Shown here in pieces: positions 1 to 64,000 of a stretch of DNA of 64,000 nt (position 1 is its first letter; each line of letters begins with the position of its first letter). The stretch comes from an uncultured bacterium (GTDB lineage Bacteria; Desulfobacterota_D; UBA1144; Nemesobacterales; UBA2774): the NCBI GenBank assembly GCA_963705505.1, contig CAVPJU010000008.1:129774-193773 (forward strand). Reading direction: 5' to 3'. The position numbers and the translations under genes were made by a program. The notes beneath the pieces are model-generated. The model worked only from the letters and a program-made list of their open reading frames with translations, was not told the origin of the DNA and did not search any database.

Positions 1-117
1 GAGACGGCGGTCAGGGAGATCGGCGCCGACAACGTGCTGATCGAAGTCGTCTGGGACCCGCCCTGGAACCCCGACATGATGTCGGATCAGGCCAAAGAAA
101 AGCTCGGCATGGCATAG
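1..117 (+). CDS. 3' end of DUF59/SufT (PaaD-like) metal-sulfur cluster assembly factor, partial
   Basis: Frame 1 reads ETAVREIGADNVLIEVVWDPPWNPDMMSDQAKEKLGMA*; WDPPW..DMMS is the typical DUF59 C-terminus; lies directly upstream of mrp. Confidence 0.85.
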   Translation, partial: ETAVREIGADNVLIEVVWDPPWNPDMMSDQAKEKLGMA

Positions 118-161
118 TCGCATAGACCGGCAATAATTAAAAAGGAGATTACATCCCACAA

Positions 162-1220
162 ATGGAGCTTAACCAGGAAGGCGTCCGGAGCGTCCTTAAA
201 AAGGTCAGGTACCCCGGATTCACTAGAGACATAGTATCGTTCGGCATAGTAAAAGACGTACAGGTCGATGGGGGCCGTGTAACGGTTTCCCTCATGCTCC
301 CCAAGCCCGACAAGAAAATCGAGACCGAGATAGGCGAGTCCGTGAGGAGCGCTCTGCTCGAGACCCCCGGAGTCTCGGACGTCGATATACGCATCGGCGC
401 AAGGGAGCCCAAAGCCGCGCCCGGACAGGGACAGGCTAAGGCGGAAGCCCCGTCCAAGCTCCCGGCGATCAAGTACTACATTGCGGTCGCGAGCGGCAAG
501 GGAGGAGTGGGCAAATCGACAGTCGCAGTCAACCTCGCCGTGGCAATGGCCATGAAGAGGCAGGGCGTGGGACTCATGGACGCCGACATCTGGGGGCCGA
601 GCCTGCCGATAATGTTAGGCGTAAAGGACAGGCCTCACGCGACCGAGCAGAACAGGATAATCCCGCTCGAGAAGCACGGACTTAAACTCATGTCGATCGG
701 CTTTCTCATAAGCGAGGACGAGACCGTCATATGGCGCGGGCCGATGGTGCACGGCGCTATAAAGCAGTTCATCGAGGACGTCGAGTGGACAGGGATCGAC
801 TACCTCGTCATAGACCTCCCTCCCGGGACAGGCGACGCGCAGCTTTCGCTCGTGCAGACGGCGCCCTTGAGCGGGGGACTCATCGTCACCACCCCGCAGG
901 ACGTAGCGCTTATAGACGTGAGGCGCGGGGTGCAGATGTTCAGGAAGCTGAACGTGCCCATAATCGGCATTGTCGAGAACATGAGCTATCTGGAAGCCCC
1001 CGGGGGCGAGAATATAGATATATTCGGAAGGGGCGGAGGCAGGAGGATGGCCGAGAAGTTCGAAGTGCCGTTCCTTGGAGAGATACCCATAGACCCCGAA
1101 ATAAGAAAGGGCGGGGACTCGGGCGTCCCTATCGTCATATCCAAGCCCGAAAGCACGGCGGCGAAGGCGTTCATGGAGCTTGCCGATGTAGTGCTGAGAT
1201 CCATAGAGAATACTCAATAA
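162..1220 (+). CDS. mrp: Mrp/NBP35 (ApbC) family P-loop ATPase with N-terminal DUF59-like domain
   Basis: ASGKGGVGKST, DADIWGPS, WRGPM, DLPPGTGD, TTPQ and ENMS motifs; AAGGAG upstream. Confidence 0.93.
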   Translation: MELNQEGVRSVLKKVRYPGFTRDIVSFGIVKDVQVDGGRVTVSLMLPKPDKKIETEIGESVRSALLETPGVSDVDIRIGAREPKAAPGQGQAKAEAPSKLPAIKYYIAVASGKGGVGKSTVAVNLAVAMAMKRQGVGLMDADIWGPSLPIMLGVKDRPHATEQNRIIPLEKHGLKLMSIGFLISEDETVIWRGPMVHGAIKQFIEDVEWTGIDYLVIDLPPGTGDAQLSLVQTAPLSGGLIVTTPQDVALIDVRRGVQMFRKLNVPIIGIVENMSYLEAPGGENIDIFGRGGGRRMAEKFEVPFLGEIPIDPEIRKGGDSGVPIVISKPESTAAKAFMELADVVLRSIENTQ

Positions 1221-1497
1221 TTAAGCCGCGCCCGGCTCATATAATCCCCCGGACCGCATTCTTGAATCGACCCCGCGGGTGATTATTTTAACCTTATAAG
1301 AGCTTCCCGCTCCCACGAAAATATTGACTCCGGTAAAATTAAGGCTAATTTTAAGTACTGCGCGTCCGGGATAAATATTTCGAAGAAGGAAGCGGCGATA
1401 CCGGAGCGGATTGCGATTGAGGTAAAATGAGTTAATGGCTATTCTCTCCTTGACCCGGCCTTCACCGGAGGACAGGATAGCCACTCCACGAATATAA

Positions 1498-2490
1498 ATG
1501 GCGACGACTGTTAAAGACTATTACAAGATACTGGGCGTATCCAAGAACGCGACAAAAGAAGAGATCAAAAAGGCTTACAGGAGCCTCGCGCGGAAATACC
1601 ACCCCGACCTGAACCCGGACAACAAGGAATCCGAGGAGAAGTTCAAAGAGCTGCAGGAAGCCCACGAGGTGCTTTCCGACGAGGAGAAAAGAAAGACTTA
1701 TGATATGTTCGGGAGCGCCGAATTCAGACCCGGAGGCAGGACGACGTGGAAGCGCGCCGGGGATACCGGAGAAGGGCAGGCGTACGAGTACAGCTACAGC
1801 GCTAACGACTTCACCGGGTTCGAGGACATTTTCAAGGACATATTCGGGTTCACGGGCGAAGGGAGACCCGGCAGGAGCAGGGGCGACGCGTTCCGCGATA
1901 TATTCACCACTGTGACGAAGGAAAGGGCCGCGAGAGGAAGGGACCTCGAATACCAGATAGAGATAGACTTCGATACCGCAATCAAGGGGGGCGTGAGGGA
2001 TCTATCCATTAGCAGGCAGAAGCAGGATACGGTGGAGACCGAAAAACTCTCGGTCAGGATACCCGCCGGAGTCGACAACGGCTCACGGATACGGGTCCAG
2101 GGCAAGGGCGAGGGAGGGGGCACAAAGGGAGACCTATATTTAAGGGTCAAGGTCAAGCCGCATCCTATATACAGGAGAAAGGGAGACGACATCTACCTCG
2201 AAGTGCCCGTCACGGTCTACGAAGCCGCTCTCGGCAAGAAAATAGAGATACCGACAATAGACGGGACGGCGGAGCTAACGATCCCGCCCGGAGTGCAGAG
2301 CGGGACCAAGCTCAGGCTCAAGGGCAAAGGCGTCACCAACCTGAAAACCAAGGCGAGAGGGGACCAGTACATAGAGATAAAGGTAGTAATGCCCGACAAG
2401 ATCGACGAGGACGACAGGAAGAGGTTCGAAGAGCTTGAGAAATCGCACCCGTACAATCCGAGAACGAAGTTCGGAAGGTATATGAGGTAA
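1498..2490 (+). CDS. DnaJ-class chaperone (CbpA-like, no zinc finger)
   Basis: J domain (DYYKILG, HPD motif), G/F region, DnaJ C-terminal domain; no CxxCxGxG repeats. Confidence 0.9.
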
Positions 2491-2576
2491 CGGCGTCCGG
2501 TCGCCGTGCCGCCCGATGGAAACGTTTAATAACATCGATGCGGAGCAAAGAGAGCAAAATACAGGAGGAAGAAGAA

Positions 2577-2864
2577 ATGAGTGATGAAACCAAACAGAAG
2601 CCGAGATCGGGGGAGCTGACGATGGACTTCTCGGCGTTTATCCTTTCCTTAAATGCCTCCTCGCTTATACATCTCGGGGAGATACACGACCCGGAGTCGA
2701 GGGAGAGAAGCGTGAACATACCCGCCGCGAAACACACCATAGAGATACTTGAGATCATAAAGGAAAAGACCGCGGGGAACCTGGACAAGGACGAGAAGAA
2801 ACTCCTCGAGGATATCCTCTATACGCTCAGGCTGAAATTCCTCCAGCACTCCAAGTCCGAATAG
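2577..2864 (+). CDS. DUF1844 domain protein
   Basis: F..FILSL...LIHLG..DP...A+HTI+IL..++EKT.GNL pattern; AGGAGG precedes ATG 2577 (ORF track starts at 2538). Confidence 0.8.
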   Translation: MSDETKQKPRSGELTMDFSAFILSLNASSLIHLGEIHDPESRERSVNIPAAKHTIEILEIIKEKTAGNLDKDEKKLLEDILYTLRLKFLQHSKSE

Positions 2865-2890
2865 CCGGAATTAAAACGGATTAAAAACCG

Positions 2891-3616
2891 TCACGCCCTT
2901 ACAGGGGATTCCCCGTTTATTATCTGATAGGTATTCGAGACGACCTCGTCCACGAGAGCGGGGCCGATATGCTTTTTGATAACGGCGAGACCGTCCGATA
3001 CGATGGGGATTCTGTGCTTTCTCGAATGCGCGTCCGACGAGATGAAATGAAGAACGCCCAGCTTCGCGAACTCGAGCGAGCACTTCTTAGCCGCGTCCCC
3101 GAACCCTCCAGACAGGCTCGACGCCGTAACCTGCACTAAAGCTCCCATGCTGACTAACTCCAGTATCCTCTTGGGCGCGCTCTGGAACTCGCGGTTACGC
3201 TCCGGGTGCGCGAGCACGGCTTTCTTTCCCAGCGATTCGAGCCCGAAAATGACCTCTTCGATGCCGAGCGGGAGGCTGTAAAAAGGTATCTCGATGAGTA
3301 TATAATCGCTGTCCGCGAGAGTGAGGACCTCGCCGTTCGAGACGTATCTCGGAAGGTCGGGAATAATCCCTATCTCCATCCCCGGAAAAACCTTGAAATC
3401 GAGCCCCGCTTCGCCGATCCTGCTGTTAAGCTCGGCGACGACGCTCCTTACGGTCTCGGGACTCGGCTGCCAGTTCGTGCCCTGTATCCAGTGGGGCGTC
3501 GTGACGGCTCCCTTTATCCCGTCCCCGATGGCGATCCTTATCATCTCGAGGCTCTCCTCCCAGCTCTTGGACCCATCGTCTATGTTCGGCAGCAGGTGGC
3601 AGTGTATGTCGATCAT
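2891..3616 (-). CDS. CpsB/CapC (YwqE-like) PHP-family protein-tyrosine phosphatase
   Basis: MIDIHCHLLPNIDDG, TPH, AHPERN and SDAH motifs. Confidence 0.9.
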   Translation of the reverse strand: MIDIHCHLLPNIDDGSKSWEESLEMIRIAIGDGIKGAVTTPHWIQGTNWQPSPETVRSVVAELNSRIGEAGLDFKVFPGMEIGIIPDLPRYVSNGEVLTLADSDYILIEIPFYSLPLGIEEVIFGLESLGKKAVLAHPERNREFQSAPKRILELVSMGALVQVTASSLSGGFGDAAKKCSLEFAKLGVLHFISSDAHSRKHRIPIVSDGLAVIKKHIGPALVDEVVSNTYQIINGESPVRA

Positions 3617-3740
3617 TGCGTAGTAGTATATACAACCAGAACAAACCGTAAACTATACTTAATTTACAGTAATTTCGAACTCTATTATAATAAGAGTGTT
3701 TTCCGGCAAATAAAGGGGTAAATAAAGAAAAAGGAAAAAT

Positions 3741-5204
3741 ATGCGCATCGAAGAGATACTGAAGCGGTTCGGCAGGCAGAAGATACTCGTCGTAGGGGAC
3801 ATAATGCTCGACTGCTACGTGAGGGGCGCGGTCGACAGGATTTCCCCCGAGGCTCCCGTCCCCGTGCTAAAGGTCATGGAGGAAGCGAGCACGCCCGGAG
3901 GCGCGGGGAACGTCGCACTCAATCTCAGGACGCTCGGCGCGTCCGTCGAGCTCATAGGCGCTCTCGGGAAAGATCCGGAAGGCGATCGGATAGTTCATTT
4001 CCTGAAAGAGAACGAAATAGGCACGGGCGGGATCGTCCGGGACATCGACAAACCCACGACGACGAAGACGAGGCTCATCGCGGGAAACCAGCAAATCGCG
4101 CGCATCGATAAAGAAGTCGATACGCTCACACACGAGAGGGTAGAGAAAGCGCTCATGGCCTCGATAGACCACGCGGTGAGTCACTTCAAGCCCAAAGGGA
4201 TAATAATCTCCGACTACTCGAAGGGCACAATTACCGACAGGGTCGTCTCTCACGCGATAAAGCTCGCGAAGGAATCCGGAATATTCGTCACGGTCGACCC
4301 GAAGGGGGAATTGTACTATAAGTACCGGGGCGCAGACGCGATCACGCCCAACCTGAAAGAAGCCGAGACCGCGTCCGGGGTCAGGATAAAGGACGAGGAA
4401 ACTATTAAAGAAGCGGCGAAGAAAATAATTGCGCAGACGGAAGCCGACTTCGTGCTTGTAACGCGGGGCGCAGACGGTATCAGTTATTTTTCAAAACACG
4501 GGGAGTCCGGAACGGTCCCTTCGCACTCAGTCGAGGTGTTCGACGTGACGGGCGCGGGCGATACGGCGGCGAGCGTCTTTACACTCGCGTTCCTCGCGTC
4601 CTACTTACTGGAAGAATCCGTAAAGATAGCCAACGCCGCGGCGGGGATTGTCGTAAGCCGCATCGGGACGTCCAGCGTCACTCAGGCCGACCTCAAGGCT
4701 CATTTCGCGAGGGAGGAGGAACGGGAAAGGTCAAAGATTTCAGCGCGCGGACCTCTCGCGAAAACGCTTTCGGGCCTCCGGGCGAAGGGCAGAAAGGTAG
4801 TATTCACGAACGGGTGCTTCGACCTGTTCCATACGGGGCATTTGAAGCTGCTGCGGGAGGCCCGGAAATTAGGCGACGTGCTGGTAGTAGCGATAAACAG
4901 CGATAAATCGGTAAGGAAGCTCAAAGGGGCAGGCAGGCCCTACATAACGGAAGCCGACCGCGCCATACTCCTTTCGGCGCTTGACTGCGTCGATTATCTC
5001 GTCGTATTCGAAGAGGACACCCCGCTTGAGCTGATAAAGGAGCTAAAACCCGACGTACTGGTAAAGGGCGGAGATTACAAGCCTGAAGATGTGGTCGGCG
5101 GAGAATTCGTCAGGAGCTATGGAGGAAGGGTCAAAATCATCCCCCTCGTTAAGGGCGTATCCACATCGTCACTTGCGGAGAAGATAAAGAACAGCCGGCC
5201 ATAA
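3741..5204 (+). CDS. hldE: Bifunctional heptose-7-phosphate kinase / heptose-1-phosphate adenylyltransferase
   Basis: RISPEAPVPV and DVTGAGD kinase domain plus FTNGCFDLFHTGH and KGGDY nucleotidyltransferase domain. Confidence 0.95.
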   Translation: MRIEEILKRFGRQKILVVGDIMLDCYVRGAVDRISPEAPVPVLKVMEEASTPGGAGNVALNLRTLGASVELIGALGKDPEGDRIVHFLKENEIGTGGIVRDIDKPTTTKTRLIAGNQQIARIDKEVDTLTHERVEKALMASIDHAVSHFKPKGIIISDYSKGTITDRVVSHAIKLAKESGIFVTVDPKGELYYKYRGADAITPNLKEAETASGVRIKDEETIKEAAKKIIAQTEADFVLVTRGADGISYFSKHGESGTVPSHSVEVFDVTGAGDTAASVFTLAFLASYLLEESVKIANAAAGIVVSRIGTSSVTQADLKAHFAREEERERSKISARGPLAKTLSGLRAKGRKVVFTNGCFDLFHTGHLKLLREARKLGDVLVVAINSDKSVRKLKGAGRPYITEADRAILLSALDCVDYLVVFEEDTPLELIKELKPDVLVKGGDYKPEDVVGGEFVRSYGGRVKIIPLVKGVSTSSLAEKIKNSRP

Positions 5205-5275
5205 GACCGCCGTACGTGACAACGAACGACAAGGCGGCGCCCGGGCGGCCTCATCCATTGCCCGCCGTTTCTAAA

Positions 5276-6046
5276 TCAATTGCATATCGTGTTTAGATAT
5301 CGGTTGGAATTGACTCCGAACTCGGATCCCGGTGAAATCTCTTCCACCTTCTTGAATGACTCGCACGCCTTTATGTTGTCATTCAGCTTGAGATAGGCGA
5401 GACCGAGGTTGAAGTGGGCTTCCTCATAACTGGGGAGCCCTTTTATGGCCTGCTGGAACTCTGTCACCGCCTCCCCGTACCTTCCGGCGGACATATACAA
5501 TTTGCCGAGCTCGTTGTGCGCGTAGACGAAAGCGGGGTTCAGCTTGAGCGCCTGCTCGTAATTCTCCCTCGCCTTCGTCATATCCCCCTTGTTGAAGTAG
5601 GCGAGCCCTATGTTCGTGTACGCGTTGGCTCTCGCCTTGTATGTAGGGTCGGCTACGACGAGGCCGCATTCGGAAATGACCTGGTCGTAATTTTTCTCTA
5701 TCAGGTATAACCCGCAGAGGTTAAAATGCGCGGGCGTGTAAGTGGAGCTCAGGCTGATCGCCTTTTTATAGTTCTGCTCGGCTGCAGGATAATCCTTGAG
5801 ACCCATATATATGGCGCCCTTTATTAGATAGACTTCAGGGTCCTTGTCGTTTATCTTCTCGGCCGCCTCTATCTCCTTCAGGGCCTGCTGGAAGTTGCCC
5901 CTCCACGAGGACGCCACTGCGAGCCCCTTCTGGTTCTCGAACGTCTTCCCCTGATCGACAGCCACATCGGCCTTCTTCTTGGCGCCGCCCCCGCAGGAGA
6001 CGAGCACAACCGCTATCATGAGAGAAACGAGCGCTATATTCTTCAT
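5276..6046 (-). CDS. TPR-repeat lipoprotein (PilF/PilW-like)
   Basis: Signal peptide with lipobox LVSC followed by multiple TPR repeats. Confidence 0.75.
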   Translation of the reverse strand: MKNIALVSLMIAVVLVSCGGGAKKKADVAVDQGKTFENQKGLAVASSWRGNFQQALKEIEAAEKINDKDPEVYLIKGAIYMGLKDYPAAEQNYKKAISLSSTYTPAHFNLCGLYLIEKNYDQVISECGLVVADPTYKARANAYTNIGLAYFNKGDMTKARENYEQALKLNPAFVYAHNELGKLYMSAGRYGEAVTEFQQAIKGLPSYEEAHFNLGLAYLKLNDNIKACESFKKVEEISPGSEFGVNSNRYLNTICN

Positions 6047-6047
6047 A

Positions 6048-6950
6048 TCAGTCGAGCCTCGTCAACTGGAGAAAAGCAGTGAACCTCTTATCGACATCGG
6101 ACCTCTTCAACTGCGCTATCCTCTTCACGCTGAAATTCTCGACAGTGAAGGAGGCGATAACGCTGCCGAAGACGACTGCAGTCTTATATCCCAGGTGATC
6201 GGCGATACCCTGCCCGGCTACGAACCCCATGAAACCTCCCGCGAACGAATCTCCCGCCCCCGTCGGGTCGATTACCTCATCGAGCGGGTAGCTCGGGGCC
6301 CAGAAAATGCCCTCCTTCGAGAACATCAGCGCGCCGTACTCTCCCCTCTTCACTATCAGCACCTTGGGGCCGAGGTCCAGCACCGTCCTGGCCGCATGCG
6401 TGATCCGGGGCTCTTTCGCGAGTATCCTGGTCTCGGAATCGTTCAGCATCAGTATGTCCACCCGCCTTATCACTTCCTTGAGGGCCTCGGGCTTGTTCTC
6501 TATCCAGTAGTTCATGGTGTCGCAGGCGACGAGCTTCGGGCTTTTCACCTGATTGAGGACGCTCAGCTGAAGCTCGGGATCGATATTCGCGAGGAATACA
6601 TATTCTATGTTCCTGTACTCCTCCGGCAGGACCGGCTTGAAGTTTTTGAATACGTTTAGGTGCGTCCCCAGAGTCTCCGGGTCCCCCAGGTCGTAGCCGT
6701 ATTTTCCTTCCCATCTGAATGTTTGTCCGGCTTCCCTCTTTACTCCACTGAGCGATATACCCTTCGACCTGAAAAGCTCGAGGTGCTCTTCGGGGAAATC
6801 GCTGCCCACGACGGCCACGGCGCACACGTCCGTAAACATGCTCGCCGCGAGGGAGAAATATGACGCGGATCCCCCCAGTATATTCTCCTCTTTCCCGAAC
6901 GGCGTCTCCACGGAATCGAGAGCGATTGATCCTACAACCAGAAGCTTCAT
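6048..6950 (-). CDS. PfkB family carbohydrate/nucleoside kinase
   Basis: GGSA near N-terminus and DPTGAGDSFAGG signature; overlaps mtnP by 4 bp. Confidence 0.9.
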   Translation of the reverse strand: MKLLVVGSIALDSVETPFGKEENILGGSASYFSLAASMFTDVCAVAVVGSDFPEEHLELFRSKGISLSGVKREAGQTFRWEGKYGYDLGDPETLGTHLNVFKNFKPVLPEEYRNIEYVFLANIDPELQLSVLNQVKSPKLVACDTMNYWIENKPEALKEVIRRVDILMLNDSETRILAKEPRITHAARTVLDLGPKVLIVKRGEYGALMFSKEGIFWAPSYPLDEVIDPTGAGDSFAGGFMGFVAGQGIADHLGYKTAVVFGSVIASFTVENFSVKRIAQLKRSDVDKRFTAFLQLTRLD

Positions 6951-7804
6951 TGCACGTACCTCTTTATCAGTATTCCGAGTCTGTCCTTGACCTCGGGCGT
7001 AATTGCGTCCCTCGAGGTGATGATGGCGTTTTCAAGTGAGTTCGGGCAGGTGCACTCCTTATTTTCATTTATGGCGGGAAGAACATTTACGATAATTTTC
7101 CTGGCGAGAGCCACGTTATTCATGAGTGTCTCGATCACGTCATCCACCGTTACGTCACCGTGTTGCTCGTGCCAGCAGTCATAGTCAGTCGACAATGCAA
7201 GTGTAGAATAGCAAATCTCCGCTTCCCGCGCAAGCTTTGCCTCGGGCATATTTGTCATCCCTATCACGTCCACTCCCCACTTCCTGTAGATGTTGCTCTC
7301 CGCGCGGGACGAGAACTGCGGCCCCTCCATGCAGATATACGTTGCGTCCTTATGTACCGTGGCGCCCGCCGCGAGCGATGCCTCATAAAGCGCACGCGAG
7401 AGGGACGGGCACACCGGGTCGGCCATGGACACGTGGGCCGCTATGCCGTCCCCGAAGAAAGTGGACGCCCTCGACTTCGTATGGTCGTAGAACTGGGAGG
7501 GTATTACGATATGGCCGGGCGCGATATCCTCCCTCATGCTCCCGACCGCGCTCACGGATATTATCCATTCGGCCCCGAGCATCTTCATCGCGAATATATT
7601 CGCGCGGTAGTTTATCTCGGACGGCATGAGCTTGTGCCCTTTCCCGTGCCTCGGCAGAAACACGAGCTTCGTATCTCCGAGCATTCCGAGCGCGGGGTCG
7701 TCCGAAGGCTTGCCCCATGGCGTATCCACGCTCACGGTCTCGACTTCGGTAACGCCCTCGAGAGCGTAGAGCCCGCTTCCGCCTATTATTCCGACTGTTT
7801 TCAT
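6947..7804 (-). CDS. mtnP: S-methyl-5'-thioadenosine phosphorylase
   Basis: GIIGGSG, PRHG, EGPQFS, IGMTNMPEAKLARE and TDYDCW motifs. Confidence 0.92.
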   Translation of the reverse strand: MKTVGIIGGSGLYALEGVTEVETVSVDTPWGKPSDDPALGMLGDTKLVFLPRHGKGHKLMPSEINYRANIFAMKMLGAEWIISVSAVGSMREDIAPGHIVIPSQFYDHTKSRASTFFGDGIAAHVSMADPVCPSLSRALYEASLAAGATVHKDATYICMEGPQFSSRAESNIYRKWGVDVIGMTNMPEAKLAREAEICYSTLALSTDYDCWHEQHGDVTVDDVIETLMNNVALARKIIVNVLPAINENKECTCPNSLENAIITSRDAITPEVKDRLGILIKRYVQ

Positions 7805-7890
7805 TCTCCCCTCTCTGTCAGTTACTTGCCAAGTCAGTTATCTACGTAATCAAACCCTCAGGGCTCATCCGCCGGTGAACAGCGATCGGT

Positions 7891-8853
7891 TCAATTGGAA
7901 GGCATATCGAGCTTCGTGCCGATGCCCGCCCCCTTTGCGACCTTGTACACGTGCGCGGCGACGGCTATGTCCTCGACCGCAATGCCGAGCGACTTGAAAA
8001 GGGTTATATCCTCAGCCGTCGCTCGGCCCTTTACCTTGCCCGCGACGACGTCCCCGAGCTCCGTGAGCTGAGACCACCTGAGCGTACCCTTTTCTATGAG
8101 CGGAAGGAACTCGCCCGCCTCCATTCTCGACTGCTCTAAAGACTCCACTACAATAATATCCGCGCTCCTCACGGTCTTCTCGTCTATCTCCCTCTTGAAA
8201 AGAAAATTGCCGCCTATGGCGTTTATGTGCACCCCCTTCCTGAGCCAATCCCCCTTGAATACAGGCTCGAACGCGGTAGTCGACGTGATGACGCAGTCCG
8301 CGTCCCTCATCGCTTCCTCGGGCGTGCCCACGGGGGTCACGGTTATGCGCAGCAGCTTTTCCATCTCCTTCGAGAAGGCCTCCCTCCCGGCCGCATTCCG
8401 GCTGTAGACGCTTATCTTCTTCACGTTCCTCACCGCCGCCGCCGCAAGAAGCTGCCCCCTCGCCTGCCAGCCCGCGCCGTATATACCGACGCGGCCCATA
8501 TCCTCCCTCGCCATATATTTCGTCGCCACGCCGGACACGGCGCCCGTCCGCATCATGCCCATGTAGTTCCCGTCCATGATAGACAGCAGCTCGCCCGTCT
8601 CAAGATCGTGGAGGAACACCCTGAACTTGACGCCCGTCCTCGAGGTGGTATAAGCCTTATAGCCCATTACGCCCAGGTGAGGCAGAGCCCCCGCAAGGTA
8701 ATGGAGCATGCTCACATCCGTCCTTATTCTCTGTCTGGGCTGATTTATTATGTTTCCGAGCCCTTGCTGCCTGAACGTCTCCTCAAGCACCTTTACGGCG
8801 TCGGACATGGTGAGGATCTGCCTTACATCCTCCTCTCCCAGGAATAAAACCAT
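7891..8853 (-). CDS. Ornithine cyclodeaminase / mu-crystallin family protein
   Basis: RTGA, GAGWQA Rossmann motif, HINAIG, FKSLGIAVED. Confidence 0.88.
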   Translation of the reverse strand: MVLFLGEEDVRQILTMSDAVKVLEETFRQQGLGNIINQPRQRIRTDVSMLHYLAGALPHLGVMGYKAYTTSRTGVKFRVFLHDLETGELLSIMDGNYMGMMRTGAVSGVATKYMAREDMGRVGIYGAGWQARGQLLAAAAVRNVKKISVYSRNAAGREAFSKEMEKLLRITVTPVGTPEEAMRDADCVITSTTAFEPVFKGDWLRKGVHINAIGGNFLFKREIDEKTVRSADIIVVESLEQSRMEAGEFLPLIEKGTLRWSQLTELGDVVAGKVKGRATAEDITLFKSLGIAVEDIAVAAHVYKVAKGAGIGTKLDMPSN

Positions 8854-9087
8854 CGAATCCTCCTACCGTGCTCCCATCCAAGCCTAGGATTTTAACATTT
8901 AAGCGCCTGATTTTAAAGGAAGGCCGGGTAGTTATGAAGAATACACACAGTTCCTTTAATCCGTATCATGGAATTTCATAACGTATTAAATATGAAGCGT
9001 CCCGAATCTCTCATAATCCGGCTTGAAGAATCATTTTCGAGTTATTGTGTTAGATTAAATTCAATTACAGGTTATAAAGACGATTTG

Positions 9088-10053
9088 CTATTCCTGTTTA
9101 AAGGTAATAACATTAATCGTAGCATCGGATAAATGAGGCACATCGCTCTGAAGCCTGTGATTTACCTCTCTGGCAATTTCTTGCCCGTCTCTCACAGAAA
9201 GCGCTGATTTAACCCCGATACTGAGCTGAGTGTGGAGATTGTGACCTATCCATCTGGCCTTTACTTCGGAAACTTCCGCGACTCCTTCAACGTTAATTGC
9301 CGTTTTTTCAATCTCATCGATAATTCCGGGATCAACCCCATCGAGGATGCGAACGAATATCTGTTTTGCGGCTTGCCAAACAATAACGAGTATCGCCGCA
9401 GTTATAACCAGTCCTATAATCGGATCGGCCATGGGATAGCCCAGCCAAACGCCCAGAGCGCCGAACAGTACAGCGAGGCTGGTCCATCCGTCTACACGCG
9501 CATGGTATCCGTCGGCGACGAGTGCGGCGCTCCCGATTTCTTTGCCCACCCTGATTCGAAAAATCGCTACAACCTCATTGCCGAGAAAACCGATAATAGA
9601 AGCCGCGATGACCGCGTATAAATGTCCTACCTTTTGAGGGTGTAATAAGCGGGAAATGGATTCATAACCTGCGACCAATGCGCTGAATAAAATAATCAGA
9701 ACGATAATTATTCCTGCCAGGTCTTCCACGCGGCCATAGCCGTAAGTGAACCTTTTGCTCGGCTTCGATTTAGCCAGCATGAAGGCGACTCCCAGTGGAA
9801 TCGCCGTTGCCGCATCTCCAAAATTATGTATGGTGTCGGCAAGCAAAGCTATACTGCCGGACAGTACCACAACGATGACCTGCAAAAGAGCAGTAATCAT
9901 TAGTCCGGCAAAAGACCATTTAACCGCCAGGATGCCTTTTTCCGAATCCAGAATGGAATAATCCGGTATATCGTGACTATGACCGCCAAAACCTTCATGA
10001 TGATGGTAATGTGAGTGGTCGTGATGATGGTGATTATCGTCTCGCTCGCTCAT
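9088..10053 (-). CDS. Cation diffusion facilitator transporter with His-rich N-terminus
   Basis: ALLADTIHNFGD, FTYGYGRVE, ADGYHARVD; N-terminal HHHHDHSHYHHH; ATG start chosen over the ORF-track start at 10074. Confidence 0.9.
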   Translation of the reverse strand: MSERDDNHHHHDHSHYHHHEGFGGHSHDIPDYSILDSEKGILAVKWSFAGLMITALLQVIVVVLSGSIALLADTIHNFGDAATAIPLGVAFMLAKSKPSKRFTYGYGRVEDLAGIIIVLIILFSALVAGYESISRLLHPQKVGHLYAVIAASIIGFLGNEVVAIFRIRVGKEIGSAALVADGYHARVDGWTSLAVLFGALGVWLGYPMADPIIGLVITAAILVIVWQAAKQIFVRILDGVDPGIIDEIEKTAINVEGVAEVSEVKARWIGHNLHTQLSIGVKSALSVRDGQEIAREVNHRLQSDVPHLSDATINVITFKQE

Positions 10054-10111
10054 TAGATTCCCGCACCATAGCAATCAATTTTTTTAAACAGACGCATGAT
10101 AGACAGCTTAT

Positions 10112-10390
10112 CTATTTCAAATAGGTCCTGATCAATTCTATCAACACTTCGGTCGCCTTCAGCCGCTCGGAATTCAGAGCGGTATCGGGATCAAGTACGT
10201 GGAGCTTGATATGGCCCTCGAGAACCTCCGACATGAGACCGTTTATAGCGCCGCGGCACGCCGCAATATCCTGAAGTATCAATGAACAATCCTTTTCTTC
10301 TTCGAGGGATTTCTCAATTCCTTCGATCTGCCCGCGGATTCTCCTCACACGATTGATCAGCCTTTTTTTATCCGTAATTGTATGAGACAC
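10112..10390 (-). CDS. RcnR/CsoR/FrmR family metal-sensing repressor
   Basis: MSHT..., RVRRIRGQ, Cys in DCSLILQ, H..LH; GTG start at 10390 with GGAG SD. Confidence 0.9.
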   Translation of the reverse strand: MSHTITDKKRLINRVRRIRGQIEGIEKSLEEEKDCSLILQDIAACRGAINGLMSEVLEGHIKLHVLDPDTALNSERLKATEVLIELIRTYLK

Positions 10391-10422
10391 TCGCAGCACT
10401 CCTATCGTCCGTAGTTTTTGAG

Positions 10423-10446
10423 AATACTATACAGGGGTATAGTATT
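10423..10446. promoter_or_regulatory. RcnR/CsoR-type operator
   Basis: Perfect 10-bp inverted repeat AATACTATAC-AGGG-GTATAGTATT around a G tract, immediately upstream of the repressor gene. Confidence 0.8.
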
Positions 10447-10531
10447 TATGCAAATTGACGCCTCGTAACAAACGGCATTCAGACTAAATTTGAGCTATAT
10501 AAAGGTATTTCGATTCACGTATGTGGTATCG

Positions 10532-11180
10532 TCACACAGGCTCGACCGCGAATATCACCCTCGACTGGCCTCCGAAAGGGAGAGTGAACTCGCTCCGTTC
10601 CAGCAGTCTGAACCTGCCCTCAACCTGGTCGCCCGAAAGCTCCCACTCCTCCCCTCCCCTCCTTCCGCGCATGAGTATAATCCTCCCTTTCGGGACGGAG
10701 GTAAGGGGCGCTCAGGTTGAGTATGTCGTGGACCTGGCCGACTGCTCTTGAGATTACGCAGTCAAAACTCCGCCTCTCTATTCCGTTCCCCTCGTCCTCG
10801 GCCCTCCCCCACACGGCGCTTATGCCTTCGAGCCGGAGCTCCCTTACGATCTCCCGCATGAACATCACTTTTTTGTGAGACGCATCGAGAAGCGTGACCG
10901 TAAGAGTGGGCGACACTATTTTGAGCGGTATTCCAGGGAACCCCGCGCCCGAGCCTATGTCGAGGAGCCGCGCCCCTTCGGGCACGAAACGCGCCGCCGA
11001 TATCGAATCGAGGAAATGGCTTATTATAATGTCCCTGTCGTTCTTAAGGCCCGTGAGGTTCATTTTCCTGTTCCAGGTCTTAAGCTCCTCCAGATAGCGC
11101 ATGAAGAGACCTGCCGCCTCGCCCGACAGATCCACTCCTAACCGGGAGGCGCCCTCGTATAATATTTCCTCGGGCTTCAT
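10532..11180 (-). CDS. rsmG: 16S rRNA m7G527 methyltransferase, with an apparent +1 frameshift near 10689
   Basis: WNRKMNLT, HFLDS, DIGSGAGFPGIPL, SRA motifs; removing one base at 10688-10690 gives ...PEGRIILMRG...FTLPFGGQSRVIFAVEPV* ending at 10532. Confidence 0.88.
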
Positions 11181-11986
11181 CCCTTCCTCCTTATGTGCAT
11201 CGGGTGGCTTAAGATAATTTCGGGAGTGCCTTTATACATTTTTATTCTTCCTGTAACCTCGACATTCCGCCCCTTGTAATAATCAGCCGGGGCTATGCCG
11301 AAAAACGCGAAATTCCCGAGGTCTTCAGGGAATATCACCGCGTCGAACTTTCCGTCAATCGAGAGCACGAGCGCCTTGTCCGATTGCCTTACGCCCGTTA
11401 CCTCCCCGCGGACGACCATGCGCTTCCCTTCGTAGCGGGGCGCCTCTCCCGCGGTTATCACGAATGCGCTGTTCCCCCCGGGGGTCACGATATTATCGAG
11501 GTCCCCCCACATTCCCCTCTTCTCTCTTTTAGCCTCTTCCGTCGCCGCGTAAAAGGGCTCTTTGTATTTGCCGTTCGGCTCTATGAACAGCGGCAGCGCG
11601 AGGCCGCTCCTCAGCAATTCCTCGTTGACCGAAACGCCGTCGGCAAAAACGTACGCGAGGGTCCTCCCGTAAACGTCGTATCTTTCTCTGTCGTATTCGA
11701 GCCTCACCCTCTTCCTCCCGACGAGCTTCCTGTTTAATTCCGTCGCTTCTTCCGAGAACGGGTCGCCCGGGGAATCCTGCCGGGCTGCCTCGGGGGTGTC
11801 TATGCCTACGTATCTGACTAGGGTGCCTTTCCCGTCGTCTATGACGATCGTATCCCCGTCGATGACGTCGGCGACGCCGAAATACGCGTCTTCTCCATTC
11901 CTCTCCGGTAATTTTGTGTATAGATAAAATCCGAGCGCGAGCACGATAAAAACAATCACGATGAGTGGGTCTTTTCCCGGCTTCAA
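11177..11986 (-). CDS. Thermonuclease (SNase-like) with N-terminal membrane anchor and C-terminal OB-fold-like domain
   Basis: VIDGDT, VRYVGIDTPE, DVYGRTLAYV, RGMW motifs. Confidence 0.88.
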   Translation of the reverse strand: MKPGKDPLIVIVFIVLALGFYLYTKLPERNGEDAYFGVADVIDGDTIVIDDGKGTLVRYVGIDTPEAARQDSPGDPFSEEATELNRKLVGRKRVRLEYDRERYDVYGRTLAYVFADGVSVNEELLRSGLALPLFIEPNGKYKEPFYAATEEAKREKRGMWGDLDNIVTPGGNSAFVITAGEAPRYEGKRMVVRGEVTGVRQSDKALVLSIDGKFDAVIFPEDLGNFAFFGIAPADYYKGRNVEVTGRIKMYKGTPEIILSHPMHIRRKG

Positions 11987-12209
11987 GCGTCAGTTCTCCC
12001 TTGCCCGAACGTGTGCTCATATTTGCTGTCATTTCTGCAGAGTCAAGTAATTCTGGGACAGGATTTCAGGGGTTAAGGGATCGAGACTGAAAGCTCAGAT
12101 AGCCGCGCTTCGTCTGACGGAGTTTACCCTTAACGTGACGAAGGGCTTAGAATGACAGAGAGAAAACAAATATATTCTTCTTTTCCTTGATGAAAAGAAG
12201 CAAAAATCA

Positions 12210-12335
12210 CCCGACAGCACAGAATTGGCTAAAAATAGATTATTCCGGCTAAAATCTTTCAATTCAGCCCCGGCCCTGAAAGATTTTCACGCCTTAATAA
12301 TCTATTTTCCTAACGCCAATTCTGTGAATGTCGGG
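12210..12335. repeat. Long imperfect palindrome (MITE/REP-like)
   Basis: Arms CCCGACA..CACAGAATTGGC..AAAATAGATTATT..AAAATCTTTCA pair with TGAAAGATTTT..AATAATCTATTTT..GCCAATTCTGTG..TGTCGGG. Confidence 0.75.
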
Positions 12336-12426
12336 AAAGGAAAAGCGAAAGACGAGATTGCAGCGCAAAGTTTATCCTGAGCCTGTCGAAGGATGGTTGC
12401 CGAATCACCATTATCCAGCCTACAAT

Positions 12427-13218
12427 TCAAAATCCCGGATCGCGCTTCTTTAAAGCCTTCCTGCCGAAGGTGAGAAAACCCGTGTGGCTCACCATCCTGT
12501 CCATAGGCCTAGTCTTCCCCGTGCTCACCCGTATGTTCCTGACCAGGACCTCGACAGTCTCTATGAAAACGAACCCCTCCTCCGCGAGGACCTCGGCGCA
12601 CCTCTCCACCTGATTGTACGTGGGCGAGAGGCTCGCGATCCTCCCGCCGCCCCTGAGAGCGCGCGATGCGGATGATATACCGTCCCACGGCGAAGGCAGG
12701 TCGAGCATGACGACGTCCACCCCCTCCTCGTCGAACCCGTCGCCCGCTTCCCTCAATTTAAACTCCGCGAACTCCCCGAAGCCCGCGTTCGCGACGTTCT
12801 TTTTAGCGTTCTCGAGGAACCTCTCGCTCCTGTCGTATGCGTACACCTTGCCCGTGGGAGCGACGGCGTTTGCGAGAGCGATCGTAAGCGCTCCCGAGCC
12901 CGAGCCGCACTCGATCACCCTCATGCCCGCCCCAAGGCCCGTCTTGAGGACTATGAGGGCAGCGTCCTTCGGATAGATTATCTGGGTGAACCTCTTCACC
13001 TTCATCATCCTGTCCTCGATAGTGGGTTCGAGCAGTATGTACGTGTGGAGGAGATTGGTTTGTATCGTGCTCCCGTATTCAAGCCCTATCGCTTTCTCGA
13101 GCTCTATCTCGCCCAGATGAGTTCCCATCCGCTTCCCTTCGGCTACTGTCACGAGGTAGGTTTTTTCATCGGGGGATAAAACGAGCACGGAGTCTCCGCT
13201 CTTTATGACCATTACCAC
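12427..13218 (-). CDS. trmI: tRNA (adenine-N1)-methyltransferase, TrmI/GCD14 family
   Basis: TQIIYPKD, ECGSGSGALT, LDLPSPW, HTGFL motifs. Confidence 0.9.
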   Translation of the reverse strand: MVMVIKSGDSVLVLSPDEKTYLVTVAEGKRMGTHLGEIELEKAIGLEYGSTIQTNLLHTYILLEPTIEDRMMKVKRFTQIIYPKDAALIVLKTGLGAGMRVIECGSGSGALTIALANAVAPTGKVYAYDRSERFLENAKKNVANAGFGEFAEFKLREAGDGFDEEGVDVVMLDLPSPWDGISSASRALRGGGRIASLSPTYNQVERCAEVLAEEGFVFIETVEVLVRNIRVSTGKTRPMDRMVSHTGFLTFGRKALKKRDPGF

Positions 13219-13246
13219 GCTAGACTAATTAAAAACGCCCGTATTT

Positions 13247-14404
13247 TCAAGAAACGCTCTCCCTCTCGAAGAACGTGTAGAGCAGGAACCCCGTGAAAAC
13301 GAGGCATCCCGCGGTGAGGTACATGACCTCGTATCCGTAGTCCCTCGCGATTATGCCGAAGGGGAACGCGAGGAAATTTATGCCCACGCTGTAGCTCGCG
13401 TTAAACGCCCCCATCGCCTTACCCCTCTCGTCCTCCCCGGCCTTGTCTATCACGAGCGCGCTGAGAGTGGGGTAGAGAGAGCCGTACCCGAAGCTGAAGA
13501 GGAACGATATGGCGACCGCGGAAAGGGCTGAGTCCGCGAAGTACATGCACGCGAGCGAGAGCGAAACTATGAAGATCGCGGGCGACGCGACCGCCTTCCT
13601 CCCCCATCTGTCCGAGAGCCTGCCCCCGAATATCCTTATCGCCGTTACCGTGATCGTATAGGTGAGAAAAAAGTAATATGCCTGGAGGCCCTTCGATCTG
13701 AAGAACGTAGCGATGAAATTAAGCACCGCGCCTAGCCCTCCTGCCATCACGAGGTTCGAAAGCAGCACGAGAGAATACTTCCGGGACGAGATCAGGCGGA
13801 AGAACCTGAAGCCGTAAGGGTCCCTGGAAGGGATGAAATTCCCGTCCTTCATGAATACAGCGAGCGCGAACGACACGAGGCTGAAAAAGGACGAATAGAG
13901 AAAGAAGTTGTGATAGCCCGAAAGCTCGATTACGAATTCCCCGAGGGAAGGCCCTATCGCGTACGCCGCAATAGTGAATGCGCTGAAAATGCCCAGGCCC
14001 TGCGCCCTGCTGACCGAAGGGACGTAGTCGGCGACGAACGTGCCCGCGGCAGTGAATGAGAACGCGAACGATACGCCCTGGACGAGGCGGAGCACATAGA
14101 TGAAGGGCGAGAGCTCCCCGACGAAGAGATATGAGAGCGACGCCACGAACATCAGCGCGTAGCCGAGCAGCATGAACCGCCGCCTGCCGTACTTATCGAC
14201 GAGGAACGTAACGAAAGGGATCGCGCCCAGCGACGTTATTCCGAAAGTTCCCATGATGTATCCTATATGGGCGTCGTCCCCGCCGAGGCTCTTTATGTAT
14301 AAAGGCAGGAGGAAGAATGACGAAAAATTGCAGTAGAAGAAGAAATTAGACGCCGTGGCTAAAGCGAAATTCCTGAATTCGGGCTTTGAGTATCCGGATA
14401 TCAT
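13247..14404 (-). CDS. MFS transporter
   Basis: About 12 hydrophobic segments; DKYGRR and SDRWGRK motif-A loops. Confidence 0.88.
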   Translation of the reverse strand: MISGYSKPEFRNFALATASNFFFYCNFSSFFLLPLYIKSLGGDDAHIGYIMGTFGITSLGAIPFVTFLVDKYGRRRFMLLGYALMFVASLSYLFVGELSPFIYVLRLVQGVSFAFSFTAAGTFVADYVPSVSRAQGLGIFSAFTIAAYAIGPSLGEFVIELSGYHNFFLYSSFFSLVSFALAVFMKDGNFIPSRDPYGFRFFRLISSRKYSLVLLSNLVMAGGLGAVLNFIATFFRSKGLQAYYFFLTYTITVTAIRIFGGRLSDRWGRKAVASPAIFIVSLSLACMYFADSALSAVAISFLFSFGYGSLYPTLSALVIDKAGEDERGKAMGAFNASYSVGINFLAFPFGIIARDYGYEVMYLTAGCLVFTGFLLYTFFERESVS

Positions 14405-14491
14405 GTCGGCGTCTTGAAAACGCGGCTTAAACTGCTTAGATTTGATATGTAAATATTAAAGGATCGAGGGATGATATAATACACTCTATCT

Positions 14492-14519
14492 TTGACAATG
14501 TATAATGTCGTGATATAGT
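14492..14519 (+). promoter_or_regulatory. Sigma70-type promoter of the tRNA-Lys/Glu pair
   Basis: TTGACA-16 nt-TATAGT with TG extension, 17 nt before tRNA-Lys. Confidence 0.7.
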
Positions 14520-14536
14520 TTAGCGCTTCAAAAATC

Positions 14537-14610
14537 GAGCCGTTAGCTCAGCTTGGTAGAGCAACTGACTTTTAATCAGTGGGTCACAGGTTCGAATCCT
14601 GTACGGCTCA
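14537..14610 (+). tRNA. tRNA-Lys (anticodon TTT)
   Basis: Acceptor stem GAGCCGT/ACGGCTC, anticodon arm CTGA-CTTTTAA-TCAG, T loop GGTTCGAATCC; CCA not encoded. Confidence 0.96.
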
Positions 14611-14620
14611 TACCTTATTT

Positions 14621-14695
14621 GTCCCCGTCGTCTAGCCTGGCCCAGGACATCGGCCTTTCACGCCGGTAACAGGGGTTCGAATCCCCTCGGGGACG
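14621..14695 (+). tRNA. tRNA-Glu (anticodon TTC)
   Basis: Acceptor stem GTCCCCG/CGGGGAC, anticodon loop CTTTCAC, GGTTCGAATCC; CCA not encoded. Confidence 0.96.
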
Positions 14696-14702
14696 CGTCA
14701 AT

Positions 14703-14750
14703 CTTCCGGAGTACAGTAACAATGTTGCAATCAGCAAAAGGCGTCCGGTT
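14703..14750 (+). repeat. Copy of the tRNA-associated repeat motif
   Basis: 38/48 identical by manual alignment to 59515-59562, which follows tRNA-Arg. Confidence 0.85.
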
Positions 14751-14770
14751 CTTGCGCACGCAAGCAATTT

Positions 14771-14855
14771 TCCCCCTGTGTAAAGAGAGATTCACTGGGA
14801 TTTACAGAAGATAAGAGAAAATCCTCCCTAACCCTCCTTTACAAAAGGAGGGAAT
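14771..14855. repeat. REP-like palindromic pair
   Basis: TCCCCCTGTGTAAAGAGAGATTCACTGGGATTT facing AAATCCTCCCTAACCCTCCTTTACAAAAGGAGGG (hairpin). Confidence 0.55.
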
Positions 14856-14945
14856 TAAAAAAGCAAGGGATAAATGAAATTCCCCAATTATAGTTAGATT
14901 GTTGCAATCCACGATAGGTGCAGGTTGCGCGCTCGCTAGTAGTTC

Positions 14946-15506
14946 TCATCTCACCAGCTTCGATACCTGCTTGAACTCCTCGGTCCCCGCGCGCTCGAGG
15001 AGCTGGAACAAAAACGTCTCCGTTGTGCCCACCGTAGCCCCCGCTTTCTCCATGAGGCTTATCCCCTTCTCCCAGTCAAGCGCCTTCCTCGACACGACAG
15101 CGTCTGCGGGAACAAAGACGTGATACCCGTCGTTCACGAGGTCGATAGCCGTCTGGAGAACACATACGTGGGTCTCGACACCGCAGAGGAGGACGGAGCT
15201 CCTGTCGAGCCCCTTCAATTCATCCATGAACTCGGGAGACCTCGCGCAGCTGAAGACCAGCTTTTCTATAGGATGGCACCCGTCGCCCGCAGACTCCTTT
15301 ATCTCTCCGATAGTAGGCCCGAGCCCCTTCGGGTATTGCTCGGTCACGCTCACAGGTATCCCGAGCAGCCCTGCGGCTTCAAGCAGGATCTTTACGTTCT
15401 TTACCGCGAAACGGCTCTCCGTCTCGGGCATCGCCGACATCAGCTTCTCCTGCATATCGACGACGACGAGGGTCGTGTCTTCCTTTTTCAGAAAATCCAA
15501 GATCAA
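14946..15506 (-). CDS. Isochorismatase family hydrolase
   Basis: VVVDMQEKL, TEQYPKGLG, GVETHVCVLQT motifs. Confidence 0.9.
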   Translation of the reverse strand: MILDFLKKEDTTLVVVDMQEKLMSAMPETESRFAVKNVKILLEAAGLLGIPVSVTEQYPKGLGPTIGEIKESAGDGCHPIEKLVFSCARSPEFMDELKGLDRSSVLLCGVETHVCVLQTAIDLVNDGYHVFVPADAVVSRKALDWEKGISLMEKAGATVGTTETFLFQLLERAGTEEFKQVSKLVR

Positions 15507-15703
15507 TCTCCTTCAATGCACGTCTCATACTATAATATAAATCTATTGAAGATAGAAGGAAGCAATTTCCGATCAGGCCGCAAAGACATTTAAGCTTTCT
15601 TTCCGTGTAATCCGCAGATAAATTATTTAGAAGCTTTTAAAAAGAAGGGGACCCGAAAAAATGCCTATATCGTTCGGGACTCTCTCGATATGACAGTATC
15701 GAT

Positions 15704-17440
15704 ATGGATCAACAAGAAAAATCTCACTCTACCTCAGCTAAAAGCCGCTTATACTCCTTTTACTCAAACGAGTACGCGTTTTTTATTTTCACCGGAATCA
15801 TTATCGGAATTCTCGCGGGGTTTGCAAACTTTGCTTTCGTAGAAACATACAGCTTTATCTATTCCAAAGTGGTTTCGCCTTTTTGGGGCTCCCCCTTCGT
15901 AATAATGCCGCTTCTCTGCGGGGGACTGTTATTATTTCTGCTTTCTTTTATTTTTCCCGCCGGCGTTCTTGGTTACGGCTTTACGAGCTTTCTGGAAAAA
16001 ATAAATCTAAGGGGCGGCATACTAAAACCGAAGGAAACAATTGCAAAAACGCTTGCCTCCTGCGTAACCCTGGGATTCGGGGGATCTGCCGGACAGGAAG
16101 GGCCGATCGCTCAGTTAGGCGGGGCAATAGGCAGCTTCATAGGGCAGATATTCAAGCTATCGAGGAGCAAAATACCCGTGTTCGTCGCCTGCGGAGTCGC
16201 GGCGGGTATCGCGGCTACGTTTAACGCCCCTGTTGCGGGCGTTCTTTTCGCCGAAGAGATCGCGCTTCTCAGGGATTTCAGGATCGGGAGCTTTCTCCCC
16301 ATAGTGATCTCAGCGGCGGTCGGTACCGTTGTATCTCATTCGTTACGAGGAAATGATCCTATATTCCAGGTACCGCCTTACGAATTCGTGAGCGTCAAGG
16401 AGCTTTTCTTCTATGCGGTATTCGGGATTGTTCTGGGAATTTTTTCATCCGGGTTTATCAAGCTTTTTTTCACCGTTAAGGACGTTTTTTCCAAGGTAAA
16501 GTACTCTCCCCGGCTTCACCCCGTTCTGGGAGGGATTATCGTCGGAGGCATCGGAGTATTTTTCCCCTACGTATTGGGAAACGGCTACGATCAGGTCGAT
16601 AAGGTCCTGCAAAATGAGCTTCCGCTTTTAGTAGTACTCGGGCTGATTCTCCTGAAGCCCATTGCAACCTCCATAACCATCGGCTCGGGATGGCCCGGCG
16701 GTGTGTTCGCTCCCTGTATCTTTATCGGAGCCGCGATGGGAAGTGCATTTGGACATCTCGTCGGGTATATCTTGTCGAGTCCGGTACCCCTGAGCGGCGC
16801 TTATGCGACCGTCGGAATGGGCACTTTTCTAGCGGCTGTAACCCAGGCCCCGCTCACCTCGATATTTCTGATATTTGAAATGACTCACAGCTATCAGGTC
16901 GTAATCCCGATAATGATCAGCTCGGTTCTCGGGAGCCTGGCATCACGGCTTCTTGCTGGAGGCTCGCTCGAAAGCCTCGAACTGAGCAAGGCGGGGATAA
17001 ACATCGAAGAAGAAGTCGGCGGGCGAATCATACATTTAATTCAGGCTAAAGATATAATGAGACGCGATATCGAGACGATTCCCGAGGGAATGACACTCCG
17101 GGAGCTGATAGAATATATTCCCCAAAGCCGCTACACGACGTTTCCGATCGTAGACGAAGAAGGGAATCTCACCGGTATAATCTCGATACAGGATTTCAGA
17201 AAGTGGATATTCGAGGAATCGATCAAGGAGCTGGTCGTGGTAAAAGAGCTGGCCACGCTTAATGTTATAACCGTGACCCCGGATGACACGCTCTATACCG
17301 TTCTGAAGAAATGGGAGAAGAAACCCGTAGAGATTCTTCCGGTAGTCGAATCGCATAATTCAAAAAAGATCGTGGGGACGCTTTCGAGAAAAGACGTGAT
17401 CGCCGCGTACAACGAGGCCCTTTCCAATAAAAATCCGTAA
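15704..17440 (+). CDS. ClC chloride channel/transporter with two C-terminal CBS domains
   Basis: GQEGP, FNAPVAG and GGVFAP signatures plus CBS pair. Confidence 0.92.
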   Translation: MDQQEKSHSTSAKSRLYSFYSNEYAFFIFTGIIIGILAGFANFAFVETYSFIYSKVVSPFWGSPFVIMPLLCGGLLLFLLSFIFPAGVLGYGFTSFLEKINLRGGILKPKETIAKTLASCVTLGFGGSAGQEGPIAQLGGAIGSFIGQIFKLSRSKIPVFVACGVAAGIAATFNAPVAGVLFAEEIALLRDFRIGSFLPIVISAAVGTVVSHSLRGNDPIFQVPPYEFVSVKELFFYAVFGIVLGIFSSGFIKLFFTVKDVFSKVKYSPRLHPVLGGIIVGGIGVFFPYVLGNGYDQVDKVLQNELPLLVVLGLILLKPIATSITIGSGWPGGVFAPCIFIGAAMGSAFGHLVGYILSSPVPLSGAYATVGMGTFLAAVTQAPLTSIFLIFEMTHSYQVVIPIMISSVLGSLASRLLAGGSLESLELSKAGINIEEEVGGRIIHLIQAKDIMRRDIETIPEGMTLRELIEYIPQSRYTTFPIVDEEGNLTGIISIQDFRKWIFEESIKELVVVKELATLNVITVTPDDTLYTVLKKWEKKPVEILPVVESHNSKKIVGTLSRKDVIAAYNEALSNKNP

Positions 17441-17520
17441 CGTGCGGGTCGTCTGTAGAGGTGAAAATCAAGGATAGGAATGGGTATATAAGCAACGGGC
17501 AGTCAGGCCCGCGGCTCCCC

Positions 17521-19074
17521 TCACGCCTTATGCTTCGCGAATTCCTGCTCGAACCTGCTCCTGAGCTCCTTCGCTTTGACGTCATACGCGGCGGGGTCTG
17601 CCCAGCTCTTCTTCGGCTCGAGCAGTTTCTCGTCGACTCCAGGACATGAGCACGGCACCTTGAGCCCGAATACGGGCACTTCCTTAAACGACCCCTTATC
17701 CAGCTCCCCGCTCACAGCAGCCGTGACGAGCGCCCTCGTCTGGGGAAGCGGCATCCTCTTTCCGACTCCATACGGCCCGCCCGTTATTCCCGTGTTGAGG
17801 AGCCACACCGAAGCGCCGCTCTCTTCCAATTTCTTTTTCAGCATCTCCGCATAAAATAGAGGCGGCCTCGGCAGGAACGGCGCTCCGAAACAGGAGCTGA
17901 ACGTCGCCTGTGGCTCTGTCACACCCCTTTCGGTTCCCGCTACTTTCGCCGTGTAGCCCAACGTGAAGAAGTACATCGCCTGCTCCGGGGTGAGCCTCGA
18001 TATCGGGGGCAGGACTCCGAACGCGTCGTAGGTGAGCATGAATATGGTCTTCGGCATCCCGCCCACGCCCGCGGGCACTATGTTCCTGAGCGCGTCTATC
18101 TGGTATGCGCTCCTCGTGTTCTCGGTGAACCTTTCGCTGTCGAAATCGACACTCCGCGTCAGGGGGTTTATCTCCACGTTCTCGAGCACCGAGCCGAATT
18201 TGAGCGACGCGTCGAATATCTCGGGCTCCGTCTCCGGGTTGAGCTTTATCACCTTGGCGTAGCATCCGCCCTCGAAATTAAATACGCCCCGGTCAAACCA
18301 GCCGTGCTCGTCGTCCCCTATGAGCGCTCGGTCGGGGTCTGCCGAGAGTGTCGTCTTGCCGGTGCCCGATAGTCCGAAGAAAAGCGCGACGTCCCCTTCC
18401 CGCCCGACGTTGGCCGAGCAGTGCATAGGGAACACCCCTTCCCGCGGCAGAAGGAAGTTAAGGACGGTGAATACGGATTTCTTCATCTCCCCCGCGTACC
18501 GTGTGCCGCCTACTATCGCGACACGCTTGTCGAAGTTAAGCACGACGAACGTCCCCGTCCTCGTGCCGTCGGTCTCGGGGTCGGCTTCCACGCCCGGGGC
18601 CGCGATCACGGTGAACTCCACGGACTGATGGGGCAGCTCGCCGGGGCCGGGCCGGATAAAGAGGTTATTGACGAAGACGTTGTGCCACGCGTATTCATTT
18701 ATTACGCGGACCCGCATACGGTATTCCGGGTGCGCGCACACGTAGAGGTCCCTCACGAAGAGGTCCTTGCCTTCGAGGTAATGGAGGACCTTATTGTAGA
18801 GCAAATCGAAATGCGCCGGGGATATGGGTTTGTTGACGGGACCCCACAGTATCTCGCTCTCCGACCCCGGCTCCCTGACGAGGAACCTGTCCTGGGGGGA
18901 CCGCCCCGTATGCGGTGCGGTATACGCGACGAGAGTCCCCGACTGCGCGATCTCCCCCTCCCCTCTCCTTACCACCTCTTCATAGAGCGCAGGTATGGGG
19001 GTGTTATAATAAACTTTTCCCGGGTTCCTGATCCCGTGCCGGTCAAGAAGCTCTCTTTCAGTAATCTGGCGCAC
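17521..19074 (-). CDS. pckA: Phosphoenolpyruvate carboxykinase (ATP)
   Basis: TGRSP, YAGEMKK, GLSGTGKTTLS, LIGDDEHGW, NFEGGCYAK motifs. Confidence 0.97.
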   Translation of the reverse strand: MRQITERELLDRHGIRNPGKVYYNTPIPALYEEVVRRGEGEIAQSGTLVAYTAPHTGRSPQDRFLVREPGSESEILWGPVNKPISPAHFDLLYNKVLHYLEGKDLFVRDLYVCAHPEYRMRVRVINEYAWHNVFVNNLFIRPGPGELPHQSVEFTVIAAPGVEADPETDGTRTGTFVVLNFDKRVAIVGGTRYAGEMKKSVFTVLNFLLPREGVFPMHCSANVGREGDVALFFGLSGTGKTTLSADPDRALIGDDEHGWFDRGVFNFEGGCYAKVIKLNPETEPEIFDASLKFGSVLENVEINPLTRSVDFDSERFTENTRSAYQIDALRNIVPAGVGGMPKTIFMLTYDAFGVLPPISRLTPEQAMYFFTLGYTAKVAGTERGVTEPQATFSSCFGAPFLPRPPLFYAEMLKKKLEESGASVWLLNTGITGGPYGVGKRMPLPQTRALVTAAVSGELDKGSFKEVPVFGLKVPCSCPGVDEKLLEPKKSWADPAAYDVKAKELRSRFEQEFAKHKA

Positions 19075-19244
19075 CTCTAATTACCTCCTTGACCACGGGT
19101 ACTCGATTTGTCGGCGGAAAAGATATGAAATCTATATCAACACGGCCGGGATTTCAAGGAGTTTGGCCGCGGGATAATCCCGCCGGACGTCATTCCCGCC
19201 GCGGTTTCTCCGGCACGCGGACGCCCCGCCCGGACGCCCCCGAT

Positions 19245-19273
19245 TTGACCTTAGGCTTAAATTGTGATAGATT
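19245..19273 (+). promoter_or_regulatory. Putative sigma70 promoter of carD
   Basis: TTGACC-17 nt-TAGATT. Confidence 0.5.
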
Positions 19274-19319
19274 TTAAACATCTGTGCCACCCGGCACAAA
19301 GGGGAGTCAAAAAAAAAAT

Positions 19320-19811
19320 ATGTTTAAAGTAGGAAACAAAGCTGTCTACCCGGCTCACGGCGTTGTTCAGGTCAGAGCGGTGGAATCAAAGGAAATCTGC
19401 GGTACGATTAGAAATTTTTACATACTACAGGTCGTTGACAGCGATGTCACCGTCATGGTCCCCACCGACAATGCCGCTATTGTGGGCCTCCGGCCCGTAA
19501 TCACGAAAAGACAAATTACCCGGATTTACGACATACTCAAGACCAAAATCAAGAACTCGAACAACCAGAACGGCGGTCAGAGCTGGAACAAGAGGTACCG
19601 CGAGTACTCCGACAAGCTCAAGAGCGGCGATATATTCGAAGTCGCGAACGTGCTCAGGGACATCAACCATCTCCAGAAAGGAAAAGACCTTTCCTTCGGG
19701 GAAAAGAGGATAATGGACTCCGCCCGCACCCTTCTGATCAAGGAAATATCGATCGCGAAGAACCTCGCGGAAGAATCGGTCATTAAAGAGATCGAACAGC
19801 TGCTGCGCTGA
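19320..19811 (+). CDS. carD: CarD family transcription regulator
   Basis: FKVG.KAVYPAHGV, WNKRYRE, LSFGE motifs; ATG 19320 follows GGGGAG. Confidence 0.9.
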   Translation: MFKVGNKAVYPAHGVVQVRAVESKEICGTIRNFYILQVVDSDVTVMVPTDNAAIVGLRPVITKRQITRIYDILKTKIKNSNNQNGGQSWNKRYREYSDKLKSGDIFEVANVLRDINHLQKGKDLSFGEKRIMDSARTLLIKEISIAKNLAEESVIKEIEQLLR

Positions 19812-19864
19812 GTTAGTGAATCTCCTTCCCCCCTCGGTTATACTCTCATATAAATCCTTAAATC

Positions 19865-20737
19865 ATGGCAAACGGCATACTCGACATTGAGACCGCTTCG
19901 CGCCTCAGGCGTTTTTATTTCCGCAGCCCGTCCCGCGTTAGGGGGAGGAAGGCGGGGATACACAAGAGCCTATACAAGGGCATAAGCCCCGACTTCCTCG
20001 AATATAAGGAGTACAACCGCGGGGACGAGCTAAGGCAGGTGGACTGGCGGCTCTACGGCCGCCACGACAGGCTCTACGTGAAGAAATTCGAGGACGAAGT
20101 CAACCTCGACTGGTGCATACTCGTCGACAGCTCCGCTTCGATGGGATACGGAGAGGATGGCGAAGCGAAGCTCCATTACGGGAAGCGGCTCGCTGCCACG
20201 CTCGCTTACCTGCTCCTTAAGCAGGGAGACGCAGTCGGCGCCGGCAGCTTTTCGGAGAGGGAGTTCGGCGTGATTCCGCCGAAGGCGGGGAATTCGTACA
20301 TCACCCCCATACTTGAGAAGCTCGAACACATCAGCCCTTCGGGAGGGACCGCGCTCTCGGGGCCGCTGCTTAAAGCGCTCGAGGTCTTCAAAGGGGACGC
20401 CTCGTTCGTGATAATATCGGACCTCTTTGCCGATGAGAGCGAAATCGAGAAGATGCTCCAGCTCCTTAAAGCCGCTAAAAAGGACGCCGTTATCTTCCAC
20501 GTGCTGCATCCGGACGAGTTCGAGTTCGGGTTCCGGGGATCTCTCGAATTCGAGGATATGGAATCGGAAGAAAAGATCATTGTCGATACCGACGCCGTCA
20601 GAAATACTTATAAGAAGAGGATAAGGGAGTTTATGGAGAAGCTCAGGCTCCTCTGCCATGAATACGAGTCGAGGTACGTTTTCTCGCCGTCATCCAGGCC
20701 GGTCGAGGAGTCCCTTATCGAGATCGCCGACAAATAG
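19865..20737 (+). CDS. DUF58 domain protein (vWA-like)
   Basis: G.H.S..KG...DF.EY+EY..GD..R.VDW, DSSASM, ISD motifs. Confidence 0.9.
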   Translation: MANGILDIETASRLRRFYFRSPSRVRGRKAGIHKSLYKGISPDFLEYKEYNRGDELRQVDWRLYGRHDRLYVKKFEDEVNLDWCILVDSSASMGYGEDGEAKLHYGKRLAATLAYLLLKQGDAVGAGSFSEREFGVIPPKAGNSYITPILEKLEHISPSGGTALSGPLLKALEVFKGDASFVIISDLFADESEIEKMLQLLKAAKKDAVIFHVLHPDEFEFGFRGSLEFEDMESEEKIIVDTDAVRNTYKKRIREFMEKLRLLCHEYESRYVFSPSSRPVEESLIEIADK

Positions 20738-20748
20738 AGAGACATGTA

Positions 20749-22707
20749 TTGAATTTCTCCTTCCTAAACCCGTTGTTCCTGATAGGTCTCGCCGCAATCG
20801 CGCTTCCCGTTATCGCGCACCTCATCTCGAGGAAGACCGGGCTCAGGAAAAGGTTCCCCGCCGTCAGGTTCCTCGTCGCCTCACAGGGAGACGCCGCGGC
20901 GAGGTCGAGGCTCAAGGACATACTGCTACTGCTGTTGAGATCACTCATTATAGTCCTGCTTGTGCTCGTATTCGCGAAGCCGGCGCTGTTTTCGTTCGCC
21001 CCTGCGGGCAGCGATAACCCGAGAGCGCTCGCAATCGTCATAGACAACTCGTTCAGCATGGGATACGGGGATAACTTTGACCGCGCGCTCGAAAAAGCGA
21101 GGGAGCTCGTAGACACGCTCCCCGACGGCAGCTTCGCACTCGTAGCGCCCCTCGTCGGCGCGGACGGCGCGAGGCTCAGCCCTTCGAGCGATATAGGCGT
21201 GATGAGAGAAAGCACGGCTCATATAAAATTGTCGGGCTCTTTCACCGACAACGAAAAGAGGCTCGAAGAAGCCTACTCCGCGCTCGACAGCGCGCCCAAC
21301 GCATCAAAGGAAGTCGTGTTCATAACCGACCTTCAGAAAAACGGATGGGAGAATGAAAGATTCGACAAGGGCTGGCTCAGGATAATAGACGTGACGGACG
21401 GCGCGAAGCTGTCCAACCACGCCGTAACGGACACGGCGGTCACGTACGGGAAGGACTCCGTAACGCTCGACCTTTCAGTCTCCAACTTTTCGGATAAAGC
21501 CGAGAGCGGGCTCCTCGCTTCCGTGAGTGCCGGCGGGGAAGAGCTGAAGGCGTTTCTCGATATTCCGCCCGGCGCGAGCATCGAAAAAGATTTCGCGATA
21601 CCGGGAGAACATATTTCCGCAGATAAGAAGAAAGAAGGCTCGGCCGAAATACCGCGCGACAGGCTCTCGGTCGACGACACGAGGTACTTCGTCCTCTCGG
21701 ACAGGGACGAATCGGGCGTGCTTATAGTCGACGGAGACCCGAGGGAAGACGCGAGGCTCTCCGAGACTTACTACCTGGCGAGGGCCGCCGAGACCGTCTC
21801 CGAGCTTACAGGGACGCATATCGCGGTCAAGGACAACGACAGCTTCCTCAACGAAAAGTTATCTAACTACGACCTCGTCTTCCTCGCAAACGTCGGGGAC
21901 ATCACACAGCAAAACGTAAAAGACCTCGAAGAGTTCGTCAAGGGCGGGGGCACGGCGGTGATATTCCTCGGGGAGCGCATAAGGCCCTCCTCCTACAACT
22001 CGCTGCTCAGGGACATACTTCCGGGCGAGCTCATTAATTCGGAAGAGAGGGATTCGAAAGTCACCGTACAGGCCCGGTCGATGTTCCCCAAAGACGTCGG
22101 CGACAGGATAAGCCAGGTCGGGGTCAAGAAGTATTTCAGGCTCGTCCCGTCGCCTGACTCGGAAGTCATACTCGGCCTCGAAGGAGGTGACCCGCTTCTC
22201 GTAAAAAAAACGATCGGAAAAGGAAGCGTCTTCCTCTTTACGTCCACAGCGGACACGAGCTGGAATAATTTCCCGATTACGACGGTCTTCCTCCCGGTGG
22301 TGAAGGAATTCCTCGACATGCCCGGCTCCTCGAACGAGAGGCGGAGGAATTATACCGTGGGTGACAAGGTCTCCCTCGACACCGCCCCCGGCGCCTACCC
22401 CATCGAAGTGATAGACCCCTCGGGCAAGAGGTTCCTCCCCGAAAAATCTGCGGCAGTATTCGAGGAGACATACGTGCCCGGCATCTACACCGTTATGGAA
22501 TCGGGAAAGGAATCCTACAAATTCGCGGTGAACGTCGACCCGCGTGAATCGAACCTCGAAAAGATAGACATAAAGGCAGAAAATCCGGAAGCGGAAACCG
22601 GGGACGGTCTGGTTAAGATATTCAGGGAAATATGGCGCTACTTCCTCTGGGGCGCAGTGCTGCTCTTTATATCGGAAGCCGTCGCGAGAGCCGCTTTTTC
22701 ACCGTGA
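20749..22707 (+). CDS. BatA-domain / vWA membrane-anchored protein
   Basis: N-terminal FLNP...LPVIAHL BatA segment, DNSFSM MIDAS, ITD, NVDPRES, C-terminal TM helix. Confidence 0.85.
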   Translation: MNFSFLNPLFLIGLAAIALPVIAHLISRKTGLRKRFPAVRFLVASQGDAAARSRLKDILLLLLRSLIIVLLVLVFAKPALFSFAPAGSDNPRALAIVIDNSFSMGYGDNFDRALEKARELVDTLPDGSFALVAPLVGADGARLSPSSDIGVMRESTAHIKLSGSFTDNEKRLEEAYSALDSAPNASKEVVFITDLQKNGWENERFDKGWLRIIDVTDGAKLSNHAVTDTAVTYGKDSVTLDLSVSNFSDKAESGLLASVSAGGEELKAFLDIPPGASIEKDFAIPGEHISADKKKEGSAEIPRDRLSVDDTRYFVLSDRDESGVLIVDGDPREDARLSETYYLARAAETVSELTGTHIAVKDNDSFLNEKLSNYDLVFLANVGDITQQNVKDLEEFVKGGGTAVIFLGERIRPSSYNSLLRDILPGELINSEERDSKVTVQARSMFPKDVGDRISQVGVKKYFRLVPSPDSEVILGLEGGDPLLVKKTIGKGSVFLFTSTADTSWNNFPITTVFLPVVKEFLDMPGSSNERRRNYTVGDKVSLDTAPGAYPIEVIDPSGKRFLPEKSAAVFEETYVPGIYTVMESGKESYKFAVNVDPRESNLEKIDIKAENPEAETGDGLVKIFREIWRYFLWGAVLLFISEAVARAAFSP

Positions 22708-22733
22708 CGAGGGGAAAGCTCCCACGCCCGCTC

Positions 22734-24149
22734 TCAGCTCACGTCCACGCCGTCTATGCCTTCGGTGACCGGCTTTCCGAGCAGGCTCAGTATCGTGGGA
22801 TAGATGTCGACGGTCCTTATATATTCACCCTTTATTTCCGCGCTCATGACGACAGGCACTAACATATGATCCCTGAAAAGCGCGCCGTGGGACGAGCGGT
22901 GCTCGGGGTTCTCGTGCTTCGCCCTGAGGTCGTAGCCCTGGTTCGCGCTCAGCACGAGGTCCCCCGTCCGGGGCGCTTCGAGCAGCTGAATTATCTGAAG
23001 GAGGGCGTCCGGGTAAGTCGTATTGTAACTCCGCTCGAGCGCTTCAGCCGCGCTCATCCTTCCGGGCATGCCGTTATAGCCGAAGGGGTCCCCGGAAATC
23101 CTCTCGTAATTTATGAAGCCTTCCCCGTCGAGCCATGCCGCCGCCTCTCCCCTCGCGCTCTTCATCCTTGCCCTGCCCCTCTCGTCGAGTCCCGCGACTA
23201 TATCGACCTCGGGCCTTTCGAGGAAGCCCTCCGCGAGGCCGTAAAGCTCCTCGAACGTCGATTTCCTCCCCCAGCCCTCCGGGCTCTTCACGTATATGTT
23301 GGCCATGGCGTTCCCCGATATGAGGCTCGCCGCGTCTGCATCCGTGAAATGCCTGAAGACGTTCGGGTAATAGAAGGTCTTGTATCCCCTGTGATTCATG
23401 AACTCGAGAGAATCGAAATGGGAGTGCGTCTGCGTAAGCCCGTGGTCGCTCCCGATGACTATTAGAGTCTCGTCGAGCCTCCCTTCGGTTTCGAGCTTCT
23501 TCGCCGCAAGCCCGACGGTATCATCGATCCTCGTATAGGAATCCAGCACCTTTCTGTGGAACGGGTGGTTTATGTGCGAATACGTGTCTATGCCCAGGAA
23601 CACGACGAATATGAAATCGTGCATCTCGTCCAGCTCGCGCAGCAGTATGCGCCTGGCCACCATATCGACCTCGTCGCTCTTGTCGGTAAAATGCCCCTTC
23701 ACCTTGTAGTAGAGCTTCGAGAACCGCGTCTTGTCGTACCTGATGCTCACTCCGCGCGAGAGCTCGTTCAGGATGTTCCCGCTCCGGGGGAATACCTCGA
23801 AGAGGCTCTTGTTGTCGGTCGACACGTCGCTGTTCATGAAATAGGTCTCGAGCCCGATGTAGCTCCTGAAGCGGCGGAAAGAAAAGAGCCTCCTTTTGTC
23901 AGGGTATATGTACCTGTCGAACCACCTTATTCCGGGAAAGTTGCACCTCCCCGGATACTTCCCGAATATGTAGGGCGTATATGCCGGCCCTGTAGTCGAC
24001 GGGAATACGGAGGACGCTATTCTGAAGGAGCCTTTTTCAACAACGTATCTGGAAATATTCGGGAGCTCTCCCTTTTCGAGGAGCTCGGAAAAAACGTCCG
24101 CCCTTGCGCCGTCCGCCATTATGAATATACAGCTCTTGAACCTGCTCAT
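22734..24149 (-). CDS. Alkaline phosphatase superfamily nucleotide pyrophosphatase/phosphodiesterase
   Basis: DGARAD, FPSTT nucleophile region, D..SH, SDHG, SHG motifs. Confidence 0.85.
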   Translation of the reverse strand: MSRFKSCIFIMADGARADVFSELLEKGELPNISRYVVEKGSFRIASSVFPSTTGPAYTPYIFGKYPGRCNFPGIRWFDRYIYPDKRRLFSFRRFRSYIGLETYFMNSDVSTDNKSLFEVFPRSGNILNELSRGVSIRYDKTRFSKLYYKVKGHFTDKSDEVDMVARRILLRELDEMHDFIFVVFLGIDTYSHINHPFHRKVLDSYTRIDDTVGLAAKKLETEGRLDETLIVIGSDHGLTQTHSHFDSLEFMNHRGYKTFYYPNVFRHFTDADAASLISGNAMANIYVKSPEGWGRKSTFEELYGLAEGFLERPEVDIVAGLDERGRARMKSARGEAAAWLDGEGFINYERISGDPFGYNGMPGRMSAAEALERSYNTTYPDALLQIIQLLEAPRTGDLVLSANQGYDLRAKHENPEHRSSHGALFRDHMLVPVVMSAEIKGEYIRTVDIYPTILSLLGKPVTEGIDGVDVS

Positions 24150-24194
24150 ATGTATATTAGTCCTTTATCTCAGCGATTTTACAATGCGTCCCGC

Positions 24195-26981
24195 TCATGA
24201 GAAATACCTGTCGTATACTTTCCTTATCTTATTCGTTACCGCAACATATTTTTTCCTGAGCTGCTTTCCGTCCGAATCCGCATCGAGCTCGGCCGAGAGT
24301 TTGTCGAAATCGCTCTCGTAGAGCTCGTTTATAGACCTGTCGTGGAGGAGTCTCAGGAGGTTCTCCATCTTTTTAAGGAAATAAAGCCCGTCCATGAGCT
24401 CGGCGTATTCCGTCTCCTTTATTATGCCCGCGTCCCTGAGCCCCGTAAGCGCGTCCCCCGTATTCTGCCCCCTCACTTCCCTGTGCTCCCCGCCGTGCCT
24501 TAGCTGGAGCATCTGTACGAGGAACTCTATATCCACTATTCCTCCCCTCCCCGTCTTGATGTTGAGCTTCTTTGCACTCTCCTTTGCCAGCTCCTTCTCC
24601 ATCCTCGCGCGGAGGCGTTTTATCTGCTTGTGAAAATCAGGCGGCAGCGGCTTCCCGTAAACGAACTCTTCAATGGACTCCGCCACGCGCTTTCCCAGCT
24701 TAACGTCCCCCGCCGACGCCCTGGCCCTGAGGAGCGCCTGCCTCTCCCAGACCTGCGCGCTGTCTTCGTGATATTTCCTGAACGCATCGTAAGAAGTCAC
24801 GAGCGCGCCCGAGCGGCCTGAAGGTCTCAGCCCCATGTCCATCTTGTATGCAAACCCTTCTCCGGTGGGTATGGAGAGTATGGAAATCACTTTTTGACCG
24901 AGCTTCGAGAAGAACTCGTGCTCCTCGGCCTTGCCGTCGTATATGAAAATGACATCGAGGTCGGAATTATAGCTGAGCTCCCTGCCGCCGAGCTTCCCCA
25001 TACCGAGCACTATCATCCGCGGCCCTTTTTTCGTTCCCTTCTCATTCCCCGCTACGATGTCCCACGCGAGTCCGAGCCCGACCCCGAGCACTGCCTCGGC
25101 GACGAGCGAGAGGTACCAGCCGACGTAAAACGGGTCGACCTCGCGGTTCAGGTCACGGAGGCAAATCTTTAGCGTCTCCACGTGCCTGAACCTCCTTATC
25201 GCATCGAGCTTGCCCTCGTAATCGCTCTCCTCCGCGACCGCGTGCTCGAGCTCGCGGAGCATTTCCTCTTTCGATGCGAACTCGGTCCTGACGCTCCTGA
25301 GAGTGATGACGTCCAGGTACTCGGGGTGCCGTATGAGGAAATTGGACAGGTAGCCGCTCGTCGAGAAGAGCTTCGAGAGGAGCTCTATGATGTCGGGGTT
25401 CTCGAGCAGGACGGCATATATGGACGTCCTCCAGCCGATGCCTGATATGAAACGTTCCAGGTTGATGAGAGCAGCGTCCGGGTCGGGGGATTTCAATATG
25501 CTTCCGAGAAAGGCGGGGATCACCCGCCTCGTCGTGACGCGTCCCTCCCGGGTGAGCGCTCCCCTTCGCGGGTCGAGGAGCTTCGAGAAGAGGTCCATAG
25601 CGCTCCCCGGGTTTTTGAAGCCCAGCTTTTTAAGGTTTTCGACCGCTTCCTTCTCGTCGATATTCCCCTCCGTGAGGAAGTCCGCCACCCTGAGGAATTC
25701 CCTTCCGACTTCTTCGGTTTTTTCGGAACGCTCGTAAAAAAGACTCTTGAATATCTTGGATACGGCAGACGTATTATCGGTGTAGAGGGCCTCGAACTCG
25801 TCCCTGCCCTTGAGTCCCGCCCTCTTCGCGAGCTTCTCTATCTCTTCGGGAGATGCGGGTATCTTGTGCGTCTGCCTCTCGTCCGCGATCTGAATGTAAT
25901 GCTCAACCTTTCTCAGAAAGAGGTAAGAAGATGAGAGCGTGTCGTGGACGTCCTTATCTATAATTTTATTCATTCTTAATTTTTCGAGAGCGCGGAGAGT
26001 GTTGCTCTCCCTTATGCCCTTGACCGCCCCGCCGTTCACGAGCTGGAGCGCCTGTATGAAGAACTCTATCTCCCTTATACCGCCCTTTCCCAATTTCACG
26101 TCCCGCTTCTTCTCGAGACGGTCGAGCTTCATCTTCATGTCCTTGAGGTCTTCTATCGACGTGTAGTCGAGAAACTTCTTATATACGAAAGGCTCGATCT
26201 CTCTTATGAATTCGTCTCCGAGACGTATATCCCCCGCGACGGGTCTGGCCTTTATCATGGCCGCCCTCTCCCACGTATCCCCCCAGTAGAAGTAGTGCTC
26301 GACGGCGCCGTCTATAGGAACCGAGACCGAGCTCTTGCTCCCGCCGGGCCTGAGTCCGAGATCGACCCTGTAAAGGAAACCGTCCTCGGTTAAGGCGCTC
26401 AGCGTCTTCGTCGCCCTTTCGCCCAGCTTGAAGAAGGGGTCGGGGTCCCCGTTGTCCCTGTAAATGTATATGAGGTCAACGTCGGAGCTCAGGTTGAGCT
26501 CCCTGCCGCCGAGCTTTCCCATCCCGAGGACGACGAACTCGCCCGCTCCGTCCATCCTGAGCTCTTTTCTGTGGAACGCAATTACGGCTTCGAGTATTGC
26601 GCCCGCCAAATCCGAAAGCTCTTCCATTGTATCGGGGAAGGGAGCCGCACCGGTTATGTCACGGTATGCGATCCTCGCGAGCTCCCTGTATTTATAGTGA
26701 GTGAGGCGCGATTGGAGGACGGCCGCGGATTCGGATGAATCCGTTATACCGCGCGCTTCGTCCGAAAAACGTGGCGGCTCTTTTTTCGTTTTCAGTATTT
26801 TTGGTGAATCGAGGTAATCGAGTATTCCGGGGTCTTTGAGTATCGCCCTTCTCAGGAACGAGCTCCAGGATGCGAGAAGCTCGAGGATTTCCTTTTTTCC
26901 GGATGGTATATCCCTGTGGAGTTCTCTGAAATGCTCTAGGGCGGTCCGGGCATTCTCGGGATCGGGTAATGCTCTATTCAA
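24195..26981 (-). CDS. glnE: Bifunctional glutamine synthetase adenylyltransferase/adenylyl-removing enzyme
   Basis: Two GMGKLGGREL..SD.D nucleotidyltransferase domains, two WER motifs, GGIREIEF and GGIVDIEF. Confidence 0.95.
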   Translation of the reverse strand: MNRALPDPENARTALEHFRELHRDIPSGKKEILELLASWSSFLRRAILKDPGILDYLDSPKILKTKKEPPRFSDEARGITDSSESAAVLQSRLTHYKYRELARIAYRDITGAAPFPDTMEELSDLAGAILEAVIAFHRKELRMDGAGEFVVLGMGKLGGRELNLSSDVDLIYIYRDNGDPDPFFKLGERATKTLSALTEDGFLYRVDLGLRPGGSKSSVSVPIDGAVEHYFYWGDTWERAAMIKARPVAGDIRLGDEFIREIEPFVYKKFLDYTSIEDLKDMKMKLDRLEKKRDVKLGKGGIREIEFFIQALQLVNGGAVKGIRESNTLRALEKLRMNKIIDKDVHDTLSSSYLFLRKVEHYIQIADERQTHKIPASPEEIEKLAKRAGLKGRDEFEALYTDNTSAVSKIFKSLFYERSEKTEEVGREFLRVADFLTEGNIDEKEAVENLKKLGFKNPGSAMDLFSKLLDPRRGALTREGRVTTRRVIPAFLGSILKSPDPDAALINLERFISGIGWRTSIYAVLLENPDIIELLSKLFSTSGYLSNFLIRHPEYLDVITLRSVRTEFASKEEMLRELEHAVAEESDYEGKLDAIRRFRHVETLKICLRDLNREVDPFYVGWYLSLVAEAVLGVGLGLAWDIVAGNEKGTKKGPRMIVLGMGKLGGRELSYNSDLDVIFIYDGKAEEHEFFSKLGQKVISILSIPTGEGFAYKMDMGLRPSGRSGALVTSYDAFRKYHEDSAQVWERQALLRARASAGDVKLGKRVAESIEEFVYGKPLPPDFHKQIKRLRARMEKELAKESAKKLNIKTGRGGIVDIEFLVQMLQLRHGGEHREVRGQNTGDALTGLRDAGIIKETEYAELMDGLYFLKKMENLLRLLHDRSINELYESDFDKLSAELDADSDGKQLRKKYVAVTNKIRKVYDRYFS

Positions 26982-27291
26982 CGTTTATTTTCCTGCTTCT
27001 TTTTCCGCGCGTCCCTTTGGCTCCGCTCTTCCTGCGCTCCTTGATCTCCTCCCCCGCCTTCTTGACGATCTCGAACCCCTTGCTGACAGCCTTGAACGGG
27101 AGCTCGCAGACGAACTTCCTCCCTTCCTCTTTCTGAAGCAGATCCTTCACGCCTTTAATTGCTAAACCGGTGCCCACGACCATCTCTGTCGCGCTCACGA
27201 TGAAATGCTCCCCCGCCTTGCCAAGGTCGCTTAAATCGACCTTCGGCTCTTTCTCTTCCGTAACGGTTTTCTTCTGCTGTCTTCTCGCCAT
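26974..27291 (-). CDS. Hypothetical basic protein
   Basis: 105-aa ORF overlapping the glnE start by 8 bp, GAGG upstream; no family recognised. Confidence 0.65.
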   Translation of the reverse strand: MARRQQKKTVTEEKEPKVDLSDLGKAGEHFIVSATEMVVGTGLAIKGVKDLLQKEEGRKFVCELPFKAVSKGFEIVKKAGEEIKERRKSGAKGTRGKRSRKINVE

Positions 27292-27457
27292 ATTTCCGCC
27301 TCGCTTGCCGCGTCCTTTACCGGTTGTAAAGATAACGGACCCGACACCGAAATTTTACCAGAAATAAGGGGTTGTGTTTATAGGAGGCGGAGAATCAGTG
27401 CCGATGTGCGATTTCTGCTTCTCTCCTCCGTCCAACCCTACAATCTACTCCACAATT

Positions 27458-27596
27458 GTAGGAGCGGCTTTCAGCCGCGACCCTTCATCCTCATGCTATG
27501 ACGAGAAAACCTGTCTTTGCGAGGAACGAAGTGACGAAGCAATCTCATGAAAAAAAAGCGAGATCGCCACGACCATAATACGGTCTCGCGATGACA
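27458..27596. repeat. Cluster of REP-like elements
   Basis: GTAGGAGCGGCTTTCAGCCGCGA (GTAG-type hairpin) and TGTCTTTGCGAG...GAAGCAATCTC facing GAGATCGCCAC...CTCGCGATGACA. Confidence 0.7.
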
Positions 27597-27655
27597 GTGT
27601 GGCAGTATGATGTTCCACCAAGTGCTGTCCTCATCACACACTATAGATTAGACCC

Positions 27656-30070
27656 TCAGCTAAAATTATATGGATCGACATCCACGGAAATCCTGACGCC
27701 GCCCGTAAGGTTCGAAACAAGCTTCGTCAGCTTCTTCGTGAAGCTGCGGAGGAGTCCCGCGTTCGTCGATTTCAGGAGCATCTGGAACCTGTACCTGTTC
27801 CTTATCTTGCTCACAGGGCAGGGCGATGGCCCAAGCACTTGCAATGCGCCGGGCTTTAACTTCGTGACGAGCTTCCGCGCGGTCTCTCCCGCCCTCTCCG
27901 CTGTCTCTTCAGTCTCGCGCTCGCTCTTTCCGGTGAACCTTATATTAACAAGCCTCGAAAAAGGCGGATAGCCGAGCTCCTCTCTTAACTTGAGCTCTTC
28001 TTCGAGAAAACCCTTGCTGTCCTGCCTTACGGCATGCTCGATGCTCGGGTGTTCCGGGTTGTATGTCTGAACGATCGCTCTCCCCGGCGTATCCCCGCGT
28101 CCCGCCCTGCCCGCGACCTGAGTGACGAGCTGAAACGTCCTTTCACCTGAGCGGAAGTCCGGTATGCCGAGGGATATATCAGCCGATATCACGCCCACGA
28201 GCGTTACGCCCGGCAGGTCGTGCCCCTTCGCCACCATCTGAGTCCCTATTAGGACGTCTATCTCCCCGCGCTCGAGCCTTCCGTAGAGATTTAGCAGGCT
28301 CTTCTTCCCGGCCACCGTGTCCCTGTCCATGCGCGCGGCCTTGGCCTCGGGGATTATACGCCTTATCTCCTCCTCGACCTTCTGAGTCCCGATGCCGAGT
28401 CCCCTCACGGACTCTCCGCATTTGAGGCACGCGCCCGTGAGCTTCTCCGAGAGACCGCACATGTGGCACATGACGGAGTCCTGACGCGAATGGTACGTGA
28501 GCGACACGCTGCAGTTAGGGCACTTCATTATCTCGCCGCACACCGGGCAGACGATGAGAGTCGAATACCCGCGCCTGTTGAGAAAGAGGATCGTTTGTCT
28601 ATCGTGCCAGAAGTTGTCCACTATCCCTTCCCGAAGTATCCCCGAGAACACGGCCCCGCCTTCGTACTTCATGTCGGCGATCTCGACTGAGGGGAGCGGC
28701 CTGTCCTCCACTCTTAACGGTAGAGAGAGGTACTCGAATTTATGCTTGAGGGCATTATAGTAGGATTCGACCGAAGGGGTCGCGGAGCCCAGCACCACGA
28801 CCGAGCCCGTCATCTTGCCGAGCACTAGGGCGAGGTCCCTCGCGTTGTAACACGGGGTCTCCTCCTGCTTGTACGTGGTCTCGTGCTCCTCGTCGACGAC
28901 TATGATGCCTATGTTCGAGAATGGCGCGAATATCGCGGAGCGCGCTCCGATCACGACCTTCACCTCGCCGCGGCTCGCCATGCGCCAGGCGTCGAACCTC
29001 TCTCCGTCCGACAGCGCGCTGTGAATTACAGCGACCTTGCTCCCGAACCTCGCCCTCACCCTTTTTACAAGGAGCGGCGTAAGGGATATCTCGGGTACGA
29101 GGAGTATTGCTTCCTTCCCCTTGCCGATGACCTCCTCTATCGCGCGGAGGTAAACTTCGGTCTTTCCGCTCCCCGTGACTCCGTGCAATAAAAAGGGCGC
29201 AAACTTACCCTTTTCGACCGCGTCCTTTATTTTCCCGCACGCGATCTCCTGGTCTATCGTGAGCGCGGGACGCCTGTCTTCCTTTATCTCAATCCCCGCG
29301 AAAGGGTCCCTCGACACCTCTTCGTGCTCCGTCACTATGAAACCGTTCTCGCCTAGCCATGCGAGGTGTGCGTTTACGTTGCCGAATACCTCTTTCAAAT
29401 CGTCAAGCGGCACCCTGCCGTTTGCAAGCACGAATTCCAGTATCTGCGACTTGGTCTTCTTTCTCTTTAGAAGAGGATCGTCGAGGGCCGCGCCCGGAGC
29501 GGCCGATATAATCCTCTCCGTTTTTATTTTCGGGTCAGACTTGAGCTCGTATTCGAAATCGACGAGCCCCCTTCTCTTTAGCGAATTAAGGAGCTCGGCC
29601 GAAGTGTTCTCGACGAGGGAGAGGAGCTTCTGCGAGCTTATTTCCCCTGAATTGAGAACGGTCTTGAGCACGAGTATTTCGTGCTCGGTGAGCCTCCCGT
29701 CTTCGAGTGATTTCTTACCGCCGTCCGTAATTTTTATGAGGCGCTTGAGGCTCACTCCGAGCCCGCCCGGATGTGCGGCTTTAAGCACGATTCCCAGCGA
29801 GGTCATGTAGTAATCCGCGACCCACTTCAGAAACTCGAGCCTTTTAATATCGAACAGGGGCTCGTCGTCCACGATGTCGAGCACGTCTTTAAGCTCTATA
29901 TCGGGCGGAGGCTCGCCCAGGCCGACAATGAAGCCTATCGTCCTCCTGTTCCTGAACGGGACGAGGACGCGCTTGCCTAACGCAATACCCTCTCTCAGAT
30001 GGGCGGGCACGCTGTAGGAATAGAGCCCTTCCCCGGGTATAGGAACGGCGACATGGACGGTTTCAATCAT
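27656..30070 (-). CDS. priA: Primosomal protein N' (replication restart helicase)
   Basis: GVTGSGKTEVY, VPEISLT, DEEH, SATPS, four CxxC pairs, QVAGRAGR. Confidence 0.97.
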   Translation of the reverse strand: MIETVHVAVPIPGEGLYSYSVPAHLREGIALGKRVLVPFRNRRTIGFIVGLGEPPPDIELKDVLDIVDDEPLFDIKRLEFLKWVADYYMTSLGIVLKAAHPGGLGVSLKRLIKITDGGKKSLEDGRLTEHEILVLKTVLNSGEISSQKLLSLVENTSAELLNSLKRRGLVDFEYELKSDPKIKTERIISAAPGAALDDPLLKRKKTKSQILEFVLANGRVPLDDLKEVFGNVNAHLAWLGENGFIVTEHEEVSRDPFAGIEIKEDRRPALTIDQEIACGKIKDAVEKGKFAPFLLHGVTGSGKTEVYLRAIEEVIGKGKEAILLVPEISLTPLLVKRVRARFGSKVAVIHSALSDGERFDAWRMASRGEVKVVIGARSAIFAPFSNIGIIVVDEEHETTYKQEETPCYNARDLALVLGKMTGSVVVLGSATPSVESYYNALKHKFEYLSLPLRVEDRPLPSVEIADMKYEGGAVFSGILREGIVDNFWHDRQTILFLNRRGYSTLIVCPVCGEIMKCPNCSVSLTYHSRQDSVMCHMCGLSEKLTGACLKCGESVRGLGIGTQKVEEEIRRIIPEAKAARMDRDTVAGKKSLLNLYGRLERGEIDVLIGTQMVAKGHDLPGVTLVGVISADISLGIPDFRSGERTFQLVTQVAGRAGRGDTPGRAIVQTYNPEHPSIEHAVRQDSKGFLEEELKLREELGYPPFSRLVNIRFTGKSERETEETAERAGETARKLVTKLKPGALQVLGPSPCPVSKIRNRYRFQMLLKSTNAGLLRSFTKKLTKLVSNLTGGVRISVDVDPYNFS

Positions 30071-30150
30071 TTACACGGGAGTCTAATTGTTTTCCCAACG
30101 GCGTGCAATAGTTCGCCAGGCGCCTATATTTGTAAATACAAGTCAGCCCT

Positions 30151-30325
30151 GAGCGGGGTTCAGGAAAGGCATACAACCGGGCGGTCCTGCCTAATAATGC
30201 AGCCGGAAAAATCAGATGGATATATGTTCTTAATGTATAGTGTCAGGCTTCCGGGTTAATACTCTTTACTCATTGGCAAATTCCCAAACCCTACCCGGGG
30301 CACTTTCGGGCCCCCAACCCCGCCC
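30151..30325. ncRNA. Candidate rod-shaped ncRNA (6S-like)
   Basis: 175-nt intergenic segment with nested pairings GCGGGGTT/AACCCCGC, CCGGG/CCCGG, CCGGAA/TTCCGG and an unpaired central region. Confidence 0.4.
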
Positions 30326-30357
30326 GAAATTAAATTAAATTATTTAAGTTTCGGATG

Positions 30358-30386
30358 TTGACATCTTCAATCACAGCAAATATGAT
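30358..30386 (+). promoter_or_regulatory. Sigma70 promoter upstream of the TPR gene
   Basis: TTGACA-17 nt-TATGAT. Confidence 0.7.
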
Positions 30387-30423
30387 TTAAGGGGCTGGAG
30401 GTATGACCTAGCCGGAAAATCCA

Positions 30424-31281
30424 ATGGGAAGGTTGGACAGACTTTTAAACAAGGCAGACGACTATAAGGAAGCGGGACGCTTCGAGGATGCTCTCAAAGA
30501 GCTCACGAAAGCCGTCAAGATCGCTCCCCGGGACCCGGACGTTTACCTGTCCTTCGCGCTCACTTACGACGCGATGGAGGATTTCCACTCATCTGTGTTC
30601 TATTTCAGGAAGGCGCTCGACCTGAACCCCGAAGACCCCTATATCTGGACCCAGCTCGGGATCACGCTTTCGAGGATGGGAAGGCACGGGGAATCGCTAA
30701 GGGCGTACCACGAAGCGCTCGAGTTCGACCCCGAGTACGTAATCGCCAAATGGCATATAGCCCTCACATACAGGTCAATCGGACTCTACGAGGACGCTCT
30801 CCGCTACTTTGAGGAGTGCAGGAATTCGGAGACAGAGATCGACTACATAAAGGACGAGATACGCTATCAGACGGGACTCTGCTACTTCGATATGGGATGG
30901 ACCAAAGAGGCGCTTTTCGAATTCAGGAAGCATCTGGAATCCTGCCCGAACGACGCCTGGGCACACATGTCCGTAGGCAACTGCTACTTCGACTTCGGAT
31001 GGATAGACGAATCGGCAGCGAAATTCAGGGAGGTAATCTCTCTCGCCCCCGAATTCATACCGGCCTATAACGCGCTTGCGCTTTCACTCGCGGAGAAGGG
31101 CTGGTACGACGAAGCGCTCGACGTGCTGAGGACGGCGCTCCAGATTTCTCCGGACGACGAGACAGTCAAGGACAATATGGACTACATTCAGTCACTCAAG
31201 GAAGACGACGACGGCGCGAAGGGCGTCATACTTTTGGGCCTGATTCTCCAGCTTATAAAAAGAAAGGAAATTTCCGACTGA
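30424..31281 (+). CDS. Tetratricopeptide repeat protein
   Basis: About seven consecutive TPR-like repeats. Confidence 0.85.
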   Translation: MGRLDRLLNKADDYKEAGRFEDALKELTKAVKIAPRDPDVYLSFALTYDAMEDFHSSVFYFRKALDLNPEDPYIWTQLGITLSRMGRHGESLRAYHEALEFDPEYVIAKWHIALTYRSIGLYEDALRYFEECRNSETEIDYIKDEIRYQTGLCYFDMGWTKEALFEFRKHLESCPNDAWAHMSVGNCYFDFGWIDESAAKFREVISLAPEFIPAYNALALSLAEKGWYDEALDVLRTALQISPDDETVKDNMDYIQSLKEDDDGAKGVILLGLILQLIKRKEISD

Positions 31282-31484
31282 GCCAACACCGGCTCGGGCA
31301 ATAAATTCTTCCACTACAGATTTACCCGCGAACTCCCCGCCTCTCCCGGTCAGCCTGAGACGTCCGTTATCAATACGTACCGGGCGGCCTCGGCTCACTG
31401 AGGAAATGAATGGAGCAATACCCGGAAAAACCGGCTAATATATATGAGCCGTACACAATGAGTCCCGTGACCGCACCGCAAATT

Positions 31485-32318
31485 ATGATACGCAAGAATA
31501 TTTCGTTGCTCCTCCTGCTGCTCTTGGCACCGGTCTTCGTATTGCTCCCGATCTCCCTTCCCTATCCGGCTCATACATGCCGAGCCCGCGCGGAAGAAGA
31601 CGCAGGCGTCCCCGTTTTCGGCTACGAGGTCGTAAACACATACCCGCACGACCGGGGTGCTTTCACGCAGGGTCTCCTCATCCATGACGGCATCCTCTAT
31701 GAAGGCACGGGGATTAAAGGCAGGTCGTCCTTGAGGAAAGTCGACCTCGAAACCGGAAAGGTGCTCAAGGAGCACGACATCCCCGGCGTATATTTCGGCG
31801 AGGGGATAGCGGTAGACGGGGGGAGGATAGTCCAGCTCACCTGGCAGTCGCATAAGGGTTTCGTTTACGACAGGAACACGTTCGAGCTTATTAAGACCTT
31901 CGACTACCCGACCGAGGGATGGGGGATCACCTATGACGGAAGGGACTTTATCATGAGCGACGGGAGCGCGACGCTTTATTTCCTCGACCCGGAGAGCTTC
32001 GGGGAAGTCGGCAGGCTCGAAGTCTATGACGACAAGGGCCCTGTCACGAGGCTCAACGAGCTCGAGTATGTAAAGGGAGAGGTTTTCGCGAACGTGTGGG
32101 GTTCTGACCGAATAGCGAGGATCGACCCCGAGACCGGACGGGTCACAGGGTGGATCGAGCTTGGCGGCCTCCTGAGCGCAGCCGACAGAAAAACCCCCGT
32201 CGACGTGCTCAACGGCATAGCCTATGACGACGAGACCGGAAGGTTTTTTGTAACGGGAAAGCTCTGGCCGAAGATTTTCGAAATAAAGATCGTGCCCAAA
32301 ACTGAAAAGAAATTATAG
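31485..32318 (+). CDS. Glutaminyl-peptide cyclotransferase (bacterial/plant type)
   Basis: YPHD..AFTQGL, FGEG, QLTW, EGWG, LNELE, VLNGIA, TGKLW; start uncertain (ORF track 31410). Confidence 0.92.
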   Translation: MIRKNISLLLLLLLAPVFVLLPISLPYPAHTCRARAEEDAGVPVFGYEVVNTYPHDRGAFTQGLLIHDGILYEGTGIKGRSSLRKVDLETGKVLKEHDIPGVYFGEGIAVDGGRIVQLTWQSHKGFVYDRNTFELIKTFDYPTEGWGITYDGRDFIMSDGSATLYFLDPESFGEVGRLEVYDDKGPVTRLNELEYVKGEVFANVWGSDRIARIDPETGRVTGWIELGGLLSAADRKTPVDVLNGIAYDDETGRFFVTGKLWPKIFEIKIVPKTEKKL

Positions 32319-32404
32319 AGACCGAATTCTTCTTCCTTCGCGTCTCGGTGCCCTGGCGGCCGGATAAGCCCGATCAGAGAGCACACATAATGTTTGTGCA
32401 CCGT

Positions 32405-32644
32405 CTATTTAAAGAGGGGCTGGTCTTCCTGCTCCTGGGTCTGGAGCGGTGATACTTCCGACTCAATCTCTTCTTCTTCCTCGGGGTTATACTTGTTATC
32501 CAGGGACTGGGGCTCCGACCTGTCCTCGAGTGTATCGGTGGAGGCAGGCTCCGCGGGGCCGGCTATATCCTGATCGACCGTGGCGCAGGAATAGATGCTT
32601 ACCGGAGAAACGAGCAGCAATAAGGCAAAGAACATTTTTCTCAT
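32405..32644 (-). CDS. Small acidic putative lipoprotein
   Basis: Signal peptide ending IYSC followed by an acidic low-complexity tail. Confidence 0.6.
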   Translation of the reverse strand: MRKMFFALLLLVSPVSIYSCATVDQDIAGPAEPASTDTLEDRSEPQSLDNKYNPEEEEEIESEVSPLQTQEQEDQPLFK

Positions 32645-32736
32645 ATGCGATTGATCCTTGTTCCGTAATTTTTATATCCGGACGAATTTCTACCGATAAT
32701 ATACCACCATTCGGCAAGGACTTACTTTTTTATTTT

Positions 32737-33663
32737 TTACTTACCGTCCCTCTCCACCCCGGATATCCTTTCGAGAGCGAGTAAGAGGGCCTGCGTCCCC
32801 AGGCGTCCGTGCCCCTGCGCCTTAGCCGCCACGTAGAGCTGCCTCACGAGCGAAAGGCCCGGCAGCACGAGGTTCATCCTGTCGGCCTCCTTTAGGGCGA
32901 TTCCCATGTCCTTTATGAAGTGCTCGATATAGAACCCCGGGCTGAAGTCCCTTTTCAAGATCCTGGGCGCCAGGTTGTCGAGCATCCAGCACGCGGCAGC
33001 GCCCTTGCCGACCGACATGAGCATCGTTTCAGGATCGAGCCCCGCCCTATATGCGTATAGCAGGGTCTCGCACATACCTACCATGAGTGCAGCCGCCATG
33101 ATCTGGTTGCACATCTTCGTGTGCTGCCCGGACCCCGCCCCGCCCTGATACACTATGTTCCTGCCCATGAGCTCGAAGAGGGGCATCACGGCATCGAAAA
33201 TCTCCCTGTCCCCGCCCGCCATTATGGAGAGCTTTCCGTCCCTCGCCCCGACGTCGCCCCCCGAAACGGGCGCGTCTATCGCCGACGCCCCCGCCTTCTT
33301 CGCCGCCGAATAAATCTCCTCCGCAAGGGACGGCTCGGTCGTAGTCATGTCGATGATAATGCTCCCCTTCCTCAGCCCCTTGAATATTCCATCGTCGCCG
33401 AAATAGACCTCCCTAACGTCGTGAGGGAACCCGACAATAGTGAATACGACGTCCGACATCCCTGCCGCATCTTTCGGCGACTCCGCCCACACCGCGCCAG
33501 CTTCGATTAATTTTTCAGCCTTTTCTTTCGTCCTGTTATATACGGTGGTCTTATAGCCTTTCTTCACGAGATGCATGCACATGGAGCTGCCCATCACTCC
33601 CGTCCCTATCCAGCCTATACTCGTCTTATCCGGGCTTATATTCGTCACTGCCATTTTCAGCAC
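32737..33663 (-). CDS. 3-hydroxyisobutyrate dehydrogenase / tartronate semialdehyde reductase family oxidoreductase
   Basis: GWIGTGVMG, DAPVSGGD, GQHTKMCNQ, KDM motifs; true start may be ATG 33654. Confidence 0.9.
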   Translation of the reverse strand: MLKMAVTNISPDKTSIGWIGTGVMGSSMCMHLVKKGYKTTVYNRTKEKAEKLIEAGAVWAESPKDAAGMSDVVFTIVGFPHDVREVYFGDDGIFKGLRKGSIIIDMTTTEPSLAEEIYSAAKKAGASAIDAPVSGGDVGARDGKLSIMAGGDREIFDAVMPLFELMGRNIVYQGGAGSGQHTKMCNQIMAAALMVGMCETLLYAYRAGLDPETMLMSVGKGAAACWMLDNLAPRILKRDFSPGFYIEHFIKDMGIALKEADRMNLVLPGLSLVRQLYVAAKAQGHGRLGTQALLLALERISGVERDGK

Positions 33664-33820
33664 CTCCTTAAGCGTCTCATAATATCAACTCCGCCAGCCT
33701 GTGTAAAGTTTACAGGTGAAAAGTTTAACGGAGTGCCCGATTGTTTTTATGCGGCGCGTATGGGAAACTAGATTTGAATCCCTGCCGCAATTCTTCCAGA
33801 GCGCGGCGAGGCCGTGACCC

Positions 33821-36481
33821 ATGGACAAGATGCCCGAGCCCACAGCGAAGCAGAGGGAGATACTCGACGCCCCCGGGGACGTGCTCGTCACGGCTAACCC
33901 CGGCACGGGGAAGACTTTCCTCCTCTCCCATAAATACCTGAAAGCGGTCAGGGACGGGATACCTCCCGAAGAGATACTCTGTCTCACTTTCACGGACAAG
34001 GCCAGGAGAGAGATGGAAGAGAGGATAATCAATCTCCTCACCGAGAGCGGCATAAAGCCCGACATTTCGAAGTTGAATATCTACACGTTCCACTCATACG
34101 CGCTTGAAAACCTGGAGCGCGGCAGCATCATCTCGTCGAACTTGCTGAGGTTCTCCGTTTACAGGTACATGGCGGACGAGGAGGTTTTCAATTACGCCTC
34201 CCCCTATCTCCTCGACACTATAGTGCCCAAGGTCGAGAACCTGATACGCTACCTCAAGTCATTCGGCATAACGCCCGAAAAAATAAAACTCGAAAAGACC
34301 CTGCCTCTCCTCGAAGGGGATAAAAAGACCGGAAAAGAAGAGAAGGAGATGTTCGCGGAAGAGTTCGTAAGAATCTTCGAGCGCTACGAGGAGGCGAAGA
34401 AGGGCGCGGGCATGGACTATGCCGACCTCCTCATAAATTTTCTCAGGCTGAATGACATCCCCGAATACGAGCTCGTGCTCGTGGACGAGCTCCAGGACGT
34501 CAATAGCATGGAGGCCAGGATCGCCATAGAATCCGGAAGAACGTTCTTCGCGGTCGGCGACAAGAAACAGGCAATATTCGGATTCCAGGGTGGCTCCATA
34601 CTCAACTTCCGCATGTTCGAAGACTCATCGCATTTCATACTGTCCGAGAACTGGAGGAGCACGGACGAGATACTCTCCTACGCGAGGGAGTATTTCGTAT
34701 CGAAGACAAAGGACGAGTCTCACGGGAAGGATCTGAAGGAGCTCAAAAGCGCGGGAGGGCTCACGGGAGAAAAGCCCGTCATATTCCCCGTGGAGAAGAG
34801 GCTAGTCCCGGCAGCGGTCGCAGAGCTCGTGAAGCGCTGCGCCGATGACGAAGGGAGCATCGCGATTATCGTAAGGACGAACGGCCAGATCATGGAGATA
34901 TCGAGGGAGCTCACGATGGAGAATATCCCCTTCTCATCGACGTTCCTCACCGCGTCAAACGAAGCGAGGACGAGCATTATTAAATACCTCCAGGGAATGC
35001 TGAGTAACGACATCCAGACCATCAAAAACGCTCTCGTTACTCCATTTGCGCCTGTATCGCTGCAGGACGCTTTTGACATTCTGGATGACCGCGACGCCAC
35101 CCCGGATACGTTGCGTGAAAAAGCGCCTGCTTTCATGGCGGAAAGGGAAACGCTCAATTCCATCGAGGACGTTGACCGTCTTTTCAGGGACAAAATTATC
35201 CCGGTCGCGTCCTCTTACGGGCGCGAATACTTCACTGCGGCTATAAATTTACAAGAGGCTTTTCAAGAAGCCCTTCTTTTTATCAGCGACATGAACCGCG
35301 AGAGCCTTCTCGCATATCTGCGCACAGCAGACCTTACATCGGACGAGCTCGAGACCGAGAGCAGGGTCACGCTCACTACCGTTCACAAGGCGAAGGGGAA
35401 GGAGTACGACACGGTGATATACGCTCCTTTTACGCCGCCTGACAGATCGAATTATCAGGACGAGGTTGTCGAGGCGATCCTCAAAGTCGAAGGCATAGAT
35501 GCTGAGGAGGAACTGGAGGAAGAGACCCTCCGAATAAATTTTGTCGCATTCACACGCGCGAAAAGGAAGCTCATCGTCGTGACGGATAAATTTTCCGAAT
35601 TCATTAACGCTTATGCCGACGAGGGAAATCTCGAAGTGAGCGCCGAGAGGGATATAGATTTCGACGAATCCCGAAAGAAAGCGTTCGCCTGTTTCGTCAG
35701 CGGCGAGTTTGATCGGGCGAAGGAGATGCTCGAAAGGAAGGAGAGCTGGCTCTCCGATTATGTAAAAAATTTCTTCGGCACGCTCACGAGTATCTCATTC
35801 TCGTCCGTTAACAATACAGCGTACGAGTTCCTGGTGAATTACATCCTGAGAATCAGGGAGGACACGAAAGGCCTCACGACGGGTCTAAGCGTCCACGCCA
35901 TAGCCGACGAGCTCATAAAGAAGGGCGAATGCGAATGCGCGCCCGAGCTCGAGCAGTTCAAAGAAAACATTACGAGACTCTTAGAAACTATTAAGCGGAA
36001 TTACCCCGAGAGCCACGCGACAGAGATGAGCTTCAGAGTTCCCCTGGGCGGTCTCATAGACACGGACGATCAGATTCTCTTCACCGGATTCATCGACGCG
36101 ATATTCAGGAACGGTGACTCCTACCTGATAGTGGACTGGAAGACGGATAAGAATACCGGAAGAGGCTCCGATCACCGCCAGCAGCTGGAAGCCTACAGGA
36201 GGGCATTCTGTCTGGCCAACCACCTCGACCCGGAGAAGGTCAAGGTCTCGATAGGATTCGTCGGCCTGAGACCGGGGCTTAATACAGGAACAATCGAGTG
36301 CGAGCTCGACGAGAAGCAGCCGAAAAAGACGGCGTTCGAGACGTTCACGAAAAAAGTAGGCAACATACTCAGGTGGAAAAAGGACCCTGAATCGTTCTTC
36401 CATGAAATACTCGAAGCCGAAATCAACGACCCCCTCTGGCGAAGCATCGCCGAGCAGTACATGAGGGAGAGGAACAGATAA
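33821..36481 (+). CDS. UvrD/AddA-like SF1 helicase with C-terminal PD-(D/E)XK nuclease
   Basis: ANPGTGKT, DELQD, GDKKQAIFGFQG, ENWRS, TVHKAKGKE, VAFTRAK; nuclease motifs GFID...DWKT...QLEAY. Confidence 0.9.
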   Translation: MDKMPEPTAKQREILDAPGDVLVTANPGTGKTFLLSHKYLKAVRDGIPPEEILCLTFTDKARREMEERIINLLTESGIKPDISKLNIYTFHSYALENLERGSIISSNLLRFSVYRYMADEEVFNYASPYLLDTIVPKVENLIRYLKSFGITPEKIKLEKTLPLLEGDKKTGKEEKEMFAEEFVRIFERYEEAKKGAGMDYADLLINFLRLNDIPEYELVLVDELQDVNSMEARIAIESGRTFFAVGDKKQAIFGFQGGSILNFRMFEDSSHFILSENWRSTDEILSYAREYFVSKTKDESHGKDLKELKSAGGLTGEKPVIFPVEKRLVPAAVAELVKRCADDEGSIAIIVRTNGQIMEISRELTMENIPFSSTFLTASNEARTSIIKYLQGMLSNDIQTIKNALVTPFAPVSLQDAFDILDDRDATPDTLREKAPAFMAERETLNSIEDVDRLFRDKIIPVASSYGREYFTAAINLQEAFQEALLFISDMNRESLLAYLRTADLTSDELETESRVTLTTVHKAKGKEYDTVIYAPFTPPDRSNYQDEVVEAILKVEGIDAEEELEEETLRINFVAFTRAKRKLIVVTDKFSEFINAYADEGNLEVSAERDIDFDESRKKAFACFVSGEFDRAKEMLERKESWLSDYVKNFFGTLTSISFSSVNNTAYEFLVNYILRIREDTKGLTTGLSVHAIADELIKKGECECAPELEQFKENITRLLETIKRNYPESHATEMSFRVPLGGLIDTDDQILFTGFIDAIFRNGDSYLIVDWKTDKNTGRGSDHRQQLEAYRRAFCLANHLDPEKVKVSIGFVGLRPGLNTGTIECELDEKQPKKTAFETFTKKVGNILRWKKDPESFFHEILEAEINDPLWRSIAEQYMRERNR

Positions 36482-36657
36482 TCCGGTTCGGTTCTCCGGC
36501 CTATCCCCCGCATAATCAATTCAAATTTCGTTGGCTCGTTTCTTCATTTTATGTTAGGCTTGCTGACAGCAAGTAACCGCCTGACTGTTTACGGGTTGAC
36601 GCTGTTTTAATCGAGCGGCAAACTCTCATTTATGGGCGGAGAGAGGAGGAGAAGGGA

Positions 36658-37179
36658 GTGAGGAATACGTTCTCAAAAGTCCTCTTATGGCTTTTCGTAT
36701 TAAATCTCGGGATCGCATTCGGCGCGGGTCTTTACGAGTCTTTGATCGTCGTCCCTGAGTGGTTCAGCTCCTCGCCCGGGTCCCCCGCCATGTGGAACGC
36801 CGCGGCTGCGCAGGGAGCCGATACAGGGCAACACTTCTGGTTATTCGTAACGACGGTCCCGCTTTCTTTGCTCACCCTGGCAAACCTGTGGGCAGCGTGG
36901 CGGTCCAAAGGGAAAGTACGCACCTGGTGGATGACCGCGTCCCTTTTAGCGGTGGCCGAGAGGGCATCCGCGTTCATCTACTTCATTCCGACAATGCTCC
37001 AGCTGATGCAGGATCAGGGCATGTCTCAGTCAGACGCTACGGCTATGGCTCTGCAGTGGGCGGACCTCAATTACTTCCGTCACGCACTCGTACTTCTGGC
37101 GTGGATCGCGGCGCTGAGGGCGCTGTCCATGTCTGGGGGGAGAGAGGTTTTCGTACGCCGCTTCGGTCCGTACAGATAA
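36658..37179 (+). CDS. DUF1772 (anthrone oxygenase-like) membrane protein
   Basis: GAGLYE..+VVP.W, four hydrophobic helices, W..LNY.R; strong SD. Confidence 0.72.
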   Translation: MRNTFSKVLLWLFVLNLGIAFGAGLYESLIVVPEWFSSSPGSPAMWNAAAAQGADTGQHFWLFVTTVPLSLLTLANLWAAWRSKGKVRTWWMTASLLAVAERASAFIYFIPTMLQLMQDQGMSQSDATAMALQWADLNYFRHALVLLAWIAALRALSMSGGREVFVRRFGPYR

Positions 37180-37227
37180 GGGAGTAAACAAACGTGGGCC
37201 CGAATATTATCTTGTAACAGCTATCCC

Positions 37228-39750
37228 TCACCCCCTCGCCTTCCTGTAAAAGATCCTCTTCGCGATTTCGGCTGTGATCACGTATAAGACCACTATCACG
37301 CCCAGCGCAATGAGGAATGACGGCGGGAGCGGATGAAAATTAAATAGGTATGCGAGGCGGGAATACGGCAGGTAAAGCGTCCCGCAAATGACGAGAAATA
37401 TTACGAGCGCGAGGTATTTCCCGGGCCTGCTCCGGAGAAACGGCCTCCTTGACCTTATAACGAGGATTATCATCGTCGCCGATATGACAGACTCGATGAA
37501 CCACCCGGTCCTGAACTGGTCCGTCGTCGCATGGAATATGAAGAGCAGCACGCCGAAGGTCATGTAATCGAATATCGAGCTTACGAGTCCGAAGGTCGCC
37601 ATGAAGTTCCTTATAAAATGTATGTCCCACCGCCTGGGCTTCTCCACCATTTCGGGGTCGACGCTGTCCCCGGCTATAGTCATCTCGGGGAGATCCGTCA
37701 TCAGGTTCGTGAGCAGTATCTGCTTAGGAAGCAGGGGCAGGAAGCTGAGGAATAAAGAAGCCCCCGCCATGCTGAACATGTTCCCGAAATTGGCGCTCGT
37801 CGCCATGAAAACGTATTTCAGCGTGTTCGCGAAGGTCACCCTCCCCTCCTTCACTCCGTTCACGAGCACGCCGAGGTCCATCTTGAGCAGCACTATGTCG
37901 GCCGCCTGCTTGGCGACGTCGACAGCGCTGTCGACAGAGATGCTCACGTCGGCGGCGTGGAGCGCGGAGGCGTCGTTTATACCGTCCCCCATGTAGCCTA
38001 CGACGTTCCCCGCCTTCTTCAGCGAGTTTATTATCCGCTCCTTCTGGCTGGGCTCGACCTCGGCAAAGATGTTATAGTGGTTCACCATCTTAAGGAGCGC
38101 ATCGTTACTCATCTCGAGAAGCTCCTTGCCGGTGACAGCCTGCGGGTCCGGGAGCCCTACTTCCCGGCTCACGTGCAGCGCAACCTCCCGGCTGTCCCCC
38201 GTCACCACCTTGAGCTCTATCCCCAAGCTCTCGAGCTCGTTTATCGTCTCCGTCACATCCTCTTTCGGAGGGTCGTAGAGTGAGATAAATCCGAGGAAAG
38301 TCATGTCCGTCTCAAAGTCCTTCGTTATGAGGCTCTCGCGGATACCCCTCCTCAATGAAACTCCCAGCACGCGGAACCCCTGCCCGCAGAGTCCGGCGAA
38401 GTGCTGCTCGATCTTGTCCCTCACCGTCTCGATGTCCGCGACACCACCGCCCGAGACCTCCGCTCGAGAGCACACGGACAGCACATTATGGAGCGCCCCC
38501 TTCGTCACCATTATGTTCTCCCCGTCCTTCGAGACGAGTATGCTCAGCCTCTTGCGGCTGAAATCGTAGGGCACCTCGTCCAATTTTTTATAACCCGCGA
38601 GATCGAATTTACCGGCCGTGCGGATAGCCTCGTCTATCGGGTTCCTGAAGCCAGTCTCGAAAAACGCATTGAGATATGCGTGGAACAGCACGTTTTCACT
38701 TTCGGCCCCGTCCACGTCCACGGCGGATTGCAGGTCAACCTCCCCCTTCGTGAGTGTGCCGGTCTTATCCGAGCAGAGGACGTTCATGCTCCCGAAATTC
38801 TCGATTGAGCTCAAGCGCTTCACTATCACGCTCTCAAGGGCCATCCGCTTTGCGCCCCTCGCGAGGTTGATGCTGATGATTACGGGAAGGAGCTGAGGCG
38901 TGAGGCCCACGGCTATCGCGAGCGAAAAGAGGAACGAATCGAGGACAGGGCGCTCGAAATAGACGTTGACCGCGAATATAACGATCACGAGCATTAGAGT
39001 GACCTCCATCAGGAAATAGCCGAACCTCCTCACGCCGTGCTGGAATTCGGTTTCGGGAGGTCTCAGCTTGAGCTTCTCCGAAATCTCCCCGAATAGGGTG
39101 TCCTTCCCGGTATGCACGACAGCCGCGCCCGCGGTCCCGCTCACTACAGAGGTGCCCATGAATAGAGTATTCGTCCGCTTGCTGAGGGGGGTGTCCGCGG
39201 GGAGCACGCCGGCCGATTTCTCAACCGGGTACGTCTCGCCCGTGAGAGTCGCCTCGTTTACGAAGAGGTCCTTCGAATCCAGTATCCGGCAGTCACCCGG
39301 AATGATCCCGCCCGCCGAGAGCAATACGATATCCCCCGGCACCACGTCCTCAAGCGGTATCTCGGAGGCGGTCCCGTCCCTGAGCACCGTCGCCTTTACC
39401 CTGACCATGTTGAGGAGCTTTTTAACGGCGTTTGCCGCCCCGTGCTCCTGCCAGAAGCCCAGCAGCCCGCTTATGAGGACTATCGCCACTATGATGAGCG
39501 CGTCAACGGGGCTGCTCAGAAAGAAAGAGAGCACGGCAGCGAAAAGGAGGATAATAATTATCGGGCTCTTGAACTGCGAAAGTAAAATGGGGAGCCAGGC
39601 CGTCTCGACCGAGGGCTTGAGCAGGTTCTTCCCGTTACTCTCCGCCCTCTTTCCGGCTTCTCCGCTCCCTAAACCATTGGGCGTCGTCCCCAGCCTCTCG
39701 AGGAGCCCGCTTTCAGAGACGCTCCAGAATTCATCCGTATGGCGTTGCAT
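37228..39750 (-). CDS. mgtA: Magnesium-translocating P-type ATPase
   Basis: TGET, AVGLTPQLLP, DKTGTLT, KGA, GDGIND, SANFGNMFS motifs. Confidence 0.92.
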   Translation of the reverse strand: MQRHTDEFWSVSESGLLERLGTTPNGLGSGEAGKRAESNGKNLLKPSVETAWLPILLSQFKSPIIIILLFAAVLSFFLSSPVDALIIVAIVLISGLLGFWQEHGAANAVKKLLNMVRVKATVLRDGTASEIPLEDVVPGDIVLLSAGGIIPGDCRILDSKDLFVNEATLTGETYPVEKSAGVLPADTPLSKRTNTLFMGTSVVSGTAGAAVVHTGKDTLFGEISEKLKLRPPETEFQHGVRRFGYFLMEVTLMLVIVIFAVNVYFERPVLDSFLFSLAIAVGLTPQLLPVIISINLARGAKRMALESVIVKRLSSIENFGSMNVLCSDKTGTLTKGEVDLQSAVDVDGAESENVLFHAYLNAFFETGFRNPIDEAIRTAGKFDLAGYKKLDEVPYDFSRKRLSILVSKDGENIMVTKGALHNVLSVCSRAEVSGGGVADIETVRDKIEQHFAGLCGQGFRVLGVSLRRGIRESLITKDFETDMTFLGFISLYDPPKEDVTETINELESLGIELKVVTGDSREVALHVSREVGLPDPQAVTGKELLEMSNDALLKMVNHYNIFAEVEPSQKERIINSLKKAGNVVGYMGDGINDASALHAADVSISVDSAVDVAKQAADIVLLKMDLGVLVNGVKEGRVTFANTLKYVFMATSANFGNMFSMAGASLFLSFLPLLPKQILLTNLMTDLPEMTIAGDSVDPEMVEKPRRWDIHFIRNFMATFGLVSSIFDYMTFGVLLFIFHATTDQFRTGWFIESVISATMIILVIRSRRPFLRSRPGKYLALVIFLVICGTLYLPYSRLAYLFNFHPLPPSFLIALGVIVVLYVITAEIAKRIFYRKARG

Positions 39751-39851
39751 TTCGGAATATCCTCAATAACCGACCATTATAACAAGTATCCCGGATTCAG
39801 CAGTCTTTTCCATGCATTTCGTCCCGCGACATAGCTACCGGAGAAAGCCCT

Positions 39852-40719
39852 TCATTCTCTTCCCTTCGCCGTTAACCGCTTTCGCCAGACCATGTATGCC
39901 GCGCTCAGACCCATAAAGACGATCAGGTACGGAATAAGAAAGGGGAGCGGCCTTATCGGGAGGGAAGTTAATCTGGGCAATAACCAGGGCGAATCCGGGG
40001 TTGCGTCCTGCCGCCTCGAGCGCAAGCGCGGTCCGTTCCCCCGACTGCTCGGGAACAGAGAAATGGCCAATCGAAAGCGCTGAGACAAGGAACGCGATGA
40101 TCGCGATATATGAGCTTATCTTCATTTCGAATATAAACCGTATTGTTAATGGTAATATGAGAAGTATCATAAGCGCCAGGAGTATCCAGCCGAATCTCGA
40201 AAGCGGAAGCACCATTCTGTCAGCAGCAACGGGGAAGCGCGCTCTCAGAACGAGGCCGAGACCTACCGGAAGGATAACGATTTTCAAAACGATCTTCGCG
40301 ATCTCGGCGGGATCCACGCTCGCGGAAAACCCGAGAGCCCTCGACATCAGAGCGAGCGTTATCGGGGTAGTGATTATCGAGAGCAGCGCCAGAGAGAAGT
40401 GAAGGCTCGCTATGTAGTCGAGCTTCCCCGAGGCCTTCGATACCCTGAGCAGCATCAACGGAGCCGCCGGCGAGGATACGAGGATAGCCAGGCCGACGGC
40501 AGCTTTATCGGGAGGATGCAAAAGAAATACTATCAGCAGCGCGGCGAGAGGCACAAGGACGATCACAGCGAGGAGCGACCTCAGAAAAAGGACAGATTTA
40601 TCCCTGAAAAACATGAGATGGGAGGGAGCCATGAGGAGCCCCGTCGAAAACATGAGGCAGAGCACCGCGACGAACGTGCCCGCTTTGATTATTTCCGGAT
40701 ACAGCTCGGGTGATATCAT
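39852..40719 (-). CDS. Bile acid:sodium symporter family transporter, with an apparent +1 frameshift near 39945
   Basis: Hydrophobic helices with ALEAAGRNPG motif; the final TM helix PFLIPYLIVFMGLSAAYMVWRKR lies in an adjacent frame ending at 39852. Confidence 0.78.
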
Positions 40720-40946
40720 GACTGTTGTCCGCCTGAAGACAGAATATTAAATCGAAACCCTTGCCGGGTAAATTCAGTCCTGATAATACACTTTTTTATC
40801 CGGTAGGGGTACAATTGAAACGAGTCACAAGAAAGGGGTGAAACCAGGATGGCATCCGAAGAAAAAGATGCAGGTCTCTGCGAGCACCGGAAAGAGCATG
40901 CAGACAATCAGTCTTAACGCGGGCGGATCCGGGAGGGACAGCGGTC

Positions 40947-42167
40947 ATGAGCTCAAAGAAGGCGAATAGAATGCCCGAAGCGATACTCGTTATAAATTCA
41001 GGCTCGTCGAGCCTTAAATTCTCCGTCTTCATTGCGGATAACGACCTGAAACCCTGCCTCCGCGGTCAGATCGAAAGTTTGTTCACTGACCCTCATTTCA
41101 TTGCGCACGGCAGCGACGGAAATGTAATCGGAGAGAAGAGCTGGCCTCCCGGAACGAAGCTCGGCCACGAGGGAGCGATCGAATTCGTATTCGAATTCGG
41201 AAAGTCGGGCGTTATGGCCGGGCACACGATCGAAAGCGCCGGGCACAGGGTCGTCCACGGCGGGACTGAATTTACGGAGCCTGTCCTCGTAGATGAAAAC
41301 GTAATCGAGAGTCTTCAAAAGCTCATCCCGCTCGCTCCCCTCCATCAGCCCTACAACCTCGAAGCGATCAGGGCTATTATGAAAAGGACGCCGGACTTCC
41401 CGCAGGTAGCGTGCTTCGACACGTCGTTCCACAGCACTCAAACACATTTGGAGCGGACCTATGCGATCCCGAGGAATTATACCGCGGCGGGCGTAAAACG
41501 TTACGGGTTCCACGGCCTGTCATACGAATATATAACCTCCGTCCTGCCGCAGTATGACGGGAAGCTCGCCTCGGGCCGCGTCGTTATAGCACACCTCGGA
41601 AACGGTGCGAGCATGTGTGCCGTGAGGAATGGCAAAAGCGTCTCCAGCACGATGGGTTTCACGGCGGTGTGCGGGCTCCCGATGGGGACGCGCTCAGGAA
41701 CTTTGGACCCGGGCGTCCTCATCTACATGATGGACCGCTACGGGATGGACGCGCGCGGCATCGAGAACCTCATATACAACGAATCGGGACTCCTGGGAGT
41801 ATCGGGCATCTCGAGCGATATGCGCACGCTGCTCGCAAGCGAGGACCCTCGCGCAAAAGAAGCGGTCGACCTCTTTATTTACAGGATAGGCCGCGAGCTC
41901 GGCTCGCTCGCCGCTGCTTTGGACGGCATAGACGGGATAGTGTTTACGGGAGGCATAGGCGAGAACGCAGCCGTCATAAGAGAAAGGGTATGCCTGGACG
42001 CAGGGTGGCTCGGCATAGAGCTCGACAAACACTCAAACGAAGCCGGGGGGCCCAGGATAAGCAGAGAGGGGAGCAAGGTTTCAGCATGGGTTATACCGAC
42101 GAATGAGGAATTGATCATAGCCGCCCACACCAAAGGTCTCCTAGAATCGCGGAGAGGCCGGCAGTAA
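40947..42167 (+). CDS. ackA: Acetate/propionate kinase
   Basis: INSGSSSLK, GHRVVHGG, APLHQ, FDTSFH, YGFHG, HLGNG, FTGGIGEN, TNEE motifs. Confidence 0.95.
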   Translation: MSSKKANRMPEAILVINSGSSSLKFSVFIADNDLKPCLRGQIESLFTDPHFIAHGSDGNVIGEKSWPPGTKLGHEGAIEFVFEFGKSGVMAGHTIESAGHRVVHGGTEFTEPVLVDENVIESLQKLIPLAPLHQPYNLEAIRAIMKRTPDFPQVACFDTSFHSTQTHLERTYAIPRNYTAAGVKRYGFHGLSYEYITSVLPQYDGKLASGRVVIAHLGNGASMCAVRNGKSVSSTMGFTAVCGLPMGTRSGTLDPGVLIYMMDRYGMDARGIENLIYNESGLLGVSGISSDMRTLLASEDPRAKEAVDLFIYRIGRELGSLAAALDGIDGIVFTGGIGENAAVIRERVCLDAGWLGIELDKHSNEAGGPRISREGSKVSAWVIPTNEELIIAAHTKGLLESRRGRQ

Positions 42168-42399
42168 TATCCGATAATTAATTTGAAAAAACCGCTGCAG
42201 GTCGGCTCTCTTTATATCCCCGTCAGCATCTTCCCCAGCAGTCGTCCGGAGCTCAGCGCCGCACACGCTGTCCCCGGGCCGAGCGCGGCTCCGATGACAG
42301 GTTTAAACCCGGAACCGGGAAGCAATTAATTTCCCGCGCCCGTTCATAAAACTACGCCTCTTTAATAAAGCGGGTTTAAACTCGTAACAAGTCAACATA

Positions 42400-42672
42400 T
42401 CAGTATTCGACATATATTTCGTCTTCATAACACCATGCCCATCTTTCGCCGCGTTCAGCCGATATGACTATCGGGTGGCCCGTCTCCCTGAAGTGTTTTG
42501 TAGCGTGTTTATTCTTCGAGGTATCACAGCAGTACACTCCTCCGCACGTCTGGCAAGCCCTTAGATGGAACCACGTATCCCCCATCTCGACGCATTTCTC
42601 GCAGACGTGTGTTTTGGGAGGAATGAGCTGCCACTCGCTGAAGTGCTCGCAAAGGTCTTTACCGGATGACAT
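42400..42672 (-). CDS. UBP-type zinc finger protein
   Basis: C.H, CEKC, HLRACQTCG...CCD...HA..H pattern. Confidence 0.85.
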   Translation of the reverse strand: MSSGKDLCEHFSEWQLIPPKTHVCEKCVEMGDTWFHLRACQTCGGVYCCDTSKNKHATKHFRETGHPIVISAERGERWAWCYEDEIYVEY

Positions 42673-42699
42673 ATTATTCTCCTCTCTATAAGTGACGGA

Positions 42700-44364
42700 T
42701 CACGATCTGTTTATATATTCGTGTATGAATTTGATTGCCATAGACCCTTCACCGACGGCTGAAGCGACCCGGTTCATTGCGCCCGACCTGACGTCTCCGG
42801 CCGCGAATATACCGGGGATACTCGACTCCAAAAGATAAGGGCTGCGGTCCAGTTTCCAGATCGAATTAAAATTCTCATAGTTAAATAGGTCTCTGCCCGT
42901 CTCGATATAACCTCTTTCGTTCTTTATGAGATTCAGTTTTATCCAGTCCGTGAACGGGCGTGTCCCTATGAATATGAATAGTGACTGAGTTTCAACCGTA
43001 CTTCTCTCTCCGGTATCCAGTTTCTCGAGCACGAGGCTTTCCAGCCTACCGTCCCCTTTGACTTCGACGACTTGCGTTTTATTCAGAACGGAAATATTCT
43101 GCGTATGCGAAATCTGTTCTATTAAATATGTCGACATTGAAAAGCTTAGTGAATCGCCTCTGATCAGAATGAACACCCTCTTCGCAAATTTCGATAAATA
43201 CATTGCAGACTGACCGGCGGAATTCCCGCCTCCGACTACGTATACGTCTTTACCTTTACAGGCGTGCGCTTCGGTTCTGCAAGACCCGTAGTAGATGCCC
43301 GCGCCGGTAAAGTCATTAATGCTTTCAGCATCAAGTCGCCTGTAATCGACACCTGACGCGATTATCACACTTTTCGCATTTATATCTTTCCCGTCCGAAA
43401 GCTTAATGATCTTGTACATATCTTTCAGCTGTATATCCATAACTTCCTGAGGTGTAAGGAATTCAGCGCCCAGTCTCGTAGCCTGCGTAATAGCGCGGCG
43501 TGTCAGCTCCGTGCCGCTCAGACCGTTCGGAAATCCGAGATAATTTTCTATCCTTGAGCTCGTACCCGCCTGGCCGCCCGGGGCTTTCTTTTCGATGAGA
43601 AGAGTTTTCAAACCTTCAGACGCCCCGTATACAGCGGCTGCCAGTCCCGCAGGACCGGCTCCGATTATTACAACGTCATATACCTCCTGAGAAGCCTCAG
43701 ATTTCAAACCAATCTTACGCGCCAGAGACGTGACGGCGGGGTCCGTCATATACGATCCGTCTTCAAAAAAAACCGCGGGCAAGTCTTTGTTGTCAATCCC
43801 TGAGACAGTTATCAGTTCTTTTGCTTTCTCATTTGATTCTATGTCGAGCCACAGATAGGGGATCAGATTGCCGGCCAGAAATTCTTTAATCGCATGCGAG
43901 CGGGGCGACCATTGATAACCGACTACTTTGATCCCTTCAAAGTCCGGTTTATATGCGGCCTGCCAGTCTTCCAGCAGATCGTTCAGAATCGGATAGAGCT
44001 TCTCATCCGGCGGGTCCCAGGGCTTCATCAAATAGTAATCCAACTGGACGTCGTTAATAGCCCTTATAGCGGAGTCGGTGTCCGAATAGGCCGTGAGCAG
44101 CACCCTTTTAGCGTCGGGATAAACGTCTTTTGCGAGTGTGAGAAAATCTACCCCCGACATCTCTGGCATTCTCTGGTCGGAAACGAAAAGGGCGGTTATC
44201 TCATTTTTAAGCTTTAATTTCTTTAAGCTTTCAAAGGCCTCTTTCCCGGACTGAGCAGTTATTATCCTGTAATCTTTTCTATAATACTTTCTAAGGTCCC
44301 TTTCGATGGCTCTCAATACCTGAGTGTCGTCATCTATCGCGAAAATCATGGGTTTTTTCATCAT
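42700..44364 (-). CDS. Response-regulator receiver fused to a thioredoxin-reductase-like FAD oxidoreductase
   Basis: REC domain (DD, SDQRMP, KPW), glutaredoxin-like linker, GAGPAG, IENYLGFP, GGGNSA, AAGDVR. Confidence 0.9.
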   Translation of the reverse strand: MMKKPMIFAIDDDTQVLRAIERDLRKYYRKDYRIITAQSGKEAFESLKKLKLKNEITALFVSDQRMPEMSGVDFLTLAKDVYPDAKRVLLTAYSDTDSAIRAINDVQLDYYLMKPWDPPDEKLYPILNDLLEDWQAAYKPDFEGIKVVGYQWSPRSHAIKEFLAGNLIPYLWLDIESNEKAKELITVSGIDNKDLPAVFFEDGSYMTDPAVTSLARKIGLKSEASQEVYDVVIIGAGPAGLAAAVYGASEGLKTLLIEKKAPGGQAGTSSRIENYLGFPNGLSGTELTRRAITQATRLGAEFLTPQEVMDIQLKDMYKIIKLSDGKDINAKSVIIASGVDYRRLDAESINDFTGAGIYYGSCRTEAHACKGKDVYVVGGGNSAGQSAMYLSKFAKRVFILIRGDSLSFSMSTYLIEQISHTQNISVLNKTQVVEVKGDGRLESLVLEKLDTGERSTVETQSLFIFIGTRPFTDWIKLNLIKNERGYIETGRDLFNYENFNSIWKLDRSPYLLESSIPGIFAAGDVRSGAMNRVASAVGEGSMAIKFIHEYINRS

Positions 44365-44400
44365 GCGGCGTTTCCTCTATATCGGCAGAAGGAGATGGGC

Positions 44401-45801
44401 CTATAAATCGACAGGCAGACAAATGGAAAATTTTGTAAAACCCGGCTTGGATTCGAAGCCTATGCTCCCTTTATGCTGATTAACTATAATACGGTAAGTT
44501 ATCTCGAGACCCAGCCCCGACCCTTCGCCCGGGGCTTTTGTCGTAAAAAACGGGTCAAAGATCTTATCCTGCACTTCCGGCGGGATGCCTTCGCCGTTGT
44601 CAATTATTTCCACATTTACGGTATCGGAATTGTTATTGTTCAATCCGGTCCTGATGGTAATTATTCCATTGTCGGGTACGGCATCAATCGAATTGTCGAT
44701 CAGATTAGTCCAGACCTGATTGAGCTCAACGCCGTATGCGGATATCTTAGGAATATTGTCATCAAATTCCTTTTTCACGGTTATGTTCTTTTTTTTCAGT
44801 TTGTGGTTGAGGATGATAAGAGTATTTTCTATGCCTTCGCGTAAATCAATCTTCCTCTTTTCATGTGTCTTGTCCATGTAAGAATAAGATTTCATCGCCG
44901 AAACCAGCTCCGAGATTCTGGACGTGCTTTCGACGAGCTCCCCCGCAAGCTTCCGCATTTCAACGTCTCTCGGGAGCCAGTTTAAAAAATTGACTATCTG
45001 ATCCGGTTTTAATTTCTCTGAAAAATCTCCGAGTATCTCTTTCGTATAACCGACCGATACGAGGATTGAAGCGAGCTCCCACGGGTCATCGATGCCCCGC
45101 TCTTCCATCCAGTCCGCCAATTCGTCCTCTAATTCATTCCGCTCCAATGCGTCAAGCTCCACACCGTTTATGTCTATGACTTCTTCGATCGGCTGAAACG
45201 GAAAACCTTCTTTATCGACGTCGTCTTTGAACATGTAGTATTTAAGGATTTCCGTGGAGAAGATATCGAATTCATGAATTGTGCTCGCCAGATTCTCCGC
45301 TGTCCTTTTCGCCGCTGAAGCCGGATTATTCAGTTCATGAGCGAGACCGGCGGCCATCGTTCCGAGCGACGCGAGCTTTTCTCTTTGAAAAGACAGGTGT
45401 GTTAATTCGAACATCCTGCTCGACATGTTGGACAATATTTTCTTTCTCACTGTCGAGCAATTGCCCAACATATACCAGAAATCGCTCTCATCGATACTGA
45501 ATATTTTCATATCCGTTACAGCCATCCCGTTTGCCATATGCTGACTTCCCGAGAGTAACGGCACCTCACCGCCGGACATCCCCTTTGTAAAGTGTCCGAT
45601 CTGAAGTTTTTCTCCTTTGATAACCCTGTAAATTTCGAGCGTACCCTCCAGAAAAATAAAAAAGCTCCCGGCATTATCACCCTCGGTAAAAAGATGATCC
45701 CCTTTTTTTAATTCTACCAATACACCTCTTACATCTTCGTCCAATTCTTCATCTGTAATATCGGAAAACAGGTCGACGTCCTTCAGTTCTTTTATAATCA
45801 T
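44401..45801 (-). CDS. Soluble histidine kinase with N-terminal cyclic-nucleotide-binding domain
   Basis: cNMP-like N-terminus, AHELNNP H-box, N box, DNGEGI, FFTTK, GSGLGL. Confidence 0.9.
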
Positions 45802-45965
45802 AGGCGTGAACTCACTTAAGCGTGATATGAGCTGAATATCTTAAGCATTTACCCCTTATAATAGCATATAGCAAACGGGGCTCTTAACTAATAAGTCTAA
45901 GAAATTATATAAAAAAGCAAGCCCTTTTATTTTTCACAGACGAGACTGTCGAGTGATGAGAGTGT

Positions 45966-47213
45966 TCATCGGGAAGAAGCCCTGCGCGCCTTAATGCTAT
46001 CTATCAATGCCAAATATGATTTCAGATGAGGTTCCGCGCTCCACATACGGAGATAGCATTCATAACCCATCACGCCAAGCTCCTCCCTCAATGAGGGCTC
46101 GCTTAGCAGCCTGTCCATCACGCTTACAAGCTCCCGCTCCGAGTCATACACAAACCCCCCTCCGCTCTCTTCCATAAGCTCGGGGAGTCCGCCGATATTA
46201 TTTACTATGACCGGAGTTTTCTCCCTGAAAGCTTCGAATACCACGAGAGGTGAAATTTCGTAGTTTATAGACGGCACTATAAGAGCAGTTGCCGTTTTAT
46301 ACAGCTTCCTCAACTCATGAGGAGATAGGTGCCCGATTAAATCTATGTTCTCTATTCCCCGAGAGAGTTCACGCATTTCGTTCTCGTATCCCCCTTTGCC
46401 GGCAATCACGAGCCTGGCTTTCTTATACCTGCTGAATACAGGTATGAGATTTTGGACGCCCTTTAATTTCTCGATCCTTCCGGCATACAAAAAGAAAGGC
46501 TCTTTCGGAAAAGATATGTCGTATCCGCCGCCCCGCTCGGTCGAATAGTAATCTTCAGGGATAAAATTCGGGATGTGGTATATGGGCACACCCAAACCCT
46601 TTTTTTCGTGCAGCTTTTTGCTGAACATGCTCGGGCTTATTATGGCGTCCAATTTGCTCAACGAGTTTTCCATGAGGCCGCTGTATCTCCAGAGCTGAGG
46701 CGGGCGTTTCTGGACGAGCTGGCAGACAAAGCAGTGAGGCTTTTCGCACGTTGCCCTGTTGAACCTCATGAGCACGTGAGTCGGGCAGAGGAGCCAGTAT
46801 TCATGCATCGTGTAGAGCTTGATCCCCTCCCCGTACTCTATTACCTTCGGCCCCCCCACGAGCGAAATATTGTGAAAGTGTATTACATCGAAGCCCTTAT
46901 TCAGTATCTCTTTAATCCGTCCCGATTTAAAAAAAGGATAGCCCGTCTGCTGTGTGGCGAGTGGAGAGAGAAATCCGTATTTACTCTTGAGACCGTAAAG
47001 CTCGACATTCGGATGGTTCTCGTATACGGCGCCCGGTTCTTTCCCGGCCATTATGCCGTAAGAATCGATACAGTGAATGACCGTTACGTGATGACCCCTC
47101 CGGGCGAGCTCGTTTGAAAGCTGCCAGACATAGACCGCGTCCCCTCCGAAGCTCCGGGGAGGGTAGAAAGTCGTGATCATGCAGAACCTGAGCTGCTTGA
47201 GGGTAGAACTCAT
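45966..47213 (-). CDS. Glycosyltransferase family 4
   Basis: YPP..GG, GRIEKLKG, E.SP.V..EA motifs. Confidence 0.88.
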   Translation of the reverse strand: MSSTLKQLRFCMITTFYPPRSFGGDAVYVWQLSNELARRGHHVTVIHCIDSYGIMAGKEPGAVYENHPNVELYGLKSKYGFLSPLATQQTGYPFFKSGRIKEILNKGFDVIHFHNISLVGGPKVIEYGEGIKLYTMHEYWLLCPTHVLMRFNRATCEKPHCFVCQLVQKRPPQLWRYSGLMENSLSKLDAIISPSMFSKKLHEKKGLGVPIYHIPNFIPEDYYSTERGGGYDISFPKEPFFLYAGRIEKLKGVQNLIPVFSRYKKARLVIAGKGGYENEMRELSRGIENIDLIGHLSPHELRKLYKTATALIVPSINYEISPLVVFEAFREKTPVIVNNIGGLPELMEESGGGFVYDSERELVSVMDRLLSEPSLREELGVMGYECYLRMWSAEPHLKSYLALIDSIKARRASSR

Positions 47214-47965
47214 CTTACGCCTAACCTGCGCCTGATTGTACGCGGAATATTACGCAACAGAATATATAAGGGGAATGTTTTCGTCAGCATAAGATCGAAG
47301 AGCTTCTCCCCCCTTAAGTAGTAAGCGTCCACACGCTCGAGAGCGTAGAGACGGCTTTCCTCCGTCAATAAGCCTAGTTTATCAGAACAGGCGCATTTAA
47401 AATTCTGTCCCGCGATTTCAAGACTCTTCTCGTCATACCTGCCATAGGGATAGGCGAAGGACAAAACAGGGACACCCAGATTGTCCTCGATGATATCCTT
47501 AGATCCCTTTATCTCGTATCCGACGGCGGCCGTATCGAGTGCGGTAAGGTCCGGGTGCGAAATAGTGTGAGCGCCGAAATCGATCCCTGCGTCTCTCATT
47601 ACTTTTATCTCTCCCCAGCTTAACATCTCGCTCCCGCTGAGCGGCGGCAGACGGTCATCCGGGCCCGATTTATGTGAGTCGCCCACGGTGAGAAATACAG
47701 TAGCCGTCATGCCGTGCTTCTCCAGGACAGGAAATGCCTCTTCGCATACGCTCCTGTAACCGTCGTCGAAGGTTACGACGAAAGATTTGTCCGGGAAGGG
47801 TTTACGCTCACGGATCAGCTCCGCTGCGTCGGTCAATTTAACCGTCCTGTAACCGTTACGGCGGAGCTTCTCCATTGAACGCCTGAACAATTCCGGGCTG
47901 AAAGATATAACCGAGCGGCTGTCGTCTATTTTATGAAAAGTCAAAACCGGAAGATATGCGGCCAT
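47210..47965 (-). CDS. Polysaccharide deacetylase
   Basis: TFDDGY, HTISH, FAYPYG motifs; overlaps the GT4 by 4 bp. Confidence 0.9.
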   Translation of the reverse strand: MAAYLPVLTFHKIDDSRSVISFSPELFRRSMEKLRRNGYRTVKLTDAAELIRERKPFPDKSFVVTFDDGYRSVCEEAFPVLEKHGMTATVFLTVGDSHKSGPDDRLPPLSGSEMLSWGEIKVMRDAGIDFGAHTISHPDLTALDTAAVGYEIKGSKDIIEDNLGVPVLSFAYPYGRYDEKSLEIAGQNFKCACSDKLGLLTEESRLYALERVDAYYLRGEKLFDLMLTKTFPLYILLRNIPRTIRRRLGVR

Positions 47966-48200
47966 CTGTTTTTCACATCCTTACAATTGCTCGATCAGAC
48001 AGTAGTATCTAACAGAGCGCGAATAAAGGCAATATTGATTCAATTTGAAACCATTGCAAGGAATCCGAAACTGGAATTTCCAAACCATTCATGCGGGAAT
48101 TCGTCCCCAGTGTTCCATTAAGTTATTGTGAGGATGAAGGCATTCCGGGAATGACTATTTAAACAAAGGGAAACGGTTGATCCTTATGAATCACTTCATT

Positions 48201-49784
48201 CTAATTGCGGGTTCCCTTGAGGATATGAAGGGGTAAGATTTTCGCGGAAGCTGTAGTATAAGGCTCCCTGCGGACTACGCGCAGGGTATTGCCCTGTAGC
48301 CATGCGTCCGACATTATGTCTCCTCCCGGATAGGGCTGCAAGGCTTGAAACACAGCAGTTACGACAGTGTTTTCATCAACGTCACCCACCCTGGGACTCA
48401 CAACGATATTCACCTTTGGCAGACCTCCCTCTTCTTCCTCGACCAGCTGGTAGTCGGTGGGGCTGCCCCCGAAGCGGCCGGGGAGGACCTCCTCGAGGAG
48501 CCGAAGCAGCTCGGTACCGAGAAAGCTCACGCCCTCGCTCGTAAGCTTGTCGTAGCTCCTTATGCCCGAGAGGTGTGTGGAATAACCGAGTCCCCCGATG
48601 CCGCATCCGCAGTCCCTCTCTTCCAAAATCCCGTAGTCGTCGCTCTCGACGTTGAGCATCAGCTTGGGACAGAGCGGGAGCACCGTGGTATATAACAGGG
48701 CCCCTATCGTCAGCCCGTCCGCTCCTATCTGTCTCGGCAGCTGTATCACGGCTATTTTATCGGTAAGAAGGTGGACCTCGTCGAGCTGCCGGGCGTCAGC
48801 GCAGGCAAGTCCAAGCGTGCCGACCTCGGTCATGGAGTAATGACAACAAGCCCGGCAGCCGGCGTCATCCACTATCTTTGCCTTGGCCTCGGTGTAAGGC
48901 TCTCCTCCGAAGCGAAAGAAAGTGTCCGAGATGTCGAGTCCCCTTTCCCCGGCTGCAAGGCATAACCTCACACCGGAGCTTACATTCGTATCCATGAGAG
49001 CAGGCTTTCCCTCCCTCTTTTTTCCCGCGAGCCAGTCCGCTATCCTCGGAGCATCCGCGAGCGAGACGTATTCGGGCACTGGCAGAGGATTTCCGAAAAT
49101 CCCGCTTGCGAGGAGAGTATATTTCGTGAAGGTGTAGAACTTCATGTTTTTAAGGCTGAACGAGAGCCTGCTCTGGGAGAACCACTTCTCGACCGGCAGC
49201 CCCAGCTTTGCGTAGCGGAGCACGAGCTTCATCCCCGCCGCGACCGGCGGAATCTCACGCCAAGCTACGCGCGGTCTGCCGGAGAGGCCGAAGGCGTCGA
49301 GAAATTCGTAGAAGTAAGCAGCCTCATGTGTGAGCAGATCGAGGTCGATGATAATTCTCGTGCCGGCGCTCCTCGACCCGCTGCTCCTCGCTTCATAGAA
49401 CCTGGCAAGGAAGGGGTTGTCGAAATCAGACGGCTCGGTTGAAAACTCGAGGCCGGGACGCGTCACCGGCTTACGTCCTTTAAATTCATCGAGCGTTACG
49501 TAAACACCTTCTTTATGCAGATTAGAGAGCGCCCCCTCGACGCCGTGACGCTTCACCTGCTCCGCGACGTCCCCGAACTCGGCCCCTGCGTGCCGGAGCA
49601 GCTTCGCGTATGGGCTTCTGGGGTTACCGTAAATGCCGGATTTCAGAATCTGCAGAAAGGACTCCTCCCTCCTCGCAAGCTGCGCAGTGAGCATGGTCCG
49701 GCAATCGGCAGGCGTTAAGGTATTGCGGAAAAAGTCCCTCAATCCCCACGCATACCTCCCGAATATTTTGAGATCATCGAGCAT
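48201..49784 (-). CDS. Phenylacetate-CoA ligase/CapK-like adenylate-forming protein
   Basis: SSGSRS (TSG-like), YSMTEVG, SDDYG, GIRSYD; ATG 49784 with GGAGA SD (ORF track starts 49946). Confidence 0.6.
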   Translation of the reverse strand: MLDDLKIFGRYAWGLRDFFRNTLTPADCRTMLTAQLARREESFLQILKSGIYGNPRSPYAKLLRHAGAEFGDVAEQVKRHGVEGALSNLHKEGVYVTLDEFKGRKPVTRPGLEFSTEPSDFDNPFLARFYEARSSGSRSAGTRIIIDLDLLTHEAAYFYEFLDAFGLSGRPRVAWREIPPVAAGMKLVLRYAKLGLPVEKWFSQSRLSFSLKNMKFYTFTKYTLLASGIFGNPLPVPEYVSLADAPRIADWLAGKKREGKPALMDTNVSSGVRLCLAAGERGLDISDTFFRFGGEPYTEAKAKIVDDAGCRACCHYSMTEVGTLGLACADARQLDEVHLLTDKIAVIQLPRQIGADGLTIGALLYTTVLPLCPKLMLNVESDDYGILEERDCGCGIGGLGYSTHLSGIRSYDKLTSEGVSFLGTELLRLLEEVLPGRFGGSPTDYQLVEEEEGGLPKVNIVVSPRVGDVDENTVVTAVFQALQPYPGGDIMSDAWLQGNTLRVVRREPYTTASAKILPLHILKGTRN

Positions 49785-49846
49785 AGCGGCTCTCCATAAT
49801 CGGTCGTGTGTGTTCAGTGCGAAATACAATACCGGACGGCAGCATA

Positions 49847-50866
49847 TTACTTCCCCGCCTTTCCGGGGAGCCTCCCTAAAAACCTCCTGGCATTCAGACG
49901 ATAGCGTATTGCCGCCCACCTCATAAGCAAAACGTCCGGGAGCCACAGCGTCTTTCTTTTTCTTCCCAGCTGTTTACTGATAAAAGAGAAGAAATTATGA
50001 ACCCGCCACATGATTTTTTCGGGGGCAGTAATCGGACGGGCAAGCCCTTCAGTCTCGTATCCGAGTTCCCGAAGAAGGTCACCGGCCACGGACTCGAAAA
50101 TAACCCGGTCGCCTGCGGGCATCTCTTTTTTCCACCTCCCCTCATCCGAGCTGCCCATTCCCTTCATGGAATTGGTTATCTCCGATAGATTACCGTACAT
50201 GAGCGACGCGGCCTCCGGCTGGATCTGATTAACATTTAATACCTTCTCCGAGTAAGGTTCATCAAGGAACCCGCATACGACACCCATCGTTTCGCGGGTG
50301 TGATCGATAAGGGACTCAAAACTCACTTCAATATACCTGCCCGGTCCGGCCTCCCTGCCCGCACGACGGCCTGCGCTCACAAGCCGCTTCCAGGAAGTGG
50401 CGGCAACGAAAACATTTCCCGGTCCGTACCACCTCCCCATCGAGATGAGCGCAACGTCCCTCCCGTCGCGATAGATGTGAATTATCTTGCAGGACGGGAA
50501 TAACTCGATCAGAGTCGGTATCTCCGCCAAATACTGCGGAGTCTTGTCCCCCCAGCGGGGCTTGTTTTCTTTGCGCGCCCATTCCTCGAAAATCCGGGAT
50601 ACTATCTCCGCATAGCTGCGGCAGCCGGCAAACGAAGAGGGGTCGAGCGAAAGCCCGTAAGCCTTTACCCAATGGAGGTTCAGTATGATCTCGGCCAGTC
50701 TCACGGCTTCCCTGTCATTCTTCGGATTGCCGTAAGCTTTATAAAGCCAGGGGATGAACTGGGACTCCTGAGGGAACGTTATGTTCGGATGGGAACGCAG
50801 CAGGTCTCTTATCAGCTTCTCGCCGCTCTTGGGATACCCTACGATAAATATAGGGGATTTGGTCAT
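49847..50866 (-). CDS. Sulfotransferase family protein
   Basis: PIFIVG.PKSG, WGDKTP, IHIYRDGRDV, GRWK motifs. Confidence 0.85.
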   Translation of the reverse strand: MTKSPIFIVGYPKSGEKLIRDLLRSHPNITFPQESQFIPWLYKAYGNPKNDREAVRLAEIILNLHWVKAYGLSLDPSSFAGCRSYAEIVSRIFEEWARKENKPRWGDKTPQYLAEIPTLIELFPSCKIIHIYRDGRDVALISMGRWYGPGNVFVAATSWKRLVSAGRRAGREAGPGRYIEVSFESLIDHTRETMGVVCGFLDEPYSEKVLNVNQIQPEAASLMYGNLSEITNSMKGMGSSDEGRWKKEMPAGDRVIFESVAGDLLRELGYETEGLARPITAPEKIMWRVHNFFSFISKQLGRKRKTLWLPDVLLMRWAAIRYRLNARRFLGRLPGKAGK

Positions 50867-50935
50867 GGTCGAAGTACCGTTTCCGGCTTATCCGGTCTCA
50901 ACTCCGCACACGCTACCCGATGCCTTACGCTTTCG

Positions 50936-51919
50936 TTACTCAATGAACTCCTTTTCGAGGAGCATCTTCCTCAAGCGTGAGTCGCCCGGCTTGACCGGGT
51001 ACCTGACTTGTTTTAAAACGACATCGCCGAAGTCAGTCCTGCATGTGGACATATAGGCGAACATCATGAGATAACGCGGCTTGACCGCATTCCTGCTCCC
51101 GTAATGAAAGCATGCGCTGTTGTCCAGGAAAAGCACCGTCCCCGCAGGGTAGCAAAGCTTAATCAATTCGCTTTCGGGAACTATAGAATAGACCTTATCA
51201 TCGGATACACGGTGACCCCCCATCCTGGTGTGATAATTACCGAGCCCTCTGCATACTTTCTCCGATACGGACTTGGGCAGAAAACAGAAAGGCCCCATCT
51301 CAATCGTTACATCCCTTAGCAGGACAATCGCATACGCCATGGGCTTGTCGTGATAATCGAGATGAAAGAGCTGGCTCGCCCTCAGGGGCGCATCGGATGA
51401 GTTATCGAATTTGTTCCAGGACTCTATCAGCCTGACGCCATAGGGCATGGAGTAGGAAAGCATGGGAATGAAGCCCAGGTAACTGCATATAGTCGAAAGA
51501 ACATCGGAAGAAGTCGCGAAGTTCAGAATCGACGGGTATTTCTCGAAATGCTCTTCCTTGATCAGCTCCTGAAAAAAGGGCCTTCCGAAATCCTGACGCT
51601 TCACTCCGCCGCGTTCCTCTATGATCTTGTCAGACTCCGCAAGCAGCTCCCGAAGATAAGGCAGCTTCCCCGAAGTATCGATAGCCCATCCGTCTTTGAT
51701 CTCGTTGACGGGAGCGGACGGATTTCCGTTCTCCTCGATGAGCTTTCTGAAATTCTCTTGGTATTGCCTCTTTCTATACTCATGGTATTTGCCGAACCGC
51801 AGGGTGTTATAGGCCCTTGCGATCCTCGTCGTATTATCGACTCCTACCGCCTGCATCGAATCGCGCTCAAGGAGTTTTGCAACCGGTTTAATCGCGGCGT
51901 CCATGGCTTTTCCGATCAT
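50936..51919 (-). CDS. Putative PhyH-like Fe(II)/2OG dioxygenase
   Basis: SQLFHLD (HxD), MGPF, GTVLF.D...FHYGSR...R distal His and Arg. Confidence 0.6.
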   Translation of the reverse strand: MIGKAMDAAIKPVAKLLERDSMQAVGVDNTTRIARAYNTLRFGKYHEYRKRQYQENFRKLIEENGNPSAPVNEIKDGWAIDTSGKLPYLRELLAESDKIIEERGGVKRQDFGRPFFQELIKEEHFEKYPSILNFATSSDVLSTICSYLGFIPMLSYSMPYGVRLIESWNKFDNSSDAPLRASQLFHLDYHDKPMAYAIVLLRDVTIEMGPFCFLPKSVSEKVCRGLGNYHTRMGGHRVSDDKVYSIVPESELIKLCYPAGTVLFLDNSACFHYGSRNAVKPRYLMMFAYMSTCRTDFGDVVLKQVRYPVKPGDSRLRKMLLEKEFIE

Positions 51920-51954
51920 TTCATTCTCCCTCTCTCAATACTTCATTCCGAGTA

Positions 51955-53429
51955 CTAAACACCGATTGAGACAACCTTGGTCTCGAGGAATTCCTCAAGA
52001 CCCAGCCTGCCTCCTTCTTTCCCGAAGCCGCTGTGCTTGACCCCTCCGAAGGGTATATGCACCGCTCCGAGGCGGGCATTGTTTACCCCGACGAGCCCGT
52101 ACTCGAGCCCTTCCGACATCGCTATCGCCCTCGAATTATCGCGCGTATAGAAAAATGCGGCGAGCCCATAGGGGGAATCGTTGGCGCGGGAGAGGACCTC
52201 CTCGTCCGATTTGAACGTCGCGACAGGCGCCACGGGACCGAACGTCTCCTCATTCATTATAAGCATGTCGTGAGTTACGCGCGAGAGAATCGTCGGCTCG
52301 AAAGAAGAAACCTCTCGCAGAATTCCCCGTCCGTCAGGCGGCGCCCCCCGTTAAGGAGCCCGGCTCCTTTTGCAACGGCATCGCCGACATGTGCTTCCAC
52401 CTTCTCCATCCCCTCTTCGTCGATCAGGGGGCCCACGTCTACAGTCTCATCCAGCGGGTTCCCCGTCCTGAGCCTCTTCACAAGCCCCGTGAACGTCTCG
52501 GTGAATCGCTCGGAGACGGATTCATGGACGTATATTCGGTTAAGGGCGACACACGTCTGCCCCGAATTCTGGAATTTGGAGGCGACGGCATGCGAGGCAG
52601 CAAGCTCTATGTCCGCGTCCCCGAACACTATGAAAGGGGCGTGCCCGCCCAACTCGAGTGTAATCCTCTTTAAGTCCGCGGACGCGCCGCGCATGATCTT
52701 TCTCCCGACTTCGACCGAGCCGGTGAAGCTCACCTTCCTCACTTTCGGGTTTCTGAGGATCTCCTTCCCGACCTTGTCGGGATGGACGTGTAGTCACGAG
52801 GTTAGCGACGCCCGGACGGGATTCCGGCTTCCTCGAATAATTCGAATATGGCGATCGCCGATAGGGGCGTCTGCTCGGGGGGTTTTACGACGACCGTGCA
52901 GCCGGCAGCCAGGGCGGGTATTACAGGCCTCGTGATCCCCGCCGACGGGTAGTTCCAGATCGTGATTATTCCGGCTACCCCCACGGGCTGCTTTATAGCA
53001 TAAAAACGCCTGCCGGGGAGAGGTGAGGTGAATATTTCGCCCGAGACTACGTTTAGATTCTTCGGCGAAGTACTTTATAAACTCGGCGGAATACCCGATT
53101 TCGGCGCGCGATTCCCTTATCGGCTTCCCCTCTTCCATCGCTATTAATCTCGCAAGTTCCTCGCTCCGCCCGAGCATCAGGTCGCGTACCCTCAGGAGCA
53201 GGTCAGCGCGGTCCTTTGCGGGAAGCTTCGACCATGATGGGAAAGCGTCATACGCTGCCTCTATAGCTTTCTCCGTGTCACGGGCGTCCGCGTCGGGCAC
53301 AGAAGCGATTACTTCGCCCGTCGCCGGGTTCCTTACGGTGAAGCTCTTCCCCGTCCCGGCTTCGACCCATTTGCCGTCGATGTACATCCTTTGCACTTTC
53401 GTTTTTTTTGCTTTTAATTTGTCTTGCAC
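51955..53429 (-). pseudogene. GabD-like NAD(P)-dependent aldehyde dehydrogenase split by several frameshifts (possibly assembly errors)
   Basis: Colinear fragments in different frames carry WNYP, KPPEQTP, FTGS, LELGG, FQNSGQTC, EETFGP, PFGGVKHSG. Confidence 0.85.
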
Positions 53430-53461
53430 GACTTTTACCTTATTTTAATGTACACCGCCCT

Positions 53462-53860
53462 TCAGGACTCGAGTATTTCTTTTAATATCTCGAGCTCCCG
53501 CTCTACATTCGATACGAGCTTTTCGAATAGTCCCGGCGGAGCGTTATCGGGCTCGGACTGAGTAAAATAATATGCTACCTCTCCGTTTTGACGAAGCTCG
53601 ACGAGACGCGAGGACGATTTTTGATAATGTCCGCCCTTTCCGAAGTAGAAATCGATGTTCCCATCTTCTTTCGCAGCCCCGACAAATAGGTCGATCACTC
53701 CCCGGGGCGTCTTTACGCGGTATATGTCGCCATCTTTCTCGGGCGCCTCGAGGGCAAAATCCACGGTCCAAAGGTGCAGGTTCTCAGGATCGGAGATGAA
53801 ATTCCACGCTTTATCGAATGTTGTATTAATAGTTACGCTCAAAGTTTTCGATCTCCTCAA
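53462..53860 (-). CDS. SRPBCC/polyketide cyclase-like protein
   Basis: SVTI.....AW.FISDPENL..W start and C-terminal EL..LK.ILE helix. Confidence 0.72.
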   Translation of the reverse strand: MRRSKTLSVTINTTFDKAWNFISDPENLHLWTVDFALEAPEKDGDIYRVKTPRGVIDLFVGAAKEDGNIDFYFGKGGHYQKSSSRLVELRQNGEVAYYFTQSEPDNAPPGLFEKLVSNVERELEILKEILES

Positions 53861-53947
53861 TCTTTCTCCCTCTCTTCAGACAAATTACCATGAAGGATGC
53901 GTCTGGCAGAGCTAACTGTATTAATTCTGTACGTGATGCCGCGAGCA

Positions 53948-54892
53948 TCATACATGGCCGAATGTATGCGTTTCGAGAATTGCAAACGCATTTTGCCGCA
54001 GGTGCTCGACATTCGTAGTCCCCGTCAGCACTGTGGATACCGCAGGGTGCGACATGGCGAACCTGTATGCCTCAGCGGGACGCGAAAACTCCCGCTCCGT
54101 TATGACCGAATTTTCACTGCCGCTTCTGAGGCCGGATCTCATCGAACCCCACCCATTCTGCGGGTTCAACCCCAGGATATTGCTTCGAACATCCTTTTGA
54201 GATAAGGCAATATCTCTTGCTGCGGCCATGCATATTACTCCCACGTTCTTCTTCGCAGCCAGATGCAAAATACCGTCTCCTGCTGTAGGATTCGCCGGAC
54301 TATAAGCGACCATAACGGAATCGAACAAGTTGTCGGATAGAGCCATTTGGAGCATCTCATGATTCCTGTCTACGATCGTTGACTCCGAGATGCCTAAAAA
54401 GCGGAACTTTCCGTCATCCCTCAACTTCTCCAGAGTCGGCATAAGGGAATCCGTAACCGAGCGGTAGATACCAGGCGTCACCGCATGGAATTGGATAAGA
54501 TCGACCGTATCCACACGGAGCTTCTTTAAACTCCGCTCTACCGATTTAACAACGTCTTCGGGTCTTGAAATCCGACCGTGCGTAACAGGAAGAAACTTTG
54601 TAGCTATTATGAATCTATCCCGCGGAACGTTCCTCAACACCCCTCCCAGTATTGCTTCACTCTCCCCATATGATGGGGAGGTATCAAAGAGATTAATTCC
54701 AATATCAAGAGCGCTCCGGACCAGATCCATGATTTGCACTTTGAGCGCGAAACTCCTCTGGCCGAAGCGGTTTACCCCTCCCGAGCCGAGCGACAGAGAC
54801 GACACCATGAGCCCGGTCCGTCCTAATTCCTTGTTCCGCATGGGTAGTTCTTCTCTCCGCATGACCGTCATAAATTTCCTTTCTGTTATCAC
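53948..54892 (-). CDS. Aldo/keto reductase
   Basis: LGRTGL.VS, GINLFDTS..YG, IATK, SL.KL..D.VDL.Q.H; start may be ATG 54841. Confidence 0.88.
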   Translation of the reverse strand: MITERKFMTVMRREELPMRNKELGRTGLMVSSLSLGSGGVNRFGQRSFALKVQIMDLVRSALDIGINLFDTSPSYGESEAILGGVLRNVPRDRFIIATKFLPVTHGRISRPEDVVKSVERSLKKLRVDTVDLIQFHAVTPGIYRSVTDSLMPTLEKLRDDGKFRFLGISESTIVDRNHEMLQMALSDNLFDSVMVAYSPANPTAGDGILHLAAKKNVGVICMAAARDIALSQKDVRSNILGLNPQNGWGSMRSGLRSGSENSVITEREFSRPAEAYRFAMSHPAVSTVLTGTTNVEHLRQNAFAILETHTFGHV

Positions 54893-55911
54893 AGCTCTCT
54901 TAATTTTTTCCGAACTCTAAAACCTGGCATTACCTCTCTTGCAAAGAGTTCAGTAGACCTTAGGCAGAGCGCCTGGCTCTGGGTAATGAAGTTAAGCGAG
55001 CACAGGAGATAAGTAATCTCCAATCTCCCGGCGAGCTCTTTAATGCCGCTGGCTACAGTCTCGGGAGAGCCCAACAGGAGAAAATCGTCCAGAAACCGGT
55101 CGAAGCTGAAGTTCTCCTCGCCGCCGTACTTCGCGATGAGAGCCGCTTTCAGGTCCGGCGCGCGGTACTTAATGAATTCCATGAAAGGCCCTTCCATTTC
55201 CCGCCTCGCTTTCTCGTCCGTATCCGATACGTAAATGAACCGGTTGACGATGAACTCGGGCGCACTGCCGTTGCGATTTTTCCGGACAAGATTTCCGAAG
55301 TAGGTTTGAGCGGTTTTCTCAAGCTCAGAAGACGTCCTGGTGGCCCCCGTTATCGCGGAGTAACCCTTCTCCGCAGCAAAAAGAAGCGTCTCCTCCGATA
55401 CCGCGACGAGCGAGACCGGCGGATGGGGTTTCTGCAAGGGCTTGGGGTACACAGAGACTTCGGGGATCCGGTGGAATTCCCCCTCGTATGAAAACCGCTC
55501 CTCGGTCCAGGCTTTAATTATTATCTCGATCGCTTCCCTGAATCTCTCCCTCGTCTCGAAAAGCGGCGAGTGAAACGCCAGATGGCACTCTTCATCGAGG
55601 CTCGCCCGCGCGGCGCCGAAGTCGAGACGCCCCCCGCTCAATATATCGAGGGTCGCGGTGTCCTCGGCGAGATGTATAGGGTGGTCGAGGGACAATATGC
55701 GCGCCGCCGTGCCGATGCGTATCCTTTTTGTCCTCGCAGCCAGCGCCGCAGCCAGGCTCAGGGGGGAGGAATAGAGGAGGTCCCCGTGTCTGAAATGCCT
55801 TTCCCCGAGAACCACGGAATCAAAGCCGAGCTCCTCCGCATAAACCATCTGGTCAAGGATTTCGTGATAGCTCCCGTCCCGCGTGCCCATTATGAATAAG
55901 CCGAATTTCAT
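54889..55911 (-). CDS. Luciferase-like (LLM class) flavin-dependent monooxygenase
   Basis: MKFG, AEELGFDS, ERHF, HPIHLAE..ATLD.LSGGR, PKPLQKPHPP. Confidence 0.9.
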   Translation of the reverse strand: MKFGLFIMGTRDGSYHEILDQMVYAEELGFDSVVLGERHFRHGDLLYSSPLSLAAALAARTKRIRIGTAARILSLDHPIHLAEDTATLDILSGGRLDFGAARASLDEECHLAFHSPLFETRERFREAIEIIIKAWTEERFSYEGEFHRIPEVSVYPKPLQKPHPPVSLVAVSEETLLFAAEKGYSAITGATRTSSELEKTAQTYFGNLVRKNRNGSAPEFIVNRFIYVSDTDEKARREMEGPFMEFIKYRAPDLKAALIAKYGGEENFSFDRFLDDFLLLGSPETVASGIKELAGRLEITYLLCSLNFITQSQALCLRSTELFAREVMPGFRVRKKLREL

Positions 55912-55963
55912 TTATCCCTCTATGTACCGCCCCTTTTTATCCGGGTGACGGCCGCACCGGGTT

Positions 55964-56959
55964 TTAAATGTCTTTTAAGTGAGGCAGCATGTGTTCGGTA
56001 AACAACCTCATGGAGTTAAGGCATTTCTCGTGCTCAACCGTATAGTAATTGAATGTTAAAATCAGACTCCTGAGATCGATTTCGTCCTTTAAACGCATGA
56101 TCTTCTTCATGCAGGAATCGGGAGTGCCGAATATGCAGACATCGTTGAATAGCAGGTCGTACGTAATCTCATCGTCCGGAAGAAATAAAAAATCCCTGAT
56201 CACGGTGTTCTTCCTGTGGATGAAACCCATGATCGTATCCCTCGTGTCCTCCACGGCCTTCCCGTCGGTCTCCGCAACATAGATAAAACGATTGACCGGG
56301 TGCACAATGTTCCTGCCGCTGTTTCCGTTGAGGAGCGCATTATACCTCTCCTGAGTATTCCTGAGCACGGGGACGGTTTGAGCGCCGGCCAGGAGCAGGG
56401 GTAATCCCATTTCCGCGCCGAATTTCAAGGTTTCCTGACTGATCCCCACCAGATAAATCGGGGGATGGGGTCTCTGGACGGGCTTGGGCTCTACAGAAAT
56501 ATCCGAAATGTTGTAGTAGCCGTTATAAGAGAAGCTTTCCTCCGTCCATGCCTTAATGATGACATCGATCGACTGCTCGAAGCGGCCTCTCGTCTCTTCC
56601 GTTCTTACGCCGAACGCGTTCTGGTAGAGCTCATTCTCCCCGATCCGCGCAACACCGAGGTCGAGCCTCCCGCCCGATATAATATCCACTGTCGCCGCTC
56701 CTTCCGCGACGTGTATGGGGTGGTCGAGCGGAAGAAGCCTCGCTCCCATCCCGATACGAATCCGCTCCGTGACCGAGGCTATGTATGACGCGGCTACGAA
56801 GGGAGACGAAAAGAAGTTCCTCCCTTCATGGTCGGGATGAAAATGCCTCTCCCTCAGCCATACGGAATCGAACCCCGCCTCGTCCGCGTAGCGGACCTGG
56901 TCTATCAGATCAGCATGATCGGACGTTGCTGATCCTGTCGCGTAAAAACCTATCTTCAA
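55964..56959 (-). CDS. Luciferase-like (LLM class) flavin-dependent monooxygenase
   Basis: MKIG, ADEAGFDSVW.RERHF, HPIHVAE..ATVD..SGGR, PKPVQRPHPP. Confidence 0.9.
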   Translation of the reverse strand: MKIGFYATGSATSDHADLIDQVRYADEAGFDSVWLRERHFHPDHEGRNFFSSPFVAASYIASVTERIRIGMGARLLPLDHPIHVAEGAATVDIISGGRLDLGVARIGENELYQNAFGVRTEETRGRFEQSIDVIIKAWTEESFSYNGYYNISDISVEPKPVQRPHPPIYLVGISQETLKFGAEMGLPLLLAGAQTVPVLRNTQERYNALLNGNSGRNIVHPVNRFIYVAETDGKAVEDTRDTIMGFIHRKNTVIRDFLFLPDDEITYDLLFNDVCIFGTPDSCMKKIMRLKDEIDLRSLILTFNYYTVEHEKCLNSMRLFTEHMLPHLKDI

Positions 56960-57067
56960 ATAAATCCTCCGAATTCATTACTCACCCGGGCTCCGCTCGG
57001 TCAGCCGAAATACGTTTAAGTCTCCTTTCCAATGCGTCCGGTTCGAACTTTCAGAAGTAATCCGGCT

Positions 57068-57931
57068 TCAGCGAACCCGCTCGGGGTAGCTCCGCGATGA
57101 CGCTTCTATCCTGAGCCCCTTCACCTCATTGACGAATGCGGTCAGGTGGGACGACAGGGCGTCCAATAGTCTCCTCCCTTTCTCGCGCGTGGCTTCCGAG
57201 TCCCGCTTTTTCTCGTGCGCTGCAGGGCTTACGTACTCAAAATCGTCCAGACCTAAAGTAATATTCTCAGCGCCGTTAAACCCCACTGTTATACCCGTCC
57301 CGGCTCTCTTGTAAAATGATTCTCCGAGCCATTCAGGCGCATGCACCCTGTAGCCGTGAGACAGGAAATTATCGGTTTTAAACCTTTCCTCCATGAGAGA
57401 CATCGCCACCGAACACTCTATATCGCTTGAAAGACGATCGGGAGCCGAACCCATGATCTCCATTGCCTGCTTGTTTTCCCTCCCGCCGTAAAACGCCACG
57501 AACGCCCCGGTCTTCGTGCGGAGCGACAGCAGGACCTCCTCCGCAACGGCGACGTTCGAGCTGTGGAGCGACACGAATATGAGCTTATTGAACCCGTGAT
57601 AGATAAGGGACCGGCTGATCTCTTCGAGTATGAGTCTGTAGGTTTCCGCCCTGAACGATATCGTGCCGCACCCTTCCCCTTCCCTGCCGAAGTGCTCGGG
57701 CGCGTACCCGAACGGCATTAGCGGTGTATGGAGGACGTCCGTTTCGCGGGCTGTGCGCTCGACGACCGCTCCGCTGACGAGCCCATCGAGACCGAGAGGC
57801 GTAAAAGGGTTGCCGTGCCTCTCGCAGCTCCCCATCGGAATCAATATCATGTCCTGCCCTTCCCTCACCCTCTTCTGAATATCCCCCGTCCCAAGCTCCT
57901 GTATATTAAGGATTTTCTTTCCATTTTTCAT
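57068..57931 (-). CDS. Creatininase family amidohydrolase
   Basis: PMGSCERHG..PLGLD, GTIS, SLHSSN (GHGGN-like), IECS (ETS-like), AT.EKG. Confidence 0.85.
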   Translation of the reverse strand: MKNGKKILNIQELGTGDIQKRVREGQDMILIPMGSCERHGNPFTPLGLDGLVSGAVVERTARETDVLHTPLMPFGYAPEHFGREGEGCGTISFRAETYRLILEEISRSLIYHGFNKLIFVSLHSSNVAVAEEVLLSLRTKTGAFVAFYGGRENKQAMEIMGSAPDRLSSDIECSVAMSLMEERFKTDNFLSHGYRVHAPEWLGESFYKRAGTGITVGFNGAENITLGLDDFEYVSPAAHEKKRDSEATREKGRRLLDALSSHLTAFVNEVKGLRIEASSRSYPERVR

Positions 57932-58059
57932 CTTTCAATTCTCCTCATAACGTATGATAACCGGCAGCATAATCATTGATGATAATTAAGTACTAATAGT
58001 CCTCACGCCGACTCAATATTTATACCATTTATGATCATACTATAACAAGAAATTCCGCA

Positions 58060-59214
58060 TCATCCCCCGTCTAATACATCTTGAAGTGCTTTTTCCGTCT
58101 CGTCAACCATCTTTTCAATGCCGAAATTTCTTACAATTATGTTCCGTATTTTCAGCGGGTCCATGTCAGAGAGCCCGTCGAGCATAGTCCTCATACCATT
58201 CGCAAGAAGTCGAGGGTCACCCGGCGGGACCGCTATTCCCGATTCTCCCACAATCCTTGCGGAGTCCCCTACGTCCGTGACCACACACGGTTTGCCGCAC
58301 GCCATCGCCTCTCCTATGACGTTCGGGAAACCCTCGCTATAAGACGAGGAACAGAGAACATCGATAGAGTTGAGAACAGTCGGCATATCTTTTTTTGCCC
58401 CCGCCCAAATCAGATGATCACGTAATCCCAAATCCCGGCTCATGAGCTCCAGTTTTTTCCTATATGCCTTATCTCCGTCCCCTATGCAAACAAAACGAAC
58501 ATCTCTCCGTTCCGTCAATAGCCGGGAGCATGCTTCCAGGAACGTGATATGCCCCTTAACCAAATCCAGACGGGCAATTACGCCTATGAGCGCCTCGTTT
58601 CCGCAAACATCCCATTCCCTCCGCAGCCGCTCCCGTGCTTCGGGATCCGGCTTGAAGTCATCCGTATCGATACCGTTATCGATGACCAGCCCTTTAGCGC
58701 ACCTGTAACCTGTTTTTACACGGCTCGCCAGTCCTGCTTCCGAATTAGCGATTATAAGGGGAACGAAGGACGAAATCCACTTGTTTATATAGAGTGCCGT
58801 TGAATCATTGCGAGAGTAGCTTCTCGGTCCAGTTGCCGGTAAAGAGCCTCGGACACCCCATACGAGTTTAGTGCCGGACGTCGTGCTGACGGCCAGCCAT
58901 GATATGAACCTCGCGGCATGACCGCTAAAACTGTAGAGGATTTGAACCTCTTCTTTCTCCAGAATCCTTCTTAATTCGAGTGTTGCTTCGATCAAACCCA
59001 TAACCCCAGTGAAAATATTTCCGGGTTTCTGTGCAAGAAGAGTCTTTATTCGTATCGGTTCCCCGCCCCAGATGTGCTCCCAATGCGTATCGCTTTCATA
59101 AAGTGCGAGCACGGATACGTCGTGCCCCCTCTTTTTCAATCGAGGAGCAAGGTATGAAAGCTGGCGTATGACGCCTCCCATTCCCAAATTTTGAATGAAG
59201 ATAAGGATTCTCAT
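58060..59214 (-). CDS. Glycosyltransferase family 4
   Basis: NGID, ARL..VKGH, EGFPNVIGEAMACG, TDVG; ATG 59214 chosen (ORF track 59310). Confidence 0.9.
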   Translation of the reverse strand: MRILIFIQNLGMGGVIRQLSYLAPRLKKRGHDVSVLALYESDTHWEHIWGGEPIRIKTLLAQKPGNIFTGVMGLIEATLELRRILEKEEVQILYSFSGHAARFISWLAVSTTSGTKLVWGVRGSLPATGPRSYSRNDSTALYINKWISSFVPLIIANSEAGLASRVKTGYRCAKGLVIDNGIDTDDFKPDPEARERLRREWDVCGNEALIGVIARLDLVKGHITFLEACSRLLTERRDVRFVCIGDGDKAYRKKLELMSRDLGLRDHLIWAGAKKDMPTVLNSIDVLCSSSYSEGFPNVIGEAMACGKPCVVTDVGDSARIVGESGIAVPPGDPRLLANGMRTMLDGLSDMDPLKIRNIIVRNFGIEKMVDETEKALQDVLDGG

Positions 59215-59434
59215 CGAAATCCCTCGCAGGACATTAGTCCAGGTTAATTTACGCACAAGATGGCCGGGAAGACGCGTAATACCCCCGTCCCTCATCACAA
59301 CCAAATTCACTGAGAAAAACTCATCACTACCGGATATAATTAATATACAATACTCAACAAACCGGCGTCTATTGATGGACAGGCGAAAGTCTGTTATAGA
59401 TATTAGCGTTTACAACTTCCTTTAGGCCAATCAC

Positions 59435-59508
59435 GTCCCCGTAGCTCAGAAGGATAGAGCACAGGATTCCTAATCCTGAGGCCGGAGGTTCGAATCCTCT
59501 CGGGGACG
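59435..59508 (+). tRNA. tRNA-Arg (anticodon CCT)
   Basis: Acceptor stem GTCCCCG/CGGGGAC, anticodon arm CAGGA-TTCCTAA-TCCTG, GGTTCGAATCC; CCA not encoded. Confidence 0.96.
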
Positions 59509-59802
59509 CAGCACTTCCCGAAGTACAGTAGCAACGTTGCATTTAGCCATCGGCGTCCGGTTGCTCTATTCATCGCAACCGTTCTCTCGGGGACGCAACT
59601 TCTTCCGAAGCACATTGACGCTGTTGCAATTAACCAATGGTGTCCGATTCCTCCTATTCGTCGAAATCGTTCTCTCGGGGACGCACACACATAGTGTGAT
59701 TTTCGATTTCCGCCATCTCCTCTGCCGTACCGTTATGCATGACCGTGACCGTTCATCCTGAGACTGCTGAAGGAGGCACACATTCCCCGAAGTACGGTGA
59801 CC
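59497..59802 (+). repeat. tRNA-3'-end-anchored array of ~87-93 bp units
   Basis: Exact CTCTCGGGGACGCA at 59497, 59584 and 59672; degenerate fourth unit start near 59776 (GCACACATTCCCCGAAGTAC). Confidence 0.9.
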
Positions 59803-59862
59803 ATTTGGTTTGAAATTTTAAAAATATAATTAAGCGGTCGGTAGAAAACCTTTAACTAATCG

Positions 59863-60816
59863 TTATAGGGCTTGTTCATCATGTTGTTCCAGCCACTCCA
59901 GCATTTTGCTAACACTTCCGGTGGCCAGGGCAATGCTCGTATCCGCCGCGCCATAATACATGCGGATGATATCACCGCCGGGTTCAAGGGTATAACCGCA
60001 AGGAAAGACTACGTTGCCTACATCCCCGGACTGCTCGTACTGTTGTTCCGGGGCAAAGAACCATTCGTTGCTGCGTTTCAGGCAGAGCTCCGGTGTATGT
60101 AAATCAAACAGAGCCAGTCCGAGCCGGTAAATGCTGCCGCTCGCTGTCTGACGTACACCGTGGTAAATCACCAGCCAGCCCTGCGGGGTTTGTATCGGCG
60201 GGGGGGAGAGGCCTATTTTATTCGCATCCCACCACGCACCACGGCGGGCTACAAGCATCAGCTTGTGGTTGCCCCAATGTCGAAGATCCGGCGAGTAGGA
60301 TATCCACATGTGCGCGCGGGGAGCACTGACAGGACGATGGATCAAGGCCCAAAGGCCGTCAATACGATGAGGCAGCAAGGCCGCATCTTTATTTTCCGGC
60401 GTCATGATCACTCCGTAACGCTCGAAGCTGGCGAAATCTTCTGTAAACGCCAGGGCCACGCCCGGACCGTCGCGTGTGAAGGCGGTATAGGCAATGGCAT
60501 ACTTCCTTAATTCGGGAACGAAGGTAATGCGCGGGTCTTCAATACCCCAAAGTTCTTCCGGGTAGCGCTCGGGATCAGCCAATAGTGAAGGCTGGGGATC
60601 AATCTGCCATTTATCCACGCCATTGGCGGAACGGGCCACACAAAAGTGAGAATGCCCCCGCCGATCCTCCACACGACATAAGAGCAGTGTGGTCCCGTCC
60701 GGCAGCAATGTGGCACCGGGGTTAAAAACGCTATGGACCGGATACGGCCAATCGGCGGCGGTCAAGATCGGATTAAGTTCGTGACGGTGAAAGAGTTCAG
60801 AATATTTATTGCTCAT
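59863..60816 (-). CDS. GH130-like glycoside phosphorylase/hydrolase
   Basis: NPIL, VFNPGA, EDPRI, NKDA, HRP, YHGV, NVVFPCG, YYGAAD motifs. Confidence 0.88.
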   Translation of the reverse strand: MSNKYSELFHRHELNPILTAADWPYPVHSVFNPGATLLPDGTTLLLCRVEDRRGHSHFCVARSANGVDKWQIDPQPSLLADPERYPEELWGIEDPRITFVPELRKYAIAYTAFTRDGPGVALAFTEDFASFERYGVIMTPENKDAALLPHRIDGLWALIHRPVSAPRAHMWISYSPDLRHWGNHKLMLVARRGAWWDANKIGLSPPPIQTPQGWLVIYHGVRQTASGSIYRLGLALFDLHTPELCLKRSNEWFFAPEQQYEQSGDVGNVVFPCGYTLEPGGDIIRMYYGAADTSIALATGSVSKMLEWLEQHDEQAL

Positions 60817-63092
60817 TTAGATAGTGCCTCCACTGTTAGAATAGTACCCTCAGCCAGGCGCAGCTCCAGCAGGGCCTGGAGAAAGGCAAGCGTGGACTCC
60901 GCGCCCTGATTCTCGTTCGGACGGTCCGGATGCAATCCGTCCCGGCAACCGCCCGTCGTCGGGTCGTATATGGAAAGGTTTAAATCGTTGCGCCCCAGGA
61001 ACCACTCGAAAGCACGCCGGGCTTCCCTGCGCCAGCGCTTGTCTCCAGTGCTCCGGTAAGCTTCGAGGCAGGCTGAGACCATGGTTTGCGCCTCTACCGG
61101 CTGCTGATCGAAGCGGGCGCGCTCGGAGCCCCGCTTATAAAAACCGTTGGAGCCGATAGGGATGAAATGACCTCCCGGCCCGGCAGCACGCTGCAAGTCG
61201 GCCAGCCAACCGAGCGACTCCAGCCCGGCTTCGGTCATGGCGTTATTCGGGATCCACTGACCGCACATGAGCATGGCCTGCGGCAAAACGGCGTTGCAAT
61301 ATGACATCTCATCTTCATACCAGCGCCATTCGTCCGAGCGGCTGTTTTGATATAAGGCCAGCAATCGCCCGGCCAATTCATCCCGGACCTGGCCAGCCCT
61401 GCTGTCACCGGAATACCGCCGTAGATACTCGTGGATGCCGATCAGCGTGAATGCCCATGCACGCGGGCTGGTCGTGTCGAGAATGGCCGGCAGCGCCTGC
61501 TCGAACACCATGCCTGCTATACTCCGGTAGGCCGCCATGCTGGATCTGCCTAATACGGTGGACAACGCCAATAACGCGCGGCCATGGCTGTCTTCCGAAC
61601 CGATATCTTCCAGCCAATGGCGCTGATAATCCAGAAAGTTGCGAAACCGTCCGGTCTCGGCATTGAAGGCATACAAGATAAAAGCGAGATAACGGGGAGC
61701 CAGTTCCAACGCCTCTCCGTTGCCCAGTTCATCCAGGAGCGTACTCACTATCAGAGCGCGGGCGTTGTCGTCGGTGGTGTAGCCCTCGCGATAGTTGGGC
61801 ACCGTGAAAAGGGCGTGTTGCAGCATGCCGGTCTCGTCCGTCATGTGGCGCAGGTGATCGAGTTTGAGAGGGGGCAGTTCACTCCGACGCTCGTCGTTCG
61901 ATTTACCGGCAAATCCAGGAGGAATGAAATGCCGGCGTTCGGATCGGGCGCGTTCAAAACTCTCCATGTAGAGTCGCGCCACCTGCGGCCAAATCATCTC
62001 CCGGCCAAACAGATAAGCCCGCTTGCGCATGGCGTGGCGCTCGGACTCGTTGTCGAGCAGGTAGATCACCTCCCCGGCCAGAGCCGCCGGATCTTTGAAC
62101 GGCACCAGCGTGCCGCGACCTTCGGCCAGCATCTCTTCCGCATACCAATATGGTGTCGAAATCACTGCCTTGCCCGCCCCCAGCGTGTAGGCCAGGGTGC
62201 CGGAAACGATCTGCGCTTCGTTGAGATAGGGTGTGATGTAAATGTCCGCCGCGCCAATAAACTCTATAAGCTCCTCCAAACTGACAAAGCGGTTGTAGAA
62301 GATCACGTGATCTTCCACACCTTTTTCCTGAGCCTGCCATTGCAGGGACAACCTGTACGTTTCGCCCTCGTGCTGAATCACGTGGGGATGTGTCGCGCCA
62401 ACTATCATGTACACCACGTTCGGGTAGCGTTCCACGATGGCAGGCAAGGCGGCAATGACGTTTTCTATTCCCTTGTTGGACGAGAGCAAGCCGAAACTGA
62501 GCAAAACGATCTTGCCCTCCACGCCAAAAAGGTCTTTGTGGTAACTCGGATCCACAAACGGCAAATCGGGAATTCCGTGAGGGATCAGATCGATCTTCTC
62601 CGGCAGCACACCATAGACCTCCTGCAGAAATTCCGCGCCGCGCTCGCTCATGACGACCAATCGGTCGGACAGGGCGGCAACTTCTTCCAGCACCCGCCGC
62701 TGATCGGGACCGGGGTCTTGCAAAATGGTATGCAGAGTCGTGACGATGGGCATACGCAATTCGCGTAAGAGGGCCAGGATATGACTGCCTGCCTTCCCGC
62801 CGAAGATGCCGTATTCGAATTGCAGGCACACCAGGTCGACATTATTGATATTCAGGAAGTCGGCGGCGCGGCGGTAGGAGTCAATGTTCTTCTCGGTAAG
62901 TTCGAACCGGACGCGGGGCGGGTATGAGTATCCCCCATCGATGTCGTTGACCGGTAGAGCAATGCACGTCGTTCCAGTGTATTCGGCAGCGATAGCCTCA
63001 CACAAGTCTGTCGTGAACGTGGCGATGCCGCACTGACGCGGCAGGTAATTCCCGATGAATGCAACGCGGTTAATGGTTAAATGGTCGTCCAT
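60813..63092 (-). CDS. GT4 glycosyltransferase fused to a C-terminal (alpha/alpha)-barrel-like domain
   Basis: PRQCGIATF, FGLL..NKG, SGTL; C-terminal GYTTDDNARAL, FDQQP, NQGAEST; ATG 63092 with AGGAG SD; overlaps GH130 by 4 bp. Confidence 0.88.
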   Translation of the reverse strand: MDDHLTINRVAFIGNYLPRQCGIATFTTDLCEAIAAEYTGTTCIALPVNDIDGGYSYPPRVRFELTEKNIDSYRRAADFLNINNVDLVCLQFEYGIFGGKAGSHILALLRELRMPIVTTLHTILQDPGPDQRRVLEEVAALSDRLVVMSERGAEFLQEVYGVLPEKIDLIPHGIPDLPFVDPSYHKDLFGVEGKIVLLSFGLLSSNKGIENVIAALPAIVERYPNVVYMIVGATHPHVIQHEGETYRLSLQWQAQEKGVEDHVIFYNRFVSLEELIEFIGAADIYITPYLNEAQIVSGTLAYTLGAGKAVISTPYWYAEEMLAEGRGTLVPFKDPAALAGEVIYLLDNESERHAMRKRAYLFGREMIWPQVARLYMESFERARSERRHFIPPGFAGKSNDERRSELPPLKLDHLRHMTDETGMLQHALFTVPNYREGYTTDDNARALIVSTLLDELGNGEALELAPRYLAFILYAFNAETGRFRNFLDYQRHWLEDIGSEDSHGRALLALSTVLGRSSMAAYRSIAGMVFEQALPAILDTTSPRAWAFTLIGIHEYLRRYSGDSRAGQVRDELAGRLLALYQNSRSDEWRWYEDEMSYCNAVLPQAMLMCGQWIPNNAMTEAGLESLGWLADLQRAAGPGGHFIPIGSNGFYKRGSERARFDQQPVEAQTMVSACLEAYRSTGDKRWRREARRAFEWFLGRNDLNLSIYDPTTGGCRDGLHPDRPNENQGAESTLAFLQALLELRLAEGTILTVEALSK

Positions 63093-63523
63093 GACGAGTT
63101 TCTCCTTCCTAAAATCCCCTGTTGCTATCTCCTCGGCCAATTGGTATAAACAGGCGGTCAATAACCTAACACCTCTGCCATATCCAGACAAAATTGGGAT
63201 AGAGTGTTTACTTTTGGGAAACCGAAGTGCGAAGGATTATATCATTAATCTAAATAATACACCCGCTATCGGCATCAGATCGTGCCGTGTGCGGGAGAAT
63301 ATCCGACTTTCTTCTTTAAGAAGTCCAATCTTTGAAGTGTCGATATCGTTCGTATTAGAATACCTTCTCATTTATTGGGTTCAAAACATTATTCCAGCCG
63401 GGCTTCATCGGATCAGATTAAATTCCAGACACAACTCTTCCAGTTTCCGGATATATGCAGTCATCTGAAATAATTTACTTGAAGAGTACGATTAAGCAGA
63501 GTGTTAGGCGGCATATGCAGCGG

Positions 63524-63745
63524 CTATCTCTTCTTGTTCGCAAAAAGCAGGAGCGCGCCTCCAACCACTATCGCCCCCACGCCTGCCCATACCGGGACGT
63601 TGACCGTTTCCTTGTCCTTTACCGACAGCTCGATCGGGCCCAGCTTGGCCTCGTGAGTCTCCTTGGTGTAGCTGAAACTGCCATACACCAGCCCCAGGAT
63701 GCCGGCCACTATCAGTACTATTGCTGCAATCTTGACTGAATTCAT
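63524..63745 (-). CDS. Small two-TM membrane protein
   Basis: 73 aa, two hydrophobic helices around a KLGPIELSV loop; GAGGA SD. Confidence 0.75.
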   Translation of the reverse strand: MNSVKIAAIVLIVAGILGLVYGSFSYTKETHEAKLGPIELSVKDKETVNVPVWAGVGAIVVGGALLLFANKKR

Positions 63746-63806
63746 CTCGTGTCCTCCTCTCTATCTTTTTCTCTTGAGTAGAAATTTTCAATGCTAAGAC
63801 GACAGG

Positions 63807-63915
63807 CAGTAACACTATTGCAATCAGTGAAGGGCGTCCGATTCCCCGCTCGCTCGGAATCGTACAAACACACTACGTGTGCTCGGGGAAGCACACATTA
63901 TTCGAAGCAATTGAT
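63807..63915 (+). repeat. Distal copy of the tRNA-associated repeat (3' half of one unit, then a degenerate new unit start)
   Basis: 63807-63843 is 31/37 identical to the motif after tRNA-Glu; CTCGGGGAAGCACACA at 63882 matches 59674-59689 with 1 mismatch. Confidence 0.8.
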
Positions 63916-64000
63916 AGAATTGTATTATTTCAGAATAGTACGGTTCCCATATGAGTTCAGGAAGTTTACTCCGTACTATTTATGGAGGCTCATTTATAAT

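Follow-up and report, generated by a model that had tools for sequence, protein, structure and literature searches.

The window, that is, the whole stretch of 64,000 nucleotides that was analysed, contains a tRNA-Arg gene with the anticodon CCT, followed directly and in the same orientation by a short tandem array of two full units and a truncated third. The following features make up this locus.

59376–59404, plus strand: promoter-like site upstream of tRNA-Arg (TGGACA, 17 nt, GATATT; motif scan)
59435–59508/9, plus strand: tRNA-Arg, anticodon CCT (ARAGORN; Rfam tRNA model, 70 bits)
59497–59510, plus strand: first copy of the 14-mer CTCTCGGGGACGCA, the 3′ end of tRNA-Arg (exact search)
59511–59597, plus strand: unit 1, subtype A, 87 nt (profile E = 5.7e-22), the last 14 nt of which (59584–59597) are the second copy of the 14-mer
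59598–59685, plus strand: unit 2, subtype B, 88 nt (profile E = 7.4e-25), the last 14 nt of which (59672–59685) are the third copy
59682–59708, plus strand: terminator-like hairpin, CACAC-ATA-GTGTG followed by a T-rich tail, which overlaps the last 14-mer
59767–59806, plus strand: degenerate 14-mer (8 of 14 matches by eye) and truncated start of another unit (profile positions 4–28; weak, E = 5.7)

The tRNA-Arg gene has no encoded CCA, and CA follows the discriminator G. Parsed on the Rfam alignment, the 14-mer consists of four nucleotides of the 3′ strand of the T-stem, the seven-nucleotide 3′ strand of the acceptor stem, the discriminator G and two trailer nucleotides (CA). The preliminary description placed exact copies of it at 59497, 59584 and 59672, with periods of 87 and 88, and both the exact search and TRF (59497–59690, period 87, 2.2 copies, 77% matches) bear this out. 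When up to two mismatches are allowed, the window holds five matches compared with a mean of 0.95 in shuffled sequences, and none of 100 shuffles reached five; the two inexact matches lie at 14684, which is the 3′ end of a tRNA-Glu gene, and at 20354. The interiors of units 1 and 2 had been described as homologous and that of a third unit as different. Units 1 and 2 are indeed 73% identical over 70 nt without gaps (76% for the gapped interiors), and the stretch 59686–59766 is unrelated to either. The degenerate fourth start that had been proposed also exists (CTGAAGGAGGCACA, 59767–59780), although its distance from the third copy is 95 nt rather than 93; the sequence directly after it, CATTCCCCGAAGTACGGT, matches the beginning of unit 1 at 83% identity over 18 nt.

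The site at 59376–59404 is the only promoter-like site on the plus strand between 59200 and 60000, with none inside the units, and the number of sites is not above that in shuffles. Identical hexamers occur at the equivalent place in a related genome (L084, below), and no such site was flagged at the locus of another (L029). The CACAC-ATA-GTGTG hairpin, the sequence of which is retained in both of these relatives, may be where the transcription unit ends; one terminator-like site was found where 0.9 would be expected, which is not significant, and the scan flagged no intrinsic terminator behind tRNA-Glu or at the L029 and L084 loci. Open reading frames cross the array on both strands (59537–59761, plus; 59403–59690 and 59566–59781, minus). 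Protein coding was considered and rejected: the lengths of orthologous units differ by 1–5 nt (87–92 nt), so that no reading frame is kept across the array.

Related loci and further copies in the window

A genome scan with a 26-mer query, which proved unspecific, returned at least 120 loci, mostly from Alphaproteobacteria and Brevibacillus, 80 of them with long flanks. Among the matches listed, only three loci (L029, L084 and L093; contigs JBGSVA010000056.1, CAVWAZ010000002.1 and CAWGRW010000009.1) carry further exact copies of the 12-mer within 300 nt downstream, and only these three, again among the matches listed, have a tRNA body that matches that of the window (one difference, by eye). 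In each, the same tRNA is followed by homologous units (E = 1e-14 to 1e-25 against the unit profile), from two to at least three in number and of two alternating subtypes. The comparison extends over 64 kb in the source genome and over short segments in the three relatives; the L084 and L093 loci comprise 300 nt on each side, and the L093 array runs off its locus. That three independent public assemblies share this arrangement speaks against an artefact of assembly. The order of subtypes is A then B in the window and in L084, A′–B after a decayed unit in L029, and B–A–B, cut at the end, in L093. Because the paralogous subtypes A then B are common to them, the array is older than the split of the four genomes and was not stacked by separate insertions.

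The B interiors of orthologous units are 84–98% identical (85–88% between unit 2 of the window and the B units of the relatives). Identities among the A interiors of the window, L084 and L093 are 75–85%, with 76–79% to the divergent A′ interior of L029, and unit 1 of the window is 85% identical to unit 1 of L084. Between subtypes, A and B interiors are 67–80% identical. For comparison, the neighbouring histidine-kinase gene shows identities of 88.8, 92.0 and 62.5% at codon positions 1, 2 and 3 between the window and L029. Since the interiors are conserved better than third codon positions, they are not decaying scars, and these identities are signs of purifying selection. Alignable DNA begins with all three relatives at 59369, by the promoter-like site, and stops at 59685–59710, by the hairpin right behind the last unit; the flanking intergenic DNA is not alignable with that of the relatives, and on either side the L029 locus has flanks unlike those of the window.

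Each unit closes with an invariant block of 17–18 nt, (C)GTTCTCTCGGGGACGCA, in which the last 14 nt are the tRNA 3′ end and two trailer bases. The last 17 columns are invariant in eight units from four genomes and reach 3 nt beyond the part shared with the tRNA. Decayed junctions are also present: one in L029 lacks the 14-mer, one in L093 keeps 7 nt and the fourth in the window keeps 8 of the 14.

Further members of the unit family occur elsewhere in the window.

14621–14696, plus strand: tRNA-Glu(TTC) with the 3′ end CCCTCGGGGACGCG (ARAGORN)
14702–14760, plus strand: copy right behind tRNA-Glu(TTC), profile positions 5–63 (E = 7.9e-11)
14880–14928, plus strand: weak second partial copy 3′ of tRNA-Glu (E = 0.25; 73% over 30 nt)
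63807–63892, plus strand: solitary copy with no adjoining tRNA gene, profile positions 17–88 (E = 4.1e-8)

The copy behind tRNA-Glu is 80.7% identical over 88 nt to L084. It has neither the terminal 14-mer nor a distal repeat and ends, by eye, in a hairpin (CTTGC-GCAC-GCAAG) followed by CAATTTT, which the terminator scan did not flag. In the solitary copy the end is degenerate (CTCGGGGAAGCA) and a CACAC..GTGTG hairpin is inserted; the start of another unit comes next (by eye). With one of these copies lacking the tRNA-end block and the other not linked to a tRNA, the family does not consist strictly of tRNA trailer repeats.

Predicted RNA structure of the units

A hairpin with a stem of 7 bp precedes each copy of the 14-mer that closes a unit.

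59558–59581, plus strand: unit 1 hairpin, CGGTTGC, 10-nt loop, GCAACCG
59645–59669, plus strand: unit 2 hairpin, CGATTCC, 11-nt loop, GAAATCG, with one C/A mismatch

In an alignment of the 3′ halves of the units, comprising nine related sequences of two subtypes, this hairpin is paired in 90.7% of cells, compared with 26–58% in slid controls. Three of six pairs change on both sides in a compensatory manner, and the covariation score of 0.190 (0.129 in shuffles) was reached by one of 500 shuffles; since the nine sequences are related and fall into two subtypes, few independent events underlie it.

A second helix can form between GCGTCC and the GGACGC of the 14-mer. In unit 1 the GCGTCC segment (59553–59558) precedes the hairpin and shares its last C with the hairpin arm, and the MFE structure of 59552–59597 contains both the hairpin and this helix. 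It pairs in 94% of cells and is broken in mid-helix in two A-type units that carry GCGACC; no covariation is seen, because one side never varies. RNAalifold on whole units recovers only this 6-bp helix, having missed the hairpin because its arms are misaligned in the whole-unit alignment. A tRNA-like closing stem, TTCCCG/CGGGGA, is paired in 80% of cells compared with 67–69% when slid by one column, shows no covariation and is present in the MFE structure of three of seven units. Unusual thermodynamic stability was also considered and rejected, with z = −0.12 for the region relative to shuffles and z from −2.07 to +1.06 for single units.

Interpretation of the array

The preliminary description pointed to the tRNA-linked repeats of E. 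coli tyrT, and these prove to be the right comparison. The same script, run on the tyrT–tyrV region of E. coli K-12, finds the 19-nt tRNA-Tyr end six times with a period of about 178. In the passages of PMC8144298 that treat tRNA-linked repeats (TLRs), E. coli is described as having 22 of them in 10 loci, with one to five per locus, the last 18–19 bp of which repeat exactly the upstream tRNA or rRNA 3′ end. They include the 178-bp repeats of tyrT/tyrV (the RttR/tpr region) and rrA, rrB and rrF after 5S rRNA, and stand, like the array, downstream of a stable-RNA gene, in its orientation and as one to a few units, each closed by an exact copy of the upstream 3′ end (PMC8144298). In the window the units begin at 59511, directly behind tRNA-Arg on the plus strand, an exact 14-nt copy (12 nt of mature tRNA and two trailer nucleotides) closes both, and two full units and one truncated unit are present, with two to at least three in the relatives. 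By eye, a small hairpin lies just before the copy in both systems. The same passages date the earliest account of TLRs, from E. coli, to 1978 and give a function only for three rRNA-linked ones (PMC8144298). The array differs in having a copy of 14 rather than 18–19 nt, CA in place of an encoded CCA, units of about 88 rather than about 178 nt in two alternating subtypes, a host from a distant phylum, and family members of which one ends in a hairpin behind another tRNA and one stands alone. A blastn search of 59511–59810 against 20,395 E. coli records gave no match, and membership among TLRs is therefore one of architecture and not of descent.

The array is thus probably of the TLR type, in a Thermodesulfobacteriota-like lineage, co-transcribed with the tRNA and cleaved where the tRNA end is mimicked. 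The tRNA-Arg(CCT) and units A and B would be made as one transcript from the promoter-like site of the tRNA. Indirect support comes from the lone plus-strand promoter-like site, which precedes the tRNA, from the lack of any inside the units and from homology that stops behind the last unit. Each copy of the tRNA end would, together with its hairpin, mimic the top of a tRNA, and the enzymes that cut behind the tRNA could also cut behind each unit, releasing discrete RNAs of about 88 nt. The direction of RNase E cleavage by the terminal repeat of TLRs is a proposal of the authors of PMC8144298. The array itself would arise and change by duplication or unequal exchange between copies and not through an integrase. 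Purifying selection on the interiors would imply some role for the released RNAs or for the entire trailer.

A parallel arrangement was found in a member of the Inquilinaceae (L027), in which two tandem units stand directly behind the same tRNA-Arg(CCT). They are predicted to fold into an acceptor-like stem and a T-arm-like hairpin, ending in CGGGGACGCCA, and here too a hairpin and a segment complementary to the copy precede the copy of the tRNA 3′ end. These units differ from those of the array in their length of 66 nt, their unrelated sequence and their 11-nt copy, which includes CCA; no integrase was found within 3 kb, and they are taken to be of independent origin. Further TLR-like copies occur in several alphaproteobacterial genomes among the matches listed from the same scan. 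A looser analogy is offered by 3′ETS-leuZ of E. coli, which acts as a sponge. This small RNA is cut from the 3′ external transcribed spacer of a tRNA (PMC8144298). Both it and the array would be functional RNA derived from a tRNA trailer, although 3′ETS-leuZ consists of one trailer in which the tRNA end is not repeated.

The array could instead be functionless and have arisen neutrally, the tRNA trailer having been duplicated locally in tandem by slippage or unequal crossing-over. The tandem layout with short direct repeats would fit, as would the decayed junctions and the unremarkable folding energies, and the two B copies of L093, which are 100% identical over 66 nt, point to recent duplication. 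Against this stand the orthologous B interiors, conserved well above the third codon positions of the neighbouring gene while the flanking intergenic DNA cannot be aligned, the 17 invariant final columns and the compensatory changes in the hairpin, and a functionless duplication appears unlikely. The preliminary description had held that a simple duplication would be indicated by a lack of further copies genome-wide, an invariant structure in relatives and no associated recombinase. The window does hold further copies and the number of units varies among relatives; the third expectation is borne out in that no recombinase was found in the ORFs scanned.

A second alternative is that the units are decayed copies of the whole tRNA-Arg gene, forming a tandem array of pseudo-tRNAs. 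The 74 nt of the tRNA and a 13-nt spacer add up to the period of 87, and some Brevibacillus tRNA-Arg genes can be aligned with the unit profile over nearly its full length (E = 0.03–0.13). By eye, the unit start TTCCCGAAGTACAG resembles GTCCCCGTAGCTCAG, and both GATTCCT, as seen in the anticodon loop, and the T-loop-like TCGAAATC occur in the B units. The Rfam tRNA model, however, has no match on the units up to E = 10, and ARAGORN sees the real tRNA only. Global alignment of the interiors with the tRNA body gave z from −0.7 to 2.45, with p < 0.05 in two of seven units and none strongly so. Decay from whole tRNA genes is thus quite unlikely as an account of what the units are; it concerns their origin, for which it is a possibility compatible with a TLR-type array.

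The reading put forward in the preliminary description, of minimal integrated units stacked on one another or of an array of recombinase cassettes, is not supported and is very improbable. A recombinase with the tRNA 3′ end as its target would have left the units behind, as scars or as miniature non-autonomous elements; the 14-mer would be the att core and the units empty or minimal cassettes. Tyrosine integrases that target tRNA genes likewise leave direct repeats of the tRNA 3′ end downstream of an intact tRNA, possibly in tandem, and tandem accretion of integrase-less elements is known. Here, too, direct repeats of the tRNA 3′ end bound each unit, copy number varies among relatives, the window and L029 differ on both flanks, and the family recurs behind tRNA-Glu, the 3′ end of which is nearly identical, and at one site that adjoins no tRNA. 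Integrases clearly use tRNA-Arg(CCT) in other genomes of the scan: partial copies of this gene at nine loci without a tRNA gene, among the matches listed, served as controls and span 40–46 nt, and an integrase arm-binding ORF lies near three of the six that have flanks. The array departs from this pattern in its copy of 14 nt, shorter than the usual att segment, which runs from the anticodon loop or T loop to the 3′ end; in its invariant block, which reaches 3–4 nt past the tRNA-identical part; and in its conserved interiors of about 74 nt, which are paralogous rather than unrelated cargo and follow an order common to four genomes. No integrase, recombinase or transposase was detected by Pfam in 49 ORFs of the 64-kb window (39 of the 74 of at least 140 aa and 10 near the array), none of these was found in two ORFs scanned downstream of the array in L029, the blastn search of 59511–59810 gave no match in phage or plasmid collections, and the copy behind tRNA-Glu lacks a distal repeat. 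An extra block of 13.5 kb upstream is of unremarkable base composition, and no direct repeats bounding it were found.

A feature of the DNA itself, such as repeated protein-binding sites or, on the minus strand, the 3′ end of a convergent GH130 operon, is scarcely credible: the GH130 gene (59863–60816, minus strand) does point towards the array, but in L029 the units are conserved next to different downstream genes (a GT20 gene), orthologous unit lengths vary without keeping a frame, and the compensatory hairpin changes point to a folded single strand. In CRISPR arrays, repeats of about 23–50 nt alternate with unrelated spacers, accompanied by cas genes or a leader. The repeat of 14 nt, the 'spacers' that are 76% identical to each other and the absence of any Cas family from the 49 ORFs agree with the earlier rejection of a CRISPR array. 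An integron cassette array was rejected as well: the attC core consensus is GTTRRRY, with an IntI integrase, and the boundary GTTCTCT has pyrimidines where purines are expected, no integrase being found in the 49 ORFs.

Wider distribution and significance

In a further, rather improbable extension of the TLR-type interpretation, 'self-releasing' cassettes for small RNAs would form a family across the whole lineage. Each would have as its core the conserved blocks CCGAAGYAYAGTRAC, TGTTGCA and GGCGTCCG, as read by eye from the alignments. It would be followed either by a plain terminal hairpin, as behind tRNA-Glu, or by a mimic of the tRNA top half, consisting of the hairpin and the tRNA-end copy paired with GCGTCC, and the tRNA-end processing machinery would excise each copy. 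Through exchange at the acceptor end CGGGGACGC, the cassettes would have passed from one tRNA gene to others with this end, and similar mimics would have arisen independently in Alphaproteobacteria, as in L027. If this were true, TLRs would be a general, convergent route to small RNAs or tRNA-end decoys produced in step with tRNA transcription.

The TLR architecture is present here in a lineage unrelated to E. coli. Its units bear marks of purifying selection, pairs of the hairpin change in a compensatory way, and members of the family also stand behind a second tRNA whose acceptor end is the same. Together with the TLR-like copies in alphaproteobacterial genomes, this points to a widespread and recurrent arrangement, in which case comparative genomics and metatranscriptomes could be used to probe what TLRs are for. 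A literature search for the phrase 'tRNA-linked repeats' found only E. coli small-RNA work, which is not proof of absence elsewhere. Among the matches listed for the shorter term 'tRNA-linked', the literature concerns mainly the short tandem repeats of Entamoeba and unrelated uses.

The repeat array and its relatives

The gene for tRNA-Arg(CCT) has no encoded CCA and carries CA after the discriminator G. Its terminal 14-mer, CTCTCGGGGACGCA, comprises 4 nt of the T stem, the 7-nt 3' strand of the acceptor stem, the discriminator and CA. Exact copies are found in the window at 59497, 59584 and 59672, and with up to two mismatches there are five matches, compared with a mean of 0.95 in shuffled sequences (five reached in none of 100 shuffles).

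59376–59404, + strand: promoter-like site upstream of tRNA-Arg(CCT)
59435–59508, + strand: tRNA-Arg(CCT) (ARAGORN; Rfam, 70 bits)
59511–59597, + strand: unit 1, homologous to unit 2
59598–59685, + strand: unit 2, homologous to unit 1

Tandem Repeats Finder describes the array with a period of 87, 2.2 copies and 77% matches. Units 1 and 2 are 73% identical without gaps (70 nt), and their interiors (the units less the terminal 14-mer copy) are 76% identical with gaps. The stretch behind the third 14-mer copy is unlike the units and starts with the hairpin CACAC-ATA-GTGTG; a degenerate 14-mer, recognized by eye at 59767–59780 (8 of 14 positions), is followed by ∼25 nt of the start of a further unit (unit profile E = 5.7). 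The preliminary description of the array was thus correct, with the 14-mer copies, the homology of the first two units, the different third stretch and the degenerate fourth start all being found.

A scan of genome contigs with the last 26 nt of tRNA-Arg(CCT), an unspecific query, returned at least 120 loci, mostly from Alphaproteobacteria and Brevibacillus. Among the matches listed, further exact 12-mer copies within 300 nt downstream occur in three loci: L029 (a Thermodesulfobacteriota MAG), L084 (‘uncultured delta proteobacterium’) and L093 (‘uncultured bacterium’). These are also the only loci among the matches listed in which the tRNA body, compared by eye, agrees with that of the window with one difference, and ARAGORN calls all three tRNAs tRNA-Arg(CCT). 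A profile built from the window units matches the units of these three loci with E values from 1e-14 to 1e-25, and in the unrelated loci among the matches listed the profile gave no match past the tRNA itself.

Two unit subtypes are distinguished, A (unit 1) and B (unit 2). A units end with ..GGCG(T/A)CCGGTT, the hairpin, AACCGTT and the 14-mer, and B units with ..GG(C/T)GTCCGATTCC, the loop TCCTATTCGTC or close variants, G(A/G)AATCGTT and the 14-mer. The order is A-B in the window and in L084, a decayed unit, A' (a divergent A unit) and B in L029, and a remnant followed by B-A-B in L093, where two B interiors are identical across 66 nt and the array continues past the end of the compared DNA. 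In L029, L084 and the window the array closes with a B unit, behind which lies the CACAC..GTGTG hairpin. The array thus predates the divergence of the window genome, L029, L084 and L093, and its copy number is still changing.

In each of the three relatives, alignable DNA starts at 59369, a short way upstream of the promoter-like site, and stops between 59685 and 59710. Orthologous B interiors of the window and L029 are 85% identical; in the neighbouring histidine-kinase gene of the same pair the protein is 84% identical and codon positions 1, 2 and 3 are 88.8, 92.0 and 62.5% identical, respectively (339 codons). Identity ranges from 84 to 98% for B–B interior pairs across all four genomes, from 75 to 85% for A–A pairs of the window, L084 and L093 (76–79% against the A' unit of L029) and from 67 to 80% for A–B pairs. 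The final 17 columns of an alignment of eight units, GTTCTCTCGGGGACGCA, are invariant; since this block exceeds the tRNA-shared part by 3 nt, copying from the tRNA alone is insufficient to explain the invariance. The 14-mer is absent at one L029 junction and is reduced to 7 nt at one L093 junction and to 8 of 14 positions at the fourth junction of the window.

Predicted RNA structure and comparison with E. coli

Each unit contains a predicted hairpin close to its end.

59558–59581, + strand: hairpin of unit 1, 7 bp, 2 nt upstream of the 14-mer copy
59645–59669, + strand: hairpin of unit 2, 7 bp, 2 nt upstream of the 14-mer copy

Six of the hairpin's pairs were evaluated across nine aligned 3' halves: 90.7% of the cells are paired, and three of the six pairs have changed on both sides (G-C/A-U, C-G/G-C and C-G/U-A). 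The covariation score of 0.190, compared with 0.129 in shuffles (reached by one of 500), reflects few independent events, the nine sequences being related and of two subtypes. Pairing falls to 26–58% when one strand is slid. The GCGTCC segment that directly precedes the hairpin on its 5' side is the complement of GGACGC in the 14-mer copy; here 94% of cells are paired, with no covariation and with the helix broken in two A units. Together, the helices give a stack of 12–13 bp on the 5' strand with a ∼10-nt bulge between them, an arrangement that could loosely mimic the acceptor/T-arm half of a tRNA. Support for a tRNA-like closing stem (TTCCCG/CGGGGA) in the units did not go beyond chance, the folding energies of the array and units are ordinary overall and no Rfam family was found for the units.

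According to PMC8144298, the tRNA-linked repeats (TLRs) of E. coli comprise 22 sequences at ten loci, one to five at each, in tRNA or rRNA operons, and their last 18–19 bp exactly repeat the 3' end of the gene immediately preceding them. The same paper gives no function for them except for three rRNA-linked repeats, which are small RNAs that arise by processing and bind Hfq and CsrA, and it proposes the repeated end as the feature that RNase E recognizes. In tyrT–tyrV of E. coli K-12, a script of our own finds the 19-nt end of tRNA-Tyr six times, with a period of ∼178 nt in the repeats. The window array has the same architecture, but its tRNA-end copy is shorter (14 nt) with CA where E. coli has CCA, its units are shorter and of two subtypes, and its lineage belongs to a distant phylum, sequence similarity to E. 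coli being absent. Its membership of the TLRs is one of architecture and not of descent.

The array is real and is best filed as a TLR array. From its anatomy, its conservation and this analogy, its probable mechanism has three parts: the tRNA promoter would drive a single transcript that extends through the units, each tRNA-end mimic would be followed by a cut, and conserved ∼88-nt RNAs would be released. Repeats of this kind have been known since 1978 (Egan and Landy 1978; Rudd 1999; both cited in PMC8144298) yet, according to that paper, lack an explanation.

Integrated elements as an alternative

A stack of integrated units or a tRNA-anchored cassette array had been preferred initially. 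A Pfam search of 49 window ORFs (39 out of 74 with a length of 140 aa or more, plus ten close to the array) identified ordinary chromosomal genes only and no recombination machinery; the array is flanked by a GT4 glycosyltransferase on one side and by GH130 and a GT4 fusion on the other. No match to the array was found in phages, plasmids or E. coli genomes. Among the matches listed, nine loci (L007, L012, L015, L016, L068, L074, L091, L103 and L107) contain the 26-nt query sequence without a tRNA gene. They have 40–46 nt in common with full tRNAs, from about the anticodon loop to the end (the tRNA-Arg 3' half), an ORF with an integrase arm-binding domain lies nearby in three of the six with long flanks, and all nine have the appearance of ordinary integrated-element borders. 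At L021, a phage-integrase-family gene lies directly behind an intact tRNA. Judged against these loci, the window array, with copies of 14 nt as opposed to 40–46 nt and with conserved, paralogous interiors, is something else, and with no recombinase among the 49 ORFs the integrase-scar or cassette reading is not supported.

Further copies and variable flanking DNA

The unit family extends beyond the array.

14492–14519, + strand: strong promoter-like site TTGACA-16-TATAGT of the tRNA-Lys/tRNA-Glu operon (scan)
14702–14760, + strand: unit-family copy directly behind tRNA-Glu(TTC), which lies at 14621–14696 (unit profile E = 7.9e-11)
14880–14928, + strand: weak partial unit copy behind tRNA-Glu (unit profile E = 0.25)
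63807–63892, + strand: solitary unit copy with an inserted CACAC..GTGTG hairpin (unit profile E = 4.1e-8)

The 3' end of tRNA-Glu(TTC), CCCTCGGGGACGCG, almost equals that of tRNA-Arg, the two tRNAs have an identical acceptor stem and T loop, and in both cases the unit begins equally far behind the tRNA. The tRNA-Glu copy stops within the loop of the unit hairpin; by eye, it ends with another hairpin and CAATTTT, which a terminator scan did not flag. Thus, the trailers of both tRNA transcription units in the window carry the unit family.

Among the matches listed, eight of the 116 loci with at least 250 nt downstream have their own tRNA end copied within 300 nt (at most one mismatch in the last 11 nt), against a chance expectation of ∼0.3 loci by our own rough calculation with equal base frequencies. 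Three of these are L029, L084 and L093. L027 (OZ252255.1, Inquilinaceae) has two tandem 66-nt units ∼130 nt behind tRNA-Arg, each folding into an acceptor-like stem and a T-arm-like hairpin with the end CGGGGACGCCA, like a small tRNA top half. Polysaccharide-synthesis genes lie downstream, and no integrase was found within 3 kb. It looks like an independent TLR-like array. L032 and L082 carry an inverted and then a direct copy of the tRNA T-arm and acceptor end (25–29 nt, one mismatch) 90–120 nt behind tRNA-Arg, forming a hairpin of ∼20 bp, and L067 and L003 (the latter near a contig end) each have a 12-nt copy of their tRNA end. TLR-like structures are thus recurrent among bacteria that are not related, and with a conserved example in a distant lineage and these signs of recurrence the function of TLRs could become approachable.

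The solitary unit copy has a degenerate end, and a 10-bp hairpin (GTGTGCT/AGCACAC, 63875–63898), which scores as terminator-like on the minus strand, holds its degenerate tRNA-end copy in the loop. A truncated unit start (59781–59806) and this solitary copy enclose a 4-kb block of the window, so the block may be an insertion into a longer array or an exchange within one. Downstream of the array the window has GH130 and the GT4 fusion (59810–63806), whereas L029 has a GT20, trehalose-phosphate-synthase-like gene (L029 3300–5245).

The histidine-kinase gene (window 44401–45801) is ∼200 nt from tRNA-Arg in all three relatives, whereas in the window alone a block of ∼13.5 kb (45850–59360) separates them. 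For this block, neither repeats at its borders nor a shift in composition nor an integrase was found. It encodes two GT4 glycosyltransferases, a polysaccharide deacetylase, a sulfotransferase, two luciferase-like monooxygenases, an aldo-keto reductase, a creatininase-like protein and proteins without a family. A 211-residue ORF within it (52794–53429, minus strand) aligns with the aldehyde dehydrogenase family over just its first 120 of 461 positions and may be a truncated gene.

Follow-up and report, generated by a model that had tools for sequence, protein, structure and literature searches.

Close to the end of the window, a 64,000-nucleotide stretch of DNA from an uncultured bacterium that reaches the end of contig C8 of its genome (G000), about 4 kb of genes lies between what look like the 5′ and 3′ parts of one repeat unit. 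How did these genes come to lie there? A first-pass annotation had proposed that they were captured within the unit, which would be a recombination target with a crossover at the heptamer CRGTRAC, and that arrays of such units act as an integron-like platform for which a recombinase is provided in trans. Our comparisons with related genomes and metagenome contigs moderately favour a different origin, in which the block is a decayed, integrase-less islet in a tRNA-linked plasticity zone rather than a cassette in a unit.

Results

A tRNA-linked repeat with a dispersed core

The unit is a tRNA-linked repeat of ~88 nt, whose core comprises GGCGTCCGRTT and a covarying 7-bp hairpin. Directly after tRNA-Arg(CCT) (59435..59509, plus strand, by ARAGORN and Rfam) two units stand in tandem on the plus strand (59511..59685, made up of 59511-59597 and 59598-59685, 87 and 88 nt; covariance-model scores 67.5 and 53.4 bits), each with GG[CT]GTCCGRTT and the hairpin and each ending in CTCTCGGGGACGCA, the tRNA's 3′ terminus, which is found three times at this locus. 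The array closes with a hairpin read in the sequence, CACACATAGTGTG (59686..59698, plus strand), and similar hairpins follow tRNA-Arg(TCT), tRNA-Arg(ACG) and tRNA-Ser(GCT). At tRNA-Arg(TCT), TCCCTCCGGGCGCGCA is found twice. A lone unit follows tRNA-Glu(TTC) (14697..14770, plus strand, 50.9 bits), with a terminator-like hairpin and no copy of the upstream tRNA 3′ end at its own end. Units adjoin these three tRNAs, tRNA-Arg(CCT), tRNA-Arg(TCT) and tRNA-Glu(TTC), out of 44 in G000. After tRNA-Arg(CCT) in related genomes the model finds one unit in G013, two in G004 and one in G009, while G003 has three (two model matches and a third read by eye) and G007 about 10 (six model matches, the others read by eye).

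The core is also dispersed, with 70 matches across G000 and 7–107 per genome in the sister genera g1, g4 and g5; the unit is a high-copy, lineage-specific dispersed repeat of a few sister genera only. At least five independent copies are nested, each exactly after GGCGTCCGRTT within the hairpin of another unit. The window contains four exact copies of CTCGGGGACGC, and its overall repeat match count was reached by 0 of 100 shuffles. With its sequence GTCCGATTCC, the core looks like the T arm GTTCGAATCC. Rfam at its gathering score reported three tRNAs in the window and nothing else, and 60 kb of contig C5 gave no Rfam match at E ≤ 1.

Two junctions with different histories

The block begins about 290 nt past tRNA-Arg(CCT), behind the array and a portion of the native flank (59699..59801, plus strand, defined by homology to G003). 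This flank ends in a degenerate copy of the tRNA end (59767-59778) and the truncated 5′ part of a unit (59779-59801, or 59776-59801 with its overlap) with a terminal CGGTGAC, followed, just as annotated, by minus-strand genes for a GH130 enzyme, a GT4 fusion and a small membrane protein. The fragment is too short for the covariance model, which missed it even with filters disabled and the threshold at E ≤ 10. The same DNA, 59699-59801, is homologous to the flank downstream of the array in G003 (alignment A2), where no unit occurs within 22 kb downstream and the left piece stands with neither cargo nor partner. Judged by this homology, the left truncated unit is ancestral flank common to both genomes.

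On the right, as the first-pass annotation also reported, the 3′ part of a unit begins at 63807 with CAGTAAC (63807..63868, plus strand, by sequence and covariance model; CAGTAAC...GGCGTCCGATT plus hairpin). It is closest to the tRNA-Glu unit, which has CAGTAAC at the same position. Behind it come the hairpin CACACTACGTGTG, the tRNA-end-like CTCGGGGAAGCA and a second truncated unit start (63869..63917, plus strand, repeat family D5), the degenerate start that had been noticed at 63882. The 63869-63917 region is a direct repeat of 59765-59801 (63882-63917 is 75% identical to 59765-59792 in family D5), and the block is flanked on both sides by this 28–36-nt repeat of tRNA-end-like sequence and unit start. 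At the far end of the block the tRNA-end copy is degenerate and 12 nt long (63882-63893); 107 nt beyond it the contig stops and the right flank is lost: a contig-end overlap search gave no partner for the end of C8, and the next 30 letters, supplied by an X1 metagenome contig, are absent from G000.

The covariance model calls a full-length unit at 63783-63871 (67.8 bits). This call is misleading, since 63783-63806 belongs to a membrane-gene segment with homology to G004 and G009; true unit sequence begins at about 63807, because the stretch 63478-63807 has its homologue in the membrane-gene locus of those genomes. The two junction heptamers, which had been put forward as a common crossover site, are indeed present; they differ at two of seven positions, and we found no support for a crossover there. 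In G004 and G009, CAGTAAT lies 4 nt past the right-junction break. A CAGTAA microhomology might have given rise to the right junction, as a possibility only, the join being inexact.

The block is a mosaic of two segments

Most of the block is a GH130 and GT4-fusion module (59821..63259, minus strand, by Pfam and NCBIfam). It contains the GH130 gene (59863-60816, minus strand; PF04041, E = 4.6e-53) and the GT4 fusion (60813-63191, minus strand, by Pfam and NCBIfam; probable true start near 63092), in which a GT4 enzyme is joined to a 395-aa C-terminal part that has no Pfam family, received no name from NCBIfam or PDB sequence searches, and has 7tem as its best PDB match (E = 6.8e-6 over 94 residues). 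The second segment (63478..63806, minus strand, defined by homology to G004 and G009) consists of a gene for a 73-aa membrane protein (63524-63745), to which the domain search assigned no family, and its flanks. It is 92–94% identical in nucleotide sequence to G004 and G009, with homology stopping at 63807, and in those genomes it is native to another locus, near tRNA-Phe. On these alignments, what had been read as a ~4-kb cargo inside one unit is a mosaic of two unrelated segments (59821-63259 and about 63478-63806), set beside a left piece that G003 shares as ancestral flank.

A domain search of the block found no integrase or transposase between the junctions, in agreement with the annotation. 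The GC3 of its three genes is 0.585–0.716 (genome mean 0.643, sd 0.072, 729 long ORFs); GC and GC3 both fall inside the native range, and we rejected a foreign origin by composition.

In two relatives the module travels in small islets

The GT4 fusion is present in 14 of 41 genomes, and the nucleotide identity of the GH130-GT4 pair is 86–89% in genera g1 and g5 and 71% in g4. It is an old gene pair of the lineage, which lies beside a partial tRNA-Ala copy in most relatives: a partial tRNA-Ala(GGC) adjoins the GH130 stop in six genus-g1 genomes (G001, G002, G004, G005, G007 and G009) and is identical to the full tRNA at 29 of 31 positions in G005 and 38 of 47 in G007. The tRNA-Ala locus of G000 has neither module nor partial copy. 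At eight of nine relatives' loci (12.6–17 kb each) the pair is present with no unit match at E ≤ 0.1, an outcome that the first-pass annotation had named as refuting its model. In G004 and G009, unit matches at the native loci of the membrane gene do not exceed 17.5 bits (a single weak match, E = 0.0044, in G009 and none in G004).

A distinct version of the gene pair travels in small islets. The module tail (59821-59885) aligns only in islets of G003 and G013, and alignments at six other loci begin at 59885 or later. The islets lie at tRNA-Phe in G003 and tRNA-Arg(CCT) in G013, and are bounded by the 3′ 45–47 nt of the tRNA, from the anticodon stem, and a common arm motif. In G013 the order is tRNA-Arg and unit, module, partial tRNA and unit, with both units unbroken, and the direct repeat (146 nt, 140 identical) extends from the tRNA-Arg anticodon stem through the whole unit. 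The partial tRNA in the tRNA-Phe islet of G003, within which lies an IS3 element, matches at 45 of 45 nt, and six ORFs scanned there included no tyrosine integrase. The tRNA 3′ copies of G003 measure 45 and 47 nt, and the partial tRNA-Arg copies of G003 and G013 begin at the identical tRNA position.

The arm motif, CAAAGAATAGCCAAAGAA (searched with as many as 3 mismatches allowed), is present at either end of three elements, the G013 islet, the tRNA-Phe islet of G003 and a 54-kb island of G003, and is absent from the window. In relatives tRNA-Arg(CCT) is an integration site for tyrosine-integrase islands, and in G003 it is directly followed by an intact integrase (PF00589, E = 1.1e-36) that shares this arm motif. 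By their sequence, the repeats bounding the module in G013 and G003 are classical integrase att sites. G000 has this version of the pair too, oriented alike and next to the same tRNA as in G013, fused to the membrane-gene segment, and its block contains no arm motif and no partial tRNA. Close relatives thus have one two-gene glycoside module next to tRNA genes of three kinds (Ala, Phe and Arg), which shows that in this lineage integrase-less islets move from one tRNA site to another.

Metagenome contigs bridge both junctions

We examined four public metagenome runs (X1–X4) as contigs, in which rare variants are dropped. One X4 contig (contig 24) covers 59769-60902 and one X1 contig (contig 7) covers 63680-63999; because independent contigs thus bridge both junctions, the arrangement is not an assembly artefact. 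Among the contigs of the four runs none spans the whole stretch, and none skips the 4-kb block as an empty site would, although rare excised forms could be missed in contigs. Depth over 59614-59770 is low in all four runs (0.16–2.3). A further X1 contig (952 nt, depth 6.4) runs from a tRNA-Arg(CCT)-like T arm through 20 other letters to 59786, and thus reads tRNA, unit 5′ part, cargo.

Recombinases and the array on contig C5

PF00589 has eight matches in G000 and none in the window, and the G003 integrase has one full-length relative in G000 (C1:257934, 41% identical). No integrase family was found among 131 long ORFs (≥100 aa) scanned with Pfam on contigs C4, C5 and C9, those beside the C5 array included. 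IS200-like transposase (PF01797) and TnpB (PF07282) each have 0 matches in G000; PF01797 is present in 3 of 9 g1, 0 of 4 g4 and 0 of 1 g5 genomes and in many repeat-free ones. Absent from G000 and uncorrelated with the repeat across 41 genomes, IS200/IS605 TnpA and TnpB were rejected as mobilisers.

The array-like part of C5 (45.8–68 kb) is collinear with contig C15 of G013, at 65–78% nucleotide identity and with one indel, which lies between unit clusters: CBS and GNAT genes separate two clusters on C5, and G013 has a single cluster. On this collinearity with another genus we rejected cassette shuffling on C5, and a C5 gene that seemed relocated in G009 is a paralogue in the IPTL-CTERM protein family.

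Discussion

The reading that we moderately favour is that the 4-kb block is a decayed islet. A tyrosine integrase acting in trans would have delivered the GH130-GT4 pair; deletions together with short-homology or repeat-mediated recombination would then have removed the att arms, so that the block came to lie with an old, truncated relic of the repeat on one side and a 3′ piece of it on the other. Since G000 has no att arm and no partial tRNA, delivery by an integrase is inferred from the relatives only. The proposal of a mobile block survives in part: the block lacks its own recombinase, lies in a tRNA-linked hotspot and has moved, but integron-like capture is not supported. As found, it would be an ordinary decayed islet, and it cautions that genes flanked by repeat fragments need not mark a split site.

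Several observations sit uneasily with decay. The block lies exactly between unit 5′ and 3′ pieces that overlap by the same heptamer, which decay does not predict; it has the flanking 28–36-nt direct repeat, the tRNA-unit-cargo contig of X1 and a lost right flank; and G000, G003 and G007 each have different DNA past the relic.

The X1 contig and the tRNA-end and unit-start motif repeated on both sides keep a repeat-mediated role alive. In a fully repeat-mediated account, which we consider possible at roughly one chance in several, units and tRNA-end copies serve as portable homology, and circular or linear unit-bearing DNA integrates (Campbell-type) or is deleted by homologous or short-homology events, placing cargo between unit pieces with no dedicated recombinase. 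The direct repeat on both sides of the block, the whole unit within the 146-nt islet repeat of G013, the CBS and GNAT genes between two C5 clusters that are one in G013, and the X1 variant, for which a deletion between two unit starts accounts, all fit such events. However, the repeats at the two sides are short, with an identity of only 75%, native-like CATTTGG... continues the left copy and not the right, the reverse of a simple single crossover, and the G003 relic has no partner.

It is rather unlikely that the tRNA-linked units represent miniature integrative elements, or paired end-scars left by such elements, in a recombination system targeting T-arm-like hairpins. Next to tRNAs, each unit brings the tRNA end with which the gene could be rebuilt. 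Arrays would then be landing pads with gene blocks lodged between unit 5′ and 3′ parts, the window block and the X1 contig would be examples of such lodging, and the origin of the unexplained tRNA-linked repeats (TLRs) of Escherichia coli would be accounted for.

The integron-like proposal, with the unit as a site-specific target whose crossover falls at CRGTRAC and with the array as a capture platform, now seems improbable. It draws on the left piece ending in CGGTGAC and the right beginning with CAGTAAC, on the order of the X1 contig, on the second unit start behind the right piece and on the recombinase-free interior. Yet the relatives carry the module unit-free at eight of nine loci or, in G013, between intact units, G003 has the left relic without cargo or partner, and the cargo is a two-segment mosaic; no other split appears among the 70 unit matches of G000, a high-copy dispersed set, C5 gene order is kept in another genus, contigs of four runs never skip the cargo, and the long ORFs scanned on C4, C5 and C9 include no integrase. 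A contig mis-joined at repeated units, with the split unit unreal, could be suspected from the window's stopping at a contig end 85 nt past a repeat and from the low depth over 59614-59770, but is highly improbable given the two junction-crossing contigs and the G003 flank, which backs 59686-59801 as contiguous.

Genomic islands with tyrosine integrases target tRNAs, and their integrase-less derivatives, such as the CIMEs of streptococci, are mobilised in trans; anticodon-loop and T-loop sublocations of tRNA integration are said to have been described by Williams in 2002. Like such islands, the G003 and G013 module lies between a tRNA and a 45–47-nt copy of its 3′ half, with arm repeats in common, and in G003 the same tRNA hosts a sister island with an intact integrase; unlike them, the G000 block shows no arms or integrase and, up to the contig end, no partial tRNA beyond the degenerate 12-nt copy. 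Integrons combine IntI with attC gene cassettes, and integrase-less attC clusters are known as CALINs. The G000 arrangement shares with these a structured repeat with a covarying hairpin between recombinase-free gene blocks, in one orientation, but it has no adjacent integrase, its multi-gene blocks lie on both strands, different genera keep the gene order, copies of the repeat occur genome-wide on both strands, and there is no consistent breakpoint, with one candidate split among 70 unit matches.

REP/BIME, BOX and MITE-type sequences are dispersed intergenic repeats. The unit resembles them in being high-copy, intergenic, tandem and nested, with compensatory changes in its hairpin and a range of one lineage, and differs in that some window-lineage copies are tied to tRNA 3′ ends; unlike the REP/RAYT pairing, G000 has no RAYT/IS200-type gene, and among relatives the distribution of that family does not follow that of the repeat.

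The closest likeness is to the TLRs of E. coli (Egan and Landy, 1978; Rudd, 1999), which, as summarised in PMC8144298, lie downstream of a tRNA or rRNA gene in 1 to 5 copies per locus, have a 3′ end identical to that of the upstream tRNA, and are of unknown function. Co-transcription with the tRNA and processing would be a further mark of a TLR. The window units likewise lie directly downstream of tRNAs, singly or in tandem, and their 3′ ends copy the upstream tRNA end at tRNA-Arg(CCT) and tRNA-Arg(TCT). In contrast to that summary, the repeated tRNA end is 14–16 nt here (18–19 bp in E. coli), 1 to about 10 copies follow one tRNA among close relatives, and the core also occurs at dozens of non-tRNA sites and in nested form, two properties that the passages of PMC8144298 on TLRs do not mention. 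The units are tRNA-linked repeats of the E. coli kind whose core also exists as a dispersed and probably mobile hairpin repeat, and this core, common to tRNA-linked repeats and to a hairpin repeat that is dispersed and nests in itself, could open the origin of TLRs to testing.

A gene block between unit pieces 3′ of tRNA-Arg(CCT)

The window (G000:C8:129774-193773) runs up to the end of its contig, and the gene for tRNA-Arg(CCT) lies at 59435-59509. Directly 3′ of this tRNA are two tandem repeat units of 87 and 88 nt, each consisting of GG[CT]GTCCGRTT plus a hairpin and terminating in CTCTCGGGGACGCA, which is the 3′ end of tRNA-Arg(CCT) itself. The units are followed by a CACACATAGTGTG hairpin, ~65 nt of flank, a degenerate copy of the tRNA end (59767-59778), and a 5′ fragment of a unit with its CGGTGAC terminus at 59801. 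Three minus-strand genes come next, encoding a GH130 protein (PF04041, E 4.6e-53), a GT4 glycosyltransferase fused to a C-terminal part of 395 aa (60816-62000) without a Pfam or NCBIfam family, and a 73-aa protein of no family. The 3′ part of a unit begins at 63807, with CAGTAAC as its first letters, and leads into a CACACTACGTGTG hairpin, then CTCGGGGAAGCA, then another truncated unit start, a final stretch that is 75% identical to 59765-59792. Metagenome contigs from two independent runs bridged both junctions of the block. The first-pass annotation had described a unit split around a gene block; the two unit pieces, the three genes and the junctions stand, but the left piece is an older relic and the cargo comprises two segments, as detailed below.

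The sole solved-structure match of the GT4-fusion C-terminal part was weak (7tem, E 6.8e-6, 94 residues); three genera conserve the fusion together with GH130. On the other side of the tRNA, ~13.6 kb (45801-59369) separates it from the conserved upstream flank in the source genome, G000. This stretch, which carries two luciferase-like monooxygenase genes, one creatininase-family gene and one GT4 gene, is absent at the equivalent position in the related genomes G003 and G007, so a second variable block lies 5′ of tRNA-Arg(CCT).

The two junctions compared with relatives

On the left, the flank that follows the unit array in G003 aligns with 59686-59801, a match that takes in both the degenerate tRNA end and the truncated unit start. 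Beyond this relic G003 has a different gene from G000, and no unit match was found within 22 kb downstream. The "empty" site of G007 consists of the tRNA, ~10 units, the hairpin and the flank, with no unit in the following 10.7 kb. Because the relic sits in the native G003 flank without a partner and the G007 site is empty, the left fragment is an old relic and not, as had been proposed, a half-unit made by this insertion.

On the right, 63478-63807 is 92–94% identical to a locus near tRNA-Phe in G004 and G009, which makes the cargo a two-segment mosaic. That locus had no strong unit match, with one weak match (17.5 bits) in G009. The homology ends at 63807, which implies that the right unit piece truly starts at CAGTAAC.

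The GH130–GT4 module sits at tRNA genes in relatives

The GT4 fusion is present in 14 of 41 genomes, and the corresponding block (59821/59885-63259) has DNA identities of 86–89% in g1, the genus of G000, and in sister genus g5, and of 71% in sister genus g4. The genomic context of this two-gene module is variable. In six g1 genomes (G001, G002, G004, G005, G007 and G009) a partial 3′ part of tRNA-Ala(GGC) lies ~20 nt from the GH130 stop and the full tRNA-Ala lies on the opposite side of the module, 0.2–5 kb off, the partial and full copies matching at 29/31 positions in G005 and 38/47 in G007. G000's own tRNA-Ala locus has neither a module nor a partial tRNA-Ala copy.

In G013, from another genus, tRNA-Arg(CCT) is followed by one intact unit, 275 nt, GH130, GT4, an IS3 remnant, and then the tRNA 3′ half from the anticodon stem together with a second intact unit, which makes a direct repeat of 146 nt (140 identical). 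The G013 module lies between intact units, with a tRNA-Arg direct repeat at its ends. The G003 module is inside a 7.5-kb islet with tRNA-Phe on one side and a 45/45-nt partial tRNA-Phe on the other; an IS3 element lies in this islet, but the six ORFs scanned included no tyrosine integrase. At tRNA-Arg(CCT), G003 has a 54-kb island whose first gene, directly after the tRNA, encodes an intact integrase (PF00589, E 1.1e-36); at its far end is a 47-nt partial tRNA, after which come three units, the hairpin and the native flank.

In G003 and G013 the partial tRNA-Arg copies start at the same position within the tRNA, and CAAAGAATAGCCAAAGAA-type repeats occur near both ends of the G013 islet, the G003 tRNA-Phe islet and the 54-kb island; this arm motif was not found in the window. 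G000, G003 and G013 share the same module orientation relative to the tRNA, and they alone have the module tail (59821-59885) in common. The composition check suggested by the first-pass annotation gave a native composition: the three cargo genes have GC3 values of 0.585–0.716, compared with a genome value of 0.643 (sd 0.072).

Probable integrase delivery and decay versus a proposed unit crossover

The most likely account is a two-step history, integrase delivery followed by decay into a mosaic. A tyrosine integrase acting in trans would have delivered the module to tRNA-Arg(CCT), a step shown in relatives that we infer for G000. The islet would then have decayed through deletions and through recombination, either repeat-mediated or at short homologies.

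The alternative proposed earlier, integron-like capture with crossover at CRGTRAC within the unit, draws on the same unit heptamer overlapping in the left and right pieces, on the position of the block between short direct repeats (tRNA-end-like sequence plus unit start), and on the different DNA that follows the relic in each of G000, G003 and G007. It can also call on a 952-nt contig (depth 6.4) from metagenome run X1 that reads tRNA, unit 5′ part, cargo, passing from a tRNA-Arg(CCT)-like T arm through CTCCGGGCGCGCTCCTTCTT to a direct join to 59786, a form that would also arise if the DNA between two unit starts were deleted. Among the contigs of the four runs none bypasses the block, although rare forms may escape contigs. 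The idea of gene capture in a hotspot was partly right, but the integron-like unit-crossover mechanism finds no support.

In the X1 contig (window 59464-60018), an anticodon and T-arm stretch like that of tRNA-Arg(CCT) is combined with the acceptor 3′ strand of the other Arg tRNAs (CTCCGGGCGCGC), and the cargo DNA joined to it is 98.7% identical to the window.

Composite elements and other tRNA-linked features

A composite element of ~330 nt has 17 near-identical copies in G000, 12 of them on contig C5 (11.5–58.6 kb, L001-L003) and the others at C4:3.9 kb, C8:69.1 kb, C9:42.6 kb, and C10:263.9 and 336.7 kb. In each, long inverted arms (GACAGCACAGAATTGGC ... GCCAATTCTGTGAATGTC) enclose a unit, and CTTCTTTTCC..GAAAAGAAG and CACACGTAGTGTG hairpins lie ahead of the element. 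The 12 C5 copies are all on the same strand, with unrelated genes of both strands in between. This arrangement looked cassette-like, but C5 45.8–68 kb is collinear with G013 at 65–78% identity, with a unit cluster at one common intergenic position. The C5 composites are spacer repeats of an inherited region. Some composite arms are closer to a neighbouring copy than to their own partner arm.

The end of C9 (43154-46658) and the start of C5 (1-3450) are 92–95% identical over ~3.5 kb, each encoding an MtrC-like multihaem protein of ~1040 aa; the two stretches represent either a recent duplication or overlapping strain variants, which would make C9 and C5 contiguous. Synteny with G013 also places C5 after the end of C2.

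Elsewhere in G000, a truncated tyrosine integrase of 128 aa (PF00589, E 2.1e-27; L010:7316-7702 = C10:547315-547701) terminates 10 nt upstream of tRNA-Arg(TCT); 3′ of this tRNA lies a single unit, flanked by a 16-nt repeat of the tRNA's end. A CACAC-NTA-GTGTG-type hairpin with similar next sequence (ATTTTACGA..) lies directly 3′ of four tRNAs or their arrays (Arg-CCT, Arg-TCT, Arg-ACG and Ser-GCT; C4:132-206, C4:5157-5250, window 59686-59698 and L010 ~7130) and recurs within the C5 composites. A partial 3′ part of tRNA-Gly(CCC) at C6:439210 (minus), with the full gene 1.1 kb away at C6:438034, marks a further small insert linked to a tRNA. On C9, the paralogues of an IPTL-CTERM-type secreted protein family have units on the opposite strand that touch their stop codons (25523-25853, 27982-28062, 38880-38972 and ~41500), and the unit appears to have been copied along with these genes.

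The unit is a dispersed, structured repeat

Alignment of 26 unit copies revealed an invariant GGCGTCCGRTT immediately preceding a 7-bp hairpin, with compensatory changes at three of its pairs. A covariance model built from this alignment (R1) had 70 matches in G000 at E<=0.01, on both strands and on 9 of the 10 contigs, with only 3 of 44 tRNAs carrying a unit. Matches were present in 22 of the 41 related genomes: all nine g1 genomes (from 15 to at least 107 each), all four g4 genomes (7–96) and the single g5 genome (46), with a few in g2 and g6. Outside the family, only 1 of 16 genomes had matches.

Units nested within other units occur in G000 (C5:24164-24360, 28099-28300, 30791-30900, 50695-50900 and 52872-53060; C9:42653-42760), at L043:5090-5230, and in G007 and G013. 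The insertion is always immediately 3′ of GGCGTCCGRTT, and nesting within hairpin loops reaches three deep. The unit core, GTCCGATTCC, is similar to a tRNA T arm (GTTCGAATCC). No Rfam family matched the unit, G000 has no IS200-type or TnpB genes, and the distribution of PF01797 across the 41 genomes did not track the repeat.

As summarised in PMC8144298, the tRNA-linked repeats of E. coli occur in 1–5 copies per locus, end in 18–19 bp of the upstream tRNA 3′ end, and have no known function. The tRNA-linked units described here match this definition, but they go beyond it in that their core is a dispersed repeat.
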